Shown piece after piece: positions 1 to 64,000 of a DNA stretch of 64,000 bases. The notes below the pieces were generated by a model. That model was not told where the DNA came from. It saw only the letters and a list, made by a program, of their open reading frames with translations, and searched no databases. Both the position numbers and the translations under genes were made by a program. The stretch is from a phage, in the sequence record NC_101835.1; one strand, 5' to 3'. Within the stretch, counting starts at the first letter, position 1, and each line of letters begins with the position of its first letter.

Positions 1-46
1 GGTGGTGCAGTTCTGATGTATAACTATCTTGAAAAAGGAGACAGCA

Positions 47-232
47 ATGGTAAAAAATAAATCTTTAGAGCAGGCTGAAAACCTTCTCCACGAGCTGGTA
101 AAGGAGTGGAAAGTTGAATACTCAGATTTTAATGCACGAGAGGGTGAAGATTATTGGCCTACGGAGCGCTCAGAGGGCGAATGGTATCAAGATTTTATAG
201 AGTGGTTATATCAGACGTGCGATGAGGGGTGA
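47..232 (+). CDS. hypothetical small protein
   Basis: ORF with ATG 7 nt after AAGGAG; track TTG start at 29 less likely. Confidence 0.5.
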   Translation: MVKNKSLEQAENLLHELVKEWKVEYSDFNAREGEDYWPTERSEGEWYQDFIEWLYQTCDEG

Positions 233-234
233 CG

Positions 235-699
235 ATGTTTGTTAAATATGTAAAAACGTGCCTCAACAGTCTTGGCAGAGAGCATTGGTACACCTTGCTT
301 GAAAAAGGGGAAATTTTAACAAAATCTGGAAAGATAACTTTGATACCTCTTGATAGTAAAGGTAAAGACCCGTCACGACTTGTTATAGATGATTACGTTA
401 CAGGTGTGACGTTCGAGGTCTCTGTGGAGAGGTTAATACGCAGAGCTGGCGGCCCTTATGACCGAAGAGAGTATGTTTTCGATTCCGTTACAGAGATGGG
501 GGAGCATCCGTCTTTAATGTTCAGGATGGTAATCAGAGATATGAGGTCATCTATAGATAGGATCGTAAAGGACATTAAGGAACCTTTTAGAGTAAAAGTT
601 AAGAAGTTTTTCGATTCTAAGATTAACATACTCGCCGTTGCACTAGGTGTAGTTCAACTTCTGTTAATTTTGCACTATTTTGAACTGCTATTTAAGTAG
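235..699 (+). CDS. hypothetical protein with C-terminal hydrophobic segment
   Basis: ORF overlapping previous stop; GAGGGG upstream of ATG; C-terminal ILAVALGVVQLLLILHYF membrane-anchor-like. Confidence 0.5.
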   Translation: MFVKYVKTCLNSLGREHWYTLLEKGEILTKSGKITLIPLDSKGKDPSRLVIDDYVTGVTFEVSVERLIRRAGGPYDRREYVFDSVTEMGEHPSLMFRMVIRDMRSSIDRIVKDIKEPFRVKVKKFFDSKINILAVALGVVQLLLILHYFELLFK

Positions 700-761
700 T
701 AGTTGAGATATGGCACAAAGGATGTGCCATAGTGAAATAAACTAAGAAAGAGGTAGAGAGA

Positions 762-1109
762 ATGCCAAAGATTAAAACGTTATTACTGTGGGTAGCTGTT
801 TTAGCTTTTATAGGGTACTGGACTTGGGAAACTGAATTAAAAGATATCGGATATACCAGTCTTGAGAGCAAGGCGTGCATTGGCATAACCGATGCGTTCA
901 GGCAAAATGCTATGGATCACGAATGTGTTGATGCAGATATAGATGAGAAACTGTCTAAGGACAAAGATTTTTACCATGGGCATGCTTTACTTGATAGTGG
1001 TGACACTGTAGAGTTCTGGTCGTGGTTTCGTGAAGATGGAACAATAAAAACAGCAGTAAAGATCTCTAACAAAGAGTTAATGCTGTTGCAGCAAAAGGAG
1101 GCTCAATGA
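762..1109 (+). CDS. hypothetical protein, N-terminal signal/TM segment
   Basis: AGAGGTAGAGAGA RBS before ATG; N-terminal LLLWVAVLAFIGYWTW hydrophobic. Confidence 0.55.
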   Translation: MPKIKTLLLWVAVLAFIGYWTWETELKDIGYTSLESKACIGITDAFRQNAMDHECVDADIDEKLSKDKDFYHGHALLDSGDTVEFWSWFREDGTIKTAVKISNKELMLLQQKEAQ

Positions 1110-1393
1110 TCTGGATATCCTATGCTGATGGCACCATGCTGTATACTGCAGGTACCAGATATGAAGTTCAGGAGAACGATAAAAAATTTATCGTAAAAAC
1201 ATTTGACAAGGACGACAACCTTTTGCTAGAATTGACTTACAAAGTTGGAGAGGTATCCAATATCCAGTTGGATTGTGGTCATAAAGATAATCCACTCAAA
1301 AAACCTGGAGTAGGTAAGGCTTCAGAAGAACGTCTGTCTCGTATTGCAGAAAGCGTTTCTCCCCAAAAATCTAAGAAGAGGACTAGAAAATGA
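1106..1393 (+). CDS. hypothetical protein
   Basis: AAGGAGG RBS; start overlaps upstream stop (ATGA). Confidence 0.5.
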   Translation: MIWISYADGTMLYTAGTRYEVQENDKKFIVKTFDKDDNLLLELTYKVGEVSNIQLDCGHKDNPLKKPGVGKASEERLSRIAESVSPQKSKKRTRK

Positions 1394-1584
1394 AAAACTT
1401 ACGTTTTAACACTTATTACTACAACACATTGAATGATTTGTATTATATTGTTCGAAGTAAAAGTCCTGAAACAGTCCTATTCTGCCGCGAACCTTTCAAA
1501 GGGGAGGAAGTAGAGTCTGAGATGAATGTTAGCCAGATCACCTCTTTGTTGCTCTCAGGCGCAATGGAAGAAGCAATATTCTAA
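1390..1584 (+). CDS. hypothetical protein
   Basis: ATGA-coupled ORF, AGAGGA upstream. Confidence 0.45.
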   Translation: MKNLRFNTYYYNTLNDLYYIVRSKSPETVLFCREPFKGEEVESEMNVSQITSLLLSGAMEEAIF

Positions 1585-1602
1585 ACCAGGCAGGAGGGTT
1601 TT

Positions 1603-1791
1603 ATGAAGCACTATTGCCTGTCTGGTAGAATGGGTGCAGATTGTGATTGGGTTTTCTTAAAACTTGTCAGCATTCGAGAGTTCATCCCAGAGGAAGAGCA
1701 AGAAAGCGAGCTGATGTCATGGATCAACCATTACGGTAACACTTTTCGGCATGTTAAGGTAGAAGAGTTGCCAAGCGAGGCTGAATTATGA
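1603..1791 (+). CDS. hypothetical protein
   Basis: GGAGGG RBS before ATG. Confidence 0.45.
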   Translation: MKHYCLSGRMGADCDWVFLKLVSIREFIPEEEQESELMSWINHYGNTFRHVKVEELPSEAEL

Positions 1792-2084
1792 AACTTTTTG
1801 AGTGGTTTAAAAAGTTTAAATATAAAGCTGTAGCCATCGTGCCGTGGTCCATTCAGTGGGTTGATGAAGGTGGTCTACCGATACCTGGTGACAAAGATAC
1901 TGGGTACTGGATTATGATGGAGAACGGGTTTGGAAAGCGAAAGTATACGTGCACAAACTCTACTCGATCTGCACTTAATAGAGTGCCTGGTTACAAACTT
2001 ATGGTTGTGTGGAAAATGTCAGGCGTGCCTCCAGCCAATGCTCAATTTCTTACTGACAATCCGACCACGGTAGAGGGAGATTGA
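1788..2084 (+). CDS. hypothetical protein
   Basis: ATGA overlap with upstream stop. Confidence 0.5.
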   Translation: MKLFEWFKKFKYKAVAIVPWSIQWVDEGGLPIPGDKDTGYWIMMENGFGKRKYTCTNSTRSALNRVPGYKLMVVWKMSGVPPANAQFLTDNPTTVEGD

Positions 2085-2086
2085 TA

Positions 2087-2368
2087 ATGAAAAAGATTAA
2101 CAGTAGTGAAGTAGAGTTTAAACTTGTCGGAAAAGGCACTTACTGGGAAGTTCGTCAAAAGGTATATTTGTTCGGTCTTATTCCCTACTGGTCTAAATTC
2201 TACTGGGGAGCTAACGAGTTGGGAAGATACGCCACCAAATCAATGGCACTTATTGGTATAGCAGAGTACATTGCAGCCCGAGACAGGGTTGGAACCACTT
2301 ATTACTACACTGCTGACGATATTCGTAACAGTGTTTACGTCCCACAACCACCTGATGGAGACCGTTGA
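2087..2368 (+). CDS. hypothetical protein
   Basis: ATG after GAGGGAGA; track TTG start 2081 less likely. Confidence 0.5.
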   Translation: MKKINSSEVEFKLVGKGTYWEVRQKVYLFGLIPYWSKFYWGANELGRYATKSMALIGIAEYIAARDRVGTTYYYTADDIRNSVYVPQPPDGDR

Positions 2369-2592
2369 TGAAAGTTAAAGTTTTAGATTCAAGCTTCTAT
2401 ATTGGTCAGGAGCCTTTAGTAGGAAAAGTGTTTACTGCTGTCCCTAACGAAGATTACCCTGACCTTTTAAAAATAAAAGGAGCAGATCTTATTGCCGCTG
2501 GTGCATCTCAAGAATGCTTTGACAGTCAGTGGACCTATAACTTTGCCCTAGGTGAGGATGTAGAGGTAGTGGAGGACGATCATGAAGGTTAA
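2368..2592 (+). CDS. small acidic protein, paralog family 1 (copy A)
   Basis: MKVKVLDSSFYIGQ..GKVFTAV..ADLIAAGAS..GEDVEVVE; clear paralog of 2582-2836. Confidence 0.55.
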   Translation: MKVKVLDSSFYIGQEPLVGKVFTAVPNEDYPDLLKIKGADLIAAGASQECFDSQWTYNFALGEDVEVVEDDHEG

Positions 2593-2836
2593 AATTCTTG
2601 ATTCTAACGTCTACTTGGGACAATCCTTCCTGAATGGAAAGGTCGTTCCTGCGGTATACTTTGAAGGGTTGCCGTGGGATGATCCTGTGCGGCAACATCA
2701 CAGTTATGTAGGCCACAACGTGGTGTTTATCTTGGGATCAGACCTGATCACCGCTGGTGCACCTGAATATTATTTCGGGGAAGAGTCCTACTATGCCTTT
2801 GGGGTAGGGTCAGATGCAGATATTGTAGAGCTGTGA
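2582..2836 (+). CDS. small acidic protein, paralog family 1 (copy B)
   Basis: MKVKILDSNVYLGQ..GKVVPAV..SDLITAGAP..GSDADIVE; GGAGGA RBS. Confidence 0.55.
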   Translation: MKVKILDSNVYLGQSFLNGKVVPAVYFEGLPWDDPVRQHHSYVGHNVVFILGSDLITAGAPEYYFGEESYYAFGVGSDADIVEL

Positions 2837-2848
2837 TGGGTAACCGTT

Positions 2849-3247
2849 GTGAAAAATAAACTGTTTAAAGTTACAATGAAAATTCGCGGGGCTTGGAGCG
2901 TAAAGCAAGGGCGTATTCCAGAATTTGAGAAAGACTTCTACGTAGTCTCCACCTCGGAGGAGGCTGCATGCTGGCAGGCTGGCTATGCCTATGCAAGAAC
3001 CTGGTACGAAGGATACCAGACTGGGGGCTATGACGGAGAAATTATCAGCAAGGGTGTAGAAGAAATTAATGTGTTGACAAGTGAAAAAGTTTTTGTTATA
3101 GTGCATCCAGATTCCAGAGTGAAGCATTACTGGAATGCCAGAACAAAAACTTGGACACCGTTTGCAGATTCTGCTACGCCACTTTTAAACCAGAAAGCTC
3201 TTGACTCTGCCCCAAGTTATGGGGTTGTTGAAGAAAAGCTAAACTGA
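2849..3247 (+). CDS. hypothetical protein, paralog family 2 (copy A)
   Basis: GTG start inferred; C-terminal HPDSRVKHYWNARTKTWTP matches HPHSNIAYYWDVLNNEWTP of 5059-5454. Confidence 0.5.
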   Translation: MKNKLFKVTMKIRGAWSVKQGRIPEFEKDFYVVSTSEEAACWQAGYAYARTWYEGYQTGGYDGEIISKGVEEINVLTSEKVFVIVHPDSRVKHYWNARTKTWTPFADSATPLLNQKALDSAPSYGVVEEKLN

Positions 3248-3264
3248 AACAGTGAGGTGTCACC

Positions 3265-3555
3265 ATGATGGATTTAATTCTAAATATTGATAACGCAGGA
3301 GAGTTTAAAGACGATGGTGTAACAAGCATGGACAAACCCTGCTCTGCTAAGGTTGACTCAAAATGGACCTACAAGTTTGACGGAGAGATCTTCGCAAATG
3401 ATGAGAAGGTTGTAGATGCTGCAGCCATTTTAAACGCTCTAGGGTACGACCCTGTGAATTCTTTGATCAAGGATCCTGTTGAGTTTGCAGAGTATGTTCG
3501 AAAAATGGCAGATCTTGCTGTGGATATTTTAAAAACTATCGACAACAAGCTGTAA
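3265..3555 (+). CDS. hypothetical protein
   Basis: GTGAGGTG RBS before ATG. Confidence 0.5.
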   Translation: MMDLILNIDNAGEFKDDGVTSMDKPCSAKVDSKWTYKFDGEIFANDEKVVDAAAILNALGYDPVNSLIKDPVEFAEYVRKMADLAVDILKTIDNKL

Positions 3556-3561
3556 AAACTG

Positions 3562-3590
3562 TTGACACAACGCTTCAGATTTAGTATCAT
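3562..3590 (+). promoter_or_regulatory. sigma70-like promoter (TTGACA-N17-TATCAT)
   Basis: TTGACA at 3562-3567, 17-nt spacer, TATCAT at 3585-3590, about 50 nt upstream of hpf-like ATG. Confidence 0.45.
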
Positions 3591-3639
3591 TGTTTTCAAA
3601 GAGAGATAGTTATTCCCTCTTCCTTAAAAGGAACACGTT

Positions 3640-3960
3640 ATGCAAATTGAAATCACTGGCAACAATGTAGAAATCACAGAAGGTATGGTATCTTTTATTT
3701 CCCGCAAAATGTCCAAGCTGGAGCGTTTACATCCCTCTGTTAACTATGCACGTGTGAGTGTAAAAGTTGAAAATGATCACCAGGAAGTTATGGCGTTCAT
3801 TTTTGACAATTCTGGAAAAGAAGTTATTGCCAAGGCTAAAGGCAGTGATGCTTACGAGGCAACTGACCGTATGGTAGATGTTGCAGCACGTCAGCTGGCT
3901 AAATGCGGTGGAAAGAAAGGTAAGGGGAAAGGCAAAGTAAAGATTGACTTTGGAGAATGA
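3640..3960 (+). CDS. hpf: ribosome hibernation promoting factor / RaiA (S30AE) family homolog
   Basis: N-terminus MQIEITGNNVEITEGM.. recalls bacterial HPF MQLNITGNNVEITEAL..; KLE and ARQLAK segments; lysine-rich tail. Confidence 0.7.
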   Translation: MQIEITGNNVEITEGMVSFISRKMSKLERLHPSVNYARVSVKVENDHQEVMAFIFDNSGKEVIAKAKGSDAYEATDRMVDVAARQLAKCGGKKGKGKGKVKIDFGE

Positions 3961-4097
3961 GGTGCTACAATGGGTGTGATTAAGAAATTAGTCCCAAATG
4001 TAGAGATTGCATGCTTTGAAATTATGTTTGCAATCGCAGTTGTAGTTAATGTGTTAGGTTACGGCTATTAATATCAAATAATTGAGGAGACCTCTAA

Positions 4098-4367
4098 ATG
4101 AAAATTAAATTATTCCAAACTGAGCTGGCAGACAAAAATTGTGGACTGGTTGAAGGCATGATTGTTGAAGCACAACCAGTGGACTATATGAAGGTGGTTC
4201 GTGATGCCCTAGGTGAAGGTTTTGATCTGATGGAGCCAGCTCTGCGAGAAGATGTTATCGAGATGGCTAAAAAGCACACACCTGAAGGTTTGGTGGTGTT
4301 TGTTGCACCGGGTAACGGAGAAGAGTTGATTGTAACTCCTGATGTGTATGAGATTGTAGAGGAATAA
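4098..4367 (+). CDS. small acidic protein, paralog family 3
   Basis: GAGGAG RBS; MKIKLFQ.. ending ..TPDVYEIVEE; shared architecture with 5534-5791 and 6471-6758. Confidence 0.55.
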   Translation: MKIKLFQTELADKNCGLVEGMIVEAQPVDYMKVVRDALGEGFDLMEPALREDVIEMAKKHTPEGLVVFVAPGNGEELIVTPDVYEIVEE

Positions 4368-4458
4368 TCCTGCTTGGATTAGCATACTTCCTCGCTAAGG
4401 AAGATTTGTAATTATTTGTGGGAAAGGAGTCCCAATCTCTTACCAGAGGTGATACTAT

Positions 4459-4722
4459 ATGATTGTTTATTTTAAAACTTCAGGTGGATACCCTGATTCT
4501 CAAAGCTTGATCGGAAAAACGTGCACAGCATACTCACCTCTTGATGAGGAGGTAAGCGATATTTTACGAAATATGTATCGGATTGACCCCCAAGAAGCCT
4601 TTGATCAAAACCTTGTATTTGTCAAGGGCTCAGATATGAAGTCTTTGGGAGCATTCCCTGAAGCAGATGATGATGCCGTTTATTCGTTCATGACTCCTTT
4701 TGAAGCTATGGTTGTTGGGTGA
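4459..4722 (+). CDS. small acidic protein, paralog family 1 (copy C)
   Basis: GAGGTG RBS; GKTCTAY / FVKGSDMKSLGAF resemble family 1. Confidence 0.5.
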   Translation: MIVYFKTSGGYPDSQSLIGKTCTAYSPLDEEVSDILRNMYRIDPQEAFDQNLVFVKGSDMKSLGAFPEADDDAVYSFMTPFEAMVVG

Positions 4723-4726
4723 TAAT

Positions 4727-5059
4727 ATGAAAGTACGCTTTATTGGTGAAACAATTCCTGTGCATCTCCGGTCGCCTGAGGATTCTGCAGATCTTGCATC
4801 TCAAAAGGCGAGAGGTTATGATAAGAAAGTAACCTCAACCGATGTAGTGCTTGAGGCTACTAGTCTACCTGACCCTGCTGCATTCTTTAATCATTATGGG
4901 TACTATTTCAGCAATCTGATGAATATCGGTGAGCTTGTGTTTATTAGTGGTGGAGAAATTGTTAGCAAGCTTGGCGGCGATCCGGATATCTTTCATGAAA
5001 CCTGTCCTTTTGCATTTGTGGTAGGTTCAGATGTGGAAGTTATTGAGGAGGTGCGGTAA
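4727..5059 (+). CDS. small acidic protein, paralog family 1 (copy D)
   Basis: ATG at 4727 (track TTG 4700 less likely); C-terminal FVVGSDVEVIEE matches family 1. Confidence 0.5.
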   Translation: MKVRFIGETIPVHLRSPEDSADLASQKARGYDKKVTSTDVVLEATSLPDPAAFFNHYGYYFSNLMNIGELVFISGGEIVSKLGGDPDIFHETCPFAFVVGSDVEVIEEVR

Positions 5060-5454
5060 TGGTAAGCCTATACCGTGTTGAGTATAGCTCAGATACTGTA
5101 TACAACGTAAGAAGCAAAGATCGCAGCGACAGAGTGCAAGAAATGTATGTTCTTGCCGACAGTCCGTTATCTGCAGCGTTCAAGGCAGGGGCTCTTGCAT
5201 CTCGTTGGAAATTTGAAGGTGGATCTTTCTATGAAGAAACCCTTGAAGATTCTGTTGTTATTTCTTCTGTAGAGGTTTCAGATGACTACGAAGGGAAAAA
5301 GTTCGTAATGCGGCACCCACACAGCAACATTGCGTACTACTGGGATGTTCTGAACAACGAGTGGACCCCAGATCTTCAGAAGGCTACTGTGCTAACACCG
5401 TTTTTGGCAGATAAGTTCCCACCAGAAGGTAATTTATCCGCACTGTTTCAGTAA
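5059..5454 (+). CDS. hypothetical protein, paralog family 2 (copy B)
   Basis: GGAGGTG RBS; paralog of 2849-3247. Confidence 0.55.
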   Translation: MVSLYRVEYSSDTVYNVRSKDRSDRVQEMYVLADSPLSAAFKAGALASRWKFEGGSFYEETLEDSVVISSVEVSDDYEGKKFVMRHPHSNIAYYWDVLNNEWTPDLQKATVLTPFLADKFPPEGNLSALFQ

Positions 5455-5533
5455 TTTTCTTGCACACAGGTGTTGACAACGCCAACCCTGTGTGAAATAA
5501 TACCTTCATCTTAATAAGACAGGGGACCGATTG

Positions 5534-5791
5534 ATGAAGATTAAATTGAAAAACCTTGAAACGGCAGAGATTCAGGACGGTGTTGATTTCCGTTCTAAAG
5601 ATGGTGACATCTTAGAGGTAAATATTCCAACCTACGAGCTGATTAAAGGTTTTGGCAACGTTCCGGAAGAGGATATTACAGAAATTCTTATGATGTTGAT
5701 TCTTGACGGAACTGTGTTTGTAGGTGAAGGTGAGAACGCTATTGCAATCCCAGGCCATTTTTATGAAGTAGTTGACGAAGAGGTGCTGTAA
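5534..5791 (+). CDS. small acidic protein, paralog family 3
   Basis: MKIKLKN..KDGDILEVNIPTYELIKG..HFYEVVDEEVL. Confidence 0.55.
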   Translation: MKIKLKNLETAEIQDGVDFRSKDGDILEVNIPTYELIKGFGNVPEEDITEILMMLILDGTVFVGEGENAIAIPGHFYEVVDEEVL

Positions 5792-6142
5792 ATGAAAGTA
5801 GAAATTACCGGTTTTGATGTGAATGTGGTTCCGGAAGATATTTTAGCTAAACTTCCAGAAGGTTTTGGTAACGGCGTTGTGGTGGATGCTGTTCCTCCTA
5901 CCAAAGACATTCTGCTGCAGTATGGTGTAGCAGAGGAAGATGTCGATAAAGTTCTTACAATGATGGCAATCGATCGTGTTGTCGTTGTTAAAGGTCTCGA
6001 TAATTTTGAGAGTGATCCCTTGATTATTCGTGGAGATGACTACAAAATCATCGATAATGAAGGCCAAGAGTTCTATGAACCTTGTGCAGAAGATATTCTT
6101 AACTTATTACTGGAAGCAGGTACCGAAGAGGAGGACGAATAA
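5792..6142 (+). CDS. small acidic protein
   Basis: ORF directly abutting upstream stop; acidic C-terminus EEEDE. Confidence 0.5.
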   Translation: MKVEITGFDVNVVPEDILAKLPEGFGNGVVVDAVPPTKDILLQYGVAEEDVDKVLTMMAIDRVVVVKGLDNFESDPLIIRGDDYKIIDNEGQEFYEPCAEDILNLLLEAGTEEEDE

Positions 6143-6471
6143 TGAAGATTGACCCGTTACTGAAGGCTCGTGCAGAAAAAGCGTACACCATTAAGCTGAC
6201 CAACCTGGTTCCTACTTGTCATCCAGATGTAGGTTGGCCTGAAGGTCTGGTAGAGGGGACTGTAACAGCTGCATACCTCCCTAACATCAAATACCTCATG
6301 GAAATCTTGGAGCTGGATGAGGAAACGGCAGAAGAGTTCCAGTTGGACATGAAACAAAGTGGGACTCTGGTTATTCACGGGTGGTACAATACTAGAGATG
6401 CAGAAGACCCTCTGGTAACTTCTAATCTGGCATATGAAATCTTAGGGCCTTTGAACCTGGAGGAAGACTAA
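6142..6471 (+). CDS. small acidic protein
   Basis: GAGGAGGA RBS; start overlaps upstream stop. Confidence 0.5.
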   Translation: MKIDPLLKARAEKAYTIKLTNLVPTCHPDVGWPEGLVEGTVTAAYLPNIKYLMEILELDEETAEEFQLDMKQSGTLVIHGWYNTRDAEDPLVTSNLAYEILGPLNLEED

Positions 6472-6758
6472 TGAAAGATCTGGTTAAGATTAAGATTAAA
6501 GATACCAATGGAGAACTCAGTCATTTTGGAATTAATGATGGTGACGAGCTGATCGCACACCTGCCTACCAAGGAGGTTGTAAGCAAAGCAGTTGCCGGAG
6601 AAGAAGCTGCAATGCAGGCTGCAGGTGTGGATGAAAACTATGTAGCTATGTGCATGTGCCGAGATCAGGTTGTTCTGTATAAAGCGTATCGACCAAACGG
6701 AGCCACGGAGTGGCTTGTATTCCGACCCGAAGGATATGAAATCTTAGAGGCACTATGA
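6471..6758 (+). CDS. small acidic protein, paralog family 3
   Basis: GGAGGAAGA RBS; NDGDELIAHLPTKEVV.. ending EGYEILEAL. Confidence 0.55.
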   Translation: MKDLVKIKIKDTNGELSHFGINDGDELIAHLPTKEVVSKAVAGEEAAMQAAGVDENYVAMCMCRDQVVLYKAYRPNGATEWLVFRPEGYEILEAL

Positions 6759-6847
6759 TAAATCTTGCCAAGGTTGCAACGGCACTGTTAGTTATTTGCT
6801 GGTCTGTAACCTTAACACTGTGTCTTGTATTTCAGTGAGGTGCTTGT

Positions 6848-7111
6848 ATGAACATCCTGATGTGGGTTATAGCAGTGGCGTTTGTTGCATGTTTTTGCTG
6901 CTGGGTTGCGGTGAGGATTTCTGTAGCTACCCTTCGGAAGTTGGGGTTCTCAGAATGGGATATTAATATCCTTTCTTTTCGCAATGAAACAATCTCAGCC
7001 GCCCTGCTTTGTAAGAAATTTAAGTGGGAACCTTGTGAGGTCATGAGCTATCTAAGAACAGGCGATATCCCTGAAAGATTTAAAAAAGTTCTTGACGGCA
7101 AGGATAAATGA
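6848..7111 (+). CDS. small membrane protein
   Basis: GTGAGGTG RBS; N-terminal MNILMWVIAVAFVACFCCWVAV hydrophobic. Confidence 0.5.
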   Translation: MNILMWVIAVAFVACFCCWVAVRISVATLRKLGFSEWDINILSFRNETISAALLCKKFKWEPCEVMSYLRTGDIPERFKKVLDGKDK

Positions 7112-7120
7112 CAGTATAGT
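7092..7120 (+). promoter_or_regulatory. sigma70-like promoter (TTGACG-N17-TATAGT)
   Basis: TTGACG 7092-7097, 17-nt spacer, TATAGT 7115-7120. Confidence 0.4.
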
Positions 7121-7139
7121 GACTAACAAGAGGTGAGGA

Positions 7140-7280
7140 ATGACTGATTTTACTGAAGCTTTAATGATGGCCTTGTCTGTTTTAGCGCTATCGGTGTGTT
7201 TTGGGGCGTTATTCACATCTCTGGTTAAAGTTTTACATACAGTATTATTACCCAAGGAGCGCAGTAATGACGAAGATTGA
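7140..7280 (+). CDS. small hydrophobic peptide (46 aa)
   Basis: ATG after AGAGGTGAGGA; below ORF-track size cut-off; hydrophobic core ALSVLALSVCFGALF. Confidence 0.3.
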   Translation: MTDFTEALMMALSVLALSVCFGALFTSLVKVLHTVLLPKERSNDED

Positions 7281-7518
7281 CTTAAATGCTGGAGACCATG
7301 TTGTTGTCAAATGCATCGGAGATTATCTTGGATTCACAATCGGCAATACTTACGAGGCGGTAGTGGCGAAGGTTTACCATGATAAAGTCCTCAGTCTTGT
7401 ATTTGACTGCGATGATGATGGGGATGACCGATACGTCTGTGAGGTGCTGGCACGAGACGATAGTGAAGACCAGAAATTCCTGGTTATTGAACTGAACGGT
7501 ATTTTTGTAGAACGTTAA
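7267..7518 (+). CDS. hypothetical acidic protein
   Basis: ATG after AAGGAGCG; track start 7201 less likely. Confidence 0.5.
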   Translation: MTKIDLNAGDHVVVKCIGDYLGFTIGNTYEAVVAKVYHDKVLSLVFDCDDDGDDRYVCEVLARDDSEDQKFLVIELNGIFVER

Positions 7519-7546
7519 TTTAAAACAACATAAGGAGACTCTTACT

Positions 7547-7852
7547 ATGGCTAAATCTAAAGTTGAACTGTTCACCTCTCTTCCTTCTGACACTGCAGAG
7601 CGTGATCGCCTTCGCAAAACAATCGAAGAACTGGTAGAACTCCAACTTCAGATTAAAGATCTGAAAGATGCCATTAAGGATATCATTCTCGTTGAGAAGC
7701 AGGATCACCTGTATTCTCCTAAATTCATCAAATCTCTGGTGGCTACCGAGTTCGATATTCGCTATGAGGCTGAAAAACGTCGCGCTAAAATCGAAGAAGA
7801 GGTTGAGCACATGTCTGAGGCAGACATTCTGTTCAAACGCTCTGTAGAATAA
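7547..7852 (+). CDS. hypothetical coiled-coil protein
   Basis: TAAGGAGA RBS; followed by strong intrinsic terminator. Confidence 0.6.
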   Translation: MAKSKVELFTSLPSDTAERDRLRKTIEELVELQLQIKDLKDAIKDIILVEKQDHLYSPKFIKSLVATEFDIRYEAEKRRAKIEEEVEHMSEADILFKRSVE

Positions 7853-7859
7853 TGACAAA

Positions 7860-7884
7860 GAGGGGGGCTTGGGCCCCTCTTTTT
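7860..7884 (+). terminator. rho-independent terminator
   Basis: GAGGGG/CCCCTC stem, 8-nt loop, then TTTTT. Confidence 0.65.
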
Positions 7885-7907
7885 ACTATCTATGAAGGAG
7901 ATTTGAG

Positions 7908-8234
7908 ATGGGTATACCGATTACTGTAAAAGAGCTAAATGAACGTGATGCAGGTGGTCTATGGCCTGCACGAAAAATCCGCTGCGTCTATATGAAAGAG
8001 AATCTTGAACATCTTGATCAACAGATAAAGGTCGGCGATATTTTCGAGGTCTTCTATTCCAATCGGCGCAACTGGGAAACCATTCAGCCTTCTGGTTTTG
8101 TTCTTGCCAAACTTGACACTGGAGAAGTGATTATCCCTGGGTTGGATATTGTCTTCGAAATTATCCAAGAGTGGGATCCGGATAAGATTAGATACGAAGA
8201 ATTATTCGGTAAAGGTATTATCAAACCTGTGTGA
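7908..8234 (+). CDS. hypothetical protein
   Basis: GAAGGAGA RBS. Confidence 0.55.
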   Translation: MGIPITVKELNERDAGGLWPARKIRCVYMKENLEHLDQQIKVGDIFEVFYSNRRNWETIQPSGFVLAKLDTGEVIIPGLDIVFEIIQEWDPDKIRYEELFGKGIIKPV

Positions 8235-8242
8235 GGTGGATT

Positions 8243-8542
8243 ATGTCTACAAAGGCGGCTAAATACTCCTATATGCCATCAACCTCTGCAGAGGTAGACT
8301 TTAGTTTCGATGTGTTTCCACTGTTTGAGGTGGTTCTGGCATACCCAACAATACTAACTACTCCTGAATCACTTGTGCCTGTTAAGTTGCAGAACGCTAT
8401 GCATTCTATGCACTACAACAATAAATGTAGGCACAGATGGTGTCAGGACGAGGAAAAAGATTTGGATAGTTTGAGAGATTTTGACAGTCACCTTTTGACA
8501 CCTTTTAGCTACTCCAACCTTGATAAGCCCTCATGGGTATAG
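8243..8542 (+). CDS. hypothetical protein
   Basis: ATG after GAGGTGG; track start 8231 less likely. Confidence 0.45.
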   Translation: MSTKAAKYSYMPSTSAEVDFSFDVFPLFEVVLAYPTILTTPESLVPVKLQNAMHSMHYNNKCRHRWCQDEEKDLDSLRDFDSHLLTPFSYSNLDKPSWV

Positions 8543-8566
8543 CAAAATATCAAATTTAAGACACCT

Positions 8567-8593
8567 AGGACGCTCTGTGGCGTCCTTTTCTTT
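8567..8593 (+). terminator. rho-independent terminator
   Basis: AGGACGC/GCGTCCT stem, loop TCTGTG, then TTTCTTT. Confidence 0.55.
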
Positions 8594-8755
8594 GTCTGGT
8601 GCACGATTGCATACCTTGGACAGATAATCTCGTTACAGAGCGTTTAAGAGCTTCCTACAAACAACTCCATATTTCGAGCGTAGCGAGAACGCACGTCCGT
8701 TTTGACCCAAATCACCATACGCTCGGATTTTAACCAAACCCTCGCGGCGTTTCTA

Positions 8756-8784
8756 TTGACACATTACAGCTCCAGTGATAATAT
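8756..8784 (+). promoter_or_regulatory. near-consensus sigma70 promoter (TTGACA-N17-TAATAT)
   Basis: TTGACA 8756-8761, 17-nt spacer, TAATAT 8779-8784. Confidence 0.55.
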
Positions 8785-8804
8785 CCACACATCATTTGGA
8801 GAAT

Positions 8805-8906
8805 ATGGAATACACTATGAGAACATTGTCCGAAGTTTTAGTGGTGATCCTGATGATCATTACGTCCATAGCGGCTGTTGCCGGAATACTCACAGGTGGA
8901 ACATGA
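8805..8906 (+). CDS. small hydrophobic peptide (about 30 aa)
   Basis: Just downstream of promoter; GGAG before ATG; ..LSEVLVVILMIITSIAAVAGIL..; stop overlaps next ATG (ATGA). Confidence 0.35.
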   Translation: MEYTMRTLSEVLVVILMIITSIAAVAGILTGGT

Positions 8907-9115
8907 TCAACACACATGCATCTGAAGAGACATCCGAAGGAGTGACCATATGTCCCTTGGATGAGCCAGTTAAAGAGGAAAACTTAGATTCTGAGGACTC
9001 TTCATCTTCGTCCCAGACAGATCCTGAGGCTGATGACCTGACGTGGGAGGACATCGTAGATATCTGGTTCTCTATTATGCCTGAGCACGAAGAGTTCAGA
9101 GGTGGTAGACTATGA
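8903..9115 (+). CDS. small acidic serine-rich protein
   Basis: ATG after AGGTGG, coupled to upstream peptide; replaces the longer track ORF 8702-9115 which reads through the promoter. Confidence 0.35.
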   Translation: MINTHASEETSEGVTICPLDEPVKEENLDSEDSSSSSQTDPEADDLTWEDIVDIWFSIMPEHEEFRGGRL

Positions 9116-9234
9116 AGCACCGAGCCCACACAGGTTCCTCATGCTAAAGCATGGCCTGAAGAGGCAAACGTGCATAATTCCTGCGCATTTGGACGTATAA
9201 TCCTGTTCACACTCTCATTTCCAGAGGAGATTTT

Positions 9235-9450
9235 ATGAAGATAGAGATATTTGGTGGAGCTGACAACACTCGTGGCCTGATTTACCTTGAATTCGATGAA
9301 TCATACCTGCCAGAGGTGTTAAATATAGACTCTGTTGCTGAGGCTTTGGGAGTAAACCCTAAAGAACTCCACTCTTGTGCTGAGATCGATGGTTGGGAAG
9401 AGACCATGAACATTGATTTCAGTGAAGTAGAGGATGAACCGCTGGACTGA
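9235..9450 (+). CDS. small acidic protein
   Basis: GAGGAG RBS; MKIEIFGG.. acidic; last rightward gene before the non-coding zone. Confidence 0.5.
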   Translation: MKIEIFGGADNTRGLIYLEFDESYLPEVLNIDSVAEALGVNPKELHSCAEIDGWEETMNIDFSEVEDEPLD

Positions 9451-9800
9451 CACACAATTAGCTGCCCGGCTAAAGTGCTGGAAGCACCTATAACACATCT
9501 TTCAACTAAATTTCCTACCACCACAATCACTTACCTCCCACACATGACTGTTTGCTTGTTTAGTGAGCAGTCATGCCTTGACATTCTTGCCTATCCTGAT
9601 AAAATTAAGTTCTTCTCTTTTCTTTTACCGAGTAATTCGGGTTTTCTGTTCTCTTCGGTTTGAAGGGGTATGGAGATACACCTGAGTGAACAGGGTGAAC
9701 AACCGAACCTTTGGCTATGGCATTAGCATGGCGAAGCGGACGGGTGACGAAAGAGGGGCCGGAGGACACCAGTCACTGCCATATGATATATGGGTGATAA

Positions 9801-10342
9801 CCTGAAGAGTCTGAATAAGTGTTTAAGTACCAGTCAGAGGAAAAGGTGAATGGTAGCCGAAGGGGGGAGGGGGGTTTCTTGTATCTTTAATTTGTATATT
9901 ATGTATACACTTGTAAACCAATCTAATCTGAATCTGTTTACCACACAAAGCGGATAGAGACAAATATTGCCTATTAAACTTGAATTATTTATAGAAAATA
10001 CCACAACACTACTTAAGTCTTTGATTTTACACACAAATCCTGCAGATATTCACCCTCCATATTTAACATACTTGTAACATATTCCATACTCTACCTGCCC
10101 GATCAATTCACCCAACTACATCCCCATATTTTCCCTGTCTGTACTACCCCTGCCCCGCCGGGAGTCCCATCATATCTGGCTTTCCAGCAAATATCACACC
10201 CACAAATATCATTGCCTGAAGAGGGTTTCATCCCATAATACCTGCCTTACCTGAAGAGCGCTTCATACACCACGTAAATTTTTTAATTGACCTCCCCCTG
10301 CCCCGCCGGAGAGGTTGGCTTTTCCCACACAGACCTGAAGAG
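9801..10342. repeat. dispersed direct repeats (CCTGAAGAG x4; CCCCTGCCCCGCCGG x2)
   Basis: CCTGAAGAG at 9801, 10215, 10250, 10334; CCCCTGCCCCGCCGG at 10148 and about 10295; GACCTACAGG x2 near 10390-10450. Confidence 0.5.
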
Positions 10343-10918
10343 TCAGCCAGAAATATCTGAATAGGCCCAATTCTACCACGATTTTGACCTGACCTACAGG
10401 GAGGCCCGAAGGGTCTAGCTTTCAGCTAGAGTCCTTGCAGGACCTACAGGAGCGCTGCCAGGCGGACGGAATGGGAATACTTCTCATTCTTATAACAATT
10501 CTCAAATATCGAGGCAGTGAGAGAAATTAATAGGCCAGGCCGTTCACACAGTGGCACAACATTTGCAACCTATTTTGTGTGGATGAATGAGAATACCTAT
10601 CATTATGAGAATAGTTATCATTACTGGCAATTTAACATAATACCCATTATGCGCACCACTGGCGATCCATACAGGGATTGATAACATGAGTTACTGTTTA
10701 CGCATATAACAATTATATTTATTACTATTTGTGTTGGGTATAGTTAGCAGCCGATAGATTAGATATTGACCTGCAGACTTCCAACTGTCTAGACGTCTAA
10801 ACGCCCACACAGCAAGGATTATACATACACAACTGAATGTAAACAGGGCCGCAAAAATGCTACCATACCAGATTGTAAATTTTTCATGCAGCACTTGACA
10901 AAGAGGAGGAAAACTTGT

Positions 10919-10960
10919 CTGACATACTGTGACATAATATGACATAATAGTGACACACTG
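10919..10960. repeat. tandem 10-11 bp iterons (TGACATA-type)
   Basis: tgacatactg / tgacataata / tgacataatag / tgacacactg in direct tandem. Confidence 0.5.
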
Positions 10961-11052
10961 GGCATACTCAACACTGGATACAATAACAATTGTTACTATT
11001 GCATGCCTCACTGTTCACGCATAGATGATAAGCCATGCCATTCGTTTGCATG

Positions 11053-11312
11053 ACAATAATTAACTTGTTTACAATCTTTCACTGGCTATGCCAGGTGACC
11101 TTTGGTCACCCCTTCGGGTGTTTCTATGACATAATATAAAAGCAGGGCAACTATTAGAAGATCTATAGTTGCCTTGCTTGTTATGTCATGATTAACTAAA
11201 TACAAGGCAACTATGATCTGATTAATAGATTGCAGACAAACTATCACGGGGGTGATGGTTACTGCTTTTATATTATGTCGCGACTCCGTCGCGCCATGCC
11301 ATTCGTTTGCAT
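11053..11312. repeat. inverted-repeat element bracketed by 19-bp direct repeats
   Basis: CCATGCCATTCGTTTGCAT at 11053-11071 and 11294-11312; inverted arms 11127-11146 and 11262-11279; palindrome 11147-11174; GGCAACTAT 9-mer x4 in alternating orientation. Confidence 0.5.
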
Positions 11313-11972
11313 AGTTGCCTTATTGTTACAGGTAAAATAATTACATTATTAATTATTTCTTATCTTTCTCTTAGTCATCTAATGATTCCAGTCAGTATAG
11401 TAATGTACAGTAAACATTAGACGACTAAATATTTCTCTGTTTATGATAACTCACCGTGACAATTTCGGACTGTTTACGAAAAATGTTGACACCTAAGCTG
11501 ATTTATGTTATGCAGTTTACACGAATAATTATTTTATGCAGGTATTGACTATTCCGTTATTCTGTGGTTGGAATAAATACTTTGCAGGCTATAGAATGGC
11601 GTGCGTACATGAATTCTGAGATCTGGCGGCTATAGTTATACTCGATTTTTCACGTAGAACACGCTTTTTAGTTTGTGTAAGTGTATGACTTATAAGAATT
11701 TTTACTTGTTGACAAGATATTGAAGATCTGCATCAGGTTAAAATTTGTGCAATAGCTGCATTACGTGCAATTTTGGAAGGGAAAACGGGTAAAAATAGCC
11801 CTGCTACCACACAATGAAAAGTTATGCAATAGTTATTTTACATGTATATTTGTACAGTGTGTGGGGTTGATGGCTCGTCAATTATTCCACTTGCCAGGTA
11901 GGGCCGTTTATGGTAGGAGAAGAGCAGACAAAAAGAAAGGGGCCTAAGCCCCTTGATAATTCAGTTAAAAAA

Positions 11973-12392
11973 TTATAATGATTCGTATATTTCAAAAATC
12001 CGATTTGCCAGGTCGTTACGGTAGCGGAATTTTTCCTCACGTTTGATCATAAGATCTTTATAGCCGTACTCTTTAAGCACTTCATTAACTTTATGGCGGC
12101 ATACTTTCATATTATCCTGCGCGTCACCAATAAATCTGTTGCTATGGTGCATGGCTTTAATTTCTTCTTCCAGGACCAGGGCAACTATGCGGACCGGATC
12201 AAGCTGATAGGCGGTAACATCCATGCGGCATTGTAAACGGCTTTTTACGTCTGCCACCGGATATACTGCAACCTCTTCCCCGTCAACATTGACAATAATT
12301 AGTTTACCATCGATTTCGAATCCTTTCGCCGCCGGACCGTGACAAAAAGCGTTATCAAAGCTATATGCCGGATTATTAGATTTAATGTTCAT
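11973..12392 (-). CDS. hypothetical protein
   Basis: AAGAGG RBS before ATG; last gene of the leftward array. Confidence 0.55.
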   Translation of the reverse strand: MNIKSNNPAYSFDNAFCHGPAAKGFEIDGKLIIVNVDGEEVAVYPVADVKSRLQCRMDVTAYQLDPVRIVALVLEEEIKAMHHSNRFIGDAQDNMKVCRHKVNEVLKEYGYKDLMIKREEKFRYRNDLANRIFEIYESL

Positions 12393-12536
12393 GGTGTTTT
12401 TACCTCTTAGTTAATTTTCTTACAACTTCCCTTCAAAAAAGAATATAGCAAAACTGCCGATCCCTGTCAACCAGGGATAGCATAATTTTTATGTGATCAA
12501 GGGGCTTTATTGCCCCTGACCATGTAACTTGTTGTA

Positions 12537-12800
12537 TTATTTGTTGCTCATCCAGTTTTCCCAAGCTGCCTGATAATCTGCCTCACTACGGCGGATCTCT
12601 TCTTGCTCTTCAAGGCGGATCTCTTCTTCCAGGTACCCCAAGATGTCAGCCTTTTTAGTCTGGCGCAGCATCCAGTCATCTTTTTTGCGAGTGAAGATCT
12701 TATAAGCTTTCTCGCAAACCTCTTTTTTGCTACCTTTCTGGACTTCAAGAACACGATAAGCCATATATTGAACTAATTTGAGCTGATCAAGACGTTTCAT
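12537..12800 (-). CDS. hypothetical protein
   Basis: AAGAGG RBS. Confidence 0.55.
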   Translation of the reverse strand: MKRLDQLKLVQYMAYRVLEVQKGSKKEVCEKAYKIFTRKKDDWMLRQTKKADILGYLEEEIRLEEQEEIRRSEADYQAAWENWMSNK

Positions 12801-12860
12801 GATGTTTACCTCTTTGTGCGGTTCTGATTAGTGGGCCTTTTGGCCCGTGTCATTATCTTA

Positions 12861-13133
12861 TTACTTATGGCGGCAGAATTCAAGCGTTTTTAATTGATAA
12901 TCTTCCTCAGCTTGGAGTACGACCGCCTCGATCATTTCGTTGGCATTGTTAAAGCCATAACCTTTAGCGAACTCATCCGCGCCACCTTCGTGATCATGTT
13001 CTGCGTTCATCGCTTCCACAAAATGGAATTCCAAATTGTTGAGGTAGGGGCTTGATGTTCCGTCCTCTTTTTCGATGAGATCCCAAATAGCATTAAAACG
13101 TGATTCGACTTCTTGATTAATCCAGCTTGACAT
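12861..13133 (-). CDS. hypothetical acidic protein
   Basis: GAGAGGAAAA RBS. Confidence 0.55.
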   Translation of the reverse strand: MSSWINQEVESRFNAIWDLIEKEDGTSSPYLNNLEFHFVEAMNAEHDHEGGADEFAKGYGFNNANEMIEAVVLQAEEDYQLKTLEFCRHK

Positions 13134-13344
13134 AGTGTTTTCCTCTCTCCTGGTTGTTGTGTGGGCACTTTTGCCCCTTCAAGATAAATGTTACCCCACC
13201 CCATGGCAGATGTCAACGGTTTTTATAGTTCTTATATGACAGGCAGGCCCGGTGATTGTCTCCCCCCGTCGCCAGGTGCCTGCCGTGAAACAAGTATAAC
13301 AAAAAACAGGACCATTGCAAGCCCTGTTTTGTAGTTTATAAATA

Positions 13345-13536
13345 TTATATTTTTTCGCCTATGTAGTCCGGTCGGTTTTTCTCTGTCATGCGCTTTAGCA
13401 ATTCTTGCATGTTGCTTATGGCTTGTAGTGTATCCCCTTCCAGGCTTGAATCGACATAATCAGGATCGTCTATGACCTTTCTATGATTATGATAACGCAG
13501 TACCGCCAATACCTTTCTGACTTGTTCGATATTCAT
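13345..13536 (-). CDS. hypothetical protein
   Basis: AAGAGCGG RBS. Confidence 0.5.
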   Translation of the reverse strand: MNIEQVRKVLAVLRYHNHRKVIDDPDYVDSSLEGDTLQAISNMQELLKRMTEKNRPDYIGEKI

Positions 13537-13685
13537 TTTTACCGCTCTTTAAAACAAGGTGCCAACCGTTTCCAATAGATCACTGACTGCCAGGACAATA
13601 CCGATCAGCACATATCTAACCATAAGGGGAAAGAGCGCCAATATTGCCACCACAATCCCCAAGGTGATAATTATCTTTCTCATGG

Positions 13686-13970
13686 TTAACGGTTCACGTA
13701 AGTTTTCCCGTTCACGGTTATGGGCAGATCCTCCAGGTCTGGATCTTCCTTAAGGTCGCGAGCAAGCTCACCGCACCGGATACCCTCGAATCCGTAGTAC
13801 TCTGTTGTGCCGTCCTTAAAAGTTTTAGCGGCAAGGCATAAGCGATAAGTAACCCCGATTTGATTGACGGCATGAATATCCGTTAGATTAACCTCTTTTG
13901 CCAGCTCTTTAGCCATTACAGGCGCATTAAGTCCAACAACCAGGGCAACCACTGCGATCATCTTTTTCAT
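13686..13970 (-). CDS. small secreted protein (signal peptide)
   Basis: MKKMIAVVALVVGLNAPVMA signal-like N-terminus; GAGGATGG upstream. Confidence 0.5.
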   Translation of the reverse strand: MKKMIAVVALVVGLNAPVMAKELAKEVNLTDIHAVNQIGVTYRLCLAAKTFKDGTTEYYGFEGIRCGELARDLKEDPDLEDLPITVNGKTYVNR

Positions 13971-14061
13971 TGTGTCCATCCTCTTTCTGCTACGTTTAAG
14001 GCGGCGGTAACCGCCTGTTTATGCTTTGTTGGTTAATTTTCGGGTATAGGTATAAATTAAA

Positions 14062-14277
14062 CTATGCTGTACGCTCAACTATAACAACGGCTTGAGGGAT
14101 CTCACCTTCAACCACTATCAAGGCTTTTTTCTGCGTGATAGATATCTTTACCCGCTTCAGCGTGGCGGTAAAATCTTTCATTTCGTCACGTGGTGTTTTA
14201 GTGCAATACCAGATCTCAGGCTTGCCGATCTGTAAGTTGCGTAAAAATTCTGTTTTGCCTGTTTTGTTAGTGATCAT
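14062..14277 (-). CDS. hypothetical protein
   Basis: GTGAGG RBS. Confidence 0.5.
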   Translation of the reverse strand: MITNKTGKTEFLRNLQIGKPEIWYCTKTPRDEMKDFTATLKRVKISITQKKALIVVEGEIPQAVVIVERTA

Positions 14278-14286
14278 TTGGCAACC

Positions 14287-14391
14287 TCACCCGATACCGT
14301 TGGAAGACAAGATCGCATTAGCCATGGTTGCAATCAGGCCAATACCCAGGGCAATAACCAAGATCACTGCATCGATTAATTTCTGTTTCAT
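14287..14391 (-). CDS. small hydrophobic peptide (34 aa)
   Basis: MKQKLIDAVILVIALGIGLIATMANAILSSNGIG; AGAAGAGAA upstream; below track cut-off. Confidence 0.3.
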   Translation of the reverse strand: MKQKLIDAVILVIALGIGLIATMANAILSSNGIG

Positions 14392-14468
14392 GGTGTTTAT
14401 TCTCTTCTGTTAGTAACCTTATTCATGGGGCCGCTACCACAGCCCCAAGGTAAGGCAGCTATGTGCTT

Positions 14469-14714
14469 TTAGTGTTTCATTCCAACCATCGCGGCACGGA
14501 TCGCCGTAGTGCTGTACTTGAAGCCGTCCGGGGTCTTATCTTGTCCGGTTAGCTCCAGAAAAAGCATCATATCCCGCGCCGCATCATTACGATTAGCATT
14601 GGCGTTAATAAAGCCTTGGGCCAACCGGTACAATGACTCATCGTTATTAATCCAAAGGCTTACATTCCAATGAGTTTTGTTTTTGTAACCGTTATAACCT
14701 TTATTGCTTTTCAT
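14469..14714 (-). CDS. hypothetical protein
   Basis: AGAAGAGG RBS. Confidence 0.5.
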   Translation of the reverse strand: MKSNKGYNGYKNKTHWNVSLWINNDESLYRLAQGFINANANRNDAARDMMLFLELTGQDKTPDGFKYSTTAIRAAMVGMKH

Positions 14715-14805
14715 GGTGTTTACCTCTTCTTTGTTCCAGGTGGCGGATCATTCTACCACCTTATGTATTATGCTTTGTTAGATGGTTGTTTGTTGTCAAA
14801 CTATT

Positions 14806-14985
14806 TTACCGATAATCATCATATGCTTTATTTACCTGGCGAATATAACATTCAAAAGCCAAATCAATAGATTTATATTCACGGATATACTCACCATAGG
14901 AAACCACATACATTTCTATAGCTTCCTCATATGCGAGGAGAATAGAATCTAAGCCTACGATCTCAGTCTTTGCAATAATAGCCAT
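14806..14985 (-). CDS. hypothetical small protein (59 aa)
   Basis: MAIIAKTEIVGLDSILLAYEEAIEMY..; AAAGAGGATAAAAAATC before ATG; below track cut-off. Confidence 0.35.
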   Translation of the reverse strand: MAIIAKTEIVGLDSILLAYEEAIEMYVVSYGEYIREYKSIDLAFECYIRQVNKAYDDYR

Positions 14986-15060
14986 GATTTTTTATCCTCT
15001 TTGTGGTTGGTGGGGTTCGTTGCCCCTTTGATTTATATATTACAGTCTTATATGGTCATG

Positions 15061-15294
15061 TCAACTATTTTCAAAAAATTTTTCTGCTGTGATATTCTTC
15101 CCGGTAGGGTTCGCTACTTTCAAAATTTTATCATGCACTGGACGCCCAAAAGAATAAGCGCCGTACACAGTAAACCAATAATCGCCGTCAGGTTGTACTA
15201 TTACTGCCGCATATGGTACGCCTTTTTCGTTTTTGCTGACAAAATAGATCACGTTGCCATTAATAGCCTCGGCGCGTTTAATTTGTTCCATCAT
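15061..15294 (-). CDS. hypothetical protein
   Basis: AGAGAGG RBS. Confidence 0.5.
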   Translation of the reverse strand: MMEQIKRAEAINGNVIYFVSKNEKGVPYAAVIVQPDGDYWFTVYGAYSFGRPVHDKILKVANPTGKNITAEKFFENS

Positions 15295-15350
15295 GATGAT
15301 TTGCCTCTCTTTATTTTCATAATTGGGGGGCCTTTTCGGCCCCGCCAGGT

Positions 15351-15635
15351 TTATTTATTGATAGCGTGCAGCGGGAAAGGTACGCCAGGTTGATAGATAA
15401 CCTTTACAACCTCATCAGGACAAAAGAAGTTGCAGAACTCACCGCAATAGGCCTCATCCTCTTTCAACTCTTCATCAACATACTCAAAAAAGTAGTCGAT
15501 GCTTGGATAATCTTGACCAGGGTTATAATCAACCATAGTGAGGACCAGTTCAAGATCATTGCGGATGATATGCATACCAGCTTTTAAATACTTCGCTTCC
15601 ATTTTTACTACATCGCCAGCGGTAACAATAGCCAT
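15351..15635 (-). CDS. hypothetical acidic protein
   Basis: Start moved to MAIVTAG (AGGAG RBS); track start 15701 lies upstream of the RBS. Confidence 0.5.
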   Translation of the reverse strand: MAIVTAGDVVKMEAKYLKAGMHIIRNDLELVLTMVDYNPGQDYPSIDYFFEYVDEELKEDEAYCGEFCNFFCPDEVVKVIYQPGVPFPLHAINK

Positions 15636-15866
15636 GGTTTTAACTCCTGTTTCTGTTAATGATTGGAGGCATAACCCCCCTCGACAACTCTTATTATCCA
15701 TATTGTAGGGCTTGATGCAAGTACTTCTTTAAAAAAAAAAATTTTTTAAGTGCCTTGGAGGCCGCTGTAACGCCAAAATAATAAAGGCCATGCAACCGCA
15801 TAGCCTTTATGTGATTATATCGCTGCAGGCCCTGCTAGGGGCCTTATTTTGCATCATTTGCCGGAA

Positions 15867-16175
15867 CTATACAGAGAAAACATCGTTCACAATAGCGATC
15901 ACAATGCCGCCCACCTTGTCACGGTCAACAATGCACAAATCACCATAGATCATGTGGTAGTCTGGATGATCTTTCACGGAATAGTCAATGAGCGTTTTCT
16001 TGTCGTCCAGCTTTGTAACTTCCATTCTCATAACGATATGAGAATCATCAAAGGCATTATTCCGAAAAGTCATAGCCTGACCACCAGGGCACCCAGTGAT
16101 CTCCACTTCCACACCGTCTACGATCTGACCATCAAAGAAATAAAGATTATTAGCCAGGATAAACATGTTTATCAC
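15867..16175 (-). CDS. hypothetical protein
   Basis: AAGGAGTG RBS. Confidence 0.5.
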   Translation of the reverse strand: MINMFILANNLYFFDGQIVDGVEVEITGCPGGQAMTFRNNAFDDSHIVMRMEVTKLDDKKTLIDYSVKDHPDYHMIYGDLCIVDRDKVGGIVIAIVNDVFSV

Positions 16176-16214
16176 TCCTTGTTAACTGCGTGTTATTTTA
16201 CCACGATTAAAATT

Positions 16215-16258
16215 TACTTTACTGATGGCCCTGGCGTCAAGGCCATCTAAAAATAAAT
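16215..16258. repeat. 44-bp conserved hairpin element, copy 1
   Basis: TTTACTTTACTGATGGCCCTGGCGTCAAGGCCATCTAAAAATAA; hairpin GATGGCC/GGCCATC; directly follows the stop of 16259-16459. Confidence 0.55.
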
Positions 16259-16459
16259 TTACAGGCCTACAATCTCTTTGATTCGTTTAACTGCTGCCTC
16301 AGCGCCTTGGGGGTAGAAATTATGGTAACCGATCACGCGAGTGATACTAATCGCAGTTTGATGATCTTCATAATAGCCCTTGAAGATTTCTTGACCGTCA
16401 ATCAGCACGGCAATTTTTTCTTCTTTTTTGAAGTTAATAACGCGGATATTGTTGCTCAT
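16259..16459 (-). CDS. hypothetical protein
   Basis: AAAGGAGAAA RBS. Confidence 0.5.
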   Translation of the reverse strand: MSNNIRVINFKKEEKIAVLIDGQEIFKGYYEDHQTAISITRVIGYHNFYPQGAEAAVKRIKEIVGL

Positions 16460-16716
16460 TTTGTTTCTCCTTTCTGGTTTTTGTGTTGGTGGGGATTAGC
16501 TCCCCGTTGATTATTATTATCCATATTTCGGACCGGATTGCAACACCCCGGAAGAAAAATTTTTTGAAAAAGTTAGGCCCCCAGGGATCGGGGGCCGTTA
16601 TCAGTTACTTACAGCGATAAAATACATCCCTACGCCTAACAATATTTCAAGGGCGATGATCTCAAGCCATACCATAACCCGGCGCACCTTATCGGTGCGG
16701 GGCTTATCCTTGGTTG

Positions 16717-16964
16717 TCATCGTCTCCCCCTTTCATCCTGGTAGTAGTGACGTGGTTTACAATGGCCCCCAGGAGTACCATCACCACGCACATCACAAGA
16801 AAAATTATCTCTGTCGTTGTTCGATCCATTGTTATAAAATTCCTTAAGATCAGGCCTGAAAATAAAGCGTTCGTTATTGAATCCATCACGCCAGGCGGCT
16901 GGCTTCAAATCTTCATCAAAGGGATTAATTAACGTGGTATTATTTAAACGGCTGGCCCACATAT
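16717..16964 (-). CDS. hypothetical protein
   Basis: ATG after GAGAGGAATAGAAAAT; an alternative overlapping frame (16704-16889) also exists, so the call is uncertain. Confidence 0.3.
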
Positions 16965-17310
16965 TTTCTATTCCTCTCAAATAGGCGATCCGCCTCAGTT
17001 AAACAAATCTCATGGGCGTGATCTCTGGTTTTAGCTTCATCGAAAACCTGTTGTGCAAGGCTGCAGCGTAGGGAGACTGGAAGATCACTATAATAGGCGT
17101 TGACAAATGTTTGCGCGTCATACAGGTCGGAAAATACTTTACCCTTTCTATTATCGCCTTTGTCAACAATTGCAAGGATAACAAGTACAATAGTTGCAAC
17201 CACCCCCAGGAAAATAGATATAATAAACCATAAAAAGGCGGATCTACCCATCTTGCCAGCGATCCAGGCGTTAAACAAGGCAACTAATACGGCCAAAATA
17301 ATAAATTCCA
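16940..17310 (-). CDS. membrane protein (two predicted TM segments)
   Basis: AAAAGAGGTACATAGA before ATG (MEFIIL); hydrophobic ILAVLVALFNAWIAG and FLWFIISIFLGVVATIVLVILAIV. Confidence 0.5.
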
Positions 17311-17375
17311 TTCTATGTACCTCTTTTGCAGTTCTGTTTAACAATAAGGCGGCAAATATGCCGCCTGTTACCTGA

Positions 17376-17755
17376 TTAAAAATTATCGCCGTAAATCTTT
17401 CCGCTTTCTGCCCACACCACCACGCGGGGCATACTATCCCACACGTCTTGTTTTAGATTGAGCGCGTGCAATTCTTCGGTGGTGCCCATACCAGGCACGG
17501 GCTGATTGTATACTGCAAAACGACCACCCGCATAGTCATAGGCCAGAGTTAAATCACACTGGATCATCTTTTTGATCATGGCATTAAGCATGGCGTTAGC
17601 CGCATACTGATCACGTTTTAAAGGCAACTCTTTGATTAGTTTGCGATAGTTTTCAATGTGATCGCACACTGTTTCACGTGGAAGATCTTTCATATCCTCG
17701 CGAAAGGTAACCAGGTTAAACATGACGGTGTCAATAGCTTTAGTAGTGTTTTTCA
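17376..17755 (-). CDS. hypothetical protein
   Basis: AAAGAGGAAAACATC before ATG (MKNTTKAID). Confidence 0.5.
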
Positions 17756-17810
17756 TGATGTTTTCCTCTTTGTTTTGTGTGGGGGGCAAACGTCTTGCCC
17801 CTTGAGTTTT

Positions 17811-17838
17811 AATATAGCAGGTTTTTAGATTATTGCAA
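17811..17838 (-). promoter_or_regulatory. sigma70-like promoter (TTGCAA-N16-TATATT)
   Basis: On minus strand, followed by a GC hairpin (17781-17801) and RBS of 17376-17755. Confidence 0.4.
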
Positions 17839-17846
17839 CACTTTAT

Positions 17847-18470
17847 TTATGAAAAACTCATCTCTCCATATTCATCCACATCAAACCGCCAATCATTGGC
17901 CTCGATAAGGCCGATCAGGTTTTCGGTAGTAAATTGTTCAAGATAAGCTTGCTCCAGGTCTACGTAAACCTTGCGGGATAGTTCCCGTACGTTCTCGGTG
18001 ATCAACTCTTCCAGCTCTTCAACCTTACTTTCTTGCTTGGCTGTCAGGTCTAGCCATGTAGTATCGATGTACCCGCTTACAGTGTTTTCGTGACTATAGC
18101 GGCTATATGGATCACGCTCAACACTTGCGGATAGCTCGCCATCGTGCATTGTGCCGAACAAGTGACGAATTGAGCGGAATTTAGTCAGAGACTTGACTTT
18201 ACGCAAGAATTTTTCTAAATCCACGTTTTCCGCACTGATTGACGCGCCGTCGCCCTGGCACCAAAAGCCGGACCAATGTACCTTGGTATCTTCAAGGCCA
18301 TACTCTGGAAAGATATGTTCTTTATAGTCTTCAATTACACTTTCTGCAAAAAAGTTATCCCCGCTGTGTTCTTCTCTTTCGCGGACCATTTCAATAGCTT
18401 TTTCTTTTTGTTCATCGGTCAGCACGTCGAAAGATAAATTGTAACCTGTGGTAATGTTAACGGTGGTCAT
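17847..18470 (-). CDS. hypothetical acidic protein
   Basis: ATAGGAGAAAATATC before ATG. Confidence 0.55.
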   Translation of the reverse strand: MTTVNITTGYNLSFDVLTDEQKEKAIEMVREREEHSGDNFFAESVIEDYKEHIFPEYGLEDTKVHWSGFWCQGDGASISAENVDLEKFLRKVKSLTKFRSIRHLFGTMHDGELSASVERDPYSRYSHENTVSGYIDTTWLDLTAKQESKVEELEELITENVRELSRKVYVDLEQAYLEQFTTENLIGLIEANDWRFDVDEYGEMSFS

Positions 18471-18527
18471 GATATTTTCTCCTATTTTCTTTGTTAGTGG
18501 CGGGAAGTTTTCCCGCCTGTGTGTTTA

Positions 18528-18555
18528 AGTATACTTATCGAGATTTACTTGTCAA
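18528..18555 (-). promoter_or_regulatory. near-consensus sigma70 promoter (TTGACA-N16-TATACT)
   Basis: Minus strand TTGACA (18550-18555) and TATACT (18528-18533); then 5-prime UTR hairpin GGCGGGAAAACTTCCCGCC and RBS. Confidence 0.5.
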
Positions 18556-18805
18556 CACTATTTTTTAAATTATTGTGGCGCAAAATGCTTAAAATCTCTT
18601 CAACGTCATCAACACGGCGGCAATTTTTAAACGCTACCAATTGCCCCATGATTTTAATCACTGGACGGCCTTGCCAGTGCCCCTGGAGAAAGCGCGCCTT
18701 GACTTTATCGGTGGAACTATCACGCCACCAAATGGCCTTGTTATTGCAGTAGTAAAAATTATTCAGGACAACATCAACTTTATCAAAATTTTTTAATTTA
18801 CGCAT
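18545..18805 (-). CDS. hypothetical protein
   Basis: AAGGAGTAAACGCC before ATG. Confidence 0.5.
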   Translation of the reverse strand: MRKLKNFDKVDVVLNNFYYCNNKAIWWRDSSTDKVKARFLQGHWQGRPVIKIMGQLVAFKNCRRVDDVEEILSILRHNNLKNSVDK

Positions 18806-19051
18806 GGCGTTTACTCCTTCCTTCTTGCTTTGATGTGGTTAGTATATCCGGACTATTCCAAGGTGTCAAGCTTTAAATAAAATCACTGTCAATGATATTT
18901 TTTAACACCATAAAACGGCCCTGGGTGATGTTTTCAGGTTAATAAAGGGGATTGCATAGGTAGGGGCTTTTGTGGCGTTTGTGGGGCCAACCAGGGGCGC
19001 TATTCGTAGGATAGAAATAAAAAACCCCGCACAATGGCGGGGCGTTGGTTG

Positions 19052-19249
19052 CTATTTGTCTTTGTGGCGGTATCGTTCCGCTTGTCGTTCACGTTCCAAA
19101 AGCAGGCTGGGTAATTTGCGATCATAGTGATTTCGCCAGATCTTCCCAAATCTTTTCGGCTTATTCAGTTTATTGTTACGCTGGCGTCGTTCCGGCAGCT
19201 CTTCGGAATCATGAGATCGCTTTACAATCTTCTCAAAATTAATCTTCAT
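19052..19249 (-). CDS. small basic protein
   Basis: AGGGGGGAATAT before ATG (MKINFEKI); K/R-rich. Confidence 0.4.
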   Translation of the reverse strand: MKINFEKIVKRSHDSEELPERRQRNNKLNKPKRFGKIWRNHYDRKLPSLLLERERQAERYRHKDK

Positions 19250-19592
19250 ATATTCCCCCCTTGCTAACTTCAATATTGGCCTGAATAGCCCGGATACGGC
19301 GCTTTATAACCTCCTGATCCTTGCAATCATATCCCCAAAAGTCTACGATTTTTGCGCCTCCAGCCTTTAGGCGGTATAGTGTTTCTTGCATCTTGTAAGC
19401 CGGGATCGGTCGCGGTGTTACCTGGTCGCCCTTCTCATTCTTGTACTTGATAATGTAGTCTTCATTGTCGTTGAATACCCAAAATGGGTATTCTGTGAGC
19501 GCGTTGCTCTCTTTTTCGTTTTTAGATTGGATCTTGTTTACAATTAAAGCCGTAGCAATAGCGCCAATAATAAAACTTGCCCCGCTGATCAT
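19239..19592 (-). CDS. membrane-anchored protein
   Basis: AAAGGAGAAAGTAC before ATG (MISGASFIIGAIATALIV). Confidence 0.5.
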   Translation of the reverse strand: MISGASFIIGAIATALIVNKIQSKNEKESNALTEYPFWVFNDNEDYIIKYKNEKGDQVTPRPIPAYKMQETLYRLKAGGAKIVDFWGYDCKDQEVIKRRIRAIQANIEVSKGGIYED

Positions 19593-19667
19593 GTACTTTC
19601 TCCTTTCATTGTGTTGATAAACTATCTTTATAGATGGCCCTGCTACCAGGACCACCGAAAAAACAGC

Positions 19668-19913
19668 TTATTTGACGATACCGACAAAACAGATCCCGCC
19701 TTCCCCTATATAGGCAATATCGGTAATTTTATAATTTGTCAAGATCCGCGTGTTCAGATCATTAATAAAATCGGTCATCGCGTTGGTGTGGTTGTCTTCC
19801 GTGTCTAAGGCATAATCCCAGGTGTAAACCTTTTTACGTCCGAAGCCTTTTACCATGATACGGGCGCTTTTGGTGTTGGTAGGGGCATAATATTTGGTGA
19901 TTAGTGCTGCCAT
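19668..19913 (-). CDS. hypothetical protein
   Basis: AGAGGAG RBS. Confidence 0.5.
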   Translation of the reverse strand: MAALITKYYAPTNTKSARIMVKGFGRKKVYTWDYALDTEDNHTNAMTDFINDLNTRILTNYKITDIAYIGEGGICFVGIVK

Positions 19914-19956
19914 GGTTTTAACTCCTCTGAATTAGTTCAGTGTTAACAGTATAAAG

Positions 19957-20000
19957 TTTACTTTATTGATGGCCCTGAAGTCAAGGCCATCTAAAAATAA
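19957..20000. repeat. 44-bp conserved hairpin element, copy 2
   Basis: TTTACTTTATTGATGGCCCTGAAGTCAAGGCCATCTAAAAATAA; directly follows the stop of 20003-20344. Confidence 0.55.
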
Positions 20001-20002
20001 TC

Positions 20003-20344
20003 TTACTCGTTTTCTTCCAGCTCCGCAAGCTCTTCTTTTGCTTCTTCTAACTCTGTCTGTAGTTCCTGGTATTCTTCATCGTCCTCAATATCCAGGCTGT
20101 CGATGTAGTCGCTAAATCCGCAGCGGTAAGCGATAGGATCTAGCTCCTTGAGGATACGCGACGGAAGAAAAGAAATGTTTCCGATCATAATTTCGCCGTA
20201 GATCTCGTCTAACCATTCATCATAGTTTTCGTCGTACTTGTCCTCGTCGATTTCAAAGTTATCGATCTTGTTCTCAAGGTCTGCGATCTGTTTTTTCAGC
20301 GCGGCGATCTGCATAGCTTTTTCTGCGGCGGTCATAGTAGTCAT
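20003..20344 (-). CDS. acidic coiled-coil protein
   Basis: AAAGGAGAAAACACC before ATG; E/D-rich. Confidence 0.5.
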   Translation of the reverse strand: MTTMTAAEKAMQIAALKKQIADLENKIDNFEIDEDKYDENYDEWLDEIYGEIMIGNISFLPSRILKELDPIAYRCGFSDYIDSLDIEDDEEYQELQTELEEAKEELAELEENE

Positions 20345-20395
20345 GGTGTTTTCTCCTTTTGTGTGCTCTGGGAAGTTTTCCCGTTTACGTGTTTA

Positions 20396-20423
20396 AGTAT
20401 ATCGATCTAAGTTAGTTTGTCAA
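20396..20423 (-). promoter_or_regulatory. near-consensus sigma70 promoter (TTGACA-N16-TATACT)
   Basis: Same promoter-hairpin-RBS layout as 18528-18555; hairpin GGGAAAACTTCCC. Confidence 0.5.
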
Positions 20424-20577
20424 TTAAAAATTTAAGAAAAATTTTGCAAAACTGTTAGCGCTACTCATTAACATTTGCGCCAGGATGTAACCGACAACGC
20501 AAACGATAATAGTTACCTTTGTGTATTGGCGTGTAGTGCTCATCTTAAAGCCCCCTTTTTTCGCTTAGTTGAGATTA

Positions 20578-20622
20578 GTTTACTTTATTGATGGCCCTGA
20601 AGTCAAGGCCATCTAAAAATAA
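20578..20622. repeat. 44-bp conserved hairpin element, copy 3
   Basis: GTTTACTTTATTGATGGCCCTGAAGTCAAGGCCATCTAAAAATAA; directly follows the stop of 20625-21020. Confidence 0.55.
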
Positions 20623-20624
20623 AC

Positions 20625-21020
20625 TTAGTAAGTTTTCAGTACTTTACCGTCCAACCTGTCAAGCTGGATCTCGATAGCTGCAGAAAACCTATTGTAAACC
20701 ACATCGCCCATAGAATCCAACCAGTCTATGACATTATACACCTGCTCTTTATTCTTGCAAGTCCGGATCCGTTTCATTACGTAAGACGGATCAATATTAG
20801 TGCTCCCGTTGTTGTGGTCATGCGCCTGGCCTGCTGCACTGGTTATAGATTTTACAACCACCTGAAAGGGCTTTAAGGTGCCTTTTGCGTTCATCTCACG
20901 CGCTTTTGCGGCGCGGTTGTTATATGTTACACAACGGCGGCAAATGTTGACTAAATGCATGTCAATAATTTTTTCATCGTTTGCCAGTTCGTTCATGATG
21001 CGGCGTACGTTCTTATTCAT
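20625..21020 (-). CDS. hypothetical protein
   Basis: AAAGGAAAAAAGATC before ATG (MNKNVRR); track start 21119 lies upstream of promoter and RBS. Confidence 0.5.
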   Translation of the reverse strand: MNKNVRRIMNELANDEKIIDMHLVNICRRCVTYNNRAAKAREMNAKGTLKPFQVVVKSITSAAGQAHDHNNGSTNIDPSYVMKRIRTCKNKEQVYNVIDWLDSMGDVVYNRFSAAIEIQLDRLDGKVLKTY

Positions 21021-21069
21021 GATCTTTTTTCCTTTGTGCTGGCGGGAAACATTCCCGCCTTTTGTGTCT

Positions 21070-21097
21070 AGTTTACTTAAATTTTGCAGCGTGTCAA
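21070..21097 (-). promoter_or_regulatory. sigma70-like promoter (TTGACA-N16-TAAACT)
   Basis: Followed by 5-prime UTR hairpin GGCGGGAATGTTTCCCGCC (21043-21061). Confidence 0.45.
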
Positions 21098-21103
21098 TGA
21101 TTT

Positions 21104-21502
21104 TTATTCGTGGGCGCATGTCACAATGTGCTTTTTATAGCCCAGGTGGTCAGCAAGTGCCGACAAAAACTCTTCTTCGTAGATCCAGCCGTCGGCAGTG
21201 ATCCCCATAGCATTTAATGCGCTCTCAAGTGCTGCGTTAGCTTTATCGTAACCGTGACCGCTAGCCTTGCCGCCAGTATAACCGTACTTATTGTTCTTGT
21301 TGTCGTGAATCCAAAACACGCAGTAGTGAGTGTTACCACTGGCGGCGGCATAATACCGGATCTCAGCTACTTCGTGCAAATTATTGTCATCGTCCAGGCC
21401 CACCAGATTATAAGCCTTGTAAAATCCACGATCACGGCGGCAGTTCTTGACATCAGAAAAAGAAAAGTCGGCATTATCAAAATTAAAGGTTGTGGTTTTC
21501 AT
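21104..21502 (-). CDS. hypothetical protein
   Basis: TAAGAGGATAAAATC before ATG. Confidence 0.5.
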   Translation of the reverse strand: MKTTTFNFDNADFSFSDVKNCRRDRGFYKAYNLVGLDDDNNLHEVAEIRYYAAASGNTHYCVFWIHDNKNNKYGYTGGKASGHGYDKANAALESALNAMGITADGWIYEEEFLSALADHLGYKKHIVTCAHE

Positions 21503-21566
21503 GATTTTATCCTCTTAGTGTCTTTTGTGATTTCAGTATATTTTGTGTCAGACTACATGTCAATAT

Positions 21567-21768
21567 TTATTTTTTATTAAACCAGTGGTTGATCTGACCT
21601 TTTGTCAGGGCGCAACGATTAAGCTGTTGCAGGGTATAGCTATGACCGCGACGAAATTTATAAAGGCCTTGCCCGTTGTTGATGGTTACATCCACCCGGC
21701 AAATCACTTGATTGGTGACCACCTGGCGAGTGTTGCGACGTACTTTAATTCCGTAGGCGTTCATGATT
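21567..21768 (-). CDS. hypothetical basic protein
   Basis: AGAGGATAAAAAAATC before ATG (MNAYGIK). Confidence 0.4.
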
Positions 21769-21850
21769 TTTTTATCCTCTCTGTTAATTGGTGTGGTGTT
21801 GTTCACCTTGCGAGGATAAGAATAACAAGAACTGTCCGAGCTGTCAACCA

Positions 21851-22027
21851 TTAGTTAAAATTATTTTTTGGGTAGAATTCTCCAGCCGCCGCCCCTGCCA
21901 GGTTAACCATCATTTTTTCGTACTCTTCTTTATGTTCCAACGCTCCCGCCATAGCCTTTTCAACCAGGGCGATAGCCTCAGCGTCATTAATAGCTACATT
22001 TTCCAGGGGGATCATATTACCTTCCAT
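21851..22027 (-). CDS. hypothetical small protein (58 aa)
   Basis: AGGAGGTACAAAA before ATG (MEGNMIPLENVAIN..); below track cut-off. Confidence 0.4.
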   Translation of the reverse strand: MEGNMIPLENVAINDAEAIALVEKAMAGALEHKEEYEKMMVNLAGAAAGEFYPKNNFN

Positions 22028-22069
22028 TTTTGTACCTCCTCTTCAATTGTTACCTATCCTATAGCATAG

Positions 22070-23040
22070 GCCCACCAGGTTTACAAGCCTTCATTCTCCC
22101 CTACCTGGTCAGTTAGGTCCTGCCAGGCTGGCCCCGCCAGGTTGCAGCGGTTAGCGCATCAGGTTAGAAAAATTTTTTGAAAAGTGTTGACAGCGGCCCC
22201 GCCAGGTGGCACAATATACCTATCGAAAGGACGGCAGGCACTGGTGACGGGGGAGACAACCACCGGGGATGGGCGCTGCATAAAATGAGAACGATTATCA
22301 TTATCATTTAAAAATTTATGCAAAAAATCCTTGCTTTCTTTGTCCTGTGTGATACTATAATAACAAGCCGGGGCAACAGGGGCCGGGAGACAATCACCGG
22401 GCCTGCCCGTTATTCTGCAAACGAGAATGATTATCATTCAAAATTCTAAATGAGAACTCCTCGCATTTAATAAATTTAATTAGCACGCTAATTACCTACC
22501 GTGACAATTATATATAAAATAATACCTCCTAAAATATTTCCATATACAAATTTTAAAAATCCATTTCTGAAAACGAAAAATCGATTTCGTCCCCAAAAAT
22601 TTCAGGTCGAGATCCGGAACGATTTCCAGAAAATCCGATTTAGAAAACGAAAAACAGATCGAGTACTGAGAAATTTATCGAGAAAAATTTTCAGAAAATC
22701 CAAGCCATGAAATGAAAAGTAGATCGAGTACTGGAAAAATTGTACCGCAACCCACTGATAGTGATGGGTTTTCCGTCATAAATCACTAAGAGTGAGTGGA
22801 GAAAGGTATGGTGGAGAGGTGTGTATGTGTGGGAAATCTGTAATGGTGGCCTGAAATATGGTGCAAACGGCTAGATAGATTGGCACAATTTTCCGCGCCT
22901 GTGTTGAAAAAATCCATTTTAGTTTTCGATCCATTTTCTGATTTTCTAAGGATTTTAAAATATCCTGGTAGGTAAAATATCAAAAGGAGGAAATCCATTT
23001 TAGAAATCCCCCTTATACTTGATATGCCAGGAATTTTCAA
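22070..23040. repeat. non-coding repeat island (GC-rich motifs, tandem about 60-nt units, AT-rich iterons)
   Basis: GGCCCCGCCAGGT x2; two units GGGAGACAA(C/T)CACCGGG...GAGAA(C/T)GATTATCATT; 22500-23040 has repeated AAAATCCATTT(T/C) and AGATCGAGTACTG. Confidence 0.5.
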
Positions 23041-23043
23041 GTA

Positions 23044-23373
23044 TCAGTTGTCTTTGTTTTTAGGTTTGTACATGCGCAGAGGTATGGTCTTTGTAACATT
23101 CCATTTCCTCAACCCTTCCCAGCTCCAGTTGTGGGCGTGGTATCCGGTTATGCATGCACTACTGGAGTGATCGTAAGCATAAGAGAACGCTAAGCGCACC
23201 AGGTGGGGCCAGTCCTTCCATGGTTGTGGACCGTAAGCTTTTCTCCAACACCGACACAAACTAAATGTCTCAAGGATAGGAAGGATAACAAACCCATACA
23301 CTGTCACCAAAATAGTCAGTGCAATGATTGTCAGGAACACATACCCTGCAGTTGAAATGATGATCTCTGTCAT
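23044..23373 (-). CDS. membrane protein
   Basis: AAAGGGGA RBS; N-terminal TM YVFLTIIALTILVTVYGFVILPI. Confidence 0.5.
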   Translation of the reverse strand: MTEIIISTAGYVFLTIIALTILVTVYGFVILPILETFSLCRCWRKAYGPQPWKDWPHLVRLAFSYAYDHSSSACITGYHAHNWSWEGLRKWNVTKTIPLRMYKPKNKDN

Positions 23374-23573
23374 TTGTCGTCCCCTTTCTTACGGATATAA
23401 ATGTGAGAACCTGCCTGTATATAAATTTCTCGACCATCTTCTGCGAAGATGTGGAATACACGGTCACCTTCGTACTCAATACGAGATATCTTCATAGTGG
23501 TCTTCCCACCGGGGATACGGATCTCATCACCCACAGCAATGTTCCATGCGGATTTAAGCTTAAACATCAGCAC
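23370..23573 (-). CDS. hypothetical protein
   Basis: AAAGGAGGG RBS. Confidence 0.5.
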   Translation of the reverse strand: MLMFKLKSAWNIAVGDEIRIPGGKTTMKISRIEYEGDRVFHIFAEDGREIYIQAGSHIYIRKKGDDK

Positions 23574-23805
23574 CCTCCTTTGGGAACTTAAACTCTGGCA
23601 TAGCCATGTACGCTACAACAGGGTTGTGATCAAAGTAGAACTGACCGTTAATTATCCCGGTTTTGTCCACATAGTTACCAGATCCTGCAAGAACAACCTC
23701 GCAAGCTCCGAAATCCACATTGCCATCCTCATCAGCCATGGCTACGATATACTTTCCAAGAGGCATGTTTTTAACGCCGTCTACAAATGTCCACTCTGTG
23801 TTCAT
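23560..23805 (-). CDS. hypothetical protein
   Basis: AAGGGTAAAG before ATG. Confidence 0.5.
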   Translation of the reverse strand: MNTEWTFVDGVKNMPLGKYIVAMADEDGNVDFGACEVVLAGSGNYVDKTGIINGQFYFDHNPVVAYMAMPEFKFPKEGADV

Positions 23806-23814
23806 ACTTTACCC

Positions 23815-24147
23815 TTAAGGTAGCCAGTAAACAATCTCGCCTTTCAGCTTCATGTCGTTTCCAACATAAATTTCCCAGCCATCCATCTTAGCCACTGCAG
23901 GAGTGAAGTCCGTAGAACCACTAACCTCTTTCCAAGTCCCGTAGTCAGGTTGCCAGATATAGAATCCACCTTCCTTGTCCCATGCTCCATATACCACATC
24001 GAGCAGGTTGCCCATTGCAACAATAATAGGCCGTGGGAATAATACATCTACAGATGCGCCACAATTTCGGGTATCTTTTAAGTTGCAATCCCAAAAGATG
24101 TCTGCCAGTGTGGCGGCGATAGCTTTACGTCTTTCCAATGTTACCAT
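23815..24147 (-). CDS. hypothetical protein
   Basis: ORF with GTGAG upstream. Confidence 0.45.
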   Translation of the reverse strand: MVTLERRKAIAATLADIFWDCNLKDTRNCGASVDVLFPRPIIVAMGNLLDVVYGAWDKEGGFYIWQPDYGTWKEVSGSTDFTPAVAKMDGWEIYVGNDMKLKGEIVYWLP

Positions 24148-24154
24148 ATCATAC

Positions 24155-24346
24155 TCACTTGTTGTTAAGAAGTTCTAAAACTTTCTGTTTTACTTTATCA
24201 AGATCTGTTGATTCAAAAACTGTGCGATATCCCCAACTTTGCCCGTAGGAGTGACTGCAATCCCCGTAGCACCATTGCTCAATTTGATAGTATTCAAGGA
24301 ACGGGTGCTGTCTAACTATGATACCATCCCGGTTAAAAATTACCAT
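24155..24346 (-). CDS. hypothetical protein
   Basis: AGAGAGTGATG upstream. Confidence 0.45.
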   Translation of the reverse strand: MVIFNRDGIIVRQHPFLEYYQIEQWCYGDCSHSYGQSWGYRTVFESTDLDKVKQKVLELLNNK

Positions 24347-24409
24347 AATACATCACTCTCTGTTAGTTTATGCATATATTATACACTGCAGTTTTCAGAT
24401 GTCAATCTT

Positions 24410-24604
24410 TTACAGGTTACTCCAGTATAATCGGCATTTACATTTTGGGCAATGAGGTTCTTTTATGTAATAACCATCAGTCTTTGGAACACTTTTTGGT
24501 GCAGTTTTAAGATTGTACCTGGTAAAACATCGGAAGCAGGTTACCTCTCCCACCTGTTGATCGTTGATCCACTCACCAGAGTAAAGCTCTTTCTTGTTTC
24601 TCAT
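24410..24604 (-). CDS. zinc-ribbon-like small protein
   Basis: GGGAGAG before ATG (MRNKKELYS); CFRC ... CPKCKC cysteine pairs. Confidence 0.45.
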   Translation of the reverse strand: MRNKKELYSGEWINDQQVGEVTCFRCFTRYNLKTAPKSVPKTDGYYIKEPHCPKCKCRLYWSNL

Positions 24605-24855
24605 AATTCTCTCCCAAATCCTCTGCAATCTTATACCAAAATCTCCAGCCAGAAAGCACACGGGAACACTTTGAGGATTGAATCTTTACTTGGCTCGGAA
24701 GTTCTTTTTCCGTATGGTAGGTAGAAATACCCTCCTGCAGATTCGAATATAGCTCCTTCGGTTGTATCTACCACAGCAAGAATTAAGATTTTAGTCTCCA
24801 CAGTGCTCTCCTCTCTTAGTTGTTGTGGAGACTATATCACCTCAGAAGATGGTCG

Positions 24856-25254
24856 TCAACACTTTTTGTACTCTACTACAACCACATCAATATCTGTGGT
24901 TGCAAGATTAATTACATCTTCTACATGTTCCCACTTTAGACCGCCAATACCGCATCCGATTTTAGGAATGTAGAACGGCAATGACACACCTTTGAATACC
25001 TCGTTGACTCGCTCAAAACCTTTCATGATTGAGAAGTATTCAGCATTGGGCCCTGGGTAGAACTGGGTATACAGGTTGATTCCATATACGACCCTGTTCT
25101 TGGCAAAATGCTCCCAACAAGAAAACATACCCAGCTTGCCTAGATCACCATAAGCAGTCTCTTTGTCGGCTGCCAGTGCTTGAGGGAACTCACGGGCAAT
25201 ATCTTTCGCTATGCCTGCACCCATTGTGTGAAAGCAGTTACAACCGTGGATCAT
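24856..25254 (-). CDS. macro-domain protein (putative ADP-ribose hydrolase)
   Basis: N-terminal HGCNCFHTMGAGIAKDIAREFP and later IPKIGCGIGGL recall the glycine-rich phosphate-binding loops of TARG1/DarG-type macro domains. Confidence 0.55.
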   Translation of the reverse strand: MIHGCNCFHTMGAGIAKDIAREFPQALAADKETAYGDLGKLGMFSCWEHFAKNRVVYGINLYTQFYPGPNAEYFSIMKGFERVNEVFKGVSLPFYIPKIGCGIGGLKWEHVEDVINLATTDIDVVVVEYKKC

Positions 25255-25304
25255 GTGGCCCGACCCTTTCTTGAAAAGAGAGATTAGATCTCCCCCCTAT
25301 AGTA

Positions 25305-25730
25305 TCAATAATCACGGTATGCCAGCTCCTCTTCCGCAATTTCAAAAAACTCAGTCCAGCACTGTGGCATATTGGAGTTACCGAAGTGGCTTTCATAGTA
25401 AAGGTTCTCACCGCTCGGGAGGTAGAAATCTGTTACCTCGTAGAATCCACAATCGTCGCACTCACCTTCTTCAAACTTGGCCTCAACCTTAATACCGAGG
25501 AAGGTGAAAAGTTTATGGATATCTTCAGTTTCGAACTCCCAGCAAATATTGTTTTCCGCATCGGTATAGAACTGGATCAGCAGACCATTGTCCAGTTTAC
25601 CAAAATACTCTGTGAAGTAACTTCCTTCCCAGAAATCTTTATGACAAATAATATCCATGCGTTTGCCCATAATAATGGTGTGAGCGTTTTGGGCATCGTC
25701 ACGAATCAGTTTTGGCATTTCATAGATCAT
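25305..25730 (-). CDS. hypothetical acidic protein
   Basis: GGAGAA RBS. Confidence 0.5.
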   Translation of the reverse strand: MIYEMPKLIRDDAQNAHTIIMGKRMDIICHKDFWEGSYFTEYFGKLDNGLLIQFYTDAENNICWEFETEDIHKLFTFLGIKVEAKFEEGECDDCGFYEVTDFYLPSGENLYYESHFGNSNMPQCWTEFFEIAEEELAYRDY

Positions 25731-25798
25731 CTTAGTTCTCCGGGTTCAACAGGTGGTGGTGCTACAGGAAGATCATAAAACATGGCTATCACAGTCTC

Positions 25799-25996
25799 TT
25801 ACACAGGAATTGCTTCAAATAGACCGTTATCTATACCGTCCTTCAGATAGAGATTATATTCTATGTCGGTATCTGTATAAAGGGCAGCATCCAGCATTCT
25901 ATCTGTGAGTCCATCCATCGGGTGGAGAAACCACCACCCACGCCAGTCAAAGTAACAGCCTGGTGCATCTTCTCTTACACGGATTCGATAAATCAT
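25799..25996 (-). CDS. hypothetical protein
   Basis: AGGAGG RBS. Confidence 0.45.
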   Translation of the reverse strand: MIYRIRVREDAPGCYFDWRGWWFLHPMDGLTDRMLDAALYTDTDIEYNLYLKDGIDNGLFEAIPV

Positions 25997-26092
25997 GGGC
26001 AGTGGCCTCCTGTTAGTTATACATCCCAGTTTTCTTCGTTCATCACGTCCTCCCGTTTTATGAAGTTATAATTGCACACCTTTCAACCTGTG

Positions 26093-26509
26093 TCAACAGA
26101 AAACTTCAACAAATTCTTCCACAGTTTTAATGTCATGGGAAAAAGGTTTACGGCTATAACGGGCAATAGCACTATCAACCACCGCCCGATACTCAAGATC
26201 TTCAGAATATTTCATGAAGCATTGCAGCGTCTCTGGGCAGATAGCTAAATAGCTCCACCACCCTTCTTCAGATTGGTAGTCGAATCCCATACTCTCCAAC
26301 CATGAAGCATATACTCCAGCACCCTCAAGCCAGTGAGTATTTTCATCCAGAAACTTGTTAACAGACATGTGAGCTTCTAAGCACTTGTCCAGCTCTTTTC
26401 CGTTAACCAGCCACGCACTAACTGTGGCGCATCCAAGGTCTACAGATTGAGTTGACAGGTTGTATTGGTCATAGTTCTCAGGTTTAACAATGATATCTTC
26501 TAATGTCAT
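26093..26509 (-). CDS. hypothetical protein
   Basis: AAGGAGA RBS. Confidence 0.5.
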   Translation of the reverse strand: MTLEDIIVKPENYDQYNLSTQSVDLGCATVSAWLVNGKELDKCLEAHMSVNKFLDENTHWLEGAGVYASWLESMGFDYQSEEGWWSYLAICPETLQCFMKYSEDLEYRAVVDSAIARYSRKPFSHDIKTVEEFVEVFC

Positions 26510-26528
26510 TTTTCAGATCTCCTTATAC

Positions 26529-26556
26529 AAAAATGCCCCACCCTTTCGGGCAGGGC
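26529..26556 (-). terminator. rho-independent terminator
   Basis: Minus strand hairpin GCCCTGCCCGAAAGGGTGGGGC then TTTTT; identical copy at 38270-38296. Confidence 0.6.
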
Positions 26557-26571
26557 TATGTCAGTTAGGTG

Positions 26572-27150
26572 CTAAAAGTATTCATAGAGGTATCCATCGG
26601 GAGCTGGAATTTTTTCATGAATGTAGTAACCAACATATATTCCGGTTTCTCTGCTGCAAGAGTTGTGGGATACCCATTCTTTAAGAACGTTGCCATTCAT
26701 GTCCAACCTCCTTACATTTTTGCACCGTCTACCGCTGGTGCTTCTATGTAACAGAATATCCTCTGTCTGCTTGTCTTTATTTTCTCCCCAAGTCGTTAAA
26801 CGGATATTATCAAAAGAGTATCCTTTGAAATCGTCTATCCTGTCACAAGAAGGCTTTTTCCTTTTGTCGTATCCGCTGGCTACCCATTGGTCATACAACT
26901 CTTTGTAACCGTTTAGGTATAGCCACTCTTTAAACTCTTTTTTGGTGTAAGTCGGAGGAGGGTGACCTCTTTGCTTGCTGTTGCACTTTTGAGTCTTGTA
27001 CAACACACGTATTACACCTTTTTCTGAAGAGTCTTTAGCAAATTGGTCAGCCTCCCTGCTGGCCTTCTTACAGCACTCTTTGCACGTTGATTTGTTGCTG
27101 GTGTAGAAGTCGGAGGCCTCCTTGTCCTCCCCACAACGTTTGCATTTCAT
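26572..27150 (-). CDS. zinc-ribbon + HNH-like (DRID variant) endonuclease-like protein
   Basis: N-terminal CKRC..CKEC; C-terminal CDRIDDFKGYSFDNIRLTTWGENKDK resembles HNH_3 motif with R replacing the first His. Confidence 0.45.
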   Translation of the reverse strand: MKCKRCGEDKEASDFYTSNKSTCKECCKKASREADQFAKDSSEKGVIRVLYKTQKCNSKQRGHPPPTYTKKEFKEWLYLNGYKELYDQWVASGYDKRKKPSCDRIDDFKGYSFDNIRLTTWGENKDKQTEDILLHRSTSGRRCKNVRRLDMNGNVLKEWVSHNSCSRETGIYVGYYIHEKIPAPDGYLYEYF

Positions 27151-27158
27151 AACTGACC

Positions 27159-28385
27159 TCAGAAAGGGATCGAGTCATCAAAGGCGTACTGTGCTGGATT
27201 CTGATCCATCGGGTCATCTTCCTCATCATTTACAGGAGGAGCGTCTACAGTGTTTTGCTGTGGAGCTGCTTCCTGTTTGGCAGCCTGAGGTTCTTGATGG
27301 TCAGTTGACCCAGCACCGTTCTTGATCCAATCGTACAACGGCTCAGCCAGATTAGTCAAGACATCTTTTGCTTCTGCAGTAATTGCCACTGCAAAATCAT
27401 CAACTTTCGTTTTCTTGTCAATACGGCGACAAGCGTTCAACACCGCATTACCGACACTGGCACCTACTTCATCTTCAGTTCGGTTGGTGGCTTGAGCATA
27501 CTCTTTCTTAAGCTCAATAGTGACTACGTGTAGTGTTTTAGCCACTCCTAATGGGTCGTCTACCTTAAACCCGCGATCCAGGATGATCTGCAACGCATTG
27601 ATGCTATGCCCCGTTTCCACACCGATAGGGTCGTAAGAGGATTTACGCTTGCCACCGGAGCCTTGAGTGCCGTTCTCTGCCTTAGGAGGATAGGCCTTGA
27701 AACCACTGATAATGTTTCCAGTGTCTTTGTCAACAATGGCTGCAACACGACCACCTACCACCAGGTCTTTAAGCTGCTCATCAGTGACAACCATAGCACC
27801 TTCGCCAATCTTGTGGTCATTAACAGTAACCACGTTGCCAACAATCTGAGTCACATCACCATAGATGCGTAAAACGTCCTGATTGGCATTCTGCTGAGGT
27901 TTCTGCTTCTGGCCTTGTGATTGTGCACCTTGTTGCTGTTTTTGCTGCTGAGTCGCTGCTGGAGCCTCTCCTGCACCCAGCTTGACCATCTTAGCCAGTG
28001 AGCCTTTGTAATAGGTCTTACCGTTATGCTCGTTTGCCTTCAAAGGGATATTTACGATCCATCCTGGCGTTACGGTTTCCCACTTGTCATCAATTTTAAC
28101 AGAGACAGAGTCTTGATGACCCGGTTTAAGCAACTTATCGCCCATACTGATCCAAACTTCTTCACCACCTTGAAGCAGGTTATCAGAGGAATCCAGTTCA
28201 GAAATCAGTAAAGAGATGGTGTGGCTGGATTCAATTTTCTTACCTTGCCACACAGTGGTTTTAATACCTGTTGTAGGATCAGCACCTTTGATAGGCTTGA
28301 TGCTGACACGTTTAATCATGCCGTGAGCCAGTAAAACAGTTTCACGCGGATTCATCGGGTTAGCGAATTGTTGAATAACGCTCAT
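27159..28385 (-). CDS. putative ssDNA-binding protein with SSB-type acidic C-terminal tail
   Basis: C-terminus ..DDPMDQNPAQYAFDDSIPF resembles E. coli SSB tail DDDIPF; Q-rich linker; sits in the replication block. Confidence 0.5.
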   Translation of the reverse strand: MSVIQQFANPMNPRETVLLAHGMIKRVSIKPIKGADPTTGIKTTVWQGKKIESSHTISLLISELDSSDNLLQGGEEVWISMGDKLLKPGHQDSVSVKIDDKWETVTPGWIVNIPLKANEHNGKTYYKGSLAKMVKLGAGEAPAATQQQKQQQGAQSQGQKQKPQQNANQDVLRIYGDVTQIVGNVVTVNDHKIGEGAMVVTDEQLKDLVVGGRVAAIVDKDTGNIISGFKAYPPKAENGTQGSGGKRKSSYDPIGVETGHSINALQIILDRGFKVDDPLGVAKTLHVVTIELKKEYAQATNRTEDEVGASVGNAVLNACRRIDKKTKVDDFAVAITAEAKDVLTNLAEPLYDWIKNGAGSTDHQEPQAAKQEAAPQQNTVDAPPVNDEEDDPMDQNPAQYAFDDSIPF

Positions 28386-28750
28386 TATTTGTCTCCTTGT
28401 TCTTCGTTAGTGTTTGCCGTGTGTGCAAACCCTGCTTGAATTAATTTGTCCTGAACTTGAGCCAACAGGCCCATTGCAAAACTTGTAGTCCCAGAGAGGG
28501 CCATTAGCATATCTCGTTGTTGAGCTACCCAACCTAAGGCATAGTCCAAACGACGATATTTTTCTTCTTCACGCAGAGCCTGAAATAATTGTTCAGCCTC
28601 CGGTTGTTGTGTGAGCTCCTGAAGTCTTCCCATGAAAGAAGAAAGCACTAGCAGAAGAGACACTTGATCTTTACTTAACCCTAAGAAAAATTCTTGAGGT
28701 TGTTCTTGCTCGTTCATCGCAACCGACGCTTGATCGTTCATTTGTTCCAT
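28385..28750 (-). CDS. hypothetical protein
   Basis: GGAG RBS, ATGA coupling to SSB-like gene. Confidence 0.5.
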   Translation of the reverse strand: MEQMNDQASVAMNEQEQPQEFFLGLSKDQVSLLLVLSSFMGRLQELTQQPEAEQLFQALREEEKYRRLDYALGWVAQQRDMLMALSGTTSFAMGLLAQVQDKLIQAGFAHTANTNEEQGDK

Positions 28751-28833
28751 TATGGAATCTCCGATTTTATTTGAACAACATAGAAGGAGACACTATTTTA
28801 GCATCCCCTTCTGTAAATTACAATAGGTATTTG

Positions 28834-29079
28834 TTAGCCAATCACTTCGAAAGTTCCCCAATTCCCGTCCAGCAGGCAGGTGATCGGATCTCCATCGTCG
28901 TCAAAGATTTCAAAGTTTTCAGCATCCAGGATGTGGCCCTCGAACACAATACTCTCGTCGCCACCACCAGAAATAACAGCGTATTCCTTACCTTGAGTCA
29001 AGTTTTGACACCCTTTGCCACCAAAACCTACTTCCACACAACGTACTTTCTGTCCTGCGCGAGCAACTACTTCAGCCAT
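28834..29079 (-). CDS. hypothetical protein
   Basis: AGGAGA RBS. Confidence 0.5.
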   Translation of the reverse strand: MAEVVARAGQKVRCVEVGFGGKGCQNLTQGKEYAVISGGGDESIVFEGHILDAENFEIFDDDGDPITCLLDGNWGTFEVIG

Positions 29080-29096
29080 CTTAAGGTCTCCTGATA

Positions 29097-29398
29097 TTAA
29101 TCGTCAAGTTCAAAATAGATTTTAACAGCTTCATCAAAGATTGGAATCCCGACGTTGTTGATAAGCTGCCAAACTACCATATCTTTACCTGGATCTGGGA
29201 GAATGTCAACCTTTCTCCATGCGCTGTATATCCAGTTCGGACCACCTTCTGCACTAACTGGCAGATTTTCACCAGCTTCCTGTAGATACTTATACAGCAA
29301 AAGATATTCTGGATACTCTAGAACACTGTCCTCTGTAGTATATAGCAGTTCACGGTATACTTTTAAGAACCCTGCTGGGGTAATGTTTTCAGTCTTCA
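29097..29398 (-). CDS. hypothetical protein
   Basis: AGGAGAAGCGGCAA before ATG (MKTENI). Confidence 0.5.
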
Positions 29399-29778
29399 TT
29401 TGCCGCTTCTCCTGCATTCATCAGGTCTGCCATAGCGTCACCCACGAAGAGAACAACCACATCGTTGACAGCGTCAGCATCATCTTTGTTGACGTTGCTG
29501 AATTTAGGACACACAGCAATGATCATATAGACACCGTTACCAACCTGGACTGTCCGTGTGGTGCACATCATGGCGGTATTTGTGCCTTCTTTGAAGGCGA
29601 AGCCTTGAAGACGCTCCTCTAAAGTGTTACCGGTAGACTTCAGAAGCGCCAGCTCGTCCAAGGCATAGATGATATCTCCGGAAGTTAGTGTTGCCTTGCC
29701 ATCAGACACCATAATCACTCCATCAGTACCGTCAAGCTTAGAGGCTTCAAAGATATCAATATCCCAAATATTTTTCAT
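29389..29778 (-). CDS. hypothetical acidic protein
   Basis: GAGGAAGCG RBS. Confidence 0.5.
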   Translation of the reverse strand: MKNIWDIDIFEASKLDGTDGVIMVSDGKATLTSGDIIYALDELALLKSTGNTLEERLQGFAFKEGTNTAMMCTTRTVQVGNGVYMIIAVCPKFSNVNKDDADAVNDVVVLFVGDAMADLMNAGEAANED

Positions 29779-30050
29779 TACGCTTCCTCGTCGTCTAAGT
29801 AATCATCAAGAGAGGCGAAGATTTCACCGAAGTATTCTAAGATTTCTAGCTCACGTGTGGTGCAGCAAACATAATCGCCTTGGTCGTCCTTAATAGTGGC
29901 CTCTTTACCCAGAATATCTACTTCAAGTTCATCGTTCAACAGGACGGCCCCTGTGTAAACTTTGTCAGCTGTGCAGTCCCGAAAAGCAGAGTCCTTCTCC
30001 AGATAGTCTGGCTTAACCTTGGCTTTAATTCGTTGGTATTGTTTGGTCAT
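29778..30050 (-). CDS. hypothetical protein, tandem paralog pair (copy 2)
   Basis: AAAGGGGACCACAGCA before ATG (MTKQYQ); KPDYLEKDSAFRDCT / IKDDQGDYVCCTTRE matches 30114-30368. Confidence 0.5.
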   Translation of the reverse strand: MTKQYQRIKAKVKPDYLEKDSAFRDCTADKVYTGAVLLNDELEVDILGKEATIKDDQGDYVCCTTRELEILEYFGEIFASLDDYLDDEEA

Positions 30051-30071
30051 TGCTGTGGTCCCCTTTCGTTT

Positions 30072-30100
30072 TGATAGGGCCATTATATTAGGCCCTATCA
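30072..30100. repeat. perfect 10-bp-arm palindrome
   Basis: TGATAGGGCC-ATTATATTA-GGCCCTATCA between two paralogous genes; no flanking T-run. Confidence 0.5.
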
Positions 30101-30113
30101 CTGTTGTCAAGTA

Positions 30114-30368
30114 TTAATGTTCAGGTTTTACAAAAACGACTTCATTAACAGTGCACCAGACAGAGTCTCCTTCATCATCTTTAAAGGTAAGGCACTGTGC
30201 TGAGTTTTCCAGCTCATCGATCTCTTCTTGTGATAAAGGGGCCCCTTCTTCCAGAAGGGCTTTTACCAGAGGGTTCTCACAAAACTCTGCTTCATAAATT
30301 GCACCGACTGTGCAATCTTTAAAAGCTCGGTCATTTGCAACGCATTCTGGCTTCAAAGTAATTTTCAT
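30114..30368 (-). CDS. hypothetical protein, tandem paralog pair (copy 1)
   Basis: GAGGAGA RBS; KPECVANDRAFKDCT / FKDDEGDSVWCTVNE. Confidence 0.5.
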   Translation of the reverse strand: MKITLKPECVANDRAFKDCTVGAIYEAEFCENPLVKALLEEGAPLSQEEIDELENSAQCLTFKDDEGDSVWCTVNEVVFVKPEH

Positions 30369-30444
30369 CTTGGCAGTCTCCTCAGTTATTTAAAAATCAA
30401 CGCTCTGTTTGTGTGAAGCATCTTATATCTAATCTTACTTCTTG

Positions 30445-30816
30445 TCAATGGCTATTTTCAATCAGCCACACAGGGTCGAGGTAAATTTGTTGGCGTGTTG
30501 CCCAATGACAAACTTCATTGTACATCTGAATCTCTTTGTCTGTCAATTCACGAATAGGCTCATCTATACCCTCATTTTTGTGGTAATCCCAGTCGGCATC
30601 GATTTCCCACAGCCATGACTTGTTGTCACCACGCTTACGCACACAGAAGTCACCAGGACGGCCTGCCAATGCATTTAAGAACTCGTTCTCCGCTCGCTCT
30701 TGGAGAATACTAAGGAGCAAAACGTTAGAACATGACCGTAGAATATGCTTCAGCTCACAATCATCAATCTCAACTTCAATACGTTGTTTGACTGTGTGGG
30801 TACCTTTTACTAACAT
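30445..30816 (-). CDS. hypothetical protein
   Basis: GAGGAGGTAGG before ATG (MLVKGTH). Confidence 0.5.
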   Translation of the reverse strand: MLVKGTHTVKQRIEVEIDDCELKHILRSCSNVLLLSILQERAENEFLNALAGRPGDFCVRKRGDNKSWLWEIDADWDYHKNEGIDEPIRELTDKEIQMYNEVCHWATRQQIYLDPVWLIENSH

Positions 30817-30826
30817 CCTACCTCCT

Positions 30827-31021
30827 CTAAACGAACTCTGCAAGGGTTGTGTTGTTCACTGCACCGCAGTAAATGGAGTATCCCAGCCCATTAGAGTGCA
30901 GAAACCACGGCGTGCCGAAATTATCTTTCACGTAGACATCGCCGTTGCTTGTAAAGGGCCAATATTCTTCACCAAGGGTGAAATACCTACTCATACCCTC
31001 AGCCAGATACTTTACTTTCAT
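30827..31021 (-). CDS. hypothetical protein, tandem paralog trio
   Basis: GAAGAGGG RBS; shares ..KDNFGTPWFL.. motif with the next two genes. Confidence 0.5.
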   Translation of the reverse strand: MKVKYLAEGMSRYFTLGEEYWPFTSNGDVYVKDNFGTPWFLHSNGLGYSIYCGAVNNTTLAEFV

Positions 31022-31245
31022 AGGCCCTCTTCAACAGCTACAAACTTGGCAAGCAGGGTGGTTCCGTAGATATGATACTCACCGTTTGCCAGATGGGAGA
31101 TAAACCAGGAAATCCCTTCCTCGTCTTTAATCATCTTGTTTGCACGATTTTTATCGTAATAAACCTCGTAGGTCTTTCCTTCTTTAAAGAATGACAGGTC
31201 TGTCATCTTTTCTTCTACAAAAGTAGCTTTAACCAAAGTTGTCAT
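31018..31245 (-). CDS. hypothetical protein, tandem paralog trio
   Basis: AAGGAGA RBS; IKDEEGISWFISHLANGEYHIYGTTLLAKFV. Confidence 0.5.
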   Translation of the reverse strand: MTTLVKATFVEEKMTDLSFFKEGKTYEVYYDKNRANKMIKDEEGISWFISHLANGEYHIYGTTLLAKFVAVEEGL

Positions 31246-31526
31246 TGATCGGTCTCCTTCTTGTTAAGTCTGAATACTGCAATAATAGCATTCCCAAGGT
31301 GCAGTGTCAAATCATTTCCAAGATACCACAACATTCCACGGTCATCTTTAATGAAAGGGTAACAATCTGGTGCCTTCCAGACATTGTACACTTTCCCAAC
31401 CTGAAAGAAATCAGGCCCTGTTGGGATTTTGGTGCCAGGCCACACTTGGGATGCCTGAACACACTCCACCTGCATAATAACAGGGATAGTCATAGATGTA
31501 AATGTTTTTGTTGGTTCTACTACCAT
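31242..31526 (-). CDS. hypothetical protein, tandem paralog trio
   Basis: AGAGGAGAC before ATG (MVVEPTK); IKDDRGMLWYLGNDLTLHLGNAIIAVF. Confidence 0.45.
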   Translation of the reverse strand: MVVEPTKTFTSMTIPVIMQVECVQASQVWPGTKIPTGPDFFQVGKVYNVWKAPDCYPFIKDDRGMLWYLGNDLTLHLGNAIIAVFRLNKKETDQ

Positions 31527-31575
31527 AAAAGTCTCCTCTTTGCTCAACAACACTTCCATGTGTTGATAGTTTACA

Positions 31576-31929
31576 TTAGTGACAATCACCCCAATTACGA
31601 CCACACAAGTATTCACCTGTGATCTGGAACGGGACTCCCATCATTTTAGAAGCTTGCCAGAAGCAATGTACCACCATTTCGCCCACAGGACTCCAGATAA
31701 GTTCAAGCTTTCCGTCATCGTTCAAGATAGGATCGTACACCGTGTTTCCGTTTCTGTCAACCACTTCGTTTCCGTTTTCATCCTTGCGTGCCTTTTTGTA
31801 CTTATGACCGTCGAACACATGAAGTTTGGCCTCCTGCTCTGCCTTAAATGCTTCCAATTCTTCAATTGTGTCGAAGGTGTACACAGTCTTATACTTAGGT
31901 GTGTCAGGGACCTGAAGTTGGTACTCATC
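31576..31929 (-). CDS. DNA polymerase (family A), C-terminal segment / putative exon 2
   Basis: Begins DEYQLQV (completes HDE motif C with the upstream exon) and ends ..CGRNWGDCH, like the C-terminal His of T7 gp5 / Pol I; no SD before it. Confidence 0.6.
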   Translation of the reverse strand, partial: DEYQLQVPDTPKYKTVYTFDTIEELEAFKAEQEAKLHVFDGHKYKKARKDENGNEVVDRNGNTVYDPILNDDGKLELIWSPVGEMVVHCFWQASKMMGVPFQITGEYLCGRNWGDCH

Positions 31930-32205
31930 CAATAGTTCAGGTAGGTCGTTAAGCTACCCCGCACCATTACGTGCATAGCCATACGTTTTCACGTAGGATC
32001 GGACCATCTCATATTCCTATGATAAGCAACCACAGGAATCCTCCCATTTCGACCGCACTTGCTGGTCTACTTCCTTTCGGAATGGCCTCTGAGCGTTCGC
32101 TCTTTTGAGCGCTTCGTTGCGGATTACCTTGCCATAAGGTTTAGGCTTCCCGCAGTTAAAGAGGTTATTCGACATAGATTACTCTATGAAGCCACAATGT
32201 TATTT
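31930..32205 (-). other. putative group I self-splicing intron in DNA polymerase gene
   Basis: 276 nt between ..YYH and DE..; 5-prime exon ends in U, intron ends in G; GUGG near intron start can pair with exon CCAU; P-like AACUGCGGGAAGCC and Q-like AAUCCGCAACG; GAAA-capped hairpins. Confidence 0.5.
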
Positions 32206-34629
32206 ATGGTAATAAATAATACGACGAACACCTTCATCGTACCACCCACGCTTCACCATTTGGTGGTGCATAAGTATCCCAACCAAGTCACACAGCGATG
32301 CACCACCATTCTGTTGATATGCATTAAGTAAAGAGTGTTTAGATCGGGTCCAGATGGCATGACCATCAAAAGAGTAGATAAACTTCTTACCCGTTGCTTC
32401 CCAGAATTTCTCCAGATCCTCTTTACGGCCCTTAAGACCAGGGTTGGCATCCCAAAGCGCATCGATTACCCTTTGTCCCAACTCTGGAGAGATGTCCAGC
32501 ATATCTGCAACTTTATCTTTTTGTGCCCCGTACATAACCCCATACGTGATAGGTTTACCGTCGTTACGGGACACCTCTCTACCTGCTACTTTTGTATATG
32601 CCTCAGCATTGTTTTGGTGTGCGTCCCCGTTACTTACAACATCGTAATACAGGCCGTTGTCGAACTCAAAGGCACCCCAAGCCCCGATAAGCTGCTCTAA
32701 GTTGGACCCGTCAATACCGATCTCAAAGTATCCCGGAGGAACACCCCACAGACTACGCATCTCTTTACCCATAACCACTTTAGGAGATGGTTTAGGCATG
32801 TTTGCACAAATACTGTGTTTCTGTCTGGAAGTGTTTGTTAATCCAGAGCTTTTAGCAGGAAGCTTATGGTCAATCTTCAAACGTGGGTGATTAAGAAGAC
32901 CAGTGTCAACCTTATCCTCCTTGATTGGATCAAGTACCGATCTGCGGTTTCGCAATGATAACCATAAGACGATATCTTTAGCCATCTCTCCGTTCAATTT
33001 TTCAAGATTCGGACACAGGTGTCCAAACGTATCTTTCAGTTGCGGAGAAGTAATAAGTGCCCTAGCTTTTCTACGTATTTTCCCGAATACTTCCTTTTTA
33101 ATCCTTTCGGAGTTAGGAAAGCTTCGGAACTTGTGCACTGTTGTCTGAAACTTAGCATCAGTTTTGTTCCAGAAGTTGATAATTAGGTCACAATACTCTG
33201 ACTCTAAAAGCTCGTCCATGTATGCATATACTCGTGCATCAACATCTGCATCAGGTAGAGCTTTCTTCTTGCTGTCTTTAGTTACATCCTTAGTTCTCCA
33301 CATTGTCGGAAGCCAACCAGCACTGATCAGGTATCGCTTAATGTCGTCCTGATTGCTGATTTTCATAGGTATCTTGCAGTCAGGCATTCGCTTCTGCTGC
33401 AGATCGCTTATTGCCTGATCCATCAGCTCTTTAGGCAAAGGTTGTGGTGTGGAGGTGCCCTTAATATAACCTCTCAAGAAATCAGCCATCTTGTCGGGGT
33501 CTTTGCAGCCCATCTCTTCACACCATTTTATCCCCATCTTACTGACATCTCCTGTGGAGGTAAATGCTCTCTTAGGCGGGGCTTTGAACTCTAGAGCGCT
33601 CATGTCTACAGGATAGCCAAGCTTATCTTTTAACCATTTCCAACCATTATTAGAGATTGTCCCGTCTTGGTTAAACGGCTTTTCAGGGAACTTGGGCCGC
33701 TGAGACATTGACAGCTCTTTTAAAGGCAGTTGTGGTTCAACACGATCAGCGATTTCTTTCATCCACGCATCGCAACGGTCACGTAAAGCAATAGCTCCAT
33801 CTATGTCGAAGTATACACCCTGACGGGCCTGCAGCTCCATCAGGAAGTGCTGCAGCATGCCTCGACGTAATGCGTTCTTCCAGGTGATCTTCTTGAACCC
33901 TTTCGGCTTCTCTTTGGCAGGATCGTACATAAAGTTCTGCATGTCAGATTTGCCGTAGAATACACCTTTTGATTCCGCTACCAGTTCTTTCCAGAGCAGC
34001 TCCTGGATGATAACGTCCTCAAATACACGATCCACATACTTCCACAACGGAAGATCGCGCCAGTCATCAATTTGAACTTTCTGGTTACCAAGGGCATAGC
34101 CCCATGCCATAAGGCCGTGGGGACCAACAGGCTGCATTTTCTTAGTAACCGGGTTGAATACAGCGTCCGGACAACCTTTTGGTAAAGGGCGATCAGGCCA
34201 CAAGATTCGGCTCATCGCCAACGTATCAAACAGGTTAACCTGGTGGTCGTTGATAGTCCCCATGCATTTAGGATCACGGAACATATCAAAATGAATACCG
34301 GATAATCTTTCCATCAGCATAAAGTCATAACTGTAGCAGTTATGGCAGTTCAAAGCTGTTGGTGACCAGTCGGAATTGCCTGTAAGCCAACCTTCCAACT
34401 CCGAAAAATCTGCTATGCGAACTTCAAAACCTTTATAAAGAGTTTTCTTTGCCAGAATGAAGTTCTTAGCCTTTTCTATATCCTCCTCGGAGTAGTGTGT
34501 GCGGTCATTTAGAGGAAGGAACAGCATAAAACGGTTCTTATTCAGCTCTTTAAACAGGCCGCAGTGATAATAAAGATCTGGATCTTCCAAAAGCCCTGAG
34601 GCCTCCAGATCGAAGCACCAATTACTCAT
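32200..34629 (-). CDS. DNA polymerase (family A, T7 gp5-like), N-terminal 808 aa / putative exon 1
   Basis: N-terminal FDLEASGL..HCG exonuclease motif like T7 gp5; motif A region IGIDGSNLEQL; motif B KPITYGVMYGAQ; ORF stops at ..RIIYYHK, i.e. at motif C. Confidence 0.85.
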   Translation of the reverse strand: MSNWCFDLEASGLLEDPDLYYHCGLFKELNKNRFMLFLPLNDRTHYSEEDIEKAKNFILAKKTLYKGFEVRIADFSELEGWLTGNSDWSPTALNCHNCYSYDFMLMERLSGIHFDMFRDPKCMGTINDHQVNLFDTLAMSRILWPDRPLPKGCPDAVFNPVTKKMQPVGPHGLMAWGYALGNQKVQIDDWRDLPLWKYVDRVFEDVIIQELLWKELVAESKGVFYGKSDMQNFMYDPAKEKPKGFKKITWKNALRRGMLQHFLMELQARQGVYFDIDGAIALRDRCDAWMKEIADRVEPQLPLKELSMSQRPKFPEKPFNQDGTISNNGWKWLKDKLGYPVDMSALEFKAPPKRAFTSTGDVSKMGIKWCEEMGCKDPDKMADFLRGYIKGTSTPQPLPKELMDQAISDLQQKRMPDCKIPMKISNQDDIKRYLISAGWLPTMWRTKDVTKDSKKKALPDADVDARVYAYMDELLESEYCDLIINFWNKTDAKFQTTVHKFRSFPNSERIKKEVFGKIRRKARALITSPQLKDTFGHLCPNLEKLNGEMAKDIVLWLSLRNRRSVLDPIKEDKVDTGLLNHPRLKIDHKLPAKSSGLTNTSRQKHSICANMPKPSPKVVMGKEMRSLWGVPPGYFEIGIDGSNLEQLIGAWGAFEFDNGLYYDVVSNGDAHQNNAEAYTKVAGREVSRNDGKPITYGVMYGAQKDKVADMLDISPELGQRVIDALWDANPGLKGRKEDLEKFWEATGKKFIYSFDGHAIWTRSKHSLLNAYQQNGGASLCDLVGILMHHQMVKRGWYDEGVRRIIYYHK

Positions 34630-35360
34630 ACTGTCTCCTCCTGTGTCTTCTCAGCATTCTTTCTTGCAGCTATTGCATCGTCCCTGTTCTTGAAATACCC
34701 AAGGCATTTCCTTTTACCATCTACATAAATTCTGGCTACCCATCTTTCATGGGTTTTATCCCAATTCACCCCTGAGCAACCGCTGGTGTTATTATACTGC
34801 ACGGCTCTTCCACTCTTGTGCGAAAAACCATTATCTTCGAAGAACTTTCTTGCCCACTCTGCCTCTTCAAAAGTTCTGTACTGGCCTAGCCAGACCCTTT
34901 CACCTACAGAGTCTGTGCCTTGAGCTACCCATGCCCCTCTTTCTTCAGAATAGTGCACCCCGACCCTGCCAGATTTGTTGTTGCTACGAGGTATCTTGCA
35001 ACTTTTCTTTTTGTTATCTGTAGGTTCGAGTAGTTGCAAATTTTGAATACTGTTGTCAGCCACACCACCTGTTTCCCTTATCTCCTTGATGTGGTCAACC
35101 TCATACCCTTCCGGTACAGGACCGTTAAACATTTCCCAGATTATAACGTGGGCACCTTTAGTGCAATGCTTTCCTAGACTAACCACAGGCCTGCCATCAG
35201 CATCTTGCCCCTTGTCAGCTCTGGAGCCTGCTGAAGTTTTAACATATCCTACACCGCTGCCTGCCAGAATGTCTATCTTCCAAAAAAGATTTTGACCGTC
35301 ATACTCCAATATTTCTGACCACAAGTGATTAGCTACACAGTGATCTCTGAACTCGTTCAT
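34626..35360 (-). CDS. HNH homing endonuclease with two AP2 domains
   Basis: HNH core GYEVDHIKEIRETGGVADNSIQNLQLL..N; AP2-like repeats SGRVGVHYSEERGAWVAQ and SGCSGVNWDKTHERWVARIYVDGKRKCLGYF; stop overlaps polymerase start. Confidence 0.75.
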   Translation of the reverse strand: MNEFRDHCVANHLWSEILEYDGQNLFWKIDILAGSGVGYVKTSAGSRADKGQDADGRPVVSLGKHCTKGAHVIIWEMFNGPVPEGYEVDHIKEIRETGGVADNSIQNLQLLEPTDNKKKSCKIPRSNNKSGRVGVHYSEERGAWVAQGTDSVGERVWLGQYRTFEEAEWARKFFEDNGFSHKSGRAVQYNNTSGCSGVNWDKTHERWVARIYVDGKRKCLGYFKNRDDAIAARKNAEKTQEETV

Positions 35361-35418
35361 AAAGTGTTCTCCTTAAAGGGGAGGCGGTTGTACTACCCCT
35401 CCCACTCTTTGTTAAACA

Positions 35419-37497
35419 TTAAAAAGGCGTTTCATCATCCTCAAAACCAGGGACCGGGTCAGAGGATGGATCATCGTACTGGAGGTCTTCCTGCGTGTCA
35501 ACAGGCTTAACAGTAGGAGTTACAACCTTATCAGCCACAACCTTGCCCATAGGTGTTTCTACAACTGCATGCTCCTGATCCTCAAACATAGCCTGAGGTC
35601 TCCAAACAACCTCCCCACCTTCTCCGTCTGTAAACATTTGCATTTCTTTGTCCCAGTACCAATTACTGGCATCATGGAACTTACCTGTATGTGGGTCCAT
35701 AACTAAAGTGTCAGCAATACCTAAAGTTTTTGCTGGACGGTTTTTAAGACCTACCAGACGGACACGCCCACGAGAACGATCCACCATTTCTTCGGCCTCG
35801 ACACCTATGACTACCCAACTCAACTGTTCAAGCCCAGCCGATCCTCGCAAATTCTCTTTTCGCACAGGATACCAGAAAGGTAATGGGTTACCATCCTTGT
35901 CCTTAGGGGGCACAATCTCTGTACGTTTGAGGTGAGCGATCACCAAGATAAACACGTTAAACTGCTTACAAAACGCAGCCAGCTGAGTCATAGCCATGTC
36001 CAGTTCTTTTCGCTCATCTTTAACATTAAGCCCTGAAATTACCATAGACAGGTGATCCAGCACAATATAGCGACAATGGTACAGGCAGACCATTTGCTTA
36101 AGCTTGGTAATCAACTCGTCCACTGGAATAGACCCGAAATGTTTGAACACTTTGATTTTTCCAGCTTTTGCCCATGATTGGTGAATCTCTGCATGTTCTT
36201 GATCAGTTAAAAACTGGCTAGGATCTTCAACAAACTCTTTAACATCAAACCCTAACTGGTTTGCATACAAGGAGTTAATTGCTTCCTCTGGGTCCTCCTC
36301 AAGATGAATCATGCATAGACGATCATCCTCTTCGTAGTCATCGGCCTTTGGACATGTCGGGTCCATTAGGTATCTTGCAATACAGTGTTCCAGTTTTTTG
36401 GCTACAGTTGTTTTACCACCTCCTGATGGACCTGTAAGCATTACGAGTGTCCCTTTGTGCAAGCCTTTTAGCATTTTTTGCAGTTTTGGAAACTCTGCGC
36501 TGATATCTACCCCGTTGGAAGTCTTTTTCCGCAAAGATTCGATAGAGAAGTCTTCTAAATCCGACACAGCATCAGGCACATACTTAACAGGATGCCGGAA
36601 CATGTTTACAATATCTTCCAGCTTTTTAGCCTTCAGCATGTCACGGATATCTTTTACACCATCAGGGTCGTTTACCTCGCCAGGATATTCCACGTGGTAA
36701 ACGTTGTCAGCCATCAAAAATGCTGCAATATTATGTGTGGCTTCAACACCTTTGATAACGTGTTTTTGCTTCTCTACCTCGTTAGCCGCATCGTTGTCCA
36801 TTGCAAGGACCACTGTTCCGTAGCTACGGATAAATTTCTCATTGTTTGCAAAAGTATCTACTGCGTTTGCACATCCACAGTTAATTCCAACAAAAGGTAG
36901 GCAGGGTTTTCCTGCCAGATCACCCCCGTTGATAACTGCATCGATCCCGTCCTGGACCTCTTTAGCCCACTGTTTCACCTTTGCCGGGGCTTTAGCGTTG
37001 GTGAGAATCCCTTTTACTTGTATCTGATATGCAGCCTGCCATGCTGCAATAACATCACCTTCCCCCTCACAAACGTTAATCTGCTTACGGTTGTTAGAAG
37101 ATGCACACAGCTTTTGCCCAAACATTTGGGAGTTAGCCTTTACGATCCCAACCGTCGTAAAGTGCCCACGTTGCTCTTTGGGGATCGTCCAGTCACGCTT
37201 TTTGAAACCGGACAGATTCCCGTAGCGGTCGTAATATGGGAAATATGTTGCAGTAACTGTCACACCGTCTTCTTGGGACAATGCTGATCGCACACCAAAA
37301 TATTGTGCAGCCATCAGACCGATATTTTGTTGTGGGACAGGGACGATTTTAGTATTTTCTAAAACAGTCTCTACAGTTTCAACTTCTTTTTCATCACGAT
37401 AGTCTCGTTTCACACTTCCCCCACTTTTATACTTAGTTGCTTTCGGGTTTGGCTCACCGAAACGGTTGTATGCAGATGCCATAAATTTACTTCCCAT
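35419..37497 (-). CDS. bifunctional DNA primase-helicase (T7 gp4-like)
   Basis: TOPRIM residues CEGEGD and VLAMDNDAANE; Walker A LTGPSGGGKTT; Walker B YIVLDHL; acidic C-terminal tail ..FEDDETPF. Confidence 0.85.
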   Translation of the reverse strand: MGSKFMASAYNRFGEPNPKATKYKSGGSVKRDYRDEKEVETVETVLENTKIVPVPQQNIGLMAAQYFGVRSALSQEDGVTVTATYFPYYDRYGNLSGFKKRDWTIPKEQRGHFTTVGIVKANSQMFGQKLCASSNNRKQINVCEGEGDVIAAWQAAYQIQVKGILTNAKAPAKVKQWAKEVQDGIDAVINGGDLAGKPCLPFVGINCGCANAVDTFANNEKFIRSYGTVVLAMDNDAANEVEKQKHVIKGVEATHNIAAFLMADNVYHVEYPGEVNDPDGVKDIRDMLKAKKLEDIVNMFRHPVKYVPDAVSDLEDFSIESLRKKTSNGVDISAEFPKLQKMLKGLHKGTLVMLTGPSGGGKTTVAKKLEHCIARYLMDPTCPKADDYEEDDRLCMIHLEEDPEEAINSLYANQLGFDVKEFVEDPSQFLTDQEHAEIHQSWAKAGKIKVFKHFGSIPVDELITKLKQMVCLYHCRYIVLDHLSMVISGLNVKDERKELDMAMTQLAAFCKQFNVFILVIAHLKRTEIVPPKDKDGNPLPFWYPVRKENLRGSAGLEQLSWVVIGVEAEEMVDRSRGRVRLVGLKNRPAKTLGIADTLVMDPHTGKFHDASNWYWDKEMQMFTDGEGGEVVWRPQAMFEDQEHAVVETPMGKVVADKVVTPTVKPVDTQEDLQYDDPSSDPVPGFEDDETPF

Positions 37498-38250
37498 TAA
37501 TTCTGCTCCTTACTACAGGCTCGTTTGCTAAGAATACGGCTTTTGCCCAGCCACGTGGTGTGAGGCTTCGGATCATCTTCGTTCTTGCACTCTTTCCACC
37601 CAGCTTGGCGTGTTGCATGGAATACCCGCTAACCGCGTCAACTATTTGCGGGACAGGTTTTGTGGCCGGGATTATAAATCCATTACCTATCCAGCCGCAA
37701 GTTATTTTTGGATAGGCATCACGTGGAGCTATAAATTCAGGAAACCAAGGGTTTACATCATCCTCCGGTAAATACCCTCCATAGTCAGAAGGATGAAAAC
37801 GGTAATCAGGTTTGCGCCACAGTGTGGACATAACACCAACAGGATTCTCTACATGCCACGGGCAATCGTAAATCTCTCCCAGCTCTTCCGCAACCCGAGC
37901 ATCCTTTACAGCATTAATTTGGATCATGGGGTCCTTAGCCAGCTTTTTCTTAAAATGTGCAGCACCTGATACCGCTAAATGCGTGCACGGAGGAAATGCA
38001 AGAATAAAGTCTGGGGCTGGGTACATGCAAAAAGTTTCCTGAGGGAACCATGGGTCAATCCAATAATCCACATAGTGGATGTTGGGATGATCGGTTATCA
38101 CCTCTGCATAACTGCCGTGATCAGCACCTTCTGCATTGAAGCATAGGCACAGGTACCCAGCTTTTGCCCAGTCAATGACTGCACCACCAGACCCGTCAAA
38201 TAGACTCCACACAACACCTTTGTGGTAGTGTTCTTTGTAGATAAATTTCA
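37487..38250 (-). CDS. C5-cytosine methyltransferase-like protein
   Basis: FDGSGG (motif I-like), FPPCTHLAVSG (PC motif), WHVENP (ENV-like) in canonical order; start placed at TTG after AGGAGA because the track GTG start sits inside the terminator. Confidence 0.45.
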
Positions 38251-38269
38251 ATTTGCTGTCTCCTAATGC

Positions 38270-38296
38270 AAAAAGCCCCACCCTTTCGGGCAGGGC
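38270..38296 (-). terminator. rho-independent terminator
   Basis: Second exact copy of GCCCTGCCCGAAAGGGTGGGGC + TTTTT (minus strand). Confidence 0.6.
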
Positions 38297-38302
38297 CTAG
38301 TG

Positions 38303-38785
38303 TTAAACCCGGATACCTATTGTATACTCGGTGGATACCAATGTCAAATCTAAATTTAAAATTTCTTGCATCTCATAGTATGCGTCCAGGGTGAGATACA
38401 TTTCCCCATCCTTTTCTACATACTTGTCCAAGTGCTTGAGGCATTTCGGATAACTATCGAGCGCAGCTTTCAGACACTCAAACTCTGTGCTGTTGATGAG
38501 TCCTTCCATCTTGGCTACCCGTTCTGGGGTAACGATAGCACTGTAGTGAGATTTAGCTTCCTGAATGCAATGGGTCCAAGCATCAACTTTCTCTTCGAAA
38601 AGTCCGAAGAATTTCTTTTTGGTGAGCTTCAGATTCTTTAAGTGCTTAAGCACTCGGTTGCCGATCACAGCCACATCACGAAACTTAAGGATCACTTTGT
38701 CGATATCTTCGCGACCTATTTTCACAAAACAGGCCTTACACATTTCAGGGGAGGAATAACCAACTTTCCACATAAAATCTGACAT
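38303..38785 (-). CDS. hypothetical protein
   Basis: AAGGAGAGGGTGGT before ATG. Confidence 0.5.
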   Translation of the reverse strand: MSDFMWKVGYSSPEMCKACFVKIGREDIDKVILKFRDVAVIGNRVLKHLKNLKLTKKKFFGLFEEKVDAWTHCIQEAKSHYSAIVTPERVAKMEGLINSTEFECLKAALDSYPKCLKHLDKYVEKDGEMYLTLDAYYEMQEILNLDLTLVSTEYTIGIRV

Positions 38786-38797
38786 ACCACCCTCTCC

Positions 38798-39193
38798 TTA
38801 TTCCTGAAAAGCAACGATATCATATGAACTTGCAGACGATCCTAGTGAAGAATGACTCCAGTCCAGGTTATCAGAGTAGTCAGCGTACTGTGCACCACTA
38901 CGTAGTTTATATTTTACCCACTTACCTGGTGCAGGGTTTTCACCACCTTCCCATACTTCCCAGTCTTCTGGCAGGCCGTCCTGAGGGTAGTCATCCACCT
39001 CACTAATAATCTTAGGGTTTGGCACCAAGACCCATGCAGGCTCTTCCTTCCGGGTAAGTGTCCACACAGCGTAGGTATCTGAGCAGGCGCATGATAGCAA
39101 AGTATATCCACTATTCAGAACTTCTGCAAGCTCTTTTTCAGCATCTCCCAATTTGGTTAAGTGGTATTGGATAATCTTCACACCTGTAATCAT
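38798..39193 (-). CDS. hypothetical protein
   Basis: GGGAGG RBS. Confidence 0.5.
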   Translation of the reverse strand: MITGVKIIQYHLTKLGDAEKELAEVLNSGYTLLSCACSDTYAVWTLTRKEEPAWVLVPNPKIISEVDDYPQDGLPEDWEVWEGGENPAPGKWVKYKLRSGAQYADYSDNLDWSHSSLGSSASSYDIVAFQE

Positions 39194-39495
39194 CAGAAAC
39201 CTCCCACTTCTTCAGCAAATGCAGCTGCTGTCGTCGCTGCATCCAGATAGGACTCTAGTTCACGGGCTGCACGTTTGTAAATTGAGTGGCGCATATCGTT
39301 TGGCAGTTGGTGGAAGTCCACCTCTTCACCGTTGTGGTAAACACGCACATCGGTAATTTGTCTAAATCCGTAATAGTCAACATCAGAGTCACGGCACTCC
39401 GAGTCTGGCAGCTGGACAACTGCTTGAGCTTCCACAGTAAACATATCGTCAAGTTCGAAATCGATTTCAAAAGTGTATGGTTTATAACGTTTCAT
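39193..39495 (-). CDS. hypothetical protein
   Basis: AAGGAAG RBS. Confidence 0.5.
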   Translation of the reverse strand: MKRYKPYTFEIDFELDDMFTVEAQAVVQLPDSECRDSDVDYYGFRQITDVRVYHNGEEVDFHQLPNDMRHSIYKRAARELESYLDAATTAAAFAEEVGGF

Positions 39496-39555
39496 CGTTT
39501 AGTGCTTCCTTAGTTTTTGTGGGGAGGAGTGCCTCCCCTTTAGACTAACATCTTA

Positions 39556-39897
39556 CTACTGAAGGTCTTCAGAGTCAAGCTCAAAAAGAATCAAACTGTG
39601 CATGCCTGCAGAGAGATCAACGCACCCTGCAATAATAAGGGTCTGATAGTAAGGTTCAGCACCATCAATGTCTTCGTTAAAATCTACAACAAGATAGTCA
39701 CCTTTGTTAAAGGTGTATTTGTCCGATGTAAACGCAAAACCTACCCAGTCCCCTACTGCAGGATCTTTATCAGTCACCTTTGTTAGCAGTAGATCTTTTT
39801 CACGAGATCTTTTAGTAAAATCGTGAATCACAACATCCTTCTCTTCAGGAGTTGGATTGCCGCACACGTAGTTAACTATATTTCTCCACAAACTCAT
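39556..39897 (-). CDS. hypothetical protein
   Basis: AGAGGGGGA RBS; coupled to helicase gene. Confidence 0.5.
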   Translation of the reverse strand: MSLWRNIVNYVCGNPTPEEKDVVIHDFTKRSREKDLLLTKVTDKDPAVGDWVGFAFTSDKYTFNKGDYLVVDFNEDIDGAEPYYQTLIIAGCVDLSAGMHSLILFELDSEDLQ

Positions 39898-41264
39898 ACG
39901 TCCCCCTCTTCGGCTCTGGTTTCAAAATCTTTCCTGACAATTTTGTCTAAGTCAGGGAATGTTGTATTGTAAAACTCTACGACTCGCGGGTCAACAATAA
40001 TGTCAACTTCTCTTAGTGGACGCAACAAGTTTATTCCTTGTATTGTCTTAACTCGACTCAAAGCAACATACGTCATCCCCGGAGAGAAAGCTCCGTTCTT
40101 TCCAAGGTCTAGGTTGTAACAATCTAGCGTAAGTCCTTGACTTTTATGAGATGTTACGGCGTACCCAGATTTCAGAGGAAGTTGCTTGTATGACCCAATC
40201 ACTACCCTCTCTATAAACTTCTCCATCTTCCTTTCTGCAATATTGTATCTCTGAGAGGGCTTATACTCGTTATTCTCCCACAACCTCTGCTCTATGTCAA
40301 CCTGTGTTCCATCTTCAAGCTCTACCACCACCGCCTTGTTCTTAAATTTAACAATTGTGGCACGTGTTCCGTTAACATAATAAGGTACTTTGTGCGTCGG
40401 GTCAACATCGTTGGCGGTTATCATAACTTTCATGCCAATTTTCAACTTCATCTCCTGCTCAACTGGCAGGGTGGAGGGAAACTTACCCTTCATTTCACCA
40501 GTGTATACCTTCTCTGGGGCGTTGATGGCATCATAGAACCTTCTGTTTACTTCCTCTGCTTGTTTGTTGGTGGCGCAAATTGTGAGAGCATCTGTTGGTA
40601 CACCACCTTTGTAACAGCGAGCATTAAGTTCTGCTACAACCTCTTTTATGCGACGACCCTCACGAACACAGTTGAGCATTGTGGCAAATCGAATAGACTC
40701 CTGTCGGAACTGATCTATTAGGGCTATGTTGTGGAGGTCAAGCTCTTTCCAAGATTCGGTATAGCAACACAGGTCCGTATGGTAGAAGTTGAAGTAGGCT
40801 TCCTTCTCCATAGAAGAGACAACAGGAGGTGCCTGGTAAAAATCGCCAAACAATATGACCTGTATGCCCCCGAAAGGTTTGTCATTTTTTCGAAGGAAGC
40901 GGAGTTTCCTATCCATCTCTATAAACTTATCAGCACGAATCATAGAGATTTCATCGATAATTAGGATGGTAAATGCCTTGCTTTTCAAAGGCTTTGCTGT
41001 TTTTGCCCTTATTGCGGTCCAGTCCGACTCCATGCTCACACCTGCTGCAAGATCGAAGGTTCGGTGTGCTGTTGCTCCATTAACGTTTAAAGCGGCTACC
41101 CCTGTCGGGGCAACCGTTATGCAAGAGTCTCCATACATTGACTGGATCATGTTGATGAGGTACGTCTTCCCACAACCTGCGGGTCCTGAAACGAAGACAT
41201 TCTCACCGCTCATGATTGCAACGAGGGCAGCATCTGTGCCTACATCATACTGCCCTTTTTCCAT
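39894..41264 (-). CDS. SF1B DNA helicase (Dda/Pif1/RecD-like)
   Basis: Walker A SGPAGCGKTY; Walker B LIIDEISM; C-terminal YAVTSHKSQGLTLD motif. Confidence 0.8.
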   Translation of the reverse strand: MEKGQYDVGTDAALVAIMSGENVFVSGPAGCGKTYLINMIQSMYGDSCITVAPTGVAALNVNGATAHRTFDLAAGVSMESDWTAIRAKTAKPLKSKAFTILIIDEISMIRADKFIEMDRKLRFLRKNDKPFGGIQVILFGDFYQAPPVVSSMEKEAYFNFYHTDLCCYTESWKELDLHNIALIDQFRQESIRFATMLNCVREGRRIKEVVAELNARCYKGGVPTDALTICATNKQAEEVNRRFYDAINAPEKVYTGEMKGKFPSTLPVEQEMKLKIGMKVMITANDVDPTHKVPYYVNGTRATIVKFKNKAVVVELEDGTQVDIEQRLWENNEYKPSQRYNIAERKMEKFIERVVIGSYKQLPLKSGYAVTSHKSQGLTLDCYNLDLGKNGAFSPGMTYVALSRVKTIQGINLLRPLREVDIIVDPRVVEFYNTTFPDLDKIVRKDFETRAEEGDV

Positions 41265-42469
41265 TACGCCTCCTCGTAAAGAATGTCGATAGTATTACCG
41301 TCACGATCAACTACATATTCAATAGGGTCTCCATCTTTGCGTGCTTCCGGAGCTACCACAATCTCATAGCGGCATGCACGGCACTTAGCGCTATTGTGTT
41401 GGTATGGCACACTAACCACATCTGCAGGATCAACCATAACAGTCATTACAGTGCCGTAGCTCTTTGCATACTCTTTGCTGGCGCAGTGTAAGCCATAGGA
41501 GCACGCAGCTTCCGGATCATCCTCTACAAAGTTACGAGGCATGGATACAAAAGCACCCTGGTATTGTGGAACTTTACCACTGTGCCAATCCACCCACTTG
41601 CTGCCGTTAAACTGAACCCCTTTGTAGCAAATGATTCGACCATCTTCTGCAATCTGGATATCGTTGGCCTGCATAAAATCGTAGAGCATGTTTACAGATT
41701 TTGCAGAAGGATTGCGTAGCAGGCGAACGAGGAATTTCACATAGCGGTCATCCAGCGTTCCGTCTGCATAATCTTTCTCAATTTTCTTTGCAATGGTGGA
41801 TCGCATCTCTACACCGTAGTAGTAGAGCTTACCATCTTTCATGATCAGGTTGTCTGCAAGTGTGGTGAACTCATTCTTGCGTTCCAGCCAGACAAGGATT
41901 TCACCAATTGCCTCATCATATTCCTGAACAGAGATATGGTCGAAGACTTTCTGGTAAACTTCCTCACTTTCGCTGCGGCGAATTTCAAAAATGCCTTCGT
42001 TGCAGGTGATCTGGAGGAGTTCACCACAAATAACTACCAAAGGCTCGATGCTTCGAGTCTGTTGCTGAGACACACTGCTCACCACCTCCAGCACCGGGTC
42101 TTTGACTTCTACTAAAGGTTCTTCTGACTTGATTGCCACCCCAGTGAACCCCACACCGTGAACAACACACAGTGGGTATACCACGCCCCAACGTTTAACG
42201 GAACCTTCGCCTAAGTCTAAGATCATGGCGTACTTACCATTATCTTCCAGCCCATATCGAAATAGACGGGCCTCTTCACGGGTTTCAAAATCCTCACGGG
42301 TGTAGCAGACGCTGTCACGGTCAGGATCGAACAATTCTGGGGCACCCACTGCCAGTGTCCAGGTTGTGTCACCTTTCTCAATGGCACATGTGAAACCCTT
42401 CTTCTCAAGTTCTGCACGGCGGTCGCGTGCTTCTTTACGAGTTTTGAAATGTTCGTAGATGAAAATCAT
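41264..42469 (-). CDS. rIIB: rIIB-like protein
   Basis: C-terminal AACSYGLHCASK..VMVDPADVVSVP..KCRACRYE resembles T4 rIIB (TCSYGLHVCSK..VHPRDVVSIP..KMRTCQYE); directly downstream of rIIA-like gene. Confidence 0.7.
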   Translation of the reverse strand: MIFIYEHFKTRKEARDRRAELEKKGFTCAIEKGDTTWTLAVGAPELFDPDRDSVCYTREDFETREEARLFRYGLEDNGKYAMILDLGEGSVKRWGVVYPLCVVHGVGFTGVAIKSEEPLVEVKDPVLEVVSSVSQQQTRSIEPLVVICGELLQITCNEGIFEIRRSESEEVYQKVFDHISVQEYDEAIGEILVWLERKNEFTTLADNLIMKDGKLYYYGVEMRSTIAKKIEKDYADGTLDDRYVKFLVRLLRNPSAKSVNMLYDFMQANDIQIAEDGRIICYKGVQFNGSKWVDWHSGKVPQYQGAFVSMPRNFVEDDPEAACSYGLHCASKEYAKSYGTVMTVMVDPADVVSVPYQHNSAKCRACRYEIVVAPEARKDGDPIEYVVDRDGNTIDILYEEA

Positions 42470-42479
42470 CTTGGTCTCC

Positions 42480-44462
42480 TTATTTGATGTTATTCTTTGT
42501 ATCGATCAGTTCACGGTATTCAATCATAGCAGGAGTGTCCCAATATTTCAAGCCTACATGCTTCAAAAGTGGGTATTTCTTTTCCAATCTTGCAATATAG
42601 GCCTTCCCGCATTTAACTCGGTTGGCGATTAAGATTTTGGCACGATGATTTAGCTCACTGTGCTTCCACGTGGTGTTACCTTCCCACTTGTGGAAATGTG
42701 GCCGATAATTTCCAAAATCTTGCATGGGAATAATTTTCCCTAATTGTCTATACAGGCTGTCATAAGAAGTCTCATTTGCTGCACGGGTCAGTAAGAATTT
42801 CCAAGCATCCTCTTTCAACAGGTGCTCCACATTCTTCTCTGTAACATACTGGCAATCAGGATCAGTCCAAAGCAGACGAGATTCAGATACCAGATACAGA
42901 TCTTCACCTTCAGGAATCTGAAGTGCCGCACGTACACGGTCATAATCTTGCTGGTAGATGTTACTCATCTGCCCCAGCCAACAACTTCCACGTTGGATAT
43001 CACCCTCATAAGGGATGCAGTGTTTAATCTTCCGGAACTCTGCCTTAGTAATACGCTCACGGCGGAAGTAACCATCCTTCTCAAGTTTTTTAACCCAATA
43101 GCCTGGCTCATAACGAGTTTTTGTTTCACCTTTCTTGGCAGGTCGGCGAGGGAGCTCCGATAACAATTTGACCGTATCTGCAAAGAACGGGTGGTGTGCC
43201 GCTTCTTTAAACTCTTCCACCAGATCCGTGGTACGGCAATAGAAAACGTTGCGTCCGGTGATCTCGCTTAAGTAGTTACACTTATTTCGGTTATATTTGC
43301 CGTCTCCGTCGTTAAATACTAAATAGACTCCCCGTAAGAACTCTGACTTTCCATAACGAGCATAGCCTATGCGGCCTTTATTTAAGCCGCCAGCGAAAAT
43401 TTCACAATCGCCTAAGTCTCCAAGTCCTGTTTCTTCCCAACGGTTCCACATAAAGTTTTTGCCGAAGATGTGTCCGAACACCCCACTATTCTTCATCATT
43501 TCACGTGCTTCTGAGGATGTTTTTGCTGTTTCCAATTCCGCAACAACTTCTGCCCCACGAAGACGGATACCTTCTTTGACAAAGGCCTCCAGGCGATCCT
43601 GGAATCCACCGTCGTCATGGCCCTCTATGGTCCATTCACGCCCAGGGTTAATATTGCAATCCCCAATAGGAATTTCCACGCAGATTGCAGGGTAATCGGT
43701 CAATGTCTCCAGGAACTTGGAGCGGTAAGGTTGGTGACCCATCACAACACGGCTCTCATCAGAACTGGTATAACCTTTCAGGATGGTCATTTTCCAGCCA
43801 TCCTTCTCGTAATGATACTGTGCCTCAACCTTGTCACCTTCTAACATCTTACTGGTCATAGGATCGGTGACGATGAACGGAAACTTCGCATAGCGTAAGC
43901 ACGATGCAATAGCAGTGCGATATTTCAGGACATGCTCTTTCTTAACATGGAACTGAACTTTTACCCCGTTGTGCTCTTCAGTCTTCCGCTCACGGATCTT
44001 GGTAACGTTTGGGATACCCTGATCCAAGAACAATAGATATGTGCTTTCAACACCATTGTGCACACTGATAACATCGAAAGTGTCCACCATACTGAACGGA
44101 GCCTTTGAACCAACACCTTTATTACCTACCAGAGCGTTGCTGTTGCGCTTGGTTGACTCCCCGAGATTCATGAAAGTGTTGCGGACCATCTCTTCTGACA
44201 TGCCCAATCCAACGTCCTGCACAAAGAAGTATGGTTCAAGGTCTGTAGGGGAGTGAATGATGATCGGTACATCACCCCGTCCAGACTCAACATGGGAGTC
44301 CACAGCATTGAAGATTGGTTCACGGCAGCTTGCCAGCACCTTATCTTCGTAAATCCCTTTAATGATTAGCCCAAAAGTCTCTTTGTTCAGAGAAATTGAG
44401 CCCCTGGTGACCTCCATATTTCCGGTTAGTACTGCTTTAGTTTCATTACTGTTTACAATCAT
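42480..44462 (-). CDS. rIIA: rIIA-like protein (GHKL ATPase fold)
   Basis: N-terminal FNAVDSH, FFVQDVGLGMSEE and GNKGVGSKAPFSMVDTF match the T4 rIIA N-terminal ATPase-like motifs. Confidence 0.75.
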   Translation of the reverse strand: MIVNSNETKAVLTGNMEVTRGSISLNKETFGLIIKGIYEDKVLASCREPIFNAVDSHVESGRGDVPIIIHSPTDLEPYFFVQDVGLGMSEEMVRNTFMNLGESTKRNSNALVGNKGVGSKAPFSMVDTFDVISVHNGVESTYLLFLDQGIPNVTKIRERKTEEHNGVKVQFHVKKEHVLKYRTAIASCLRYAKFPFIVTDPMTSKMLEGDKVEAQYHYEKDGWKMTILKGYTSSDESRVVMGHQPYRSKFLETLTDYPAICVEIPIGDCNINPGREWTIEGHDDGGFQDRLEAFVKEGIRLRGAEVVAELETAKTSSEAREMMKNSGVFGHIFGKNFMWNRWEETGLGDLGDCEIFAGGLNKGRIGYARYGKSEFLRGVYLVFNDGDGKYNRNKCNYLSEITGRNVFYCRTTDLVEEFKEAAHHPFFADTVKLLSELPRRPAKKGETKTRYEPGYWVKKLEKDGYFRRERITKAEFRKIKHCIPYEGDIQRGSCWLGQMSNIYQQDYDRVRAALQIPEGEDLYLVSESRLLWTDPDCQYVTEKNVEHLLKEDAWKFLLTRAANETSYDSLYRQLGKIIPMQDFGNYRPHFHKWEGNTTWKHSELNHRAKILIANRVKCGKAYIARLEKKYPLLKHVGLKYWDTPAMIEYRELIDTKNNIK

Positions 44463-44959
44463 TTATTGCGCTCCTTGTAGTAGATATGACTCCCGAATTG
44501 AGCTGTCCTCTGCATCTTTTTTGCCCATTTCGGTCGTACTTTGGTTGTATGGTAGTGTGTTGCTCCACCTGTTATATCCATAGCCATGTATGCAACATGG
44601 TTGTTATTATAGACCTTTAGAAGCATCTTTGCAAGACTTTTAGCGTGATCCCATGAATCTTTTTCTGTCACCTTAAAAGTTTTGCCGTGGTTTGTCCACG
44701 AAAACTGGTTGGGTTGGTAGACAATCTTTCTTATAGTGTCTGGGTATTTAGGGTGAGATTTCCTGTTTAATGTGGCAAACCCAGATGCCAGCATACCCAT
44801 CGTGCCATCCCCTCTAGCTTCCCTGTAGATATTACATGCCAAAATGTTTTCCTTAGTATCTGAGGGCTTGCAAGTATGATATACTTTTTGTTTTGGTGCT
44901 GCAACAACAGGCAGCGATAAAAATGCGCTCAAAATAATAGCAAAGATCTTAATTTTCAC
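44459..44959 (-). CDS. secreted cell-wall hydrolase (SleB/Hydrolase_2-like)
   Basis: GTG start after GGAG; signal peptide MKIKIFAIILSAFLSLPVVAA; NIYREARGDGTMG..LNR..YPDTIRKIVYQPNQFSW. Confidence 0.6.
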   Translation of the reverse strand: MKIKIFAIILSAFLSLPVVAAPKQKVYHTCKPSDTKENILACNIYREARGDGTMGMLASGFATLNRKSHPKYPDTIRKIVYQPNQFSWTNHGKTFKVTEKDSWDHAKSLAKMLLKVYNNNHVAYMAMDITGGATHYHTTKVRPKWAKKMQRTAQFGSHIYYKERNK

Positions 44960-45007
44960 AATAACTCCAAATAGAAAATCCCCGCCGAAGCGGGGTGGTA
45001 TTAGAAA

Positions 45008-45388
45008 TTAATCGTAGTGTGCCAAAATCTCTCCATCGTTGCAAGTTCCCTCTACAAAGTTATGAAGATTCATGCACTCATCTTGATAGAAGAATTTACC
45101 GCTTTTCAGCCGTAAGCCAAACAACTCCGCATCTCCACGATGGCAAGCCTCTACAAGTTCATAGATTTCATACGGCAACTCTCCGTCGTCATGGAAGAAC
45201 CCAGCCTTATCGTTGACATAGATGAAGAAATAATCACTGCTATCGCAAGCGTCCAATATTTTAAACCAGATTTCATCTACATCTTTTTCTCGGATATCGA
45301 TCACGCAAGTGGAGCTGCATTCGTACTCCTTCTCCGGCTCCTCGGTCAATACCACCAGGTAGTTTCCCCGCTTACCTACTTTAGCCAT
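45008..45388 (-). CDS. hypothetical acidic protein
   Basis: AAGGAGG RBS. Confidence 0.5.
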   Translation of the reverse strand: MAKVGKRGNYLVVLTEEPEKEYECSSTCVIDIREKDVDEIWFKILDACDSSDYFFIYVNDKAGFFHDDGELPYEIYELVEACHRGDAELFGLRLKSGKFFYQDECMNLHNFVEGTCNDGEILAHYD

Positions 45389-45397
45389 ACAACCTCC

Positions 45398-46582
45398 TTA
45401 AGCTTTAGCCAAAATGGCGCTAAACTCTTCACCAAACTCTTTTACAATCTTCATCAGGTTTGGGTATGCTTTGATCAGCTGAGCAACAATCTTGTCACGA
45501 CCTTTACCGATAAGCAAGGCATTTCCTAAGGCATTAGGTTTCATCATCGCCATAAAGACTGAGAATACAAAATCTCGGTTCTCGTCCTTGAAGTTTTCCC
45601 AAAGGAAATCGAGGAAGTTTGCCACACAGCTAACAAGATCTTCGTCGGAGATACTTGCATTTTCCATCATATTACGAATAGCGATACAACCTTCAGATCC
45701 AAGAATCCACAAGATGTCTGGCTGTTTAGGGCCTACGTATTCTTTGCAACCTCCTGCCATAATCCGACCTATTTCCGGTAAGTTGCGTTTCTTGGTGTGG
45801 TAAGTCCAGATCTCTACCGCTGCAGTGTGACCAATAGCACCTTGTAGAAGAACACGGGCCATAGCGTCAGAAATAATACCGCTGTCAAAATCGTGCAAGA
45901 TATCAGATGCAGCAACCCAAGATCGCGGTGTGGCAAAAGATGGACAATTAATCTCAGCCATGGCCTCATAATTATCAATAGCTGATGGAACTCTTTTCAG
46001 ATATCCAATTACAGAGGAGTGCACCCCATTAAGGAATGCGTAGTCCTCAATAAACACCTCTGCGTTGCTTGTAACTTCTACAATGATAAAGCGGTTAGCC
46101 AGAGGGGCTTCGAGCGCCGAAAGAACAGCACCATCTGTAGAACGGTTACCTGCAGCTACAAAAACAGAGCCCTTAGGGAATGCATAGGTGCCACACTTGT
46201 GGTCGAGCATAATCTGCATTGCAACCTTTTGCAGGTAGTTATCTGCATGAGTGAGCTCATCCAGAAAGACAATTCCGCTCCAGTCAGGATCCGCAGGCCA
46301 AAATTCTGGGATTGCAAACACTGTACGTGTAGTCCCATCCGCTTCTACAGGGATAGGTAGCCCAGATAAGTCGGCAGGATCTTTATCTGACAGCCGCACG
46401 TCAACCAGGTTGTCATCTCTCTCACCGAACATATTATCAGCGATCTGCTTCATCACCTGACTCTTTCCCACACCCATTGGTCCTAAAATCAGGACAGATC
46501 GGTTATGACGCTGGGCAAACTGAATGATAGCTGGCAACTCACGGACAGTGATTTGACCACTTTCAAATACGTTTCTTGACAT
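45398..46582 (-). CDS. AAA+ ATPase (MoxR/CobS-like, AAA_5-type)
   Basis: Walker A LILGPMGVGKSQV; Walker B IVFLDELTHA. Confidence 0.7.
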   Translation of the reverse strand: MSRNVFESGQITVRELPAIIQFAQRHNRSVLILGPMGVGKSQVMKQIADNMFGERDDNLVDVRLSDKDPADLSGLPIPVEADGTTRTVFAIPEFWPADPDWSGIVFLDELTHADNYLQKVAMQIMLDHKCGTYAFPKGSVFVAAGNRSTDGAVLSALEAPLANRFIIVEVTSNAEVFIEDYAFLNGVHSSVIGYLKRVPSAIDNYEAMAEINCPSFATPRSWVAASDILHDFDSGIISDAMARVLLQGAIGHTAAVEIWTYHTKKRNLPEIGRIMAGGCKEYVGPKQPDILWILGSEGCIAIRNMMENASISDEDLVSCVANFLDFLWENFKDENRDFVFSVFMAMMKPNALGNALLIGKGRDKIVAQLIKAYPNLMKIVKEFGEEFSAILAKA

Positions 46583-46884
46583 TAGTAAAAGTCCTCTACT
46601 TGTGTGTAAGTGTTTTCAAAGTTTTCCAAAACAGATATCACATCGGATCTGTCAATATCGTACACAACTTCCCAGTTGTATGCAACCCTTTCTGCTGTTG
46701 CCTCTTCTGGCGCTAGTCGTCTGCTGGCATAAAAGAGTGTTGGAGTACACTTTCTTGCTTGCCCTCTAACTTTCCCATAATAATATCTGTGAATATCTTT
46801 GTCAAAATTTAACTCTTTTTCTGCACGAAGTTCATATTGCTGGTATAACATGTTTATTACTCTTTTAAGTGGCATCCTTGCCAC
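46582..46884 (-). CDS. hypothetical protein
   Basis: ORF coupled to AAA+ gene; true start ambiguous (GTG/ATG candidates). Confidence 0.4.
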   Translation of the reverse strand: MARMPLKRVINMLYQQYELRAEKELNFDKDIHRYYYGKVRGQARKCTPTLFYASRRLAPEEATAERVAYNWEVVYDIDRSDVISVLENFENTYTQVEDFY

Positions 46885-46890
46885 TACCTG

Positions 46891-47271
46891 CTAGAATACG
46901 GTCCGAATCCAGACAAGGTTCTTATCTGCCCAATCATAGAGGCAAGTCATTGCACTGTTGAATTGCTCACACGGAGGATAATCTTCTTCCATCTGGCGCA
47001 TAGCAGAGCCTTGTGGGTAAAGCTCCTGTGCTGCAAACCACGCGTCGTAGTCATCAACGGTGTCGAAGTAGTATACAACATCCTCCAACTCAGGATCGAA
47101 CTTTGAACTATCAGGATCCAGTTGTTCAGGGAACTTGGAGCGTAACTTGCCAGCCACAATACTTGCCAACTCGCTAACATGCTTATTGTCCCACTCCACT
47201 AGCTTCCCGCCTTCAGTGATGCGTCCTAACCACTGATCATGAAGGTCAACTGTTGTCTTCCACTGGGCCAT
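46891..47271 (-). CDS. hypothetical protein
   Basis: AAGAGGTGG RBS. Confidence 0.5.
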   Translation of the reverse strand: MAQWKTTVDLHDQWLGRITEGGKLVEWDNKHVSELASIVAGKLRSKFPEQLDPDSSKFDPELEDVVYYFDTVDDYDAWFAAQELYPQGSAMRQMEEDYPPCEQFNSAMTCLYDWADKNLVWIRTVF

Positions 47272-47273
47272 TA

Positions 47274-47531
47274 TCAGTCCACCTCTTCTTCTCGTTGTAG
47301 TTCAAGATACCCGTAGGTCTGGACATCTTCAAGGGTGTGGAACTCCTCATCTGCCGCTAATGCACGAACAACTTGGCACAAAACCTTATGAGGAACTTCA
47401 TCCAGACCAAGATTCAGTGCAGGGAACACCTTATCTAAGTCAACAAAATAAATGAACTGTAGCTCACCAGCTTCAAAAGGTGTATCTTCAATAAACATCT
47501 TCTCGGCATTAGTCAAGATCTGCACTTTCAT
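47274..47531 (-). CDS. hypothetical protein
   Basis: GAGGAGG RBS. Confidence 0.5.
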   Translation of the reverse strand: MKVQILTNAEKMFIEDTPFEAGELQFIYFVDLDKVFPALNLGLDEVPHKVLCQVVRALAADEEFHTLEDVQTYGYLELQREEEVD

Positions 47532-47887
47532 TATTCTACCTCCTCTTCTTTTTCTTCGGCATTAGTTTCATGGCTACCCCACTCTGGAGTTTCCACCTCG
47601 ATAGTAAACTCACGCACTACACGGTAATTACCCATGAAGCGCTCCACTTCGTCAAGGCTTACGGAGAAGCCATTGGCAACCAGGTCTGCAGCACCCTCTT
47701 CTACCAGGTAGTCCAGATTGGCTTCCAGAGCTTCAGGCTCAAACCCTGTCAATGCAATCAGATAACCTTCCCCTTCATCAGGTAGGACAATACAGCCCAA
47801 CTGATTTTCTTTAAAAAGGCAGTGACCATCATTATTGATCGGGTGTTCATTGCAGTAAATAGCTGCACGATAAGTAACTTTAGACAT
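47531..47887 (-). CDS. hypothetical acidic protein
   Basis: AAGGAGACC before ATG (MSKVTYRA). Confidence 0.5.
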   Translation of the reverse strand: MSKVTYRAAIYCNEHPINNDGHCLFKENQLGCIVLPDEGEGYLIALTGFEPEALEANLDYLVEEGAADLVANGFSVSLDEVERFMGNYRVVREFTIEVETPEWGSHETNAEEKEEEVE

Positions 47888-47900
47888 AGGTAAGGTCTCC

Positions 47901-48173
47901 TTAGGCAATTGTCATTTTACATTCTTGAAATTTTAACACAAGACGGTGATTGTGCCTAGTGTCTAAAAAGATTTTCTCAACCATCAGGCACACGGTATAA
48001 CCGTCCATCTTGTTGATAACAAAATCTCCAGGGTGAGGGAGGATGTCTCCCGGATTGGGGAAACATAGTCCACTCAGAAAGGCATCGTCAGTGGTGGACT
48101 TAATAGATTTCCACACACTGTCTGCCTGAACATGTTCACCGACGTAATATACATTACCACATGCCTTCATCAT
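47901..48173 (-). CDS. hypothetical protein
   Basis: GAGGG upstream of ATG (MMKACG). Confidence 0.45.
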   Translation of the reverse strand: MMKACGNVYYVGEHVQADSVWKSIKSTTDDAFLSGLCFPNPGDILPHPGDFVINKMDGYTVCLMVEKIFLDTRHNHRLVLKFQECKMTIA

Positions 48174-48175
48174 AG

Positions 48176-49075
48176 TCAAACCCTCGCATAAATTAAACTT
48201 GTATCAGTATACTTCTTTAATGGGTAAATATCCTGTCCATAGATGCAATCATTAAACACCTCATCTACCCAAAGGCTACACTTATATCCCATCATTTCTA
48301 AAACACCCATCTCTTCTTCGGTAAACTTATCACCGCTCTTGCAAGATGTCAATACCTCATTCTGAACTCTTGCTACCTCGAAGCGGTTATTGGCAATATC
48401 GCTATTGGCGATCAAATACTCACCTAGAGGGTGTGCGGCATTAAAGATGCACAGTGGACGGCTGACGTAATAGTCTCCGGGTGTATAAAAATTGTTGAGG
48501 TCTTTCACTAGAACATTCTTATCAGTCACTTCATTTATAACATCATGCATATCGCACATCTTTATATGTTTGAGGATTCCATCCCCCATCACAAAATAAA
48601 AACTTGCTGAGACACTTTCGGCATAGATCTTACTAGATCCGTTGTAGTTGTATTTTACTCGGATGCTAACGGGGGTTTTTCCTGTCGCGTTAGCCATCAT
48701 CCAAAGAAATGGCAGCTCATACTTCTCCTCTGAGGAAACAAAAGGTGAGGTAGCCAGAGATCGAAAACCTCCAGAGAAGTTGAAAGTTACAGAACCGCTC
48801 CGGCGGTATGATACCGCGTATTCTACTTTTATATCGACATACCCATTGGAATAGGTGTGTCCTTCATTATCTAAATATGTCCACTTATCAGACCCAGATA
48901 CCAATCTACGCTCAATAACCTTCATCACTATAGGAATTAATGGGTTGGTACAAACCGCTTTTGAAGTAGCTTTATCATCTAAAGCCTCGTAAATTGCAGA
49001 AAGGATGTCTCCAGCTGAAAGATTGGTTGTTATATCCTGTTGCCACCGCGTACTAAAACTGTTAAGATTTGCCAT
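48176..49075 (-). CDS. hypothetical protein (299 aa)
   Basis: AGGAGC RBS; first gene of leftward operon from the divergent promoter. Confidence 0.55.
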   Translation of the reverse strand: MANLNSFSTRWQQDITTNLSAGDILSAIYEALDDKATSKAVCTNPLIPIVMKVIERRLVSGSDKWTYLDNEGHTYSNGYVDIKVEYAVSYRRSGSVTFNFSGGFRSLATSPFVSSEEKYELPFLWMMANATGKTPVSIRVKYNYNGSSKIYAESVSASFYFVMGDGILKHIKMCDMHDVINEVTDKNVLVKDLNNFYTPGDYYVSRPLCIFNAAHPLGEYLIANSDIANNRFEVARVQNEVLTSCKSGDKFTEEEMGVLEMMGYKCSLWVDEVFNDCIYGQDIYPLKKYTDTSLIYARV

Positions 49076-49115
49076 GAGTGAGTGCTCCTATGTTAGTTTT
49101 CTTTCGAATGGGTGC

Positions 49116-49144
49116 ACTATATCGGAGATTTAGAGTAAAGTCAA
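49116..49144 (-). promoter_or_regulatory. sigma70-like promoter (TTGACT-N17-TATAGT), leftward
   Basis: Minus strand TTGACT (49139-49144) and TATAGT (49116-49121). Confidence 0.5.
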
Positions 49145-49157
49145 CACGTTTTTGATG

Positions 49158-49186
49158 TTGACATCTGTTGAGACAATTGATAAGAT
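49158..49186 (+). promoter_or_regulatory. sigma70-like promoter (TTGACA-N17-TAAGAT), rightward
   Basis: TTGACA 49158-49163, TAAGAT 49181-49186; back-to-back with the leftward promoter. Confidence 0.5.
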
Positions 49187-49217
49187 TTCTTCACTTACAG
49201 AGCACGAGAGACAACTC

Positions 49218-50195
49218 ATGAATCTTGAAAAATATTATACACCAGAAGAGTTAGAGCGCCTGCTCAAAAAATATAGACGCAAACAGAATAATGCACGGAA
49301 ACGAGATATAGAGTTCGACCTGTCGTGGGAAGAATACCTACTATTTGGTAAAAAACTTTTAGGGGAAGGGGTATGCGACTACACCCTTATACCTTTCGAC
49401 ATGCACACAGATGAAAACGGACTGGGAAATCCTTTCTATCCATCTCTGGAGCGGATAGATGATGAAGGTCCTTACGCAATTGATAATTGTTGTGTGGTAG
49501 GGTTGAGGTGCAACGCTCTGAAGGACTGTCTGGTAGATAAAAAGACTGCAATATTGATAAAAGACAAAACTGATCGAAAAATTGTCCAGCAGATGATGCT
49601 CCACCTGAGCGAAGAGCGTATGGAGAAATTGAAAGGTGATTATACTTTCGAAGATTTCATCTTGCAATACGGGACAGAAGAAGATAAACTAGCACTTTTT
49701 GACGAAGAGGAAGAAGATATGTCACCAATGCAGGACTTTAAAAATTTCATGGCTGATCGTGCAGCCAACAAACACATTTCAGATATCGTAAACGAAACTG
49801 TGACAGAAGAAATTGAAGAACAGAACTCTGAAGAGGAAAAAGAGCCTCAGGAGGTCGAAGAGGAGATTGCAGAAGAGGTTCCTGCACTGCCTGATGATGT
49901 TGAGGTTGCTAAGGCTTACACTTTCTATTGTCAAACGTTCTACGATGCAGGTATGAAAGTTGATCTGTCGTTCAGCCAATTTAAGAGTTCATATATTCGC
50001 AAATGCTGTGCTTTAACTGGTGAACGTCTCGGAGCTGGACTTAAACCGCTGTTGGTGACCGACTGGAATAAAGGTTTCACTAAAGGAAACTTTATGGTAG
50101 TATCTCCAATTATGGAAAAAGCCATGACAGATCTTATGAAGACCACTCGCATGACAATGACTGAGTTGGCAGGTATTTTCAAACACGTTAAATAA
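49218..50195 (+). CDS. hypothetical protein with HNH-like DRID-type segment and acidic linker
   Basis: ATG after GAGAGA, downstream of promoter (track start 49152 would overlap it); PSLERIDDEGPYAIDNCCVVGLRCNALK; E-rich linker. Confidence 0.45.
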   Translation: MNLEKYYTPEELERLLKKYRRKQNNARKRDIEFDLSWEEYLLFGKKLLGEGVCDYTLIPFDMHTDENGLGNPFYPSLERIDDEGPYAIDNCCVVGLRCNALKDCLVDKKTAILIKDKTDRKIVQQMMLHLSEERMEKLKGDYTFEDFILQYGTEEDKLALFDEEEEDMSPMQDFKNFMADRAANKHISDIVNETVTEEIEEQNSEEEKEPQEVEEEIAEEVPALPDDVEVAKAYTFYCQTFYDAGMKVDLSFSQFKSSYIRKCCALTGERLGAGLKPLLVTDWNKGFTKGNFMVVSPIMEKAMTDLMKTTRMTMTELAGIFKHVK

Positions 50196-50207
50196 TGACA
50201 GGGGCCA

Positions 50208-51689
50208 ATGGCCCCTTCTGGAGTTTTAATGGATAGCAGAAGTTCAGAAATCGTTGCCTCACAGAAAGATGATGCCCTGAGAATGTTGCAGGCTGCACGT
50301 ATGTATCTCCTTGAAAAGCTGCCGTTTTATGGCACACTGCTGTCAGGGTTGCAGTTCGTAGAAAACCACACATGGTGCTCCACCATGGCAACCGACCATA
50401 AACGCATCTATTACAGCCCTGAGTTCATTATGGGATTGGCTGATGAACGCAAGGCTATTCTTAAGGCCTCTCTAACTGACAAGCAGTTTGAGATGGCTGA
50501 GGTTTTCTATTCCCCCAAATCTGTGAAAGAGGTGGCCTTTCTTCTGTCGCATGAGGTGGGGCATATTATCTGTGATCACCTGGTCCGTGGTAAAAGCTTT
50601 GAGCCGGAACTGTTCAATATTGCTTGTGATCACGTTATCAACACAGGCCTTGTGGTTGACTTTAGCAAACCTCCTTGTGTTTTCTTCTCGAAGGGGAAAA
50701 GCACTACGTTCGTGAAAGGTAAGCCTTTTGGCTTCTTAGCCAGCTGCTACTGCGACATGAAGTTTCATGGATGGATTGCTGAGAACGTTTATGCAGTTCT
50801 TGATAAGCAAAGAGATCAGAATAACGGTAAAAGTAAGAGCGGTAAAGGTGAGAACTCTCAAGAAGATAAGCGACAAACCGATGATCACATGAGTGGTAAC
50901 GGTGGCACCAGTGATGATCTTGGAAAGGCTATGGGGTATGATCAGCCACAACCTGTAATCAGTCAATCTGATAAAGATCAGGCCATGCAGGACTCTGGTG
51001 ACATGCTGGAGGCAGCAATGCAAGCTTCCGGAGGTCGTTGCCCTGAGGCGGTTCGTGAGTTTGTCAAGAATAGAGGTAAGCCTGTAATTAATTATATAGA
51101 CATCATCAAGCAACGCATGTTGTCTAAACGAAAGGCTGAACTGACCTACAGAAAACCTGGTCGCCGATCTGGGTCTTTGACCAGCACAATGCGAAAAGTT
51201 GGGGCTATAAACAAGAACCAGCACGTTATTGTTCCTGGTCGTAATCCGGAAAACACCATAGATATTGTGGTAGCTTTAGACGTTTCTGGCTCGATCTCTC
51301 AAAGAACTTTAAAGAAAATGTTCAATGAAATCACCGGATTGTGCAATCTGTATAAAGAGTTTAAGGTTACAATGTTCTGTTGGTCAACTGAAGTCGGAGA
51401 GGTTAAAGTATACACTCGCGGCAACATAGACGAGATGATCAACTATGAGGTACACTCAACATGGGGCACAACAGCTGCTTGCGTGTTCGAGTATCTGGAT
51501 GCCAACATACCGAATGCAAAAGATGTCATCGTCCTGACCGACCTATACTTTGAGCATAACTTTGAACAAAAGGCTGTTGACAACAAGTGGAAAAAGTACG
51601 ATACTTTATGGGTTCTCACCGAAGGGTATAATAAAAATTATATCCCTAGCTTTGGGAAAACTGTGGAATTAATCGAGTACGCTAAGTAA
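50208..51689 (+). CDS. VWA-domain protein with N-terminal HExxH metallopeptidase-like motif
   Basis: LSHEVGHIICDH zinc-peptidase motif; VWA MIDAS motif IVVALDVSGSIS; typical partner of MoxR-like AAA+. Confidence 0.65.
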   Translation: MAPSGVLMDSRSSEIVASQKDDALRMLQAARMYLLEKLPFYGTLLSGLQFVENHTWCSTMATDHKRIYYSPEFIMGLADERKAILKASLTDKQFEMAEVFYSPKSVKEVAFLLSHEVGHIICDHLVRGKSFEPELFNIACDHVINTGLVVDFSKPPCVFFSKGKSTTFVKGKPFGFLASCYCDMKFHGWIAENVYAVLDKQRDQNNGKSKSGKGENSQEDKRQTDDHMSGNGGTSDDLGKAMGYDQPQPVISQSDKDQAMQDSGDMLEAAMQASGGRCPEAVREFVKNRGKPVINYIDIIKQRMLSKRKAELTYRKPGRRSGSLTSTMRKVGAINKNQHVIVPGRNPENTIDIVVALDVSGSISQRTLKKMFNEITGLCNLYKEFKVTMFCWSTEVGEVKVYTRGNIDEMINYEVHSTWGTTAACVFEYLDANIPNAKDVIVLTDLYFEHNFEQKAVDNKWKKYDTLWVLTEGYNKNYIPSFGKTVELIEYAK

Positions 51690-51695
51690 GAGAGG

Positions 51696-51962
51696 ATGTT
51701 ATTTATGGCAACAGAGGTAGTAATTAAAGCTGAACGCCCAGTTAAAAAAGCTATCAACACGTTCCCTGTGGGAACCATTGTGAGCATGATCACAGAGTCA
51801 GGTCGTGTATCTACGCTGCTGATTGTGAAATCTGCATGTTCTTCTTGTGTGTGGGCTTACGATCTGGACAAGAAAGAACTAAAATATTTTGTTGGGGAGC
51901 TGAAAGCAACCGAGCTCGATGCTCGTATCGAAGTATTTGGTGAAACTATGGAGGAAGAGTAA
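51696..51962 (+). CDS. hypothetical protein
   Basis: ORF in rightward array. Confidence 0.5.
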   Translation: MLFMATEVVIKAERPVKKAINTFPVGTIVSMITESGRVSTLLIVKSACSSCVWAYDLDKKELKYFVGELKATELDARIEVFGETMEEE

Positions 51963-52225
51963 TGACCACGAAAATCACTATTGCAGAACCGAAAGCTAAC
52001 ACGCAACCTATCGAAAAATTTAAATGTGGTGAGGTGGTAACATTTACACCAGATAATGAAGATGCTAAGATTTTCGCCATGGTCACAGCTGAGTGGATGT
52101 GCGACAATACCACACAGGTTCTGCGTTTTGACACCTATCTTACCGATGAAATCAGGAACGACAAGATCGTGACTGGTGTTGATACTGAAATTATTTTCTA
52201 CAAGAGCTTTTTAGAGGGTTTCTGA
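51962..52225 (+). CDS. hypothetical protein
   Basis: ATGA-coupled ORF. Confidence 0.5.
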   Translation: MTTKITIAEPKANTQPIEKFKCGEVVTFTPDNEDAKIFAMVTAEWMCDNTTQVLRFDTYLTDEIRNDKIVTGVDTEIIFYKSFLEGF

Positions 52226-52226
52226 T

Positions 52227-52460
52227 ATGGAAAAAATTCGTAAATTATCCAGCAATCAGGTTGTGAAAGACTTTGAATCTGGAGAGATTCTGTATGTTCG
52301 TGATGCAGATGACGAAGGTGAAGATCTTGTTATGTTGGTGGGGCACGCTGAGGACGGATGCATCCAAGCTGTTTTTCTTGAAACAGCTATGGTGCACTGG
52401 ATAGAGCTGGACTTGAAAGCACGAAAACCTAAAGCAGAAATCCTGATTTACGAAGATTAA
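52227..52460 (+). CDS. hypothetical acidic protein
   Basis: Tightly packed ORF. Confidence 0.5.
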   Translation: MEKIRKLSSNQVVKDFESGEILYVRDADDEGEDLVMLVGHAEDGCIQAVFLETAMVHWIELDLKARKPKAEILIYED

Positions 52461-52476
52461 CAAAAAGGAGATAGCC

Positions 52477-52926
52477 GTGTTGAGCAAGCGTGAATGCGAC
52501 AGCATTAGCCTGAATTCTTATAAGAAACAATGGTTTGGGGTAGAAGTTTGCCGACTGCGGCTAGGCTCCTACCTGAACTTCGTTTATTATGAGAGCGATA
52601 GTCGTATCGTTTCTTATGAAGTGTTCTACACTAAGAACACCTTCGAACTGCGCCGTAAAGTGGATGGTGGGAGAACTACCACCCAGAATAATTGGGAAAC
52701 TATCCTACCTACAGATGTTATAGGAAGTCCCCTGAATGTATCTGAAGATGAAAATCTTATGGTTCATGCTATGATGGGACTTGACAGCTTAGAGCTGGCG
52801 ATCTATGATATGTCCATCGAAGCAGTTAAGCTGGACTACATCGAAAACACTTTAGAGGAAGGTATCAAGAAGTTTCTCAGTGAGAAATTAAAAGACCACT
52901 TTCATAAGGAGCTATATCTGTTATGA
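52477..52926 (+). CDS. hypothetical protein
   Basis: AAAGGAGA upstream. Confidence 0.5.
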   Translation: MLSKRECDSISLNSYKKQWFGVEVCRLRLGSYLNFVYYESDSRIVSYEVFYTKNTFELRRKVDGGRTTTQNNWETILPTDVIGSPLNVSEDENLMVHAMMGLDSLELAIYDMSIEAVKLDYIENTLEEGIKKFLSEKLKDHFHKELYLL

Positions 52927-53168
52927 AGACCCGTAAAGAACGTAACAAAATTTTACCTGGAGCTCTCGAACACCTGATGAAGTGCAGATCTATTTGGCAC
53001 TCTGCCAAGGAAGGGCAGAAGGTGGTTGTGGTTAGTGACAATACCAACCCGTTTGGAGATTATACCACCATGATGGCCCCATATGTCCGTGATGGCGTTG
53101 TAGAAGTGGTCCCTTACAACGGTTTGCATGAACGGCACTTTGAAAGCACTTTGCTAGTGGAGCTATAG
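52923..53168 (+). CDS. hypothetical protein
   Basis: ATGA-coupled ORF. Confidence 0.5.
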   Translation: MKTRKERNKILPGALEHLMKCRSIWHSAKEGQKVVVVSDNTNPFGDYTTMMAPYVRDGVVEVVPYNGLHERHFESTLLVEL

Positions 53169-53170
53169 TC

Positions 53171-53737
53171 ATGGCGGTCAATGTGGCTTACAACACAGGA
53201 AAGCTTGACAGAGACATTGGGTGTCTTGTCCTTTCAGATACAGAAGAGTATTGGGGCTATGGGTTGCTGTCAGACCCACACCCGAGCAACCTTGTATCAA
53301 CGGTGCTATACCGCTACGACCCCGTGCCAACTGTACACGACAAAGACATTCACGACCTTCGGATCAAGTGTCTGGAAGATCTGCTGAACAATGGTTGCAA
53401 TGATCTGCGGGTAGCCAAAGAGAAGCTTACAAACATTCACAAAGAGGAAGTGATGAGCACCCTCAGTAAGAGATCAGTGCACAAAAAGATGATGCTGAAC
53501 TTTGCAATGGGTATCTACATGGATGGGTATAAGGGCGGGGACCCGATTCTCAAGCTTCGCTGCCCAACACTGTGGGAAAGGGTGGTTGACAGTAAGGACG
53601 GCACTGCCCTGCTTGAGCTTCACACTGCAGGTTGGATATGGCGGTATGTTGATGGATACCCTCTATGGGCATGTGGGCCTGGGGAATTTGTTGACAGGCC
53701 TAGTGCGGTGGTGGACTTGCTATTGCAGTTTGAATAA
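53171..53737 (+). CDS. hypothetical protein (188 aa)
   Basis: Tightly packed ORF. Confidence 0.5.
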   Translation: MAVNVAYNTGKLDRDIGCLVLSDTEEYWGYGLLSDPHPSNLVSTVLYRYDPVPTVHDKDIHDLRIKCLEDLLNNGCNDLRVAKEKLTNIHKEEVMSTLSKRSVHKKMMLNFAMGIYMDGYKGGDPILKLRCPTLWERVVDSKDGTALLELHTAGWIWRYVDGYPLWACGPGEFVDRPSAVVDLLLQFE

Positions 53738-53792
53738 AAGTGAGATATAAGGTGTTCATGCACCTACCAACAATACAACAAGAGAGACTGAG

Positions 53793-54068
53793 ATGACGAA
53801 AGAAGAAGCTGACGTATTAGACTTTGCACTGGAGGCTACGCAAGAGGCTCTGGTGTTAGCTTGGAAAATGAACCAGCGTGCTGCAGAATGCAACCGCCGA
53901 ATCAATGAGATTCTGGGCATGTCTATGTATGATTTCACTATGCATGCCGGAGAGATTCCTGAATTAACTGCAGAGATGAATGATCTTGACAATAAGATTA
54001 ATATCATTCTGAAGACAGCAGAAACAACTCACCAAACCGCCCGTAAATTTATCAACGAGAAGGTGTGA
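53793..54068 (+). CDS. hypothetical protein
   Basis: ORF in rightward array. Confidence 0.5.
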   Translation: MTKEEADVLDFALEATQEALVLAWKMNQRAAECNRRINEILGMSMYDFTMHAGEIPELTAEMNDLDNKINIILKTAETTHQTARKFINEKV

Positions 54069-54544
54069 ATATGGACTACAGCTACTGCGGGGAAGAAGTT
54101 CCTTTTAACTACAGCAATCTTACCACAAGCAATCCATATGAGACTCGCCACGGCACGCACATCATTGCCATTGACTTTGATGGAACGTTTAATGCGAGCC
54201 CTTTCATCTTCTCCCGCCTGATCAGGGATCTGAAGAAGGAGGGGTGGACAGTCTACCTTGTGACTTTCCGATTCATTACTCAAGACAATGTAGACATTGA
54301 GTATTGGCGCAAGGAGCTTGATGTTGGTGTGTTTTATACTGGAGGTGTTCAGAAGGCAGCCTATCTGGCTCAGTTTGATATCTACCCAGATATCTGGATT
54401 GATGATTCTCCGGCATGTATTCCGGCTAAGAATCAATTAGAGTTTGCAATGAAGGAGATTAAGTATAAGTCTGAAGCAAAGCGTAATGGATGGCCTTTTA
54501 TTATTGAAGATTACCCAGATCCTGAACCGGAGAAAGAGCCATGA
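54065..54544 (+). CDS. HAD-superfamily phosphatase-like protein
   Basis: HIIAIDFDGTF matches HAD motif I (DxDGT); later WIDDSP acidic motif. Confidence 0.45.
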   Translation: MNMDYSYCGEEVPFNYSNLTTSNPYETRHGTHIIAIDFDGTFNASPFIFSRLIRDLKKEGWTVYLVTFRFITQDNVDIEYWRKELDVGVFYTGGVQKAAYLAQFDIYPDIWIDDSPACIPAKNQLEFAMKEIKYKSEAKRNGWPFIIEDYPDPEPEKEP

Positions 54545-54741
54545 GGCTAAGATATCATTACCTGATGTGGAAGTTATATCATGGTGCTGCTAAAGCTTAC
54601 CGCACCGTGTTTGGTAATGACAATCACTGCATTATGTTACACCTTACCGCCATTGAACATCACAATGAGTGGATTCGTGCAATCGTAATAGGTGACAAAG
54701 ATTTTAAGTAAAGTATTGCTTTCTAGATGGAGACTGATTAA

Positions 54742-55122
54742 ATGTGCAAGTGTAAATCCTATAATTGGAAAGTGAAAGGTGCCAAGCATCAAAATGTTAT
54801 CGTTGATGTGCCTAAAAAGCTCCGTGACGGCAAAAAACGTGTGTGCCTTGATAAGTGCATGGCTAAGCCTATCATGAGTCTATGGGCGGCAGGATTGAAA
54901 ACGCTAAACTGCTGCTGTGGTCATAACAAAGATGTTCCAAGCATCATTATCCCAGAAGATGCAGATCCTAAAGCTTATGCCAAAATACTGACCCGCTATC
55001 CCAGCACCTTCCTGATTGGAAAATGGTGTCACGATGAACTTCAATGGTGGATAGCCTATGGTAGTATAGGCACTACTTTTGGCTTCCCAGCTTTGTCAGA
55101 GCGCTATGTCAAAGTGTCATAA
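54742..55122 (+). CDS. cysteine-rich hypothetical protein
   Basis: MCKCKS..CLDKC..NCCCGH; possible metal-binding. Confidence 0.45.
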   Translation: MCKCKSYNWKVKGAKHQNVIVDVPKKLRDGKKRVCLDKCMAKPIMSLWAAGLKTLNCCCGHNKDVPSIIIPEDADPKAYAKILTRYPSTFLIGKWCHDELQWWIAYGSIGTTFGFPALSERYVKVS

Positions 55123-55285
55123 TAGAATTTAAGGCCTCAAACGAGGCCTGTGCCTTCATAAATTGCCCCACCCTGTGCGATTGCCTTCCTGAATAAAATA
55201 CCCTCTCAGATCTCTTAAAATTAATCTTGACACCAACAACAGATTTGTATAGGATTATCTCACCAACCAAACAGAGGAGACTGCC

Positions 55286-55693
55286 ATGGAGAATCTTGCA
55301 AGTGTGAATGTCGAAATTGTTAAACTAAAGTTCTTGGGCTTTCGAGACCCTTATTCTTTAACAGCTATACTAATGGATACCCACTTCACACCGGGTAAAG
55401 AGTACACAGCCTTCCGTTATATTTGTGGAGATCACGAATCAGCTTATAGTGTGAATACAAACCTAGGCGAGGGATATTTCATCAGAGATATCACAGATCA
55501 CTTATGGGGAATGTGGGAGTTGGTGGAAGAAGAGAATAAATCCCTTCCTAAAGAGATTTGGGTGCACACCTTCCACACAGGTAAGTTTGGAGGTACGGAA
55601 CATAAGTCTATTCACTATGATGAAGAAAGTGCCATCAAACAACAAGCTGTGCTTGGTGGATCTGTAGAAAAATTTGTTAAATGCGAGGACTGA
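55286..55693 (+). CDS. hypothetical protein
   Basis: AGAGGAGA RBS. Confidence 0.5.
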   Translation: MENLASVNVEIVKLKFLGFRDPYSLTAILMDTHFTPGKEYTAFRYICGDHESAYSVNTNLGEGYFIRDITDHLWGMWELVEEENKSLPKEIWVHTFHTGKFGGTEHKSIHYDEESAIKQQAVLGGSVEKFVKCED

Positions 55694-55696
55694 GAA

Positions 55697-55897
55697 ATGG
55701 CTGATTTTTGTAAAGATTGCTCTGAAGAGTTGTTTGGCTTTGACTGCAAAGATTTGGAAGGTCTGATCACTGAGGATCAGTGGAAGGAAGGCTATGCAGC
55801 ACCTGTTATTTGTGAAGGTTGTGGCTATACCTATGTTGACCATAAAGGTAAGCGCGTCAAGCCGTCTGAAGATGGTGCATGTTGGGAGTATTACTAA
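55697..55897 (+). CDS. zinc-ribbon small protein
   Basis: CKDC ... CEGC cysteine pairs. Confidence 0.5.
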   Translation: MADFCKDCSEELFGFDCKDLEGLITEDQWKEGYAAPVICEGCGYTYVDHKGKRVKPSEDGACWEYY

Positions 55898-55902
55898 CTA
55901 TA

Positions 55903-55934
55903 AAAAGAAAGGGGCCGTTTGGCCCCTTTTTATT
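55903..55934. terminator. bidirectional rho-independent terminator
   Basis: AAAAAGAAA-GGGGCC-GTTT-GGCCCC-TTTTT between convergent genes ending at 55897 (+) and 55947 (-). Confidence 0.7.
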
Positions 55935-55946
55935 TACCCCCTCTTG

Positions 55947-58900
55947 TTAACGAGAAAAGGTTGCGTAGGCTTCTAGACGATACTGCTGGTCACCAGGGAA
56001 CATAACACCTATAGAGGCTGTCCCTAGAATCCTGCCTTCCTTTCCAGGCTCCATTCTGAACCCTACCCATCCTGAACTCCTTGCAGCCTCGATGTTGTCG
56101 CTATACCCGAAAGTGGCAAGATCGTCAACACCAGCCCCAAACAGCAACTGAAGCTGACTTCTCGGAAGCCCTATAATTTCAGGAATATACGCACCAAAGT
56201 ACACCATCTGCCCTACCTTAGGACCGCTGCCGTACTCCATCGGTTTGCTTGTAGAGAAAGTCTTCATACCAGAAGTACCTGCCGGATTAGGGTATGCCCC
56301 GTTTGTTGCTGTACCTATCCACATTCTCCACTGTGGTGCCATCTGTTTGACAGTAAAAGATGTTGAAGACGTTTTGCGCCCTGCATCATCAGTAACTACA
56401 AACTTTATGGTGACATTCCCAGTAGCTTTAAATGTTACCAGCCCTGTGGCAGCATCCACTGTTGCAATGTTGGTATTACTACTTTCCCAAGTCTTTCTAA
56501 TACCGGATACGTTGGAAGGGGTAATAGAAGGTTCCTGCATCTGCAGTTTACCACCCACAATCCCTATGCCGTTACCTGGATTATACAGCACACCAACCTC
56601 GTCTACAATGTTCCCTGCTTTGAGACTATACTTCCTTGAGAAGTTGTAGGTTCCGTTATAAGTGTGTGTCCCTGAGAAGGTGACATCTGCCTTCCCGTAA
56701 GAGATGCAAACCAAAGCATACTTCCTGTCAGGCAACGTTTCTCCAGTCTCTGGGTGAGTTTTACCCACCTGGAACACGCTCGGGTCAGTAGAGTCGTGAC
56801 TATCGCTAATGGAGCTTGGACCGCCCATCAACTGTGACAAACAATTCCTTACCCATGTCCAGTTATTATCACTGGAGAAGTCCACAGTCAAATCAAACAC
56901 AACCCACTCATTCGGCTTCCACACAGGTGTTGCAATGGACTTGCCTGCACCGCCTCCTTGGAGTGTTGCCGACTGTTCGGTGATCAGGGCCGCATAGGCC
57001 AGAGTCCCTAAACTCAGAGTCTGGCTTGCTGTCCTTACTACCTTAGAATCAGCATCTGTGAAGTTGTTGATGATTTGGAATGTGCCATAAGTGTTTTTAC
57101 AGGTAATTCTGGCGTTCAGTGTGTCAATCTTCCTCACATCTGCCATAGCAGTGTTAGACACAGAGAAGTCAGAAGCTTTAGCTGAGTTTGCCGCAACAGC
57201 AGGATCAACGTTAAGAGTTGCGTTGAACTGACAGGCAGGGGTAACCAGCAGCTTGTTATCACCTATTTGCTTCCATGAAACACTTTGAACAGGGAGATTC
57301 CATTTAATACCTGAGAAAACCTTAGCAACCCTTGGCCCCAAAGCTCCAGTCCTGTTGTCTTTACAGCACATAGACATGGTGATCGTTGACGGAGTGGCCT
57401 GACCAAATAATTGCTGTGCTTTTGCAGAGGACATGGTGTAGAAATTGTCCTTAACAAACTCATCAGCGGCTAAAGATCCATCAGCCCTCCACCACTGGAC
57501 CTGATACCCTGTTTTATCCCAGCCTCCAACCTGCTTCAAGTCCTCCCAAGAGATTTCCAGATCCCCCGTGGTAGGGTTGATTGCAGCAGTTCCTGGTGTA
57601 CCGGATGACCACAATGGGATATCAAACCACGCAGGTTTAACAGATTGCACTGCATTAGGACCTATTGCAGCAGCAAGTTGTTGACCCATCAGCACGCGAG
57701 CATCTTTCACCAGGCCCCATTCTATCATAGACCCAGAGTAACCTTCTTTCTTGTAGGCAGAGGATCCGTTCAAATGGATGAGCCTGCTGCAGTCGAAGCC
57801 ATACGCTCCACCACCGTTAGGATCTGCAAAGTTGGTTATGATTCTATCCCTAATATTTTTCCATGCCCTACCTCCAATCTCGTAGTCATGGTCATAACAT
57901 CTTTGCAACGTTGTCCAGCAAATGATTGCCATTCTTCTGCCGCCTGTGAACCCGAAAGCGCCGTCATTCAGCTCTTTCCACAGGTAACAGTTGGTTGTCC
58001 ACATAGCCCTGTGGATATTGAACCAGTTTATAGATTTGGCTGAGTTGTTCCACTGAGTCCCAGGTAATTCAGGCCACACTGCATTGACTAGCATGTCCTC
58101 TGTACCGGCATCCATTAAGAAGCCTCTTACCTTCTTGCCCATACCTACCCTGTCTTTAGCAATCCAATTGCCAAACAGTCTCAGTTTTGGACCATAAACA
58201 ACATCCTCTGGGTGCTCAAAAGAGACATACTTTAAGTAGATTGTTGGGTCACCGTAGGTGCCATCACAAACACTTTTGTGCATGTTTTCGCCAAGGTCTA
58301 GACGAAGCCCCGTCACTACTTTAGACGTGTCGGTGAATTTGTCTGTTAAGTCAAATTCATACCACCACCACCCACCACCTAGCATAAATTTCTTGCATCG
58401 CACAGCGTCTGTGTCAGATATTCTCTTATCCCCTGCAAAAGGTGAATCAGCAAACTGATAGTGCAGAGCAGTCTCAAATAGGTGGGTGGAAGTTCCGTTC
58501 TCTGCAAGAACTTGCTTACCTATCAGATCGCACTTAATGATCATCACAACACGCTTGTATCCGTTTGTTACCGGAACTTGCATAGATATGGATGTTCCAT
58601 CCATGTTCGATCTTAGATCACTCATGATGATATAGGGGTCGACAGCGTTGCCTAAAGTTTCAGGCCCTGGAATTATCTTGTATTTCTTGACCTGGCCCAT
58701 AAATCTGTCACTGGCGTAAGTTGCAGCCTCAAAACAAGAGCCACCACCAGGTAATTCTCCAGGTCCCCAGAAAAATGCCCCATAGCAGTTATAGAACCAC
58801 TTATTAGGGTCGTATTTGTTCTTGAAGGTCTGGACCTCGTTGGCCTGTTTTGTCAAGAAAACCTGCGTATCTGTAAAGATTGCAGGATTTACCCTTGCCT

Positions 58901-61583
58901 GACGCGGAGGGTAACCTGTAGTTTGGTTAAACCACAAATTACAAGAGTAATCCCTCATATAGTCATAATCAGAGTATTTGTTTACATCTTCGTTCCAACA
59001 CATGTTTAGGTTGGTACCGCCCATGCATACAATATATTCTGCGACATACTTATCACTTCTGGTAGGAATACCTATGAACCATCTGTTAACAGGCTCATCC
59101 CAAGCTGTGCGCTCATCTTTAACGCAGATAGCAATCCAGTCATGTGTTCCTGTTTTCTTGCACACATCTCGCTTCATACCGTAGTAGAACTCTTTAGTAT
59201 TCGGCTCAGGTGCATTTATCAGATAACTCCATGCCTGATTTGCATAAGTCCCATTGGTGCGCGGATCATGATCAAAGGCATACATGATGATCCTTTCCCC
59301 ACCAAGATGTTCGCCAAGAGTAACTTTGACATTCACATCGCCGTAACCGTTGCGAACAACATCTATGTTGTCAATAGAGATGCCCCTAGGGGTGTAGGCA
59401 ATTTTCAGGGAGTTATCCTCACTAGTGCCACCAAGGGTGATCCCTATGTTGTTTGTTGTCCCGTCGGCATATCTTACTGTGGCTTCCCAGCGTATTCCGA
59501 AATATCCTGCATCATGGCTAACAATTTTCAGTGTACGAGCACCAGAGTTAGGTTTTCCAGGATCAGGCCAAGGATCTGGATGTTCATGGACAGTCAACGA
59601 TGTCCCGTTTTGCTCGTTGACCTGCAACATTTTACCGCCTCTGCCGTTAGGGTTGAACTCCCACAAGGCTTGTGTTTTCACAACATTGTCATACGTGGTA
59701 CGTCTCTGATCGTAGATCTCCTGAGTCACATCGTAGGTTACAGACCCGGCATCCATTCTATGGAGTCGTACTATATACGATGTATCGCCTTCTACAGCAG
59801 GTTGAGCTGCGTTAAGCCCGAAGTATACAGTATCGTTGACATGGAACTGTTTGTTTCTACCGACAGTATGCCACTTGCCGTTGGACGGATACGCAGGAAC
59901 TATGGTGTTCCAGTTCAAAGTCCTTGTCGTATGGGTTCTGCCTGTGCCATGCTTGTCATGATAGGTTATTTTTACAGAGTACAGGCCACGTCTGTTAACA
60001 TTTCTGTTATACTGGGTAACAACAACTTCGTTGGCCCCGCCGTGGTTCCAGTTGGTGGAGAATTGGTAATTTGCATCTGTAACAACCGTACCTGCAGCAT
60101 TTACCAGTTCAATCTTGTCAATAATGAACGTAGCCCCCTCTGGCTGAGGCTTCAACTTCATCTTGACCGTGTCACCAATGTAAATATTGCTAACGCTGCT
60201 AACACCGTTAACGTCGAAAATATCCTCAACACCCCAGCTGTCTACCGGGACATTTTTATACCAATTCTCAGGAACCTCTGTGAACCCCTGGCTATTAAGT
60301 CTGCCTCCAAACAGGTTGTTAGAGCCTGCAAAACTTCCCCTTGGGATGCCTGACCACCAAAGTTTACCATTAACAACAGTAAAGGTCCCTAAGAAACCTT
60401 CTCTATGGATGCCTTGGAAATAAACACTCTCTGTCCAGCTAACTGGCAGGCGTTGCTCAACATATTTAGCTGTAGCAAGAGCTTGATAGTGGATAAAATC
60501 AGACCTAGGACTATTGTTTGCAGATTGTGCACCAATATCATTACACAAGTTGCGAGAGAATCCACGATACTGCTTGGTGCCATTATTGAAGAAAATGCCA
60601 CTTGTGCCGTACCCACGAGCCATTATTACCTCATGGGTGTAGGTGATATTCAGTTCCCGCCATGTATCATCTCCCCAAATGTTTTGACCATAAAATACGT
60701 TAACAAGCTGCTGGTCATCGGGTCTATGCATCCTCTGTGTGGCAATTATTGCCCCGTTAGGACCGCACATAAACCCTTTCCACTCCTCATCTGCAGGAAT
60801 GCCCCTCAAATCGTTACGAGTAATCTGCACAGGAGGCCAAACAAGGTCGTTTCTACTGTTATTTCTCAGAAAGTCGTATCCAGCAATCCAGAAACCTCTA
60901 GGACCACCGAAAATAACAGAGTTGTCATGCACCTCGCAGTTGATGCTTGGGTTTTTCCAAGGACCTGTTTCAGGATTTTCCGATGTCTCACCAATCTTTA
61001 CAGGGGTTGCATGCTGATTTTTGTCAACATGAAGAGAGCCGTAAGTATTATTGCCAGAGCCGTACAGGTGAAGCATACCATCAGCCTCTGGTGCAGCAAT
61101 TACCCACACTGTATTGTTTACGCCACCCATTACTTCAACAAGTCTCTCAGGATGGGTGTCCAAATGCAACCCTGTTACGATCTGTTCCGGCAAAGGTGTC
61201 CACTCTCTGACACAAACATCGTTTCCACCTGCTGCCTCCGATCCGATAAGACCAGCTGTGCAACCAATATAGAAAAATTTATTATCGAATGTGCGGATTA
61301 CAAATGCACGGTCAGCTCTCCAAACATGGTCTACGTTCCAAGCTGCCTCATTAGGATAGTTTATTGTATCAAGATCTCCAGTCCGACACTCTCCGAACCT
61401 ATTATAGCCAGTAATATTAAGCTGACCATCATCAAAAAGTATAGCTAAGCTATTTACATAGGATACTGTGTTGCTTGTACCATCACTGTTGTCTATTGGG
61501 TATGACAGAACAGCAAGTTCCTTAATTCCACCCCTCTTATCGAGGAAATGACGACCAAGTTTTAGCAAAGGGATTGGAAGCAT
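55947..61583 (-). CDS. large tail fiber/tail protein (1878 aa) with Ig-like (Big_2-type) domain
   Basis: Single ORF with GGAGAA RBS; Gly/Asn/Thr-rich; ..ITPSNVSGIRKTWESSNTNIATVDAATGLVTFKATGNVTIKFVVTDDAGRK.. Confidence 0.7.
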   Translation of the reverse strand: MLPIPLLKLGRHFLDKRGGIKELAVLSYPIDNSDGTSNTVSYVNSLAILFDDGQLNITGYNRFGECRTGDLDTINYPNEAAWNVDHVWRADRAFVIRTFDNKFFYIGCTAGLIGSEAAGGNDVCVREWTPLPEQIVTGLHLDTHPERLVEVMGGVNNTVWVIAAPEADGMLHLYGSGNNTYGSLHVDKNQHATPVKIGETSENPETGPWKNPSINCEVHDNSVIFGGPRGFWIAGYDFLRNNSRNDLVWPPVQITRNDLRGIPADEEWKGFMCGPNGAIIATQRMHRPDDQQLVNVFYGQNIWGDDTWRELNITYTHEVIMARGYGTSGIFFNNGTKQYRGFSRNLCNDIGAQSANNSPRSDFIHYQALATAKYVEQRLPVSWTESVYFQGIHREGFLGTFTVVNGKLWWSGIPRGSFAGSNNLFGGRLNSQGFTEVPENWYKNVPVDSWGVEDIFDVNGVSSVSNIYIGDTVKMKLKPQPEGATFIIDKIELVNAAGTVVTDANYQFSTNWNHGGANEVVVTQYNRNVNRRGLYSVKITYHDKHGTGRTHTTRTLNWNTIVPAYPSNGKWHTVGRNKQFHVNDTVYFGLNAAQPAVEGDTSYIVRLHRMDAGSVTYDVTQEIYDQRRTTYDNVVKTQALWEFNPNGRGGKMLQVNEQNGTSLTVHEHPDPWPDPGKPNSGARTLKIVSHDAGYFGIRWEATVRYADGTTNNIGITLGGTSEDNSLKIAYTPRGISIDNIDVVRNGYGDVNVKVTLGEHLGGERIIMYAFDHDPRTNGTYANQAWSYLINAPEPNTKEFYYGMKRDVCKKTGTHDWIAICVKDERTAWDEPVNRWFIGIPTRSDKYVAEYIVCMGGTNLNMCWNEDVNKYSDYDYMRDYSCNLWFNQTTGYPPRQARVNPAIFTDTQVFLTKQANEVQTFKNKYDPNKWFYNCYGAFFWGPGELPGGGSCFEAATYASDRFMGQVKKYKIIPGPETLGNAVDPYIIMSDLRSNMDGTSISMQVPVTNGYKRVVMIIKCDLIGKQVLAENGTSTHLFETALHYQFADSPFAGDKRISDTDAVRCKKFMLGGGWWWYEFDLTDKFTDTSKVVTGLRLDLGENMHKSVCDGTYGDPTIYLKYVSFEHPEDVVYGPKLRLFGNWIAKDRVGMGKKVRGFLMDAGTEDMLVNAVWPELPGTQWNNSAKSINWFNIHRAMWTTNCYLWKELNDGAFGFTGGRRMAIICWTTLQRCYDHDYEIGGRAWKNIRDRIITNFADPNGGGAYGFDCSRLIHLNGSSAYKKEGYSGSMIEWGLVKDARVLMGQQLAAAIGPNAVQSVKPAWFDIPLWSSGTPGTAAINPTTGDLEISWEDLKQVGGWDKTGYQVQWWRADGSLAADEFVKDNFYTMSSAKAQQLFGQATPSTITMSMCCKDNRTGALGPRVAKVFSGIKWNLPVQSVSWKQIGDNKLLVTPACQFNATLNVDPAVAANSAKASDFSVSNTAMADVRKIDTLNARITCKNTYGTFQIINNFTDADSKVVRTASQTLSLGTLAYAALITEQSATLQGGGAGKSIATPVWKPNEWVVFDLTVDFSSDNNWTWVRNCLSQLMGGPSSISDSHDSTDPSVFQVGKTHPETGETLPDRKYALVCISYGKADVTFSGTHTYNGTYNFSRKYSLKAGNIVDEVGVLYNPGNGIGIVGGKLQMQEPSITPSNVSGIRKTWESSNTNIATVDAATGLVTFKATGNVTIKFVVTDDAGRKTSSTSFTVKQMAPQWRMWIGTATNGAYPNPAGTSGMKTFSTSKPMEYGSGPKVGQMVYFGAYIPEIIGLPRSQLQLLFGAGVDDLATFGYSDNIEAARSSGWVGFRMEPGKEGRILGTASIGVMFPGDQQYRLEAYATFSR

Positions 61584-61596
61584 TGTGTTCTCCAGA

Positions 61597-61624
61597 TAAG
61601 AAAACCGCCCCGTCAGGAGCGGTT
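61597..61624 (-). terminator. rho-independent terminator
   Basis: Minus strand hairpin AACCGC-loop-GCGGTT then TTTTCTT, after stop of 61634-63379. Confidence 0.5.
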
Positions 61625-61633
61625 AGATATATA

Positions 61634-63379
61634 TTAACGTTGTGCAATTACTACGTCTACGATATCACCAACACCACAATATGTTAATTGCAGCAAGGTA
61701 ACACTATTAGCCTTGTTATTAATAACAGGCGTTGCCGACAGGATAGCATACTTATCGTGCAAAGTCACGTTGTGACCTACAGCATCCTGAATGACATAGA
61801 TAACCGCAGTGAATGGATAAGGTTTATCTTCCGCTGATGTACCAGGCCATTGTCCTATTGTAAAATCCCCTTTCGCGTGGACAACATACATACTGGCCTG
61901 CCCGTTAGGTGTCCATGTCCCACTGGACGCGTCAACCTCCTCTAAATCAAAATCTACCTTTCCTGCGTGGAAAGTAGGGGCAGTAATGGTTTTACCCGCC
62001 TCAATTTCTTGAGAGGTGGTTATCTTGCCACTGGAGTTAATGCCATTACAAACAAAGTTGACATTAGAGAAGTCTGGCAGCCACCCAGTCACTGTGCCGG
62101 ATATTTCAAGGTTGTGAAGGTAGGTGGTGCCCGTCCCTGCTGCGTTTAAACTAACATCTCCATTTACCTGCAAGTTTCTGGTAACGTTGCAGTTTTCAGA
62201 GTTTGCAGTTGTTGCAGTTAAAGTAGTGGTTGTCAGCTCGGTAATTACACCTTTGTTGGCTGTAAGCCCTTCCCCTTCAAAAGTTGCACGCTCATTGACT
62301 CTTAGGGTATTCAGAGCTATGTTTTGGATAGAGGCTGTACCTCGAATAACTACAGATCCGCCAACTTCTAAATCACCATTTATTAATGCGTCCCCCGTGC
62401 TTTCAATATAGCTAGGGTAAATCATGGTGCCATCGACAGAGTAGGTTATCCCTGTAACAGTGCCTGTCACCTCAAGGTTCTTAACCCTGGTGGTTCCATC
62501 TACCTGCAATGTCGGTTCGGTTGCTGCCTTCATGGCATTACCACGAATGTACACGTAGTCAAAAAAGTTATTACCTAGACCATCAAAATGCACATCGTTA
62601 TTATTAGCCACTGGTTTCCCAGAAGTTATAGTGTCAGCTATAACCCTGTGGGTGGACACTTCATGAGGTTGCAGCTCTGTGCTTCTCCAGTCTGCATGCT
62701 TAGGATCACTCCACGCAAAAGTAAGTGTAGAAGTATTTGCCGTGAGGATTAGGTTCCTGAAGCGTGCAGTAGAATCTGCTCCATTAACAGGCCCATGTAA
62801 GGTGAGTGTGCCACCAACTATAGTGTTAGCAAGTTCTGTAAGACCTTTTACCACCAAAGACCCTACAGTAACTTTCATTCCCTCCATGGCTTCAAATATG
62901 CTATCCACATAGTCAACAACAAACTCTGTGTTTGCTATAGACTCGGATTTGTCGTCCATTGGAGGCGTAGGTACTCGCGGGTCACCTTCGAACCTCGGAC
63001 TGTTAAGTTTTGCGTAGTATTTTGCCATTACTGCAGAATCGGTATATAATCTCCAGTTTGGAGATTGTGAAGGATCTGCTGGCATTCTAACCGGGTTAGA
63101 TTTTGATGCTGCGGGAGCGTACCACCACTGAGGGCCTGTGTCCCCTTTAAACTCGTACAGCTGGTTAAAAACTGTTGTGGATGCACCATACGCCCAAGGG
63201 ATTGGTGGCGTTTTAAAATAAAGGGTGTCAAGCATGGCTTTTCGTACCGTAGGGATGGTGGTCCCATCCTCTACGACAACTTCATCCACAGCGTTACCGT
63301 TGACAATCAGGTGCAAACGTTCAGAATCAACAATTACTTGATCTACCGCCTGCTCAAAGCTTGTCATGTCTTGCGCCAT
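61634..63379 (-). CDS. tail fiber/tail spike-like protein (581 aa)
   Basis: AAGGAGAAATC RBS; repetitive G/T/N/V-rich beta-rich sequence next to the giant tail gene. Confidence 0.6.
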   Translation of the reverse strand: MAQDMTSFEQAVDQVIVDSERLHLIVNGNAVDEVVVEDGTTIPTVRKAMLDTLYFKTPPIPWAYGASTTVFNQLYEFKGDTGPQWWYAPAASKSNPVRMPADPSQSPNWRLYTDSAVMAKYYAKLNSPRFEGDPRVPTPPMDDKSESIANTEFVVDYVDSIFEAMEGMKVTVGSLVVKGLTELANTIVGGTLTLHGPVNGADSTARFRNLILTANTSTLTFAWSDPKHADWRSTELQPHEVSTHRVIADTITSGKPVANNNDVHFDGLGNNFFDYVYIRGNAMKAATEPTLQVDGTTRVKNLEVTGTVTGITYSVDGTMIYPSYIESTGDALINGDLEVGGSVVIRGTASIQNIALNTLRVNERATFEGEGLTANKGVITELTTTTLTATTANSENCNVTRNLQVNGDVSLNAAGTGTTYLHNLEISGTVTGWLPDFSNVNFVCNGINSSGKITTSQEIEAGKTITAPTFHAGKVDFDLEEVDASSGTWTPNGQASMYVVHAKGDFTIGQWPGTSAEDKPYPFTAVIYVIQDAVGHNVTLHDKYAILSATPVINNKANSVTLLQLTYCGVGDIVDVVIAQR

Positions 63380-63388
63380 GATTTCTCC

Positions 63389-63655
63389 TTAAGCTTTTTG
63401 CTCTTCGTTTTTAACGTGGTCAGGGTGCTGGCAACCCCACCGGAGCGAGATGAATTTGCTAATAAGCTGGGGGCAAGCTACTGAAGGCGCGTATATCCAC
63501 GCATACCATTCAGGAAGCGTATCATTATACCCCATATGAATAAACACCCCAGTCATCACCGCCATGCCTATGTTCGACCATAGCTTAGATTGGGACACTT
63601 TCGTAGGGTCATCAGATGCCGCAACCAGTCCCCATAAAAACTGAGTTAGTTTCAT
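63389..63655 (-). CDS. small membrane-associated protein
   Basis: AAAGAGGGTAA RBS; one hydrophobic segment IGMAVMTGVFIHMGY. Confidence 0.45.
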   Translation of the reverse strand: MKLTQFLWGLVAASDDPTKVSQSKLWSNIGMAVMTGVFIHMGYNDTLPEWYAWIYAPSVACPQLISKFISLRWGCQHPDHVKNEEQKA

Positions 63656-63666
63656 TTACCCTCTTT

Positions 63667-64000
63667 TTAAGCATAAGATATGGTGATCCATTGACCATTT
63701 ACAAGTTTTTGGATAGCACCTGTCCAGTAATCACCTTGATAAGGGTGTTTATAAGCGTAGTTACCAGAGCACATCACATGTCCGGGGTAGACCCTTGACT
63801 CTCTGTAGGTGGTTTTGAAACGGTTTGCTATCCTTACATCATCAACCCCTCTGCTGGGCATAGGGATAGTAAGGTTACCACTACCGTCTGCGCTGTTACC
63901 ATTTACCCTACGGACCACGTTTCTTCCACCAACTGTTGCATATTGGCCCCTGACGGTTTCATCGTTACAATCAACTCTTCCACCTATTTGAGCGCTTCCA
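63667..64000 (-). CDS. structural protein, partial (5-prime end beyond window)
   Basis: Reading frame stays open to the window edge on the minus strand; track Met at 63918 is internal. Confidence 0.45.
   Translation of the reverse strand, partial: GSAQIGGRVDCNDETVRGQYATVGGRNVVRRVNGNSADGSGNLTIPMPSRGVDDVRIANRFKTTYRESRVYPGHVMCSGNYAYKHPYQGDYWTGAIQKLVNGQWITISYA

Follow-up and report, generated by a model that had tools for sequence, protein, structure and literature searches.

A predicted folded cis element kept just inside the left terminal repeat of Vequintavirinae genomes

Phage T7 reportedly carries arrays of short repeats (SRL and SRR) by its terminal repeat, and a hairpin intermediate is said to have been proposed for the duplication of that repeat. 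Signals for initiation on single-stranded DNA include the ssoA-type origins of rolling-circle plasmids, the complementary-strand origins of M13 and G4 and the primosome assembly sites of ColE1. The window analyzed here, a stretch of 64,000 nt of phage DNA (record NC_101835.1), contains repeats that, as judged by comparison of genomes, are the Vequintavirus form of an undescribed folded cis element, which is kept across all tested genera of the Vequintavirinae just inside the left direct terminal repeat (DTR).

As in the T7 group, the linear genome carries a short direct repeat at its termini, degenerate arrays of short repeats lie at the repeat boundary, a hairpin-forming inverted repeat is found near the terminal repeat, and the replication genes, as described for rV5, comprise those of a T7-like primase-helicase and of a polymerase of the PolA type (PMC3606486). 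Unlike the T7 signals, the Vequintavirus element lies on the left-end side of the concatemer junction, has a predicted branched fold of 150–260 nt instead of a simple palindrome, and has no sequence similarity to them. The single-strand initiation signals resemble it in their size of 150–250 nt, their dependence on orientation in one strand, their hairpins closed by a long stem, and their short conserved unpaired motifs, such as GCGAACGA in the genera other than Vequintavirus. However, those replicons have an obligatory single-stranded stage, whereas the present phage is a lytic one with a double-stranded genome of 137 kb; no motif is held in common, and priming by the phage element is a proposal. 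The element is like iteron origins (lambda ori, plasmid oriV) in having an inverted repeat, a box of 12–20 bp in four copies and, beside these, 40 bp that are 88% A+T, but the boxes of the phage alternate in orientation and form the strands of a hairpin, neither an initiator gene nor DnaA boxes are adjacent, the site is a convergence point of transcription, and the element is dispensable in one relative, FV3. The msr-msd RNA of retrons is similar in outline only, with a long-range inverted repeat closing one long hairpin and one or two short ones; the phage arms are much longer than the usual a1/a2, and there is no reverse transcriptase gene nearby, the flanking genes being without Pfam match.

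A query of 1.5 kb around the element matched 119 phage records at 90–99% identity, all of them rV5-like Vequintavirus myophages of E. coli, and on this similarity the source is an rV5-like E. coli phage of the genus Vequintavirus. The label "Campylobacter phage" is carried by 18 of the 119 records, which are of the same virus type as the remainder. In the EdH4 record, 459 bp are repeated exactly at the two termini and map to 10461–10919 of the window; the bov10K2 record starts at the equivalent of 10461 and ends at that of 10460; and the CM1 record has a tandem duplication of 10461 to about 10971. By this mapping of ends, the window is therefore judged to be a permuted assembly. Because of the duplication in CM1, the DTR of the CM1-like lineage, which is that of the window itself, may be about 511 bp long with its right end at about 10971. 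DTR lengths of 458/459 bp have been described for Vequintavirus phages EdH4 and HdK5 (PMC6563267) and Gotham (PMC7471380). The element starts 209 bp past 10919, or about 160–210 bp when both DTR boundaries are counted, within a gene-free gap of about 2.5 kb on which two gene arms converge. In annotated relatives, the + strand genes stop to the left of the element (the last at about 9450); to its right, the − strand genes stop at 11973, and a strong terminator of the left-arm genes is found at 11937–11954. Both transcription and cumulative GC skew converge at the junction that holds the element. In the genome paper of rV5, the gap is drawn as a box marked 'non-coding', without a function (PMC3606486), and literature searches for the Vequintavirinae found no account of the element, of an origin or of a transcript map. 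Pfam domains are absent from the flanking proteins, whose PHROGs are of unknown function, no initiator gene is recognizable nearby, and no tRNA or tmRNA was found in the window by ARAGORN. The parts of the region are as follows.

10461 to 10919, no strand: direct terminal repeat (DTR), present once in the permuted window; left physical end at 10461, right at 10919.
10920 to 10971, + strand: array of 10-bp TGACAYNNTN repeats directly past the boundary of the 459-bp DTR; copy number and sequence vary among relatives.
11002 to 11023, + strand: single CTGTTYAC unit; in relatives it is repeated up to about 12 times, at intervals of about 15 bp.
11032 to 11051, + strand: left 20-nt direct repeat GCCATGCCATTCGTTTGCAT; without a copy in V18, and with a C-to-A variant in isim, TP4 and FV3.
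11076 to 11127, + strand: optional 52-nt hairpin module directly 5' of the 5' arm, ending in a C(UUCG)G hairpin and a U-run, terminator-like on the + strand.
11128 to 11145, + strand: 5' arm of the closing inverted repeat (helix P1), GACATAATATAAAAGCAG, complementary to the 3' arm at 18 of 18 positions.
11143 to 11154, + strand: box 1, CAGGGCAACTAT, a motif match to the 12-mer YARGGCAACTAT.
11146 to 11233, + strand: long imperfect hairpin within the arms, with its apex near 11180–11202 in minimum-energy folds.
11165 to 11176, − strand: box 2, CAAGGCAACTAT, with box 1 (local palindrome) or box 3 (long hairpin) as its partner.
11203 to 11214, + strand: box 3, CAAGGCAACTAT, a motif match.
11239 to 11260, + strand: small hairpin AACTATCAC-GGGG-GTGATGGTT, with a T.G wobble on the + strand and the GTTAC motif after it.
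11262 to 11279, + strand: 3' arm of the closing inverted repeat (helix P1), CTGCTTTTATATTATGTC, pairing with the 5' arm.
11280 to 11292, + strand: GC-rich flank GCGACTCCGTCGC, homologous to GCTCGCTACGCTCGC(GCCAC) 3' of the 3' arm in other genera.
11293 to 11312, + strand: right 20-nt direct repeat, identical in every aligned relative.
11311 to 11322, − strand: box 4, TAAGGCAACTAT, just beyond the arms, marking the right edge of the invariant core (about 11328).
11325 to 11374, no strand: A+T-rich tract, the richest of the region (GC 0.20 over 50 nt; 88% A+T over 40 nt), beside box 4.

An earlier reading made from the sequence only had described an inverted-repeat element bracketed by 19-bp direct repeats. 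The repeat, extended by a G at its 5' end, is a 20-mer with exactly two copies in 64 kb (0.01 expected). The second copy is where it had been placed; the first had been put at 11053–11071, 20 nt too far to the right of its real position at 11033–11051, and the unit therefore starts at 11032, not at 11053. The inverted arms, reported at 11127–11146 and 11262–11279, are borne out as two fully complementary 18-mers with 116 nt between them, which lie 76 nt (left) and 13 nt (right) inside the direct repeats and do not abut them. The internal palindrome is also real, with arms of 15 nt at 11140–11154 and 11165–11179 that are 93% complementary across a 10-nt spacer and contain a perfect 9-nt core, GGCAACTAT/ATAGTTGCC. 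Five copies of the 9-mer GGCAACTAT are present against 0.48 expected, four of them at 11146(+), 11165(−), 11206(+) and 11311(−) and one farther away at 12180(+). The alternating orientation of the four had been correctly seen, but they are not confined to the stated span, the fourth running past 11312. What these copies have in common is the 12-mer YARGGCAACTAT, found in five exact copies of which four are clustered; box 4 and the right direct repeat share 2 nt, at the end of the latter. The TGACAYNNTN motif of the array at the DTR boundary also opens the 5' arm.

The same arrangement is found in other genera. Klebsiella phage KPP-1 (Mydovirus) has a 514-bp terminal repeat at 116316–116829, and its packaging is of the T7 type according to PhageTerm (PMC9862379). 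In this genome the gene arms converge as in the window, and 309 bp inside the terminal repeat lies an inverted repeat whose perfectly complementary 21-nt arms enclose 164 nt. The KPP-1 region matched 68 records of Mydovirus, Seunavirus, Henunavirus and Avunavirus in blastn, and perfect arms of 17–21 nt enclosing 164–217 nt are present in 10 of 10 loci fetched from these four genera. The arm sequence depends on the lineage, being GACATAATATAAAAGCAG in the window, AGCGACACAATAACACGGGAG in KPP-1 and Mydo, GACACTATAACACGAGAG in PVP-SE1, GACACAATAACGCAGTAG in Av-05 and GCCACCTATAAAAGCAAGTAG in pEa_SNUABM_55, the last of which has TATAAAAGCA in common with the window, and both arms always change together between lineages. 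In an ungapped alignment of the arms, 96% of the cells of the closing stem are paired and 15 of 20 pairs show double-sided changes; none of 500 shuffles matches this, and slid registers pair at only 30–55%. The inner helices have compensatory double changes in 12 of 48 consensus pairs. Outside Vequintavirus, the interior consists of a small GC hairpin, a long hairpin with the conserved base GTGTTATCGTGGC/GCCACGATAAC, the invariant unpaired GCGAACGA and a second small hairpin, and the small hairpins show compensatory variants. The closing stem and the last hairpin recur in the window element, as do the GTTAC motif, which precedes the 3' arm in all genera compared, and a related GC-rich 3' flank (...TCGCGCCAY); the long hairpin of the window element, in contrast, is made of GGCAACTAT boxes, and the first small (5') hairpin is absent from it. 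Because the Vequintavirus interior differs, homology rests on position, arms, GTTAC motif and 3' flank. In both groups, one strand of the long hairpin is repeated downstream of the element, as box 4 in the window and as CCACGATnACGCGAACGA in the other genera, and extra upstream copies of the arm motif are found in PVP-SE1, AV124 and Av-05. It was also considered that the Vequintavirus interior is an inverted Mydovirus/Seunavirus interior, i.e. an invertible segment; this idea was rejected because it is still the + strand that has the wobble bias, the 3' hairpin, GTTAC, 3' arm and 3' flank follow one another in the same order in both, and a flipped orientation was seen in 0 of 26 genomes. Some records annotate ORFs inside the element; their strand and position differ between genera, and these short ORFs are probably spurious.

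The predicted fold is stable in comparison with shuffled sequences. For the unit from arm to arm, folding as DNA gives z = −12.8 for the window and −11.5 for KPP-1, and folding as RNA gives z = −7.8 to −8.5 for the window. The closing stem of 18–21 bp would enclose two to three hairpins, and in the window the GGCAACTAT boxes would be the strands of the long one. The stem (17–21 bp when all loci are taken) is strictly Watson–Crick, almost without G.U pairs, whereas the inner helices tolerate them, and a U.G pair is conserved at the base of the long hairpin in the GTGTTATCGTGGC/GCCACGATAAC stem. RNA folding favors the + strand over the − strand for every one of the 11 elements, by 6.7–14.3 kcal/mol and with 53 against 34 G.U pairs; since the 11 folds are phylogenetically related and represent perhaps five independent lineages, this strand bias is suggestive, not decisive, in pointing to a function as single-stranded + strand nucleic acid. 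Such a function is favored since strand asymmetry would be unexpected for a duplex protein site or for a symmetric cruciform. Rfam gave no match at E <= 1 in 9500–13000 of the window, and for six loci of other genera it gave only two matches, both at chance level and outside the element.

Within Vequintavirus, 16 relatives were aligned from the end of the DTR to 11420. A core at about 11121–11328 is about 95–100% identical per 20-nt bin among 15 of them, with about 98–100% for 11125–11328, and is the best-conserved block to the right of the DTR and of the gap. The stretch corresponding to 10920–11124 ranges from about 100 to more than 400 bp among relatives and is a patchwork of the optional 52-nt module and of short repeats of the TGACAYNNTN, AACAAGYTRACAAT and CTGTTYAC types, the last with one unit in the window and about twelve in typing phages 4 and 5, and the distance from the DTR to the element differs in turn. 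Polymorphisms found in several genomes (11158, 11198, 11229 and 11235) are all at unpaired positions of the predicted fold, and a 33-nt insertion of TP5 and phita32 sits at the apex of the long hairpin. The 52-nt module, with its terminator-like site at 11107–11120, is present or absent among relatives and has a 90% identical counterpart on E. coli plasmids of 13.7 kb. A satellite relationship, in which these plasmids would share packaging signals with the phage, was considered and is unsupported because the plasmids otherwise have nothing convincing in common with the window (beyond the module, one 24-mer only).

Two relatives differ at the direct repeats. V18 lacks the left repeat and keeps all else. 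FV3 lacks 11052–11312, that is one repeat copy and the intervening segment, the sole such junction among about 118 records; the repeat that it retains shows the C-to-A change by which the left copy of isim and TP4 is recognized, the sequence upstream resembles that of isim, FV3 is nested among relatives that have the element, and it was propagated as a viable phage. The FV3 junction thus looks like the trace of a deletion between the direct repeats in a lineage that is derived; it may otherwise be an artefact of cloning or assembly in a single sequence of 2012. Unless it is such an artefact, any role of the element is dispensable or redundant. From these alignments, the 20-nt direct repeats appear to be repeated motifs of the region and not insertion scars, and to have mediated the deletion of the element in FV3.

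The possibility that the segment is a miniature inverted-repeat transposable element (MITE) inserted with a target-site duplication, one of the two explanations offered by the sequence-only reading, can practically be dismissed. It draws on the 20-nt direct repeats that bracket a segment with inverted repeats, as in MITEs, and on the absence from one relative, FV3, of exactly one repeat copy and the segment between. However, the element is single-copy (118 places in 117 phage records), E. coli chromosomes hold no copy, the matches in E. coli being limited to the plasmid-borne 52-nt module, and the 20-mer is absent from 185,579 species genomes (GTDB); a search for additional copies in relatives or the host, as that reading had suggested, therefore gave one per phage genome and none in E. 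coli chromosomes. Unlike those of MITEs, the arms are not terminal, being distant from the direct repeats on both sides, a 20-nt duplication is atypically long for a target site, V18 keeps the element without the left repeat, and counterparts lie at the equal position in other genera. A relative lacking the segment precisely between the direct repeats does exist, as had been proposed to look for, but FV3 is alone in this, and its nesting among element-bearing relatives and retention of the left-copy variant are what is expected of a repeat-mediated deletion, not of an empty site. A host-borne repeat was likewise excluded by searches of phages, E. coli genomes, GTDB, IMG/VR and JGI metagenomes; in IMG/VR and the JGI metagenomes the 20-mer was found in Vequintavirus contigs only. 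The arm 18-mer gave 24 unrelated single matches in 596 Gb of species genomes, where about 17 are expected by chance, and the box pair GGCAACTAT-N(4–20)-ATAGTTGCC gave 26 contigs in IMG/VR, about the chance number, all of them unrelated hairpins except for two Vequintavirus contigs.

The remaining explanations differ in the form in which the element would act. A structured non-coding RNA, or a cis-acting RNA part of a longer transcript, from the + strand is possible, if on the doubtful side. In such an RNA the closing stem could be an RNase III processing stalk, and control could resemble that by lambda sib, with the element contiguous with right-arm transcripts only in concatemers. Compensatory changes in all helices, the G.U bias and stability of the + strand in every element compared and the confinement of insertions to hairpin apices are in line with this; moreover, the invariant extended −10-like TGACATAAT opens the Vequintavirus 5' arm, the 3' arm would give a U-rich run past the last hairpin, and rightward promoter-like sites are present near the DTR end. 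On the other hand, neither a promoter nor a terminator is conserved around the element across the other genera, a transcript from the −10 embedded in the arm would lack most of the 5' arm, although the entire arm covaries, many Vequintaviruses have the + strand C(UUCG)G terminator-like hairpin just upstream of the 5' arm, the closing stem is essentially without G.U pairs, unlike the inner helices, and Rfam gives no family. Double-stranded DNA is the active form in another explanation, an unlikely one, in which the element is a protein-binding site, either an iteron-type origin or an array recognized by the small subunit of terminase or by some other protein that binds the ends, with the YARGGCAACTAT boxes and the GACAYAATA arm motif as candidate binding sites and the A+T-rich tract as a candidate unwinding region. 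The four clustered boxes do lie beside the 40-mer of 88% A+T, which is 54 nt downstream of the 3' arm, and 9 of 11 relatives have comparable tracts past the element. The arm motif is seen again among the 10-bp repeats of the DTR boundary and in the extra upstream copies mentioned above, and a genome end is nearby; sequence-specific proteins may therefore well bind at the element. A duplex site leaves unexplained the compensatory changes of the small hairpins, the strand bias and the perfect complementarity kept by the variable inner halves of the arms, however, and the lack of a recognizable initiator gene nearby, with flanking genes devoid of Pfam matches, the variable spacing to the cut site, the state of FV3 and the convergence of transcription and GC skew at the junction all stand against it. 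The sequence-only reading had named an origin or cos-like site as its other explanation; the setting by the DTR, the boxes and the A+T-rich tract lend this some support, but the element is not the cut site itself, as the genome ends at 10461 and 10919 (or about 10971) do not coincide with an element starting at 11128, and the FV3 genome, a single, old sequence, is without 11052–11312, which does not agree with an indispensable cos or pac site. Very unlikely is a bidirectional transcription terminator or insulator between the gene arms that converge across the concatemer junction. The element does lie between converging units, its Vequintavirus arms are an A-tract and a T-tract around a structure, two GenBank records (Murica and Alma) annotate a terminator on the palindrome, and terminator-like matches occur on the + strand in Vequintavirus. 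Yet the left arm already has its own strong terminator, the arms in other genera are not U-rich and no terminator-like sites were found there, and a branched structure of 150–260 nt with conserved unpaired motifs and strand bias exceeds what termination needs.

The explanation tentatively favored, though it falls short of being probable, is a cis signal that acts as folded single-stranded DNA of the + strand in replication or in end processing. The position relative to the DTR, the conservation, the covariation of the stems, the + strand bias of the fold and the absence of mobility are directly supported; the active form would be DNA, and the process served would be priming or end regeneration. 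DNA is placed slightly ahead of RNA because of the lack of a conserved promoter or terminator, the terminator-like hairpin upstream on the + strand, the Watson–Crick closing stem and the lack of an Rfam family, a preference that is indirect since covariation with G.U bias is the classic signature of RNA. Forks that pass from the concatemer junction into the left arm would have the + strand as their lagging-strand template, and this strand would also be displaced when the terminal repeat is copied, if this occurs by nick-primed synthesis from the left boundary. Once folded, it might serve as a strand-specific priming or loading signal, by which the left end would be replicated and regenerated. 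Such a priming signal would agree with where the element lies, with its tolerance of variable spacing, with its fixed orientation and with its being dispensable in FV3, and the variable distance between DTR and element suits it better than a component of the cut site. The convergence of gene orientation and GC skew at the junction argues against a classical bidirectional origin. A more specific and rather improbable version is that the + strand displaced at the concatemer junction folds and recruits the phage primase-helicase or polymerase, thereby completing the left end of the next genome, or that an RNA counterpart senses the configuration of the genome.

The Vequintavirinae, which include rV5, PVP-SE1, phi92-like phages and the Klebsiella phages of Mydovirus, are widely used candidates for therapy and biocontrol, and their end block of about 2.5 kb, their origin and their packaging signals had never been given a function before. 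The folded element turns this anonymous gap into a defined target that is subfamily-wide, covarying and strand-biased, at a fixed place by the DTR. For engineering, the region is a natural candidate for cis signals needed in genome rebooting or in the packaging of synthetic payloads, and not free space for insertions. If the element is indeed a signal for end regeneration or genome sensing, it would provide a handle on how ends are duplicated or protected in phages with short terminal repeats outside the T7 group.

The sequences repeated in the element recur beyond it. In addition to the four box copies clustered at 11143-11322, a fifth exact 12-mer box is located 1 kb away, within the first left-arm ORF (11973-12392, minus strand); chance alone would give about 0.03 such matches in the window. 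In PVP-SE1 and AV124, phages of other Vequintavirinae genera, a third copy of the outer arm motif, GCGACACWATAACAC, precedes the 5' arm by about 94 nt; a further such phage, Av-05, has an extra copy inside its counterpart element. This is paralleled in the window by copies of TGACATAATA upstream of the element. These additional copies suggest that the outer arm doubles as a sequence-specific site.

Motifs in and around the element (positions in the window unless a fetched comparison sequence, L0xx, is named)
12177-12188, plus strand: fifth exact 12-mer box, CAGGGCAACTAT
L070 1080-1094; L077 1009-1024; L076 1147-1162: extra outer arm motif copies, in PVP-SE1, AV124 and Av-05
11486-11509; L069 3591-3614; equivalents in L070-L074, L077 and L078: TTGACA-N12-TATGYT, rightward

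The 9-mer is also found in a viral contig, IMGVR_UViG_3300037721_000035 (L027), which is unrelated to the window and shows no homology to it. Six GGCAACTAT/ATAGTTGCC boxes, together with variants of GGTTGCC and an uninterrupted A+T run, are clustered at 4787-5176 in an intergenic region following the end of an ORF that appears primase-like by eye. This cluster looks like a textbook iteron origin, in which the same 9-mer would occur by coincidence.

Further features to the left of the element and around the terminal repeat (window positions)
11076-11127: optional 52-nt hairpin/terminator module, directly left of the 5' arm
10389-10460: duplicated GACCTACAGG motif, immediately leftward of the physical left end, bracketing a 40-bp segment (10401-10440)
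9578-9605, plus strand: sigma-70-like promoter, TTGACA-16-TAAAAT with TG
9628-9640: terminator-like hairpin

The optional module is 90% identical to a non-coding plasmid stretch (NZ_CP035869.1, 10646-10697; L017/L018), and its match is found in five E. coli records, comprising circular 'plasmids' of ~13.3-13.7 kb and one 39.6-kb plasmid. The single plasmid looked into, pE275a_13 (13.7 kb), looks like a mini-phage or satellite, because it encodes major capsid, tape measure and baseplate proteins. Apart from the module, it resembles the window in a single 24-mer only (23/24 identical), at window 10487-10510, within the terminal repeat.

The terminal-repeat region is tandemly duplicated in Shigella phage CM1 (L002, MK962749.1), where 2942-4007 corresponds to window 10461-~10971 twice, overrunning the 459-bp boundary of the related phages EdH4 and Gotham by ~52 bp. 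This lineage has either a longer repeat (~511 bp) or an assembly in which both repeat copies were retained with a shifted junction. Small palindromes lie in the 10401-10440 segment, which just five of the relatives reaching this region cover. Eighteen GenBank records (MG0656xx), titled 'Campylobacter phage' with C. jejuni as the stated host and carrying no annotation, match E. coli Vequintaviruses at 90-97% identity over the region around the element, and are probably mislabelled or contaminant assemblies.

With respect to the terminal repeat, a second non-coding stretch (9541-9860) occupies the right-end side; it is 98-100% identical among relatives. It includes the region's best sigma-70-like promoter and the terminator-like hairpin. 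Possibly the stretch is a small RNA or leader; an Rfam search of it gave no match. Downstream of the element, TTGACA-N12-TATGYT occurs at a distance of ~200 nt in the window and of 40-70 nt in Mydovirus and Seunavirus, where it sits within a conserved A+T-rich stretch, TTTATTTGACAAGATTTTATTTTTATGCTCAAAAA. Its N12 spacer is shorter than a standard sigma-70 promoter requires, and the motif may represent a phage-specific promoter class.

Follow-up and report, generated by a model that had tools for sequence, protein, structure and literature searches.

A repeated two-tier hairpin between early-gene cassettes of an rV5-like coliphage and its likeness to PeSL cassettes

Background

Promoter-early stem-loop (PeSL) cassettes have been described in the T4-like phages RB49, phi1, PST and nt-1 (Arbiol et al. 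2010, PMC2839356; Comeau et al. 2014, PMC4122927), including a subclass with the stem-loop 'overlapping the -35' (PMC2839356). The RB49 PeSL sequences that we inspected run from a stop codon through an AT-rich stretch, TTGACA, a hairpin, a -10 box and a leader to the SD; none has a U-tract, and several are two-tiered. REP/BIME sequences are likewise imperfect palindromes just past stop codons in operons. They can stabilise the upstream mRNA and, when closer than about 15 nt to the stop codon, can interfere with translation termination. For E. coli RNase III, a U-A / U·G 'distal box' is reported to be optimal, while G-C or C-G is unfavourable at proximal-box positions 2 and 4, and G-C and A-U are the pairs preferred at positions 1 and 3 (PMC1540722).

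The rV5-like phages (Vequintavirus) are widely used as therapeutic and biocontrol candidates, and their early region consists of unannotated ORFans with regulation that is only predicted. Our searches of the literature found no transcript-end, cleavage or reporter data for these phages. We analysed a window of 64,000 nucleotides (NC_101835.1), which comes from an rV5-like coliphage, and examined a repeated hairpin element in its early region. Public records conflict on this element: one labels it a promoter and another a terminator, and the reference genome leaves it unannotated.

Results

Four copies of the element follow stop codons

An earlier note on this DNA had described three copies of a conserved 44-bp hairpin element placed right after leftward gene stops. 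The three copies are real: a degenerate 44-nt pattern matched exactly at 16213-16256, 19957-20000 and 20579-20622 (plus strand), with no match in 100 dinucleotide-preserving shuffles, even when up to three mismatches were allowed. Of the starts given then, 19957 was right, but 16215 and 20578 were off by 1-2 nt. Gene direction around the copies is the minus strand. With the stop codon counted in, the ORFs upstream of copies A, B and C terminate at 16259, 20003 and 20625, so that each 44-mer does end 2 nt from a minus-strand stop codon. A hairpin is present as claimed, but the 7-bp stem proposed for it was too small, the structure on minus-strand RNA being two-tiered with about 20-23 bp; a diverged fourth copy had also been missed. 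The whole element is about 55 bases long and occurs four times in the early-gene region, each time directly after a stop codon:

20574-20628, minus strand: copy C, the complete two-tier hairpin (upper stem 20613-20590, 3' internal loop 20589-20587), between the ORF ending at 20625 (rV5 ORF194 homologue) and a 39-aa ORF starting at 20543; covariance model 80.2 bits (plus strand 41.9); fold -25.0 kcal/mol, z = -6.2
19952-20006, minus strand: copy B (upper stem 19991-19968, 3' internal loop 19967-19965), between a 113-aa ORF (20003-20344, rV5 ORF192 homologue) and an 81-aa ORF (19668-19913, ORF191 homologue); 77.7 bits; fold -23.5 kcal/mol, z = -6.5
19617-19671, minus strand: copy D, the diverged fourth member (3' internal loop 19632-19630), directly 3' of the 81-aa ORF (stop 19668-19670); 70.4 bits (plus strand 30.1); fold -28.2 kcal/mol, z = -7.8, against a plus-strand z of -0.8
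16208-16262, minus strand: copy A (upper stem 16247-16224, 3' internal loop 16223-16221), between a 66-aa ORF (16259-16459) and an ORF with ATG at 16166; 74.9 bits; fold -24.4 kcal/mol, z = -4.3

Copy A has the apical loop ACGC instead of ACUU and one A>G change in the internal loop. Copy D keeps the geometry of the other three; its 5' arm, GGUGGUCCUG, pairs through two extra G·U pairs, and it is without TTGAC.

Selection acts on the sense-strand RNA

On the coding strand, the predicted fold has a lower stem of 7-13 A/U base pairs (10 pairs in the model) that includes the stop codon, a 2x3 internal loop, and an upper tier made up of a 10-bp stem and a tetraloop. The stop codon lies 10-12 nt ahead of the upper stem in all copies. 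Minus-strand folds of the four copies ranged from -23.5 to -28.2 kcal/mol (z -4.3 to -7.8), compared with -10 to -17 kcal/mol (z -0.8 to -3.0) for the plus strand. Across 32 distinct copies, pairing was kept in 97.2% of cells, whereas slid controls gave 36-57%. Four lower-stem pairs were changed on both sides, a covariation with few independent events behind it, most of them differences between the A/B/C and D lineages, and five upper-stem pairs varied through G·U alone. Within the 23 A/B/C-type sequences, changes fell in apical loop positions 3-4, in the internal loops and in one covarying lower-stem pair, and the upper stem carried two singletons. That the sense-strand RNA is under selection is shown by the covariation together with the G·U pairs.

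Rfam covariance models gave no match at cut-off between 14000 and 23000; there were two sub-threshold hits (E 0.65-0.87), one of which overlaps copy D and scores 22 bits where the cut-off is 80 bits. The plus-strand sequence GCCCUGAAG equals what we take to be the first 9 nt of lambda nutL boxB. A nut boxB was rejected: the match is on the non-coding strand, the stem has 10 bp and not 5, and there is neither a GNRA-like pentaloop nor a boxA.

The fold shares its geometry with T7 RNase III sites

The element amounts to about two helical turns of dsRNA broken by the 2x3 internal loop, and the T7 sites fold alike. We folded R0.3 to R1.3 at what we take to be the coordinates of Dunn and Studier (1983), the RefSeq record being without annotation of the sites. 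Upper stems contained G·U pairs and measured 9-13 bp (R1.1, 10 bp), apical loops were 3-5 nt, and each had an internal loop on the 3' side with flanking pairing beneath. In copies A, B and C a U-A and then a U·G pair stand beside the loop-closing pair, the canonical distal-box sequence, while copy D has U-A/C-G. In a proximal- and distal-box register that is our own mapping onto R1.1, proximal position 2 is A-U, with no antideterminant, and A faces A unpaired at position 4; the non-preferred U-A and G-C occupy positions 1 and 3. The earlier suggestion of a processing or regulatory element is the direction in which this evidence points, as a sense RNA structure conserved with covariation and built like a T7 RNase III site would suggest such a function.

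A marginal promoter motif overlaps the hairpin in three copies

A promoter scan identified a sigma-70-like motif in copy C, which has equivalents in copies B and A:

20577-20606, minus strand: motif of copy C, TTGACT (20606-20601), 18-nt spacer, TAAACT (20582-20577)
19984-19955, minus strand: motif of copy B
16240-16211, minus strand: motif of copy A, TTGACG ... TAAATT

The motif, TTGAC(T/G/A)-18-TAAA(C/T)T, scored 9/12 in all three, a class that is common by chance in this region (38 sites found versus 20 expected). Its 18-bp spacer is GC-rich, and the promoter is marginal. TTGAC was invariant in all 23 A/B/C-type sequences and the next two loop bases varied freely; because TTG is also explained by RNA pairs, only the loop 'AC' counts as independent promoter evidence. 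The element's AAGTAAACT recurs unchanged as the -10 region of P194, a consensus promoter published for rV5. In phage Gotham the intergenic gaps with copies A and B contain PhagePromoter features, and in phage KKE7M a GC hairpin and SD follow the element 11 nt after the -10, as they do after bona fide promoters there. The promoter list of the rV5 authors does not include the element. The view that there is no well-spaced sigma70 promoter was only partly right, being too strong given the 9/12 score, the PhagePromoter call in a relative and the consensus-promoter -10 region.

These results bear on two alternatives. In the first, the element is purely an RNA device, an intercistronic hairpin for RNase III or another endonuclease or a barrier to exonucleases, and its likeness to a promoter is fortuitous or a relic. 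Copy D and the Seuratvirus counterparts described below keep the two-tier hairpin without a credible -35/-10, a promoter score of this size is within the chance-common range, and structure, G·U asymmetry and covariation all concern the sense RNA, with geometry and distal-box pairs like those of T7 R1.1. However, the proximal-box positions fall short of the optimum, all of TTGAC, including the loop 'AC', is invariant beside variable loop bases in 23 sequences, the -10 region is that of a consensus promoter, and a hairpin of the 5'-UTR type stands at promoter distance behind the element in KKE7M; we consider this alternative possible, though rather unlikely. The second places the function in the DNA, as a sigma-70 promoter with the palindrome serving as operator for a dimeric phage or host regulator. 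A 24-bp near-palindrome does cover the -35 box and spacer, where repressors often bind, in three near-identical copies ahead of early genes. Yet an operator predicts conserved sequence and not strand-specific pairing, whereas the substitutions keep pairing on the minus-strand RNA only, each G·U there being an A·C mismatch on the other strand, and copy D folds on the minus strand only. The lower stem and its embedded stop codon would also be left without explanation, and we hold an operator to be very improbable.

The operons end in ordinary terminators

All copies lack a U-tract, and no T-run follows the hairpin on either strand; the sequence after it is CAAUAAAGUAAA, and the U-rich run is on the 5' side. 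A terminator scan did not pick up the copies but did detect real terminators nearby:

19024-19043, minus strand: canonical intrinsic terminator (stem + TTTTTT), ending the operon with copies B and D
15781-15810, minus strand: similar terminator, ending the operon with copy A

The element is thus not a canonical terminator, and the earlier note was right on this point. A factor-independent or attenuating terminator would nevertheless fit a strong hairpin directly after a stop codon and the label 'terminator' that the record of phage Murica gives to copies A and D, and in vivo a PeSL stem-loop equalled rrnB T1 in lowering the expression of a downstream lacZ (PMC2839356). Against this stand CAAUAAAGUAAA in place of a U-tract, the scan result, the canonical U-run terminators that already end the same operons, and the genes downstream of copy D, which would be without any promoter. 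We regard such a role as very unlikely indeed.

Copies mark the ends of deleted and transferred cassettes

Two segments define the relation of the copies to gene content:

20001-20578, minus strand: C-B cassette, comprising the 39-aa ORF (20424-20543), a consensus promoter (20423-20396), a 5'-UTR hairpin and the 113-aa ORF (20003-20344)
19957-20424, minus strand: segment 95% identical to Escherichia phage KKE7M (Justusliebigvirus), from the consensus-promoter -35 to the last base of copy B

The cassette plus one repeat, 622 bp, is absent from four relatives (L003, L006, L007 and L013). In these genomes BLAST blocks stop at 20577 and resume at 20003-20014, with an overlap of about 49-61 nt in the relative, and the joint elements are C/B chimeras. 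Comparative genomics shows that C x B recombination removed the 622-bp cassette from these relatives. The paralogous copies B and C have the same loop variant in five of six genomes, even though three variants circulate. KKE7M belongs to another subfamily, and its homology stops at the last base of the element. Seuratvirus homologues of the 81-aa ORF are 48% identical and are flanked by hairpins of the same design.

The earlier note had proposed a search for copies in relatives; about 120 public rV5-like records proved to carry the element, and in one whole relative genome of 137 kb the family has four members, with no copies elsewhere. None was found in 5,426 E. coli genomes. In the window, the four copies share one orientation and form one cluster of 4.4 kb amid hypothetical early genes; a general processing signal might be expected more widely. 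Single copies are dispensable, since copy C of Gotham is destroyed by a 5-nt deletion and evolved rV5 derivatives are without copies A and C. An autonomous small mobile element, as once suggested, finds no support in this distribution, even though copies do mark the ends of deleted or transferred cassettes. More generally, a selfish or neutral repeat, be it a miniature mobile element or a functionless linker that was duplicated recently, would suit clustered, individually dispensable copies associated with insertions and deletions, but is highly improbable for a family of only four with constant orientation and stop-codon distance, no target-site duplications, no copies elsewhere in the 137-kb relative or in E. 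coli, and a structure kept by compensatory change in some 120 phage records and a second phage family.

Discussion

The explanation that we favour, and hold to be somewhat probable, is a PeSL-like composite boundary between early-gene cassettes that combines an RNA hairpin, a weak promoter and a recombination joint. A consensus early promoter stands 250-500 nt upstream of every copy, no terminator intervenes, and the copies should therefore be present in polycistronic early mRNA. There, the two-tier hairpin would form from the stop codon onwards and would most likely mark and protect the 3' end of the upstream cistron, whether because RNase III cuts within the 3' internal loop or because the hairpin holds back 3' exonucleases; the fates of neighbouring cistrons would thereby be uncoupled. 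The hairpin apex of copies A, B and C would supply the -35 (TTGACN) and the 3' strand of the lower stem the -10 (TAAAYT), 18 bp apart, giving a moderate internal sigma-70 promoter that may serve the downstream gene and was presumably lost in copy D. The near-identical copies of about 50 bp are substrates for homologous recombination, by which cassettes are deleted, homogenised and transferred, as comparative genomics shows.

Read as a cassette boundary, the element explains the recurrent presence/absence polymorphism of 622 bp in the genus. It also extends the PeSL idea of modular shuffling past T4-like phages, with one clear inter-subfamily transfer, and yields precise predictions on early-gene dosage, namely transcription start sites, RNase III cuts and mini-circles.

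A bolder proposal, which we hold to be doubtful, is that a specific host factor, in the simplest case RNase III, reads the hairpin as a portable 'punctuation mark', and that the hairpin moves with ORFan cassettes among the unrelated coliphage families Vequintavirus, Justusliebigvirus and Seuratvirus. Were this so, the lower stem (UAAGUUU...AAUAAG.AAACU) would be conserved better than the adjacent protein (48% identity). An identical 10-bp upper stem occurs in early leaders of Pseudomonas temperate phages; under the same proposal, that identity would reflect one recognition code and not chance.

Comparison with known systems

The element is not a new principle, and the kind to which it most likely belongs has already been described in T4-like and T7 phages. 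As in PeSLs, an upstream ORFan ends in an AT-rich stretch, followed by a stable stem-loop with G·T pairs on the sense strand, a leader, the SD and the next small gene. The PeSL stem-loop overlaps or adjoins a sigma-70 early promoter; here the hairpin spans the putative -35 box, spacer and -10 box, and SD and ATG follow 35-46 nt past the element. Both are repeated in a hyperplastic early region where recombination deletes or inserts ORFan cassettes between close relatives, here as four copies among small early ORFs with indels that end in the repeats, and neither has a U-tract after the stem. The putative promoter is weaker, however (TTGACN-18-TAAAYT versus the PeSL consensus TTGACA-17-TATAAT, with copy D lacking the boxes), and the hairpin is a GGCC-rich, two-tier structure of 20-23 bp instead of a 7-bp GGGG/CCCC stem. 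There are four copies and not dozens, the lineage is Vequintavirus, and it is for PeSLs that promoter activity, terminator or attenuator activity and the formation of mini-circles have been demonstrated.

The early RNase III sites of T7 (R0.3, R0.5, R1, R1.1 and R1.3) are also hairpins between cistrons of an early polycistronic mRNA that host RNA polymerase transcribes, with an upper stem of about 10 bp containing G·U, a small apical loop, an asymmetric internal loop, a lower stem and no U-tract. R1.1 has the same U-A / U·G pairs beside the loop-closing pair, and in T7 minor E. coli promoters (B, C) are placed at such sites. There is no sequence homology, though, the proximal-box pairs are unlike those of R1.1, and our element is a candidate cleavage site. 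E. coli REP/BIME sequences share the imperfect intercistronic palindrome close 3' of a stop codon, but have no sequence relation to the element, a phage-borne sequence with a promoter-like motif that is absent from E. coli genomes. Intrinsic terminators share the stable GC-rich hairpin just 3' of the stop codon, whereas the element has its U-rich run 5' instead of a 3' U-tract and was missed by the terminator scan.

Genomic setting of the repeated element

The window represents an rV5-like coliphage (Vequintavirus) and shares 94-97% identity across 7 kb with JES2013 and Gotham, with derivatives of rV5 and with several phages probably mislabelled as 'Campylobacter'. Seventeen UNVERIFIED phage records (MG0656xx, 'Campylobacter phage D1, C5, A147 ...') match rV5-like phages of E. 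coli at 94-99% identity and have a taxonomy line reading Vequintavirus; their host labels are probably wrong.

Three copies of a 44-mer placed after stop codons had been reported in an earlier note. Exact matches were recovered at 16213-16256, 19957-20000 and 20579-20622, so that the three copies stood but two of the reported starts were wrong by 1-2 nt. The degenerate 44-mer gave 0 matches in 100 shuffles with 3 mismatches permitted. Genes around all copies lie on the minus strand. With their stop codons counted, the upstream ORFs finish at 16259, 20003 and 20625, which puts the end of each 44-mer 2 nt away from a stop codon. The entire elements are as follows.

Copies of the element
16208-16262, minus strand, copy A, near-identical to B and C
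19952-20006, minus strand, copy B
20574-20628, minus strand, copy C
19617-19671, minus strand, copy D, a fourth, diverged copy located at 19633-19656 by a relaxed stem search

Elsewhere, window ~22100-23000 is non-coding and rich in repeats. It probably matches the box marked 'non-coding' on the rV5 genome map, and is possibly an origin or regulatory region.

Other repeats
22538-22741, three repeats of ~65 nt
22290 and 22420, a 48-nt repeat pair 130 nt apart
15338, 22130 and 22195, three exact occurrences of ACCTGGCGGGGCC (0.6 expected)

RNA structure and selection

On the minus strand the element reads UAA-(N)-UUUAUUUUU-(UA)-GAUGGCCUUG-ACNN-CAGGGCCAUC-(AAU)-AAAGUAAAYU. The RNA folds in two tiers: an A/U stem (7-13 bp) at the base, with the stop codon inside, then a 2x3 internal loop and an upper stem of 10 bp, one pair of which is U·G, capped by a tetraloop. 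Folding energies of the near-identical copies were -23.5 to -25 kcal/mol on the minus strand (z -4.3 to -6.5) and far weaker on the plus strand (about -16 kcal/mol, z about -3). Copy D has the same geometry; its minus strand reaches -28.2 kcal/mol (z -7.8), and its plus strand is practically unstructured (z -0.8).

A gap-free structure alignment was assembled from 32 distinct copies taken from the window, the loci of 13 relatives and one unrelated phage. Standard pairs occupied 97.2% of cells in the two-tier structure, compared to only 36-57% in a control in which 3' partners were slid 1-3 columns. Four lower-stem pairs changed on both sides (G-C/A-U, U-A/C-G, U-A/G·U and A-U/U-A), and five upper-stem pairs varied via G·U only, where the opposite strand would have A·C mismatches. 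Within the 23 A/B/C-type sequences, variation was limited to apical-loop positions 3-4, the internal loops, one covarying lower-stem pair and two upper-stem singletons. Across all copies, covariation mostly represents one deep split (A/B/C vs D) and hence few independent events. The strand asymmetry of the pairing nevertheless points to the sense-strand RNA as the target of selection rather than a DNA operator, an unlikely reading that we rejected because conservation through G·U is strand-specific.

Copy number and distribution

In the 64-kb window, a covariance model derived from the 32 aligned copies recognised four members and no more; they scored 70-80 bits on the minus strand, against 30-43 bits when these sites were read on the plus strand. 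A complete 137-kb relative genome likewise held exactly four, all within one 4.4-kb stretch, and no extra members were detected in the window or the remaining ~87 kb of the close relative. BLAST returned 346 places in 120 phage records, typically three in each record, and not one in the E. coli complete genomes (n=5,426). We consider a selfish repeat unlikely. An Rfam scan of the element region gave no relevant family.

An 81-aa ORF between copies B and D has homologues, 44-48% identical, in Seuratvirus siphoviruses (among them CAjan, SD04 and CSP1), and these are likewise bordered by two-tier hairpins. In the lower stem the 5' strand, UAAGUUUUCUUAUAC, includes the stop codon and the 3' strand is AAUAAGCAAACUAA; the upper stems are 9-10 bp, unrelated in sequence to the element and differing among themselves. 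A third CAjan copy was matched by the rV5-derived covariance model (E about 0.0015), giving a total of three around divergent early promoters. No credible promoter boxes were found in the Seuratvirus copies, so the conserved core of the element is its hairpin. A literature search for Seuratvirus intergenic elements yielded nothing useful. When IMG/VR was scanned with the lower stem fixed and the upper stem free, only three of 74 matches were further genuine cases, all Seuratvirus-like, and the wider hairpin family is therefore small.

Scanning IMG/VR with a degenerate upper-stem pattern returned mainly an unrelated Pseudomonas-phage hairpin family, in addition to chance matches. About 25 Pseudomonas temperate-phage-type contigs (L017-L047, IMG/VR; Medea1, L133 1500-1555) have the identical 10-bp upper stem, as GAUGGCCUUG-GNRA-CAGGGCCAUC, on a lower stem of their own (UUUCC/GGGAAA), immediately upstream of the SD of varied first early genes, either by convergence or by coincidence. 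In Medea1 the hairpin closes a ~330-nt leader whose promoter adjoins cI. No relevant family was returned by an Rfam scan of these loci.

Predicted terminator and promoter signals

The claim that the element is not a canonical terminator was borne out: the copies are absent from the terminator list of the consensus scan, and the tail after the hairpin is CAAUAAAGUAAA. The same scan placed intrinsic terminators (hairpin plus U-run) at the close of the copy-bearing operons.

Intrinsic terminators
19043-19024, minus strand
15810-15781, minus strand

Public records conflict over this element. The Murica annotation designates copies A and D as terminators, a function that we consider unlikely. The rV5 reference record has no annotation at the element, and the rV5 genome paper with its Table S4 lists it neither as promoter nor as terminator.

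The accompanying claim that the element is not a well-spaced sigma-70 promoter held only in part. Copies A, B and C were flagged as promoter-like at 9/12 (TTGACT or TTGACG, an 18-nt spacer, TAAACT or TAAATT), but this score class is frequent by chance, with 38 sites found in the region vs 20 expected. Several features favour a real promoter. TTGAC was unvaried in 23/23 A/B/C-type sequences, with the two loop bases after it free to change, and AAGTAAACT is the same as the -10 region of P194, the published rV5 consensus promoter. Gotham carries PhagePromoter features in the two intergenic gaps that house copies A and B. In KKE7M, the element's -10 is followed after 11 nt by a GC hairpin, ACAAAG and an SD leader, which is what trails bona fide promoters in these genomes. 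Counting against a promoter are its omission by the rV5 authors, the absence of promoter boxes from copy D, and the TTG of the -35, for which RNA pairing accounts equally. The main rival explanation, a hairpin that acts purely in RNA processing or stability and lacks promoter activity, we regard as a minor though appreciable possibility.

Consensus early promoters (e.g. 21097-21070, 20423-20396, 18555-18528) have a GC-rich hairpin ~10 nt past the -10, often GGCGGGAA..UUCCCGCC followed by ACACAAA and an SD. These form a repeated 5'-UTR hairpin family, which scores terminator-like in the consensus scan when read on the plus strand.

5'-UTR hairpins of minus-strand genes
15012-15026
16485-16511
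17780-17804
18499-18517
21041-21059

Recombination and cassette exchange

The left flank of copy C and the right flank of copy B are joined by a single element in four relatives: phiWec189, magaca, ime and one IMG/VR contig. BLAST blocks stop at window 20577 and restart at 20003-20014, overlapping in the relative by about 49-61 nt, and thus 622 bp, one repeat plus the intervening cassette, are missing. The lost cassette has two ORFs, of 39 aa and 113 aa, and a consensus promoter. Copies B and C had a common loop variant (TT, TC or AC) within five of six genomes, which indicates conversion between these paralogous copies.

Escherichia phage KKE7M belongs to another subfamily (Justusliebigvirus), and contains window 20424-19957 at 95% identity, bounded exactly by the -35 of the consensus promoter and the last base of copy B. 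Three additional small early cassettes are present in changed order, a case of early ORFans being shuffled as modules between subfamilies.

Cassettes shared by KKE7M (L014) and the window, 75-95% identity
3175-3510, window 17725-17390
4694-4887, window 14998-14804
6001-6468, window 20424-19957
10537-10816, window 14342-14064

Copy C of Gotham (L001 6575-6600) has a 5-nt deletion, CAGGGCCATC to CAATC, through which the hairpin loses its 3' arm and the -35/-10 spacer shrinks to 13 nt; either this copy is dead or the record contains an assembly error. Copies A and C are absent from evolved rV5 derivatives, and individual copies are dispensable. At the level of sequence comparison, an evolutionary role of the repeats as recombination joints is demonstrated.

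The derivative rV5_ev146 (L012) has lost window 21035-20531 and about 5.8 kb (19102-13257), with deletion joints of 10-15-nt overlaps outside the element. Much of this early region is dispensable.

Proposed function and comparison with known systems

On balance, we lean modestly toward the element being a cassette boundary resembling the promoter-early stem-loops (PeSLs) of T4-like phages, in which an RNA hairpin, an embedded promoter and recombination joints coincide. The hairpin would process, protect or attenuate the 3' end of the upstream cistron, and copies A, B and C would embed a moderate internal sigma-70 promoter. By geometric analogy, RNase III is the leading candidate factor. What the sequence data establish directly is the element's structure, conservation, distribution and recombination; every functional role is a prediction from these. 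A literature search for Vequintavirus transcriptomes found none. Likeness to lambda boxB was rejected, as the strand, stem size and loop size were wrong.

The T7 early RNase III sites (R0.3-R1.3), unannotated in the T7 RefSeq record, were folded at coordinates that we take to be those of Dunn and Studier 1983. The folds had upper stems of 9-13 bp including G·U pairs (10 bp in R1.1), apical loops of 3-5 nt, a 3'-side internal loop at the cleavage location, pairing flanks below it and no U-tract, and the rV5 element has this same hairpin design. According to PMC1540722, G-C or C-G at positions 2 and 4 of the 4-bp proximal box inhibits RNase III. With the 10-bp upper stem registered on R1.1, a register inferred in this analysis, the two pairs beside the loop-closing pair of copies A, B and C are exactly U-A and U·G, the distal-box sequence reported as optimal for E. 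coli RNase III (PMC1540722). Of their proximal-box positions, 2 is A-U, 4 is mismatched, and 1 and 3 carry non-preferred pairs. This pattern is compatible with RNase III recognition, without being diagnostic.

In a PeSL, a repeated intergenic cassette, the stop codon of the upstream gene lies within an AT-rich stretch and is followed by a sigma-70 early promoter, by a stem-loop that can overlap the -35 box, and by the SD with which the next ORFan starts, together with its start codon (Arbiol et al. 2010, PMC2839356; Comeau et al. 2014, PMC4122927). Their promoter and terminator/attenuator activities were demonstrated with lacZ fusions, and PeSL-PeSL recombination gives rise to indels and mini-circles (PMC2839356, PMC4122927). 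Reading the RB49 PeSLs directly, we found this layout and no U-tract, and several form two-tier folds in which the -35 and -10 regions pair. The rV5 element agreed with PeSLs in the placement of its stem-loop, in its position between one stop codon and the next start, and in recombination at the repeats; its promoter boxes are marginal and would make a weaker promoter, and its hairpin is longer.

Follow-up and report, generated by a model that had tools for sequence, protein, structure and literature searches.

What is the role of a GC-rich hairpin that recurs between a host-type promoter and the ribosome-binding site of small phage genes? The 64,000-nt stretch of NC_101835.1 analyzed here (the window) is from an rV5-like E. 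coli myophage (Vequintavirus). A preliminary description had listed four leftward genes between 17,781 and 21,097 that are preceded by near-consensus sigma70 promoters, hairpins of the GGCGGGAA type, and a strong Shine-Dalgarno (SD) sequence. A minus-strand promoter scan found the promoters at all four sites; the phage Gotham record holds deposited promoter predictions at the same positions (17838, 18555, 20423, and 21097), and the rV5 record annotates one of the four, P192, equivalent to 20423. The proposal that many individual genes would have their own sigma70-type promoter agrees with the Gotham predictions and with the published rV5 analysis, which reports 33 sigma70-like promoters and no T4-type late-transcription homologues (PMC3606486). 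Each site has the order sigma70-like promoter, perfect G-first GC hairpin, A/C-rich spacer, SD, and ATG, with 8-9 nt between SD and ATG (class A cassettes; Table 1), which bears out the described succession of hairpin and SD. The hairpin sequence is less uniform than described, as GGCGGGAAnnnTTCCCGCC is exact in only two of the four sites, truncated in one, and matched by structural likeness only in the other. Furthermore, the -35 of the 18555 unit overlaps the end of the upstream ORF, and the 20423 unit shares 76% identity over 54 nt with the 18555 unit (repeat family D6).

A strict scan for a promoter with a score of at least 9/12, a perfect GC hairpin 7-14 nt past the -10, and then an SD and start codon revealed nine minus-strand units, compared to a mean of 0.25 and a maximum of 2 in dinucleotide shuffles (n = 100). 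All nine lie on the coding strand and eight fall within 13.1-21.9 kb; the nearest genome has no comparable unit in its remaining 73.5 kb. The exact 19-mer hairpin pattern occurs twice (0.13 expected). Three of the nine hairpins are weak (-4.5 to -6.5 kcal/mol) and no better than shuffles. An AT-rich segment precedes most cassette promoters. The hairpin of the 14983-15064 unit comprises 5-7 bp in relatives, and a possible tenth unit on the plus strand corresponds to rV5 promoter P144, which precedes a RaiA-like gene; the stem of this unit is imperfect in the window and a perfect 7 bp in rV5.

Table 1. Promoter, hairpin, terminator, and repeat features of the window. Energies in kcal/mol.
Feature	Coordinates	Strand	Promoter	Hairpin	SD and start	Remarks
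Class A cassette	21018-21097	-	TTGACA (21097-21092), N16, TAAACT (21075-21070)	GGCGGGAAtgtTTCCCGCC, 21059-21041, perfect; -14.6, z -3.5	AAGGA 21034-21030; ATG 21020-21018	131-aa ORFan
Class A cassette, degenerate hairpin	20342-20423	-	TTGACA (20423-20418), N16, TATACT (20401-20396)	GGGAAaacTTCCC, 20382-20370, 5 bp; -5.9, not significant	AAGGAG 20358-20353; ATG 20344-20342	113-aa ORFan
Class A cassette	18468-18555	-	TTGACA (18555-18550), N16, TATACT (18533-18528)	GGCGGGAAaacTTCCCGCC, 18517-18499, perfect; -14.6, z -4.9	AGGAG 18483-18479; ATG 18470-18468	207-aa protein
Class A cassette	17754-17838	-	TTGCAA (17838-17833), N16, TATATT (17816-17811), TG-extended	GGGGCAAgacgtTTGCCCC, 17801-17783, perfect, different sequence; -12.1	GAGGA 17768-17764; ATG 17756-17754	126-aa ORFan
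Weak class A cassette	21762-21847	-	TTGACA-17-TATTCT	GGTGaacaaCACC, 21807-21795, 4 bp; -4.5, not significant	ATG 21764	Just beyond the range first described
Class A cassette	16457-16543	-	TTGCAA-16-GATAAT	GGGGAgctaaTCCCC, 16505-16491	ATG 16459	
Class A cassette	14983-15064	-	TTGACA-16-TAATAT	GGGGcaacgaaCCCC, 15026-15012	ATG 14985	
Class A cassette	13131-13216	-	TTGACA-17-TAACAT	GGGCAaaagTGCCC, 13176-13163	ATG 13133	
Isolated class A cassette	39493-39578	-	TTGACT-17-TAAGAT	GGGGAGGcactCCTCCCC, 39538-39521; -14.1	ATG 39495	Replication-gene region
Possible tenth unit	3562-3642	+	TTGACA-17-TATCAT	8 nt, then AAGAGAG...CCCTCTT		
Promoter-less intergenic hairpin	17347-17366	-		AGGCGGCAtattTGCCGCCT	ATG 17311, 35 nt on	
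Promoter-less leader hairpin	15327-15343	-		GGGGCCgaaaaGGCCCC	ATG 15294, 32 nt on	
Promoter-less leader hairpin	13999-14016	-		AGGCGGttaccgCCGCCT	ATG 13970, 28 nt on	
Promoter-less hairpin	14427-14446	-		GGGGCTGtggtagCGGCCCC, one U.G pair		Small ORF next
Promoter without leader hairpin	18869-18841	-	TTGACA-17-TATACT			Feature 18841-18892
Canonical intrinsic terminator	19024-19043	-		GCCCCGCCattgtGCGGGGT then TTTTTATTT		Upstream of 18869 promoter
Class B copy 1	20577-20627	-				Upstream stop TAA, T-run, hairpin, -10-like TAAACT
Class B copy 2	19955-20005	-				98% identity to copy 1
Class B divergent copy	19620-19670	-		Retained via G.U pairs (minus strand)		TTGACT lost
Class B copy 4	16211-16261	-				88% identity to reference copy

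The hairpins keep a fixed register to the elements around them. They begin 9-13 nt past the -10 in every window unit, and the ten hairpins without a U-tract lie 20-35 nt before the ATG; upstream stop codons are anywhere between 7 and over 500 nt away, the top values reflecting ORFs missed by a crude gene caller. In a set of 31 units drawn from four phage lineages, a C occupies position 7 past the -10 in 27 and a purine position 8 in 29. Transcription starting at this C-purine motif would place the hairpin 2-5 nt from the RNA 5' end, and 2-5 unpaired 5' nucleotides are predicted in 29/31 units. As the hairpins lie downstream of the -10, they should fall in the 5' leader, in line with the preliminary description. 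In predicted folds the hairpin is essentially the sole structure and leaves the SD and AUG almost always unpaired.

Comparison of orthologues revealed substitutions to be densest in loops (14.1%), followed by flanks (5.4-5.8%) and stems (3.4%). Loops were found inverted (AAC/GTT, TGT/ACA), some changes lengthen the stem, and orthologues of the 17838 unit retain the hairpin through G.U and stem-extending changes; uncompensated stem mismatches also occur in some orthologues. Av-05, a phi92-like phage, and a PBECO4-like jumbo-phage contig (348 kb) also carry the cassette; the contig has five further units within 10 kb, and the GGCGGGAA/TTCCCGCC sequence is re-used across several phage lineages. 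When promoters were taken as the starting point in phi92-like EmilieFrey, 12 of 29 promoter-like sites had 5'-proximal structure below the 5th percentile of background. When hairpins were the starting point, a TTGACA-16/17-TAnnnT promoter was located 8-13 nt upstream of 11/12.

Promoter and hairpin can also occur apart. Strong promoters lacking a hairpin were identified in the block at 18869, 21563, 12470, and 24405. The first of these is preceded by a second TTGACA (18892-18887), the point at which relatives carry an extra ORF cassette of 260-540 bp, and by a terminator whose 8-nt tail includes 7 T and which stands 219 nt before the next start codon. The preliminary description left out the 18869-18841 promoter, the 19043-19024 terminator, and three copies of a second repeat within its range. 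Conversely, four hairpins lack a promoter (Table 1); the EmilieFrey orthologue of the 15294 ORF has a full promoter and GGCGGGAA-type hairpin cassette instead.

The second repeat, class B, has four copies in the window and about 3 copies per record in about 120 rV5-like records (family D1). Its copy 1 hairpin, GATGGCC(TTGACTTCAG)GGCCATC, contains a -35-like TTGACT. In IMG/VR contig L124, positions 20004-20576 are lost, which is accounted for by recombination between class B copies 1 and 2. One ORF is shared with a phi92-like phage at about 90% nucleotide identity, the homology extending from the ATG region to just beyond the stop codon and ending short of the next promoter. Comparison of 13 relatives revealed no indel breakpoint within the four class A units first described. 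Documented recombination involves the class B repeat, TTGACA microhomology, or ATG/stop boundaries, and not the class A palindromes.

The genes served by the cassettes are mostly small ORFans in a block adjoining the physical genome end, where phage Gotham has a terminal repeat, and all ten tested proteins flanking cassettes are of unknown function. They had been termed middle genes, a label for which we found no basis: the same arrangement in Certrevirus was termed 'likely early' (PMC7344957), and in jumbo phage PA5oct early expression was demonstrated for genes in the terminal-repeat region, with phage production being rifampicin-sensitive (PMC7318152). By analogy, the small genes of the block are more probably early than middle. 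A literature search for transcription start, half-life, or timing data retrieved none for any Vequintavirus.

We consider it somewhat probable that the units are composite early-gene expression cassettes, similar in kind to the promoter-early stem-loop (PeSL) elements of T4-type phages, in which the hairpin works in the RNA, as a leader structure near the 5' end that stabilizes or insulates each mRNA. Host sigma70-RNA polymerase would initiate at the near-consensus promoter of each cassette, with the C-purine initiator 7-8 nt past the -10 setting a start only 2-5 nt before the stable G-first/C-last hairpin. The hairpin would be followed by an A/C-rich spacer free of structure and then by a good SD and the start codon (ATG) of a single small ORFan. 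The hairpin may restrict access of the 5'-end-dependent decay enzymes RppH and RNase E and shield the ribosome-binding site from upstream sequence; mRNA stabilization or processing, as suggested before, is plausible. If this effect covers read-through and processed transcripts as well as primary ones, it would explain the similar hairpins at promoter-less genes, 20-36 nt before their starts. At the DNA level, the repeated cassettes delimit exchangeable ORF modules. The build of the cassettes, their non-random occurrence, their conservation, and these module limits are observed, whereas the start site, the stabilizing or insulating effect, and early expression are inferred.

Terminators or attenuators that damp upstream read-through before the next promoter's transcript, a role proposed for PeSLs, are an unlikely alternative. 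One PeSL stem-loop brought lacZ expression down to a degree similar to that seen with rrnB T1 (PMC2839356), which points to a different primary role than the one we favor. The phage Alma record applies the label 'terminator' to the hairpin ahead of the 207-aa gene and to several more, many unrelated viral contigs have the identical 19-mer as a hairpin with a U-tail (a T-run follows at 107/232 oriented IMG/VR sites), and hairpins are also found in promoter-less intergenic gaps. However, only 0-1 T occur in the 8 nt after each of the nine hairpins on the coding strand, which argues against same-strand terminators, and the canonical U-tailed terminators of the block (19043-19024, 16596-16576, and 13330-13303) stand upstream of promoters, with over 100 nt separating them from the following start codon. 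The hairpins are placed in relation to the -10 and to the ATG that follows, and not to the preceding stop codon, and a terminator acting efficiently past the unit's own predicted start would cut that unit's transcript short at about +25. The same register makes it rather improbable that the hairpins are REP-like intercistronic barriers against 3' exonucleases, protecting the upstream cistron in read-through or processed transcripts, as such a barrier would not need fixed spacing to the -10 and ATG. This explanation would fit the hairpins between promoter-less genes (17366, 15343, 14446, and 14016), the GC-rich, stable stems without a U-tract, and a hairpin density 3.8-fold higher in intergenic than in coding sequence.

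Perfect palindromes just past promoters are also positioned where an operator could act, and a dimeric repressor that turns early promoters off, or else a cruciform or a site of recombination, would be compatible with the re-use of one sequence in several lineages and with the cassette-type indels in the block. Nevertheless, arm sequence, arm length (4-9 bp), and loop length (3-7 nt) differ between units, so that the spacing of half-sites varies; loops, which can invert, have evolved at four times the rate of stems, and the recombination described above spares these palindromes. Single stem changes were G.U-compatible on the coding strand rather than A.C at about 7:2, which is weak evidence as a hand tally. 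We regard a DNA-level role of the palindromes as very unlikely. Equally little probability is assigned to antisense terminators, for which the A-rich initial transcribed region would be a T-run on the plus strand. A terminator scan does list five on that strand (18499, 21041, 17780, 15012, and 16485), and at least 5 T follow within 8 nt at 4/9 hairpins, but the other five have just 2-4 T, a scan of the block yielded no strong plus-strand promoters, plus-strand genes were not identified there, and the constant ATG distance and C-purine register would be left unexplained.

Regarding known systems, intrinsic (Rho-independent) terminators have the same kind of GC hairpin, but with a U-tract that the coding strand lacks here, and upstream of the promoter instead of downstream. 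The T7 gene 10 leader has a 5'-terminal stabilizing stem-loop. Such stem-loops are also known from the ompA and papA leaders (Emory, Bouvet, Belasco; cited in PMC3997798), and 5' secondary structure stabilizes mRNA through RppH and RNase E (PMC3997798). The cassettes share with these leaders a GC hairpin predicted a few nt from the 5' end, a subsequent unstructured leader with accessible SD, and the expected hindrance of RppH and 5'-end-dependent RNase E; they differ in their shorter hairpins (5-9 bp) and in 5' ends that are predicted. The predicted tail of 2-5 nt makes protection borderline: 3-5 unpaired nt would equal or exceed the longest tail with which the ompA hairpin still protects, and would be long enough for RppH. 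The promoters resemble those of rV5 (PMC3606486) and Certrevirus CB7, CR3, CR8, and CR9 (PMC7344957), which are TTGACA-N16-18-TATAAT-like with UP-like A/T tracts, concentrated among short hypothetical ORFs, in genomes with no phage RNA polymerase gene; a term search of both papers found no mention of a post-promoter hairpin.

The closest known kind is the PeSL cassette, described in RB49/phi1, PST/T4, and nt-1/KVP40 (Arbiol et al. 2010, PMC2839356; Comeau et al. 2014, PMC4122927). In both, an upstream stop codon marks the 5' end and an SD with its start codon the 3' end; in between are a near-consensus sigma70 promoter, often preceded by AT-rich sequence, and a Gn-loop-Cn stem-loop. Both are clustered among ORFans of variable regions, include degraded 'half' versions, and are tied to insertions, deletions, and ORF swaps. 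The preliminary description had missed this match, as well as the promoter-less genes with similar hairpins and the 'terminator' annotation elsewhere. PeSL subclasses have the stem-loop downstream of the -10 or overlapping the -35, the latter comparable to class B. However, the phage lineages are different and there is no detectable sequence homology; blastn matches to class A and class B units were almost only from Vequintavirus, class B also matching one other coliphage record. Furthermore, the T4-type stem-loop lies mostly inside or upstream of the promoter, whereas here it is consistently 9-13 nt past the -10, and the present hairpins lack a U-tract. The repeated cassette pattern is real and closely similar to the described PeSLs, which makes it modest rather than surprising.

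At least four leftward genes between 17781 and 21097 had been described as preceded by recurrent units of a near-consensus sigma70 promoter, a GC-rich perfect hairpin and a strong Shine-Dalgarno (SD) sequence. The four promoters are indeed present on the minus strand (TTGACA-16-TATACT at 18555-18528 and 20423-20396, TTGCAA-16-TATATT at 17838-17811, and TTGACA-16-TAAACT at 21097-21070), with a perfect hairpin, then an SD and an ATG downstream of every one; in the 18555 unit, the tail of the upstream ORF extends into the -35. Assignment of the hairpins to a single type, GGCGGGAAnnnTTCCCGCC, applies to two of them, with exact copies at 18517-18499 and 21059-21041 (two copies versus 0.13 expected), whereas the hairpin at 20382-20370 is a version shortened to 5 bp and the one at 17801-17783 reads GGGGCAA/TTGCCCC instead. 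The full copies fold at -14.6 kcal/mol, the hairpin at 17801 at -12.1 and the one at 20382 at only -5.9. The hairpin was essentially the sole structure in the folded predicted leaders, and the SD was nearly always unpaired.

These units, hereafter class A, were sought by a strict scan for promoters that score 9/12 or more and are followed by a perfect GC hairpin, with its first base 7-14 nt past the -10, and then by an SD and a start codon. It revealed nine minus-strand units, whereas 100 dinucleotide shuffles averaged 0.25 and never exceeded 2. Eight of the nine lie within 13.1-21.9 kb; in the nearest genome, the other 73.5 kb gave just two marginal, dissimilar matches and no comparable unit. 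The predicted promoters score 9-11/12 with spacers of 16-17 nt, the -10 of orthologues is TATACT or TATAAT, and six units have at least 15 A/T among the 20 nt upstream of the -35 (window average 56%). All nine share a G-rich 5' arm and a C-rich 3' arm, a hairpin located 9-13 nt past the -10, an A/C-rich spacer between hairpin and SD, and only 0-1 T in the 8 nt past the hairpin on the minus strand. The cassette fills the intergenic gap of 64-92 nt between the upstream stop codon and the SD with its start codon.

Coordinates of promoter, hairpin and repeat features in the gene block and its surroundings
Feature	Position	Strand	Remark
Class A hairpins (5' ends)	39538, 21807, 21059, 20382, 18517, 17801, 16505, 15026, 13176	-	strict scan
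Hairpins, no recognisable promoter	17366, 15343, 14446, 14016		crude gene map
Hairpins, weak promoter only	12846, 15682, 14760		crude gene map
Strong promoter without hairpin	18869-18841	-	not in the preliminary description
Canonical U-tailed terminator	19043-19024	-	not in the preliminary description
Class B repeat, four copies	20627-20577, 20005-19955, 19670-19620, 16261-16211	-	first three within 17781-21097, not in the preliminary description

Several further elements were detected in the window. On the plus strand, a promoter precedes a RaiA-like gene (P144 in rV5) at 3562-3642 and is followed 8 nt on by a purine-first hairpin, which is imperfect in the window and a perfect 7 bp in rV5. 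The U-tailed terminator hairpins at 26530-26556 and 38270-38296 (both minus strand) form a 96% identical pair. The terminator at 38296 lies about 20 nt past a good promoter (TTGACA-17-TACAAT, 38347) and directly before an SD, and could be an attenuator.

Using a crude gene map of 11-25 kb, we identified a G-first GC hairpin in most intergenic gaps of the block, including gaps with a weak or no recognisable promoter. In intergenic sequence, the density of perfect GC hairpins is 3.8 times that in coding sequence. Ten hairpins lacking a U-tract lie 20-35 nt from the next start codon and anywhere between 7 and more than 500 nt from the previous stop codon, with the largest values due to ORFs overlooked by this crude gene caller; for U-tailed hairpins, the next start codon is more than 100 nt away. 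Because of these distances, we regard the hairpin as placed relative to the downstream translation start and, if a promoter is present, to the -10.

By megablast, about 120 rV5-like myophages (Vequintavirus) match 17500-21400 with 90-99% identity. Records titled 'Campylobacter phage D1/D#' (99%) and the E. coli phages phiWec191, PDX, Gotham and JES2013 match best. The 'Campylobacter phage' records (GenBank MG0656xx) are flagged UNVERIFIED and are 94-99% identical to E. coli rV5-like phages, and their host label looks doubtful. For 13 relatives aligned to the nine class A units, substitution density was 3.4% in stems (35/1044), 14.1% in loops (54/383), and 5.8% and 5.4% in the flanks, which include the promoter hexamers and the SD. 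Loops were inverted to their reverse complement (AAC to GTT, TGT to ACA) or changed so that the stem was lengthened (GGGGA gctaa TCCCC to GGGGAG aca CTCCCC). Single stem changes, tallied by hand, comprised about seven that are G.U-compatible on the coding strand versus two A.C, as well as four plain mismatches; this tally is weak evidence, and selection on the stems is clearly not absolute.

MAFFT and RNAalifold did not recover the stems from 23 paralogous units, because arm and loop lengths differ. Evidence for structure comes from the shuffles, from promoter-first and hairpin-first tests and from the orthologue substitutions; a covariance model was avoided, since a hairpin-fitted alignment would be circular. 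Taken together, the cassette is a real, non-random and conserved feature. No cassette in the window matched Rfam 15 at gathering score, and an E-value search of 12.5-22.5 kb gave chance-level matches only (E at least 0.38). The sole gathering-score match in the window was a group I intron at 31980-32215 on the minus strand (RF00028, 64.7 bits, E 4e-14), which maps via rV5 between two annotated pieces of the DNA-polymerase ORF.

The same cassette was found in other lineages. A hairpin-first search of EmilieFrey (phi92-like, Justusliebigvirus) yielded 12 GCGGGAA/TTCCCGC or GCGGCA/TGCCGC hairpins in about 10 kb. For 11 of them, a TTGACA-16/17-TAnnnT promoter ends 8-13 nt before the hairpin and an ATG follows 17-31 nt after it. 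In a promoter-first test, 5'-proximal structure fell below the 5th percentile of background at 12 of 29 promoter-like sites in EmilieFrey, 3 of 9 in Av-05, 4 of 26 in the window and 4 of 23 in rV5. Five units within 10 kb (2534-9460) were present in a 348.5-kb IMG/VR contig of a PBECO4-like jumbo phage (L033). Each combines a perfect TTGACA-16-TATAAT with a conserved TACATCAAGG, a hairpin of GGGGAGAA/TTCTCCCC, an SD and an ATG, and phages of widely differing genome size thus share this cassette type. An identical hairpin in the same cassette also occurs in IMG/VR contigs of 148-153 kb. The IMG/VR scan with the hairpin 19-mer was informative for four large-phage contigs and otherwise returned mainly unrelated U-tailed hairpins (T-run following in 107 of 232 oriented sites); given these T-runs, the hairpin itself is generic, and its placement is the specific part.

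Alignment of 31 units from four lineages on the -10 revealed C at position 7 in 27 units and a purine at position 8 in 29 (A in 22). A pyrimidine at -1 and a purine at +1 form the classical initiator, and C7/R8 lies at its usual distance from the -10. Initiation at this site is predicted to leave 2-5 unpaired nt ahead of the hairpin in 29 of the 31 leaders. A literature search retrieved no transcription-start or time-course data for Vequintavirus.

We favour a role of the leader hairpin at the RNA level, because it keeps a fixed register to the -10, the initiator and the ATG, leaves the SD open, lacks a U-tract and contrasts with the true terminators in the block. Being 5'-proximal, it would hinder RppH and 5'-end-dependent attack by RNase E, and it would shield the ribosome-binding site from variable upstream sequence. 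According to a review (PMC3997798), the requirement of RNase E and RppH for a single-stranded 5' end accounts for the stabilisation by 5' structures that has long been known. Against a leader role stand the predicted tail of 3-5 nt, which may exceed the length compatible with full protection, the weakness of several hairpins and the several promoters that have none; in addition, for one promoter-early stem-loop (PeSL) cassette of T4-type phages, the stem-loop was experimentally shown to lower downstream expression (PMC2839356). We give lower weight to the hairpin being an attenuator, a 3'-barrier, a DNA operator or an antisense terminator. None of the nine class A hairpins combines with a U-tract on the transcribed strand into an intrinsic terminator, which argues against efficient intrinsic termination, and on the plus strand at least five T follow the hairpin in just four of the nine units.

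Other candidates were rejected or set aside. An N4-type promoter was set aside, as there the DNA hairpin precedes the start site and transcription depends on a virion RNA polymerase, an enzyme that rV5-like phages have not been reported to encode. Stems of just 4-9 bp led us to reject RNase III sites, a put- or nut-like antitermination RNA was set aside in view of the single short hairpin of variable sequence, and the open SD in the folds spoke against an SD-sequestering switch. The leader module of a C-A start, 2-5 nt and a G-first hairpin, frequently GGCGGGAA/GGGGAGAA, is conserved across the early cassettes of Vequintavirinae, Stephanstirmvirinae and PBECO4-like jumbo coliphages. Going beyond passive stabilisation, it would, on a reading that we consider improbable, be a common recognition tag for a phage or host factor co-ordinating the fate of all early transcripts; a shut-off endoribonuclease, an RNA chaperone and an RNAP-associated factor are conceivable readers.

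Regarding timing, the preliminary description had called the genes 'middle', for which we found no support. The near-consensus host-type promoters, the small ORFans close to the genome end and the analogy to other phages favour early expression, and the block is probably expressed early. Comparable genes of Certrevirus are 'likely early' (PMC7344957), and PA5oct expresses the genes of its terminal-repeat region early, with phage production sensitive to rifampicin (PMC7318152). The homologous stretch of Gotham is situated 6.4-10.3 kb from a terminal repeat and carries small leftward hypothetical genes.

For ten proteins of the region, PHROGs and Pfam assigned no function, a single T7 gp1.1-like domain excepted. 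The 207-aa protein encoded at 17847-18470 (minus strand) has homologues in rV5-like phages and in PBECO4-like and Klebsiella jumbo phages, and remoter ones in Bacillus, Xanthomonas and Caulobacter phages. It is called 'YeeU-like antitoxin' in some records, has no Pfam match, and in phage Muenster its gene is located inside the predicted terminal repeat. A related-locus search with this protein returned two rV5-like contigs only. A stretch of poor coding signal at about 22.1-23.4 kb contains three direct repeats of about 65 nt each (22538-22741) and paired 33-nt repeats (22283 and 22419).

A second, 51-nt repeated hairpin element (class B) occurs in the same block and in about three copies per record among the roughly 120 rV5-like records. 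It consists of the upstream stop codon, a T-run, a hairpin with a -35-like TTGACT in its loop and, closing the repeat, a -10-like TAAACT, with no canonical terminator on either strand. A divergent copy keeps the hairpin via G.U pairs (minus strand) yet has lost TTGACT, which suggests that the conserved part is the hairpin and not the -35-like hexamer. An IMG/VR contig (L124) lacks 20004-20576, comprising two genes and the 20423 unit, and carries a single class B copy at the junction, as expected from recombination between two 98%-identical class B copies. An apparent insertion in A6-1 and A51.2 ('3 pieces' alignment) proved to be an artefact of this repeat.

Indels between relatives are numerous in the block; among the 13 relatives, no junction was found inside the four originally described class A units. 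A tandem TTGACA...TTGACA is found at 18864-18892 on the minus strand (pair 18892/18869). S127 BCL3 and another IMG/VR contig (L125) carry an extra ORF cassette of 260-540 bp exactly at the upstream TTGACA of this pair, and the window therefore appears to hold a microhomology deletion scar. Further junctions coincide with a promoter (24411), SD/ATG repeats (12797-12832, 14408/14700) and terminators (13304-13344, 26577). The ORF at 15294-15061 (minus strand) shares about 90% nucleotide identity with an EmilieFrey ORF (19353-19583), from the ATG region (ATCATG) to just beyond the stop codon and short of the next promoter. The upstream regions are unrelated, with a promoter-less GGGGCC hairpin in the window and a full promoter and GGCGGGAA-type hairpin in EmilieFrey. 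Weaker matches to this ORF were found in PBECO4-like jumbo phages.

Sigma70-like promoters were already known for rV5 (PMC3606486) and Certrevirus (PMC7344957), and a term search of both papers returned no mention of a promoter-following hairpin. The rV5 record annotates one of the four promoters, the PhagePromoter predictions for Gotham include all four, and the Alma record labels the hairpins 'terminator'; annotation pipelines now call such hairpins terminators or overlook the promoters. If our reading is correct, the PeSL concept reaches beyond T4-type phages, and at least three more lineages of large virulent coliphages carry self-contained promoter/stem-loop/RBS cassettes beside swappable ORFans, a compact, naturally occurring design for early expression that is strong whatever the context. 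The cassettes are also possible insertion points or expression modules for engineered rV5-like therapeutic phages. They raise no new biological question, since neither promoter-hairpin cassettes nor stabilising hairpins at the 5' end are new concepts.

PeSLs combine a near-perfect sigma70 promoter, an AT-rich upstream segment, a Gn-loop-Cn stem-loop and a 3' SD with ATG, the stem-loop occupying one of five possible positions, including 'downstream of the -10' and 'overlapping the -35'; they are grouped among the ORFans of hyperplastic regions, include degraded half-elements and are involved in indels (PMC2839356; PMC4122927). Action of the stem-loop as a terminator or attenuator and mini-circles arising by recombination are further PeSL traits. 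The architectural features of PeSLs are all present in the window cassettes. The class A stem-loop lies past the -10 and that of class B around the -35, both being Gn-loop-Cn within or next to a promoter as in PeSLs, and the units are likewise concentrated in a variable, ORFan-rich region. Unlike the PeSL elements of RB49 and phi1, they belong to a Vequintavirus and not to a T4-type phage, and no homology was found. When units of both classes were searched by blastn in 50,697 phage records, nearly all matches were to rV5-like phages, with one class B match in another coliphage record, and we therefore regard the cassette as an analogue of the PeSL, not a homologue. A literature search retrieved PeSL reports for T4-like phages, cyano- and haloviruses, and none for the Vequintavirus, phi92-like or PBECO4-like lineages. 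We class the unit as a PeSL-like early expression cassette that extends this kind to a new set of phage lineages.
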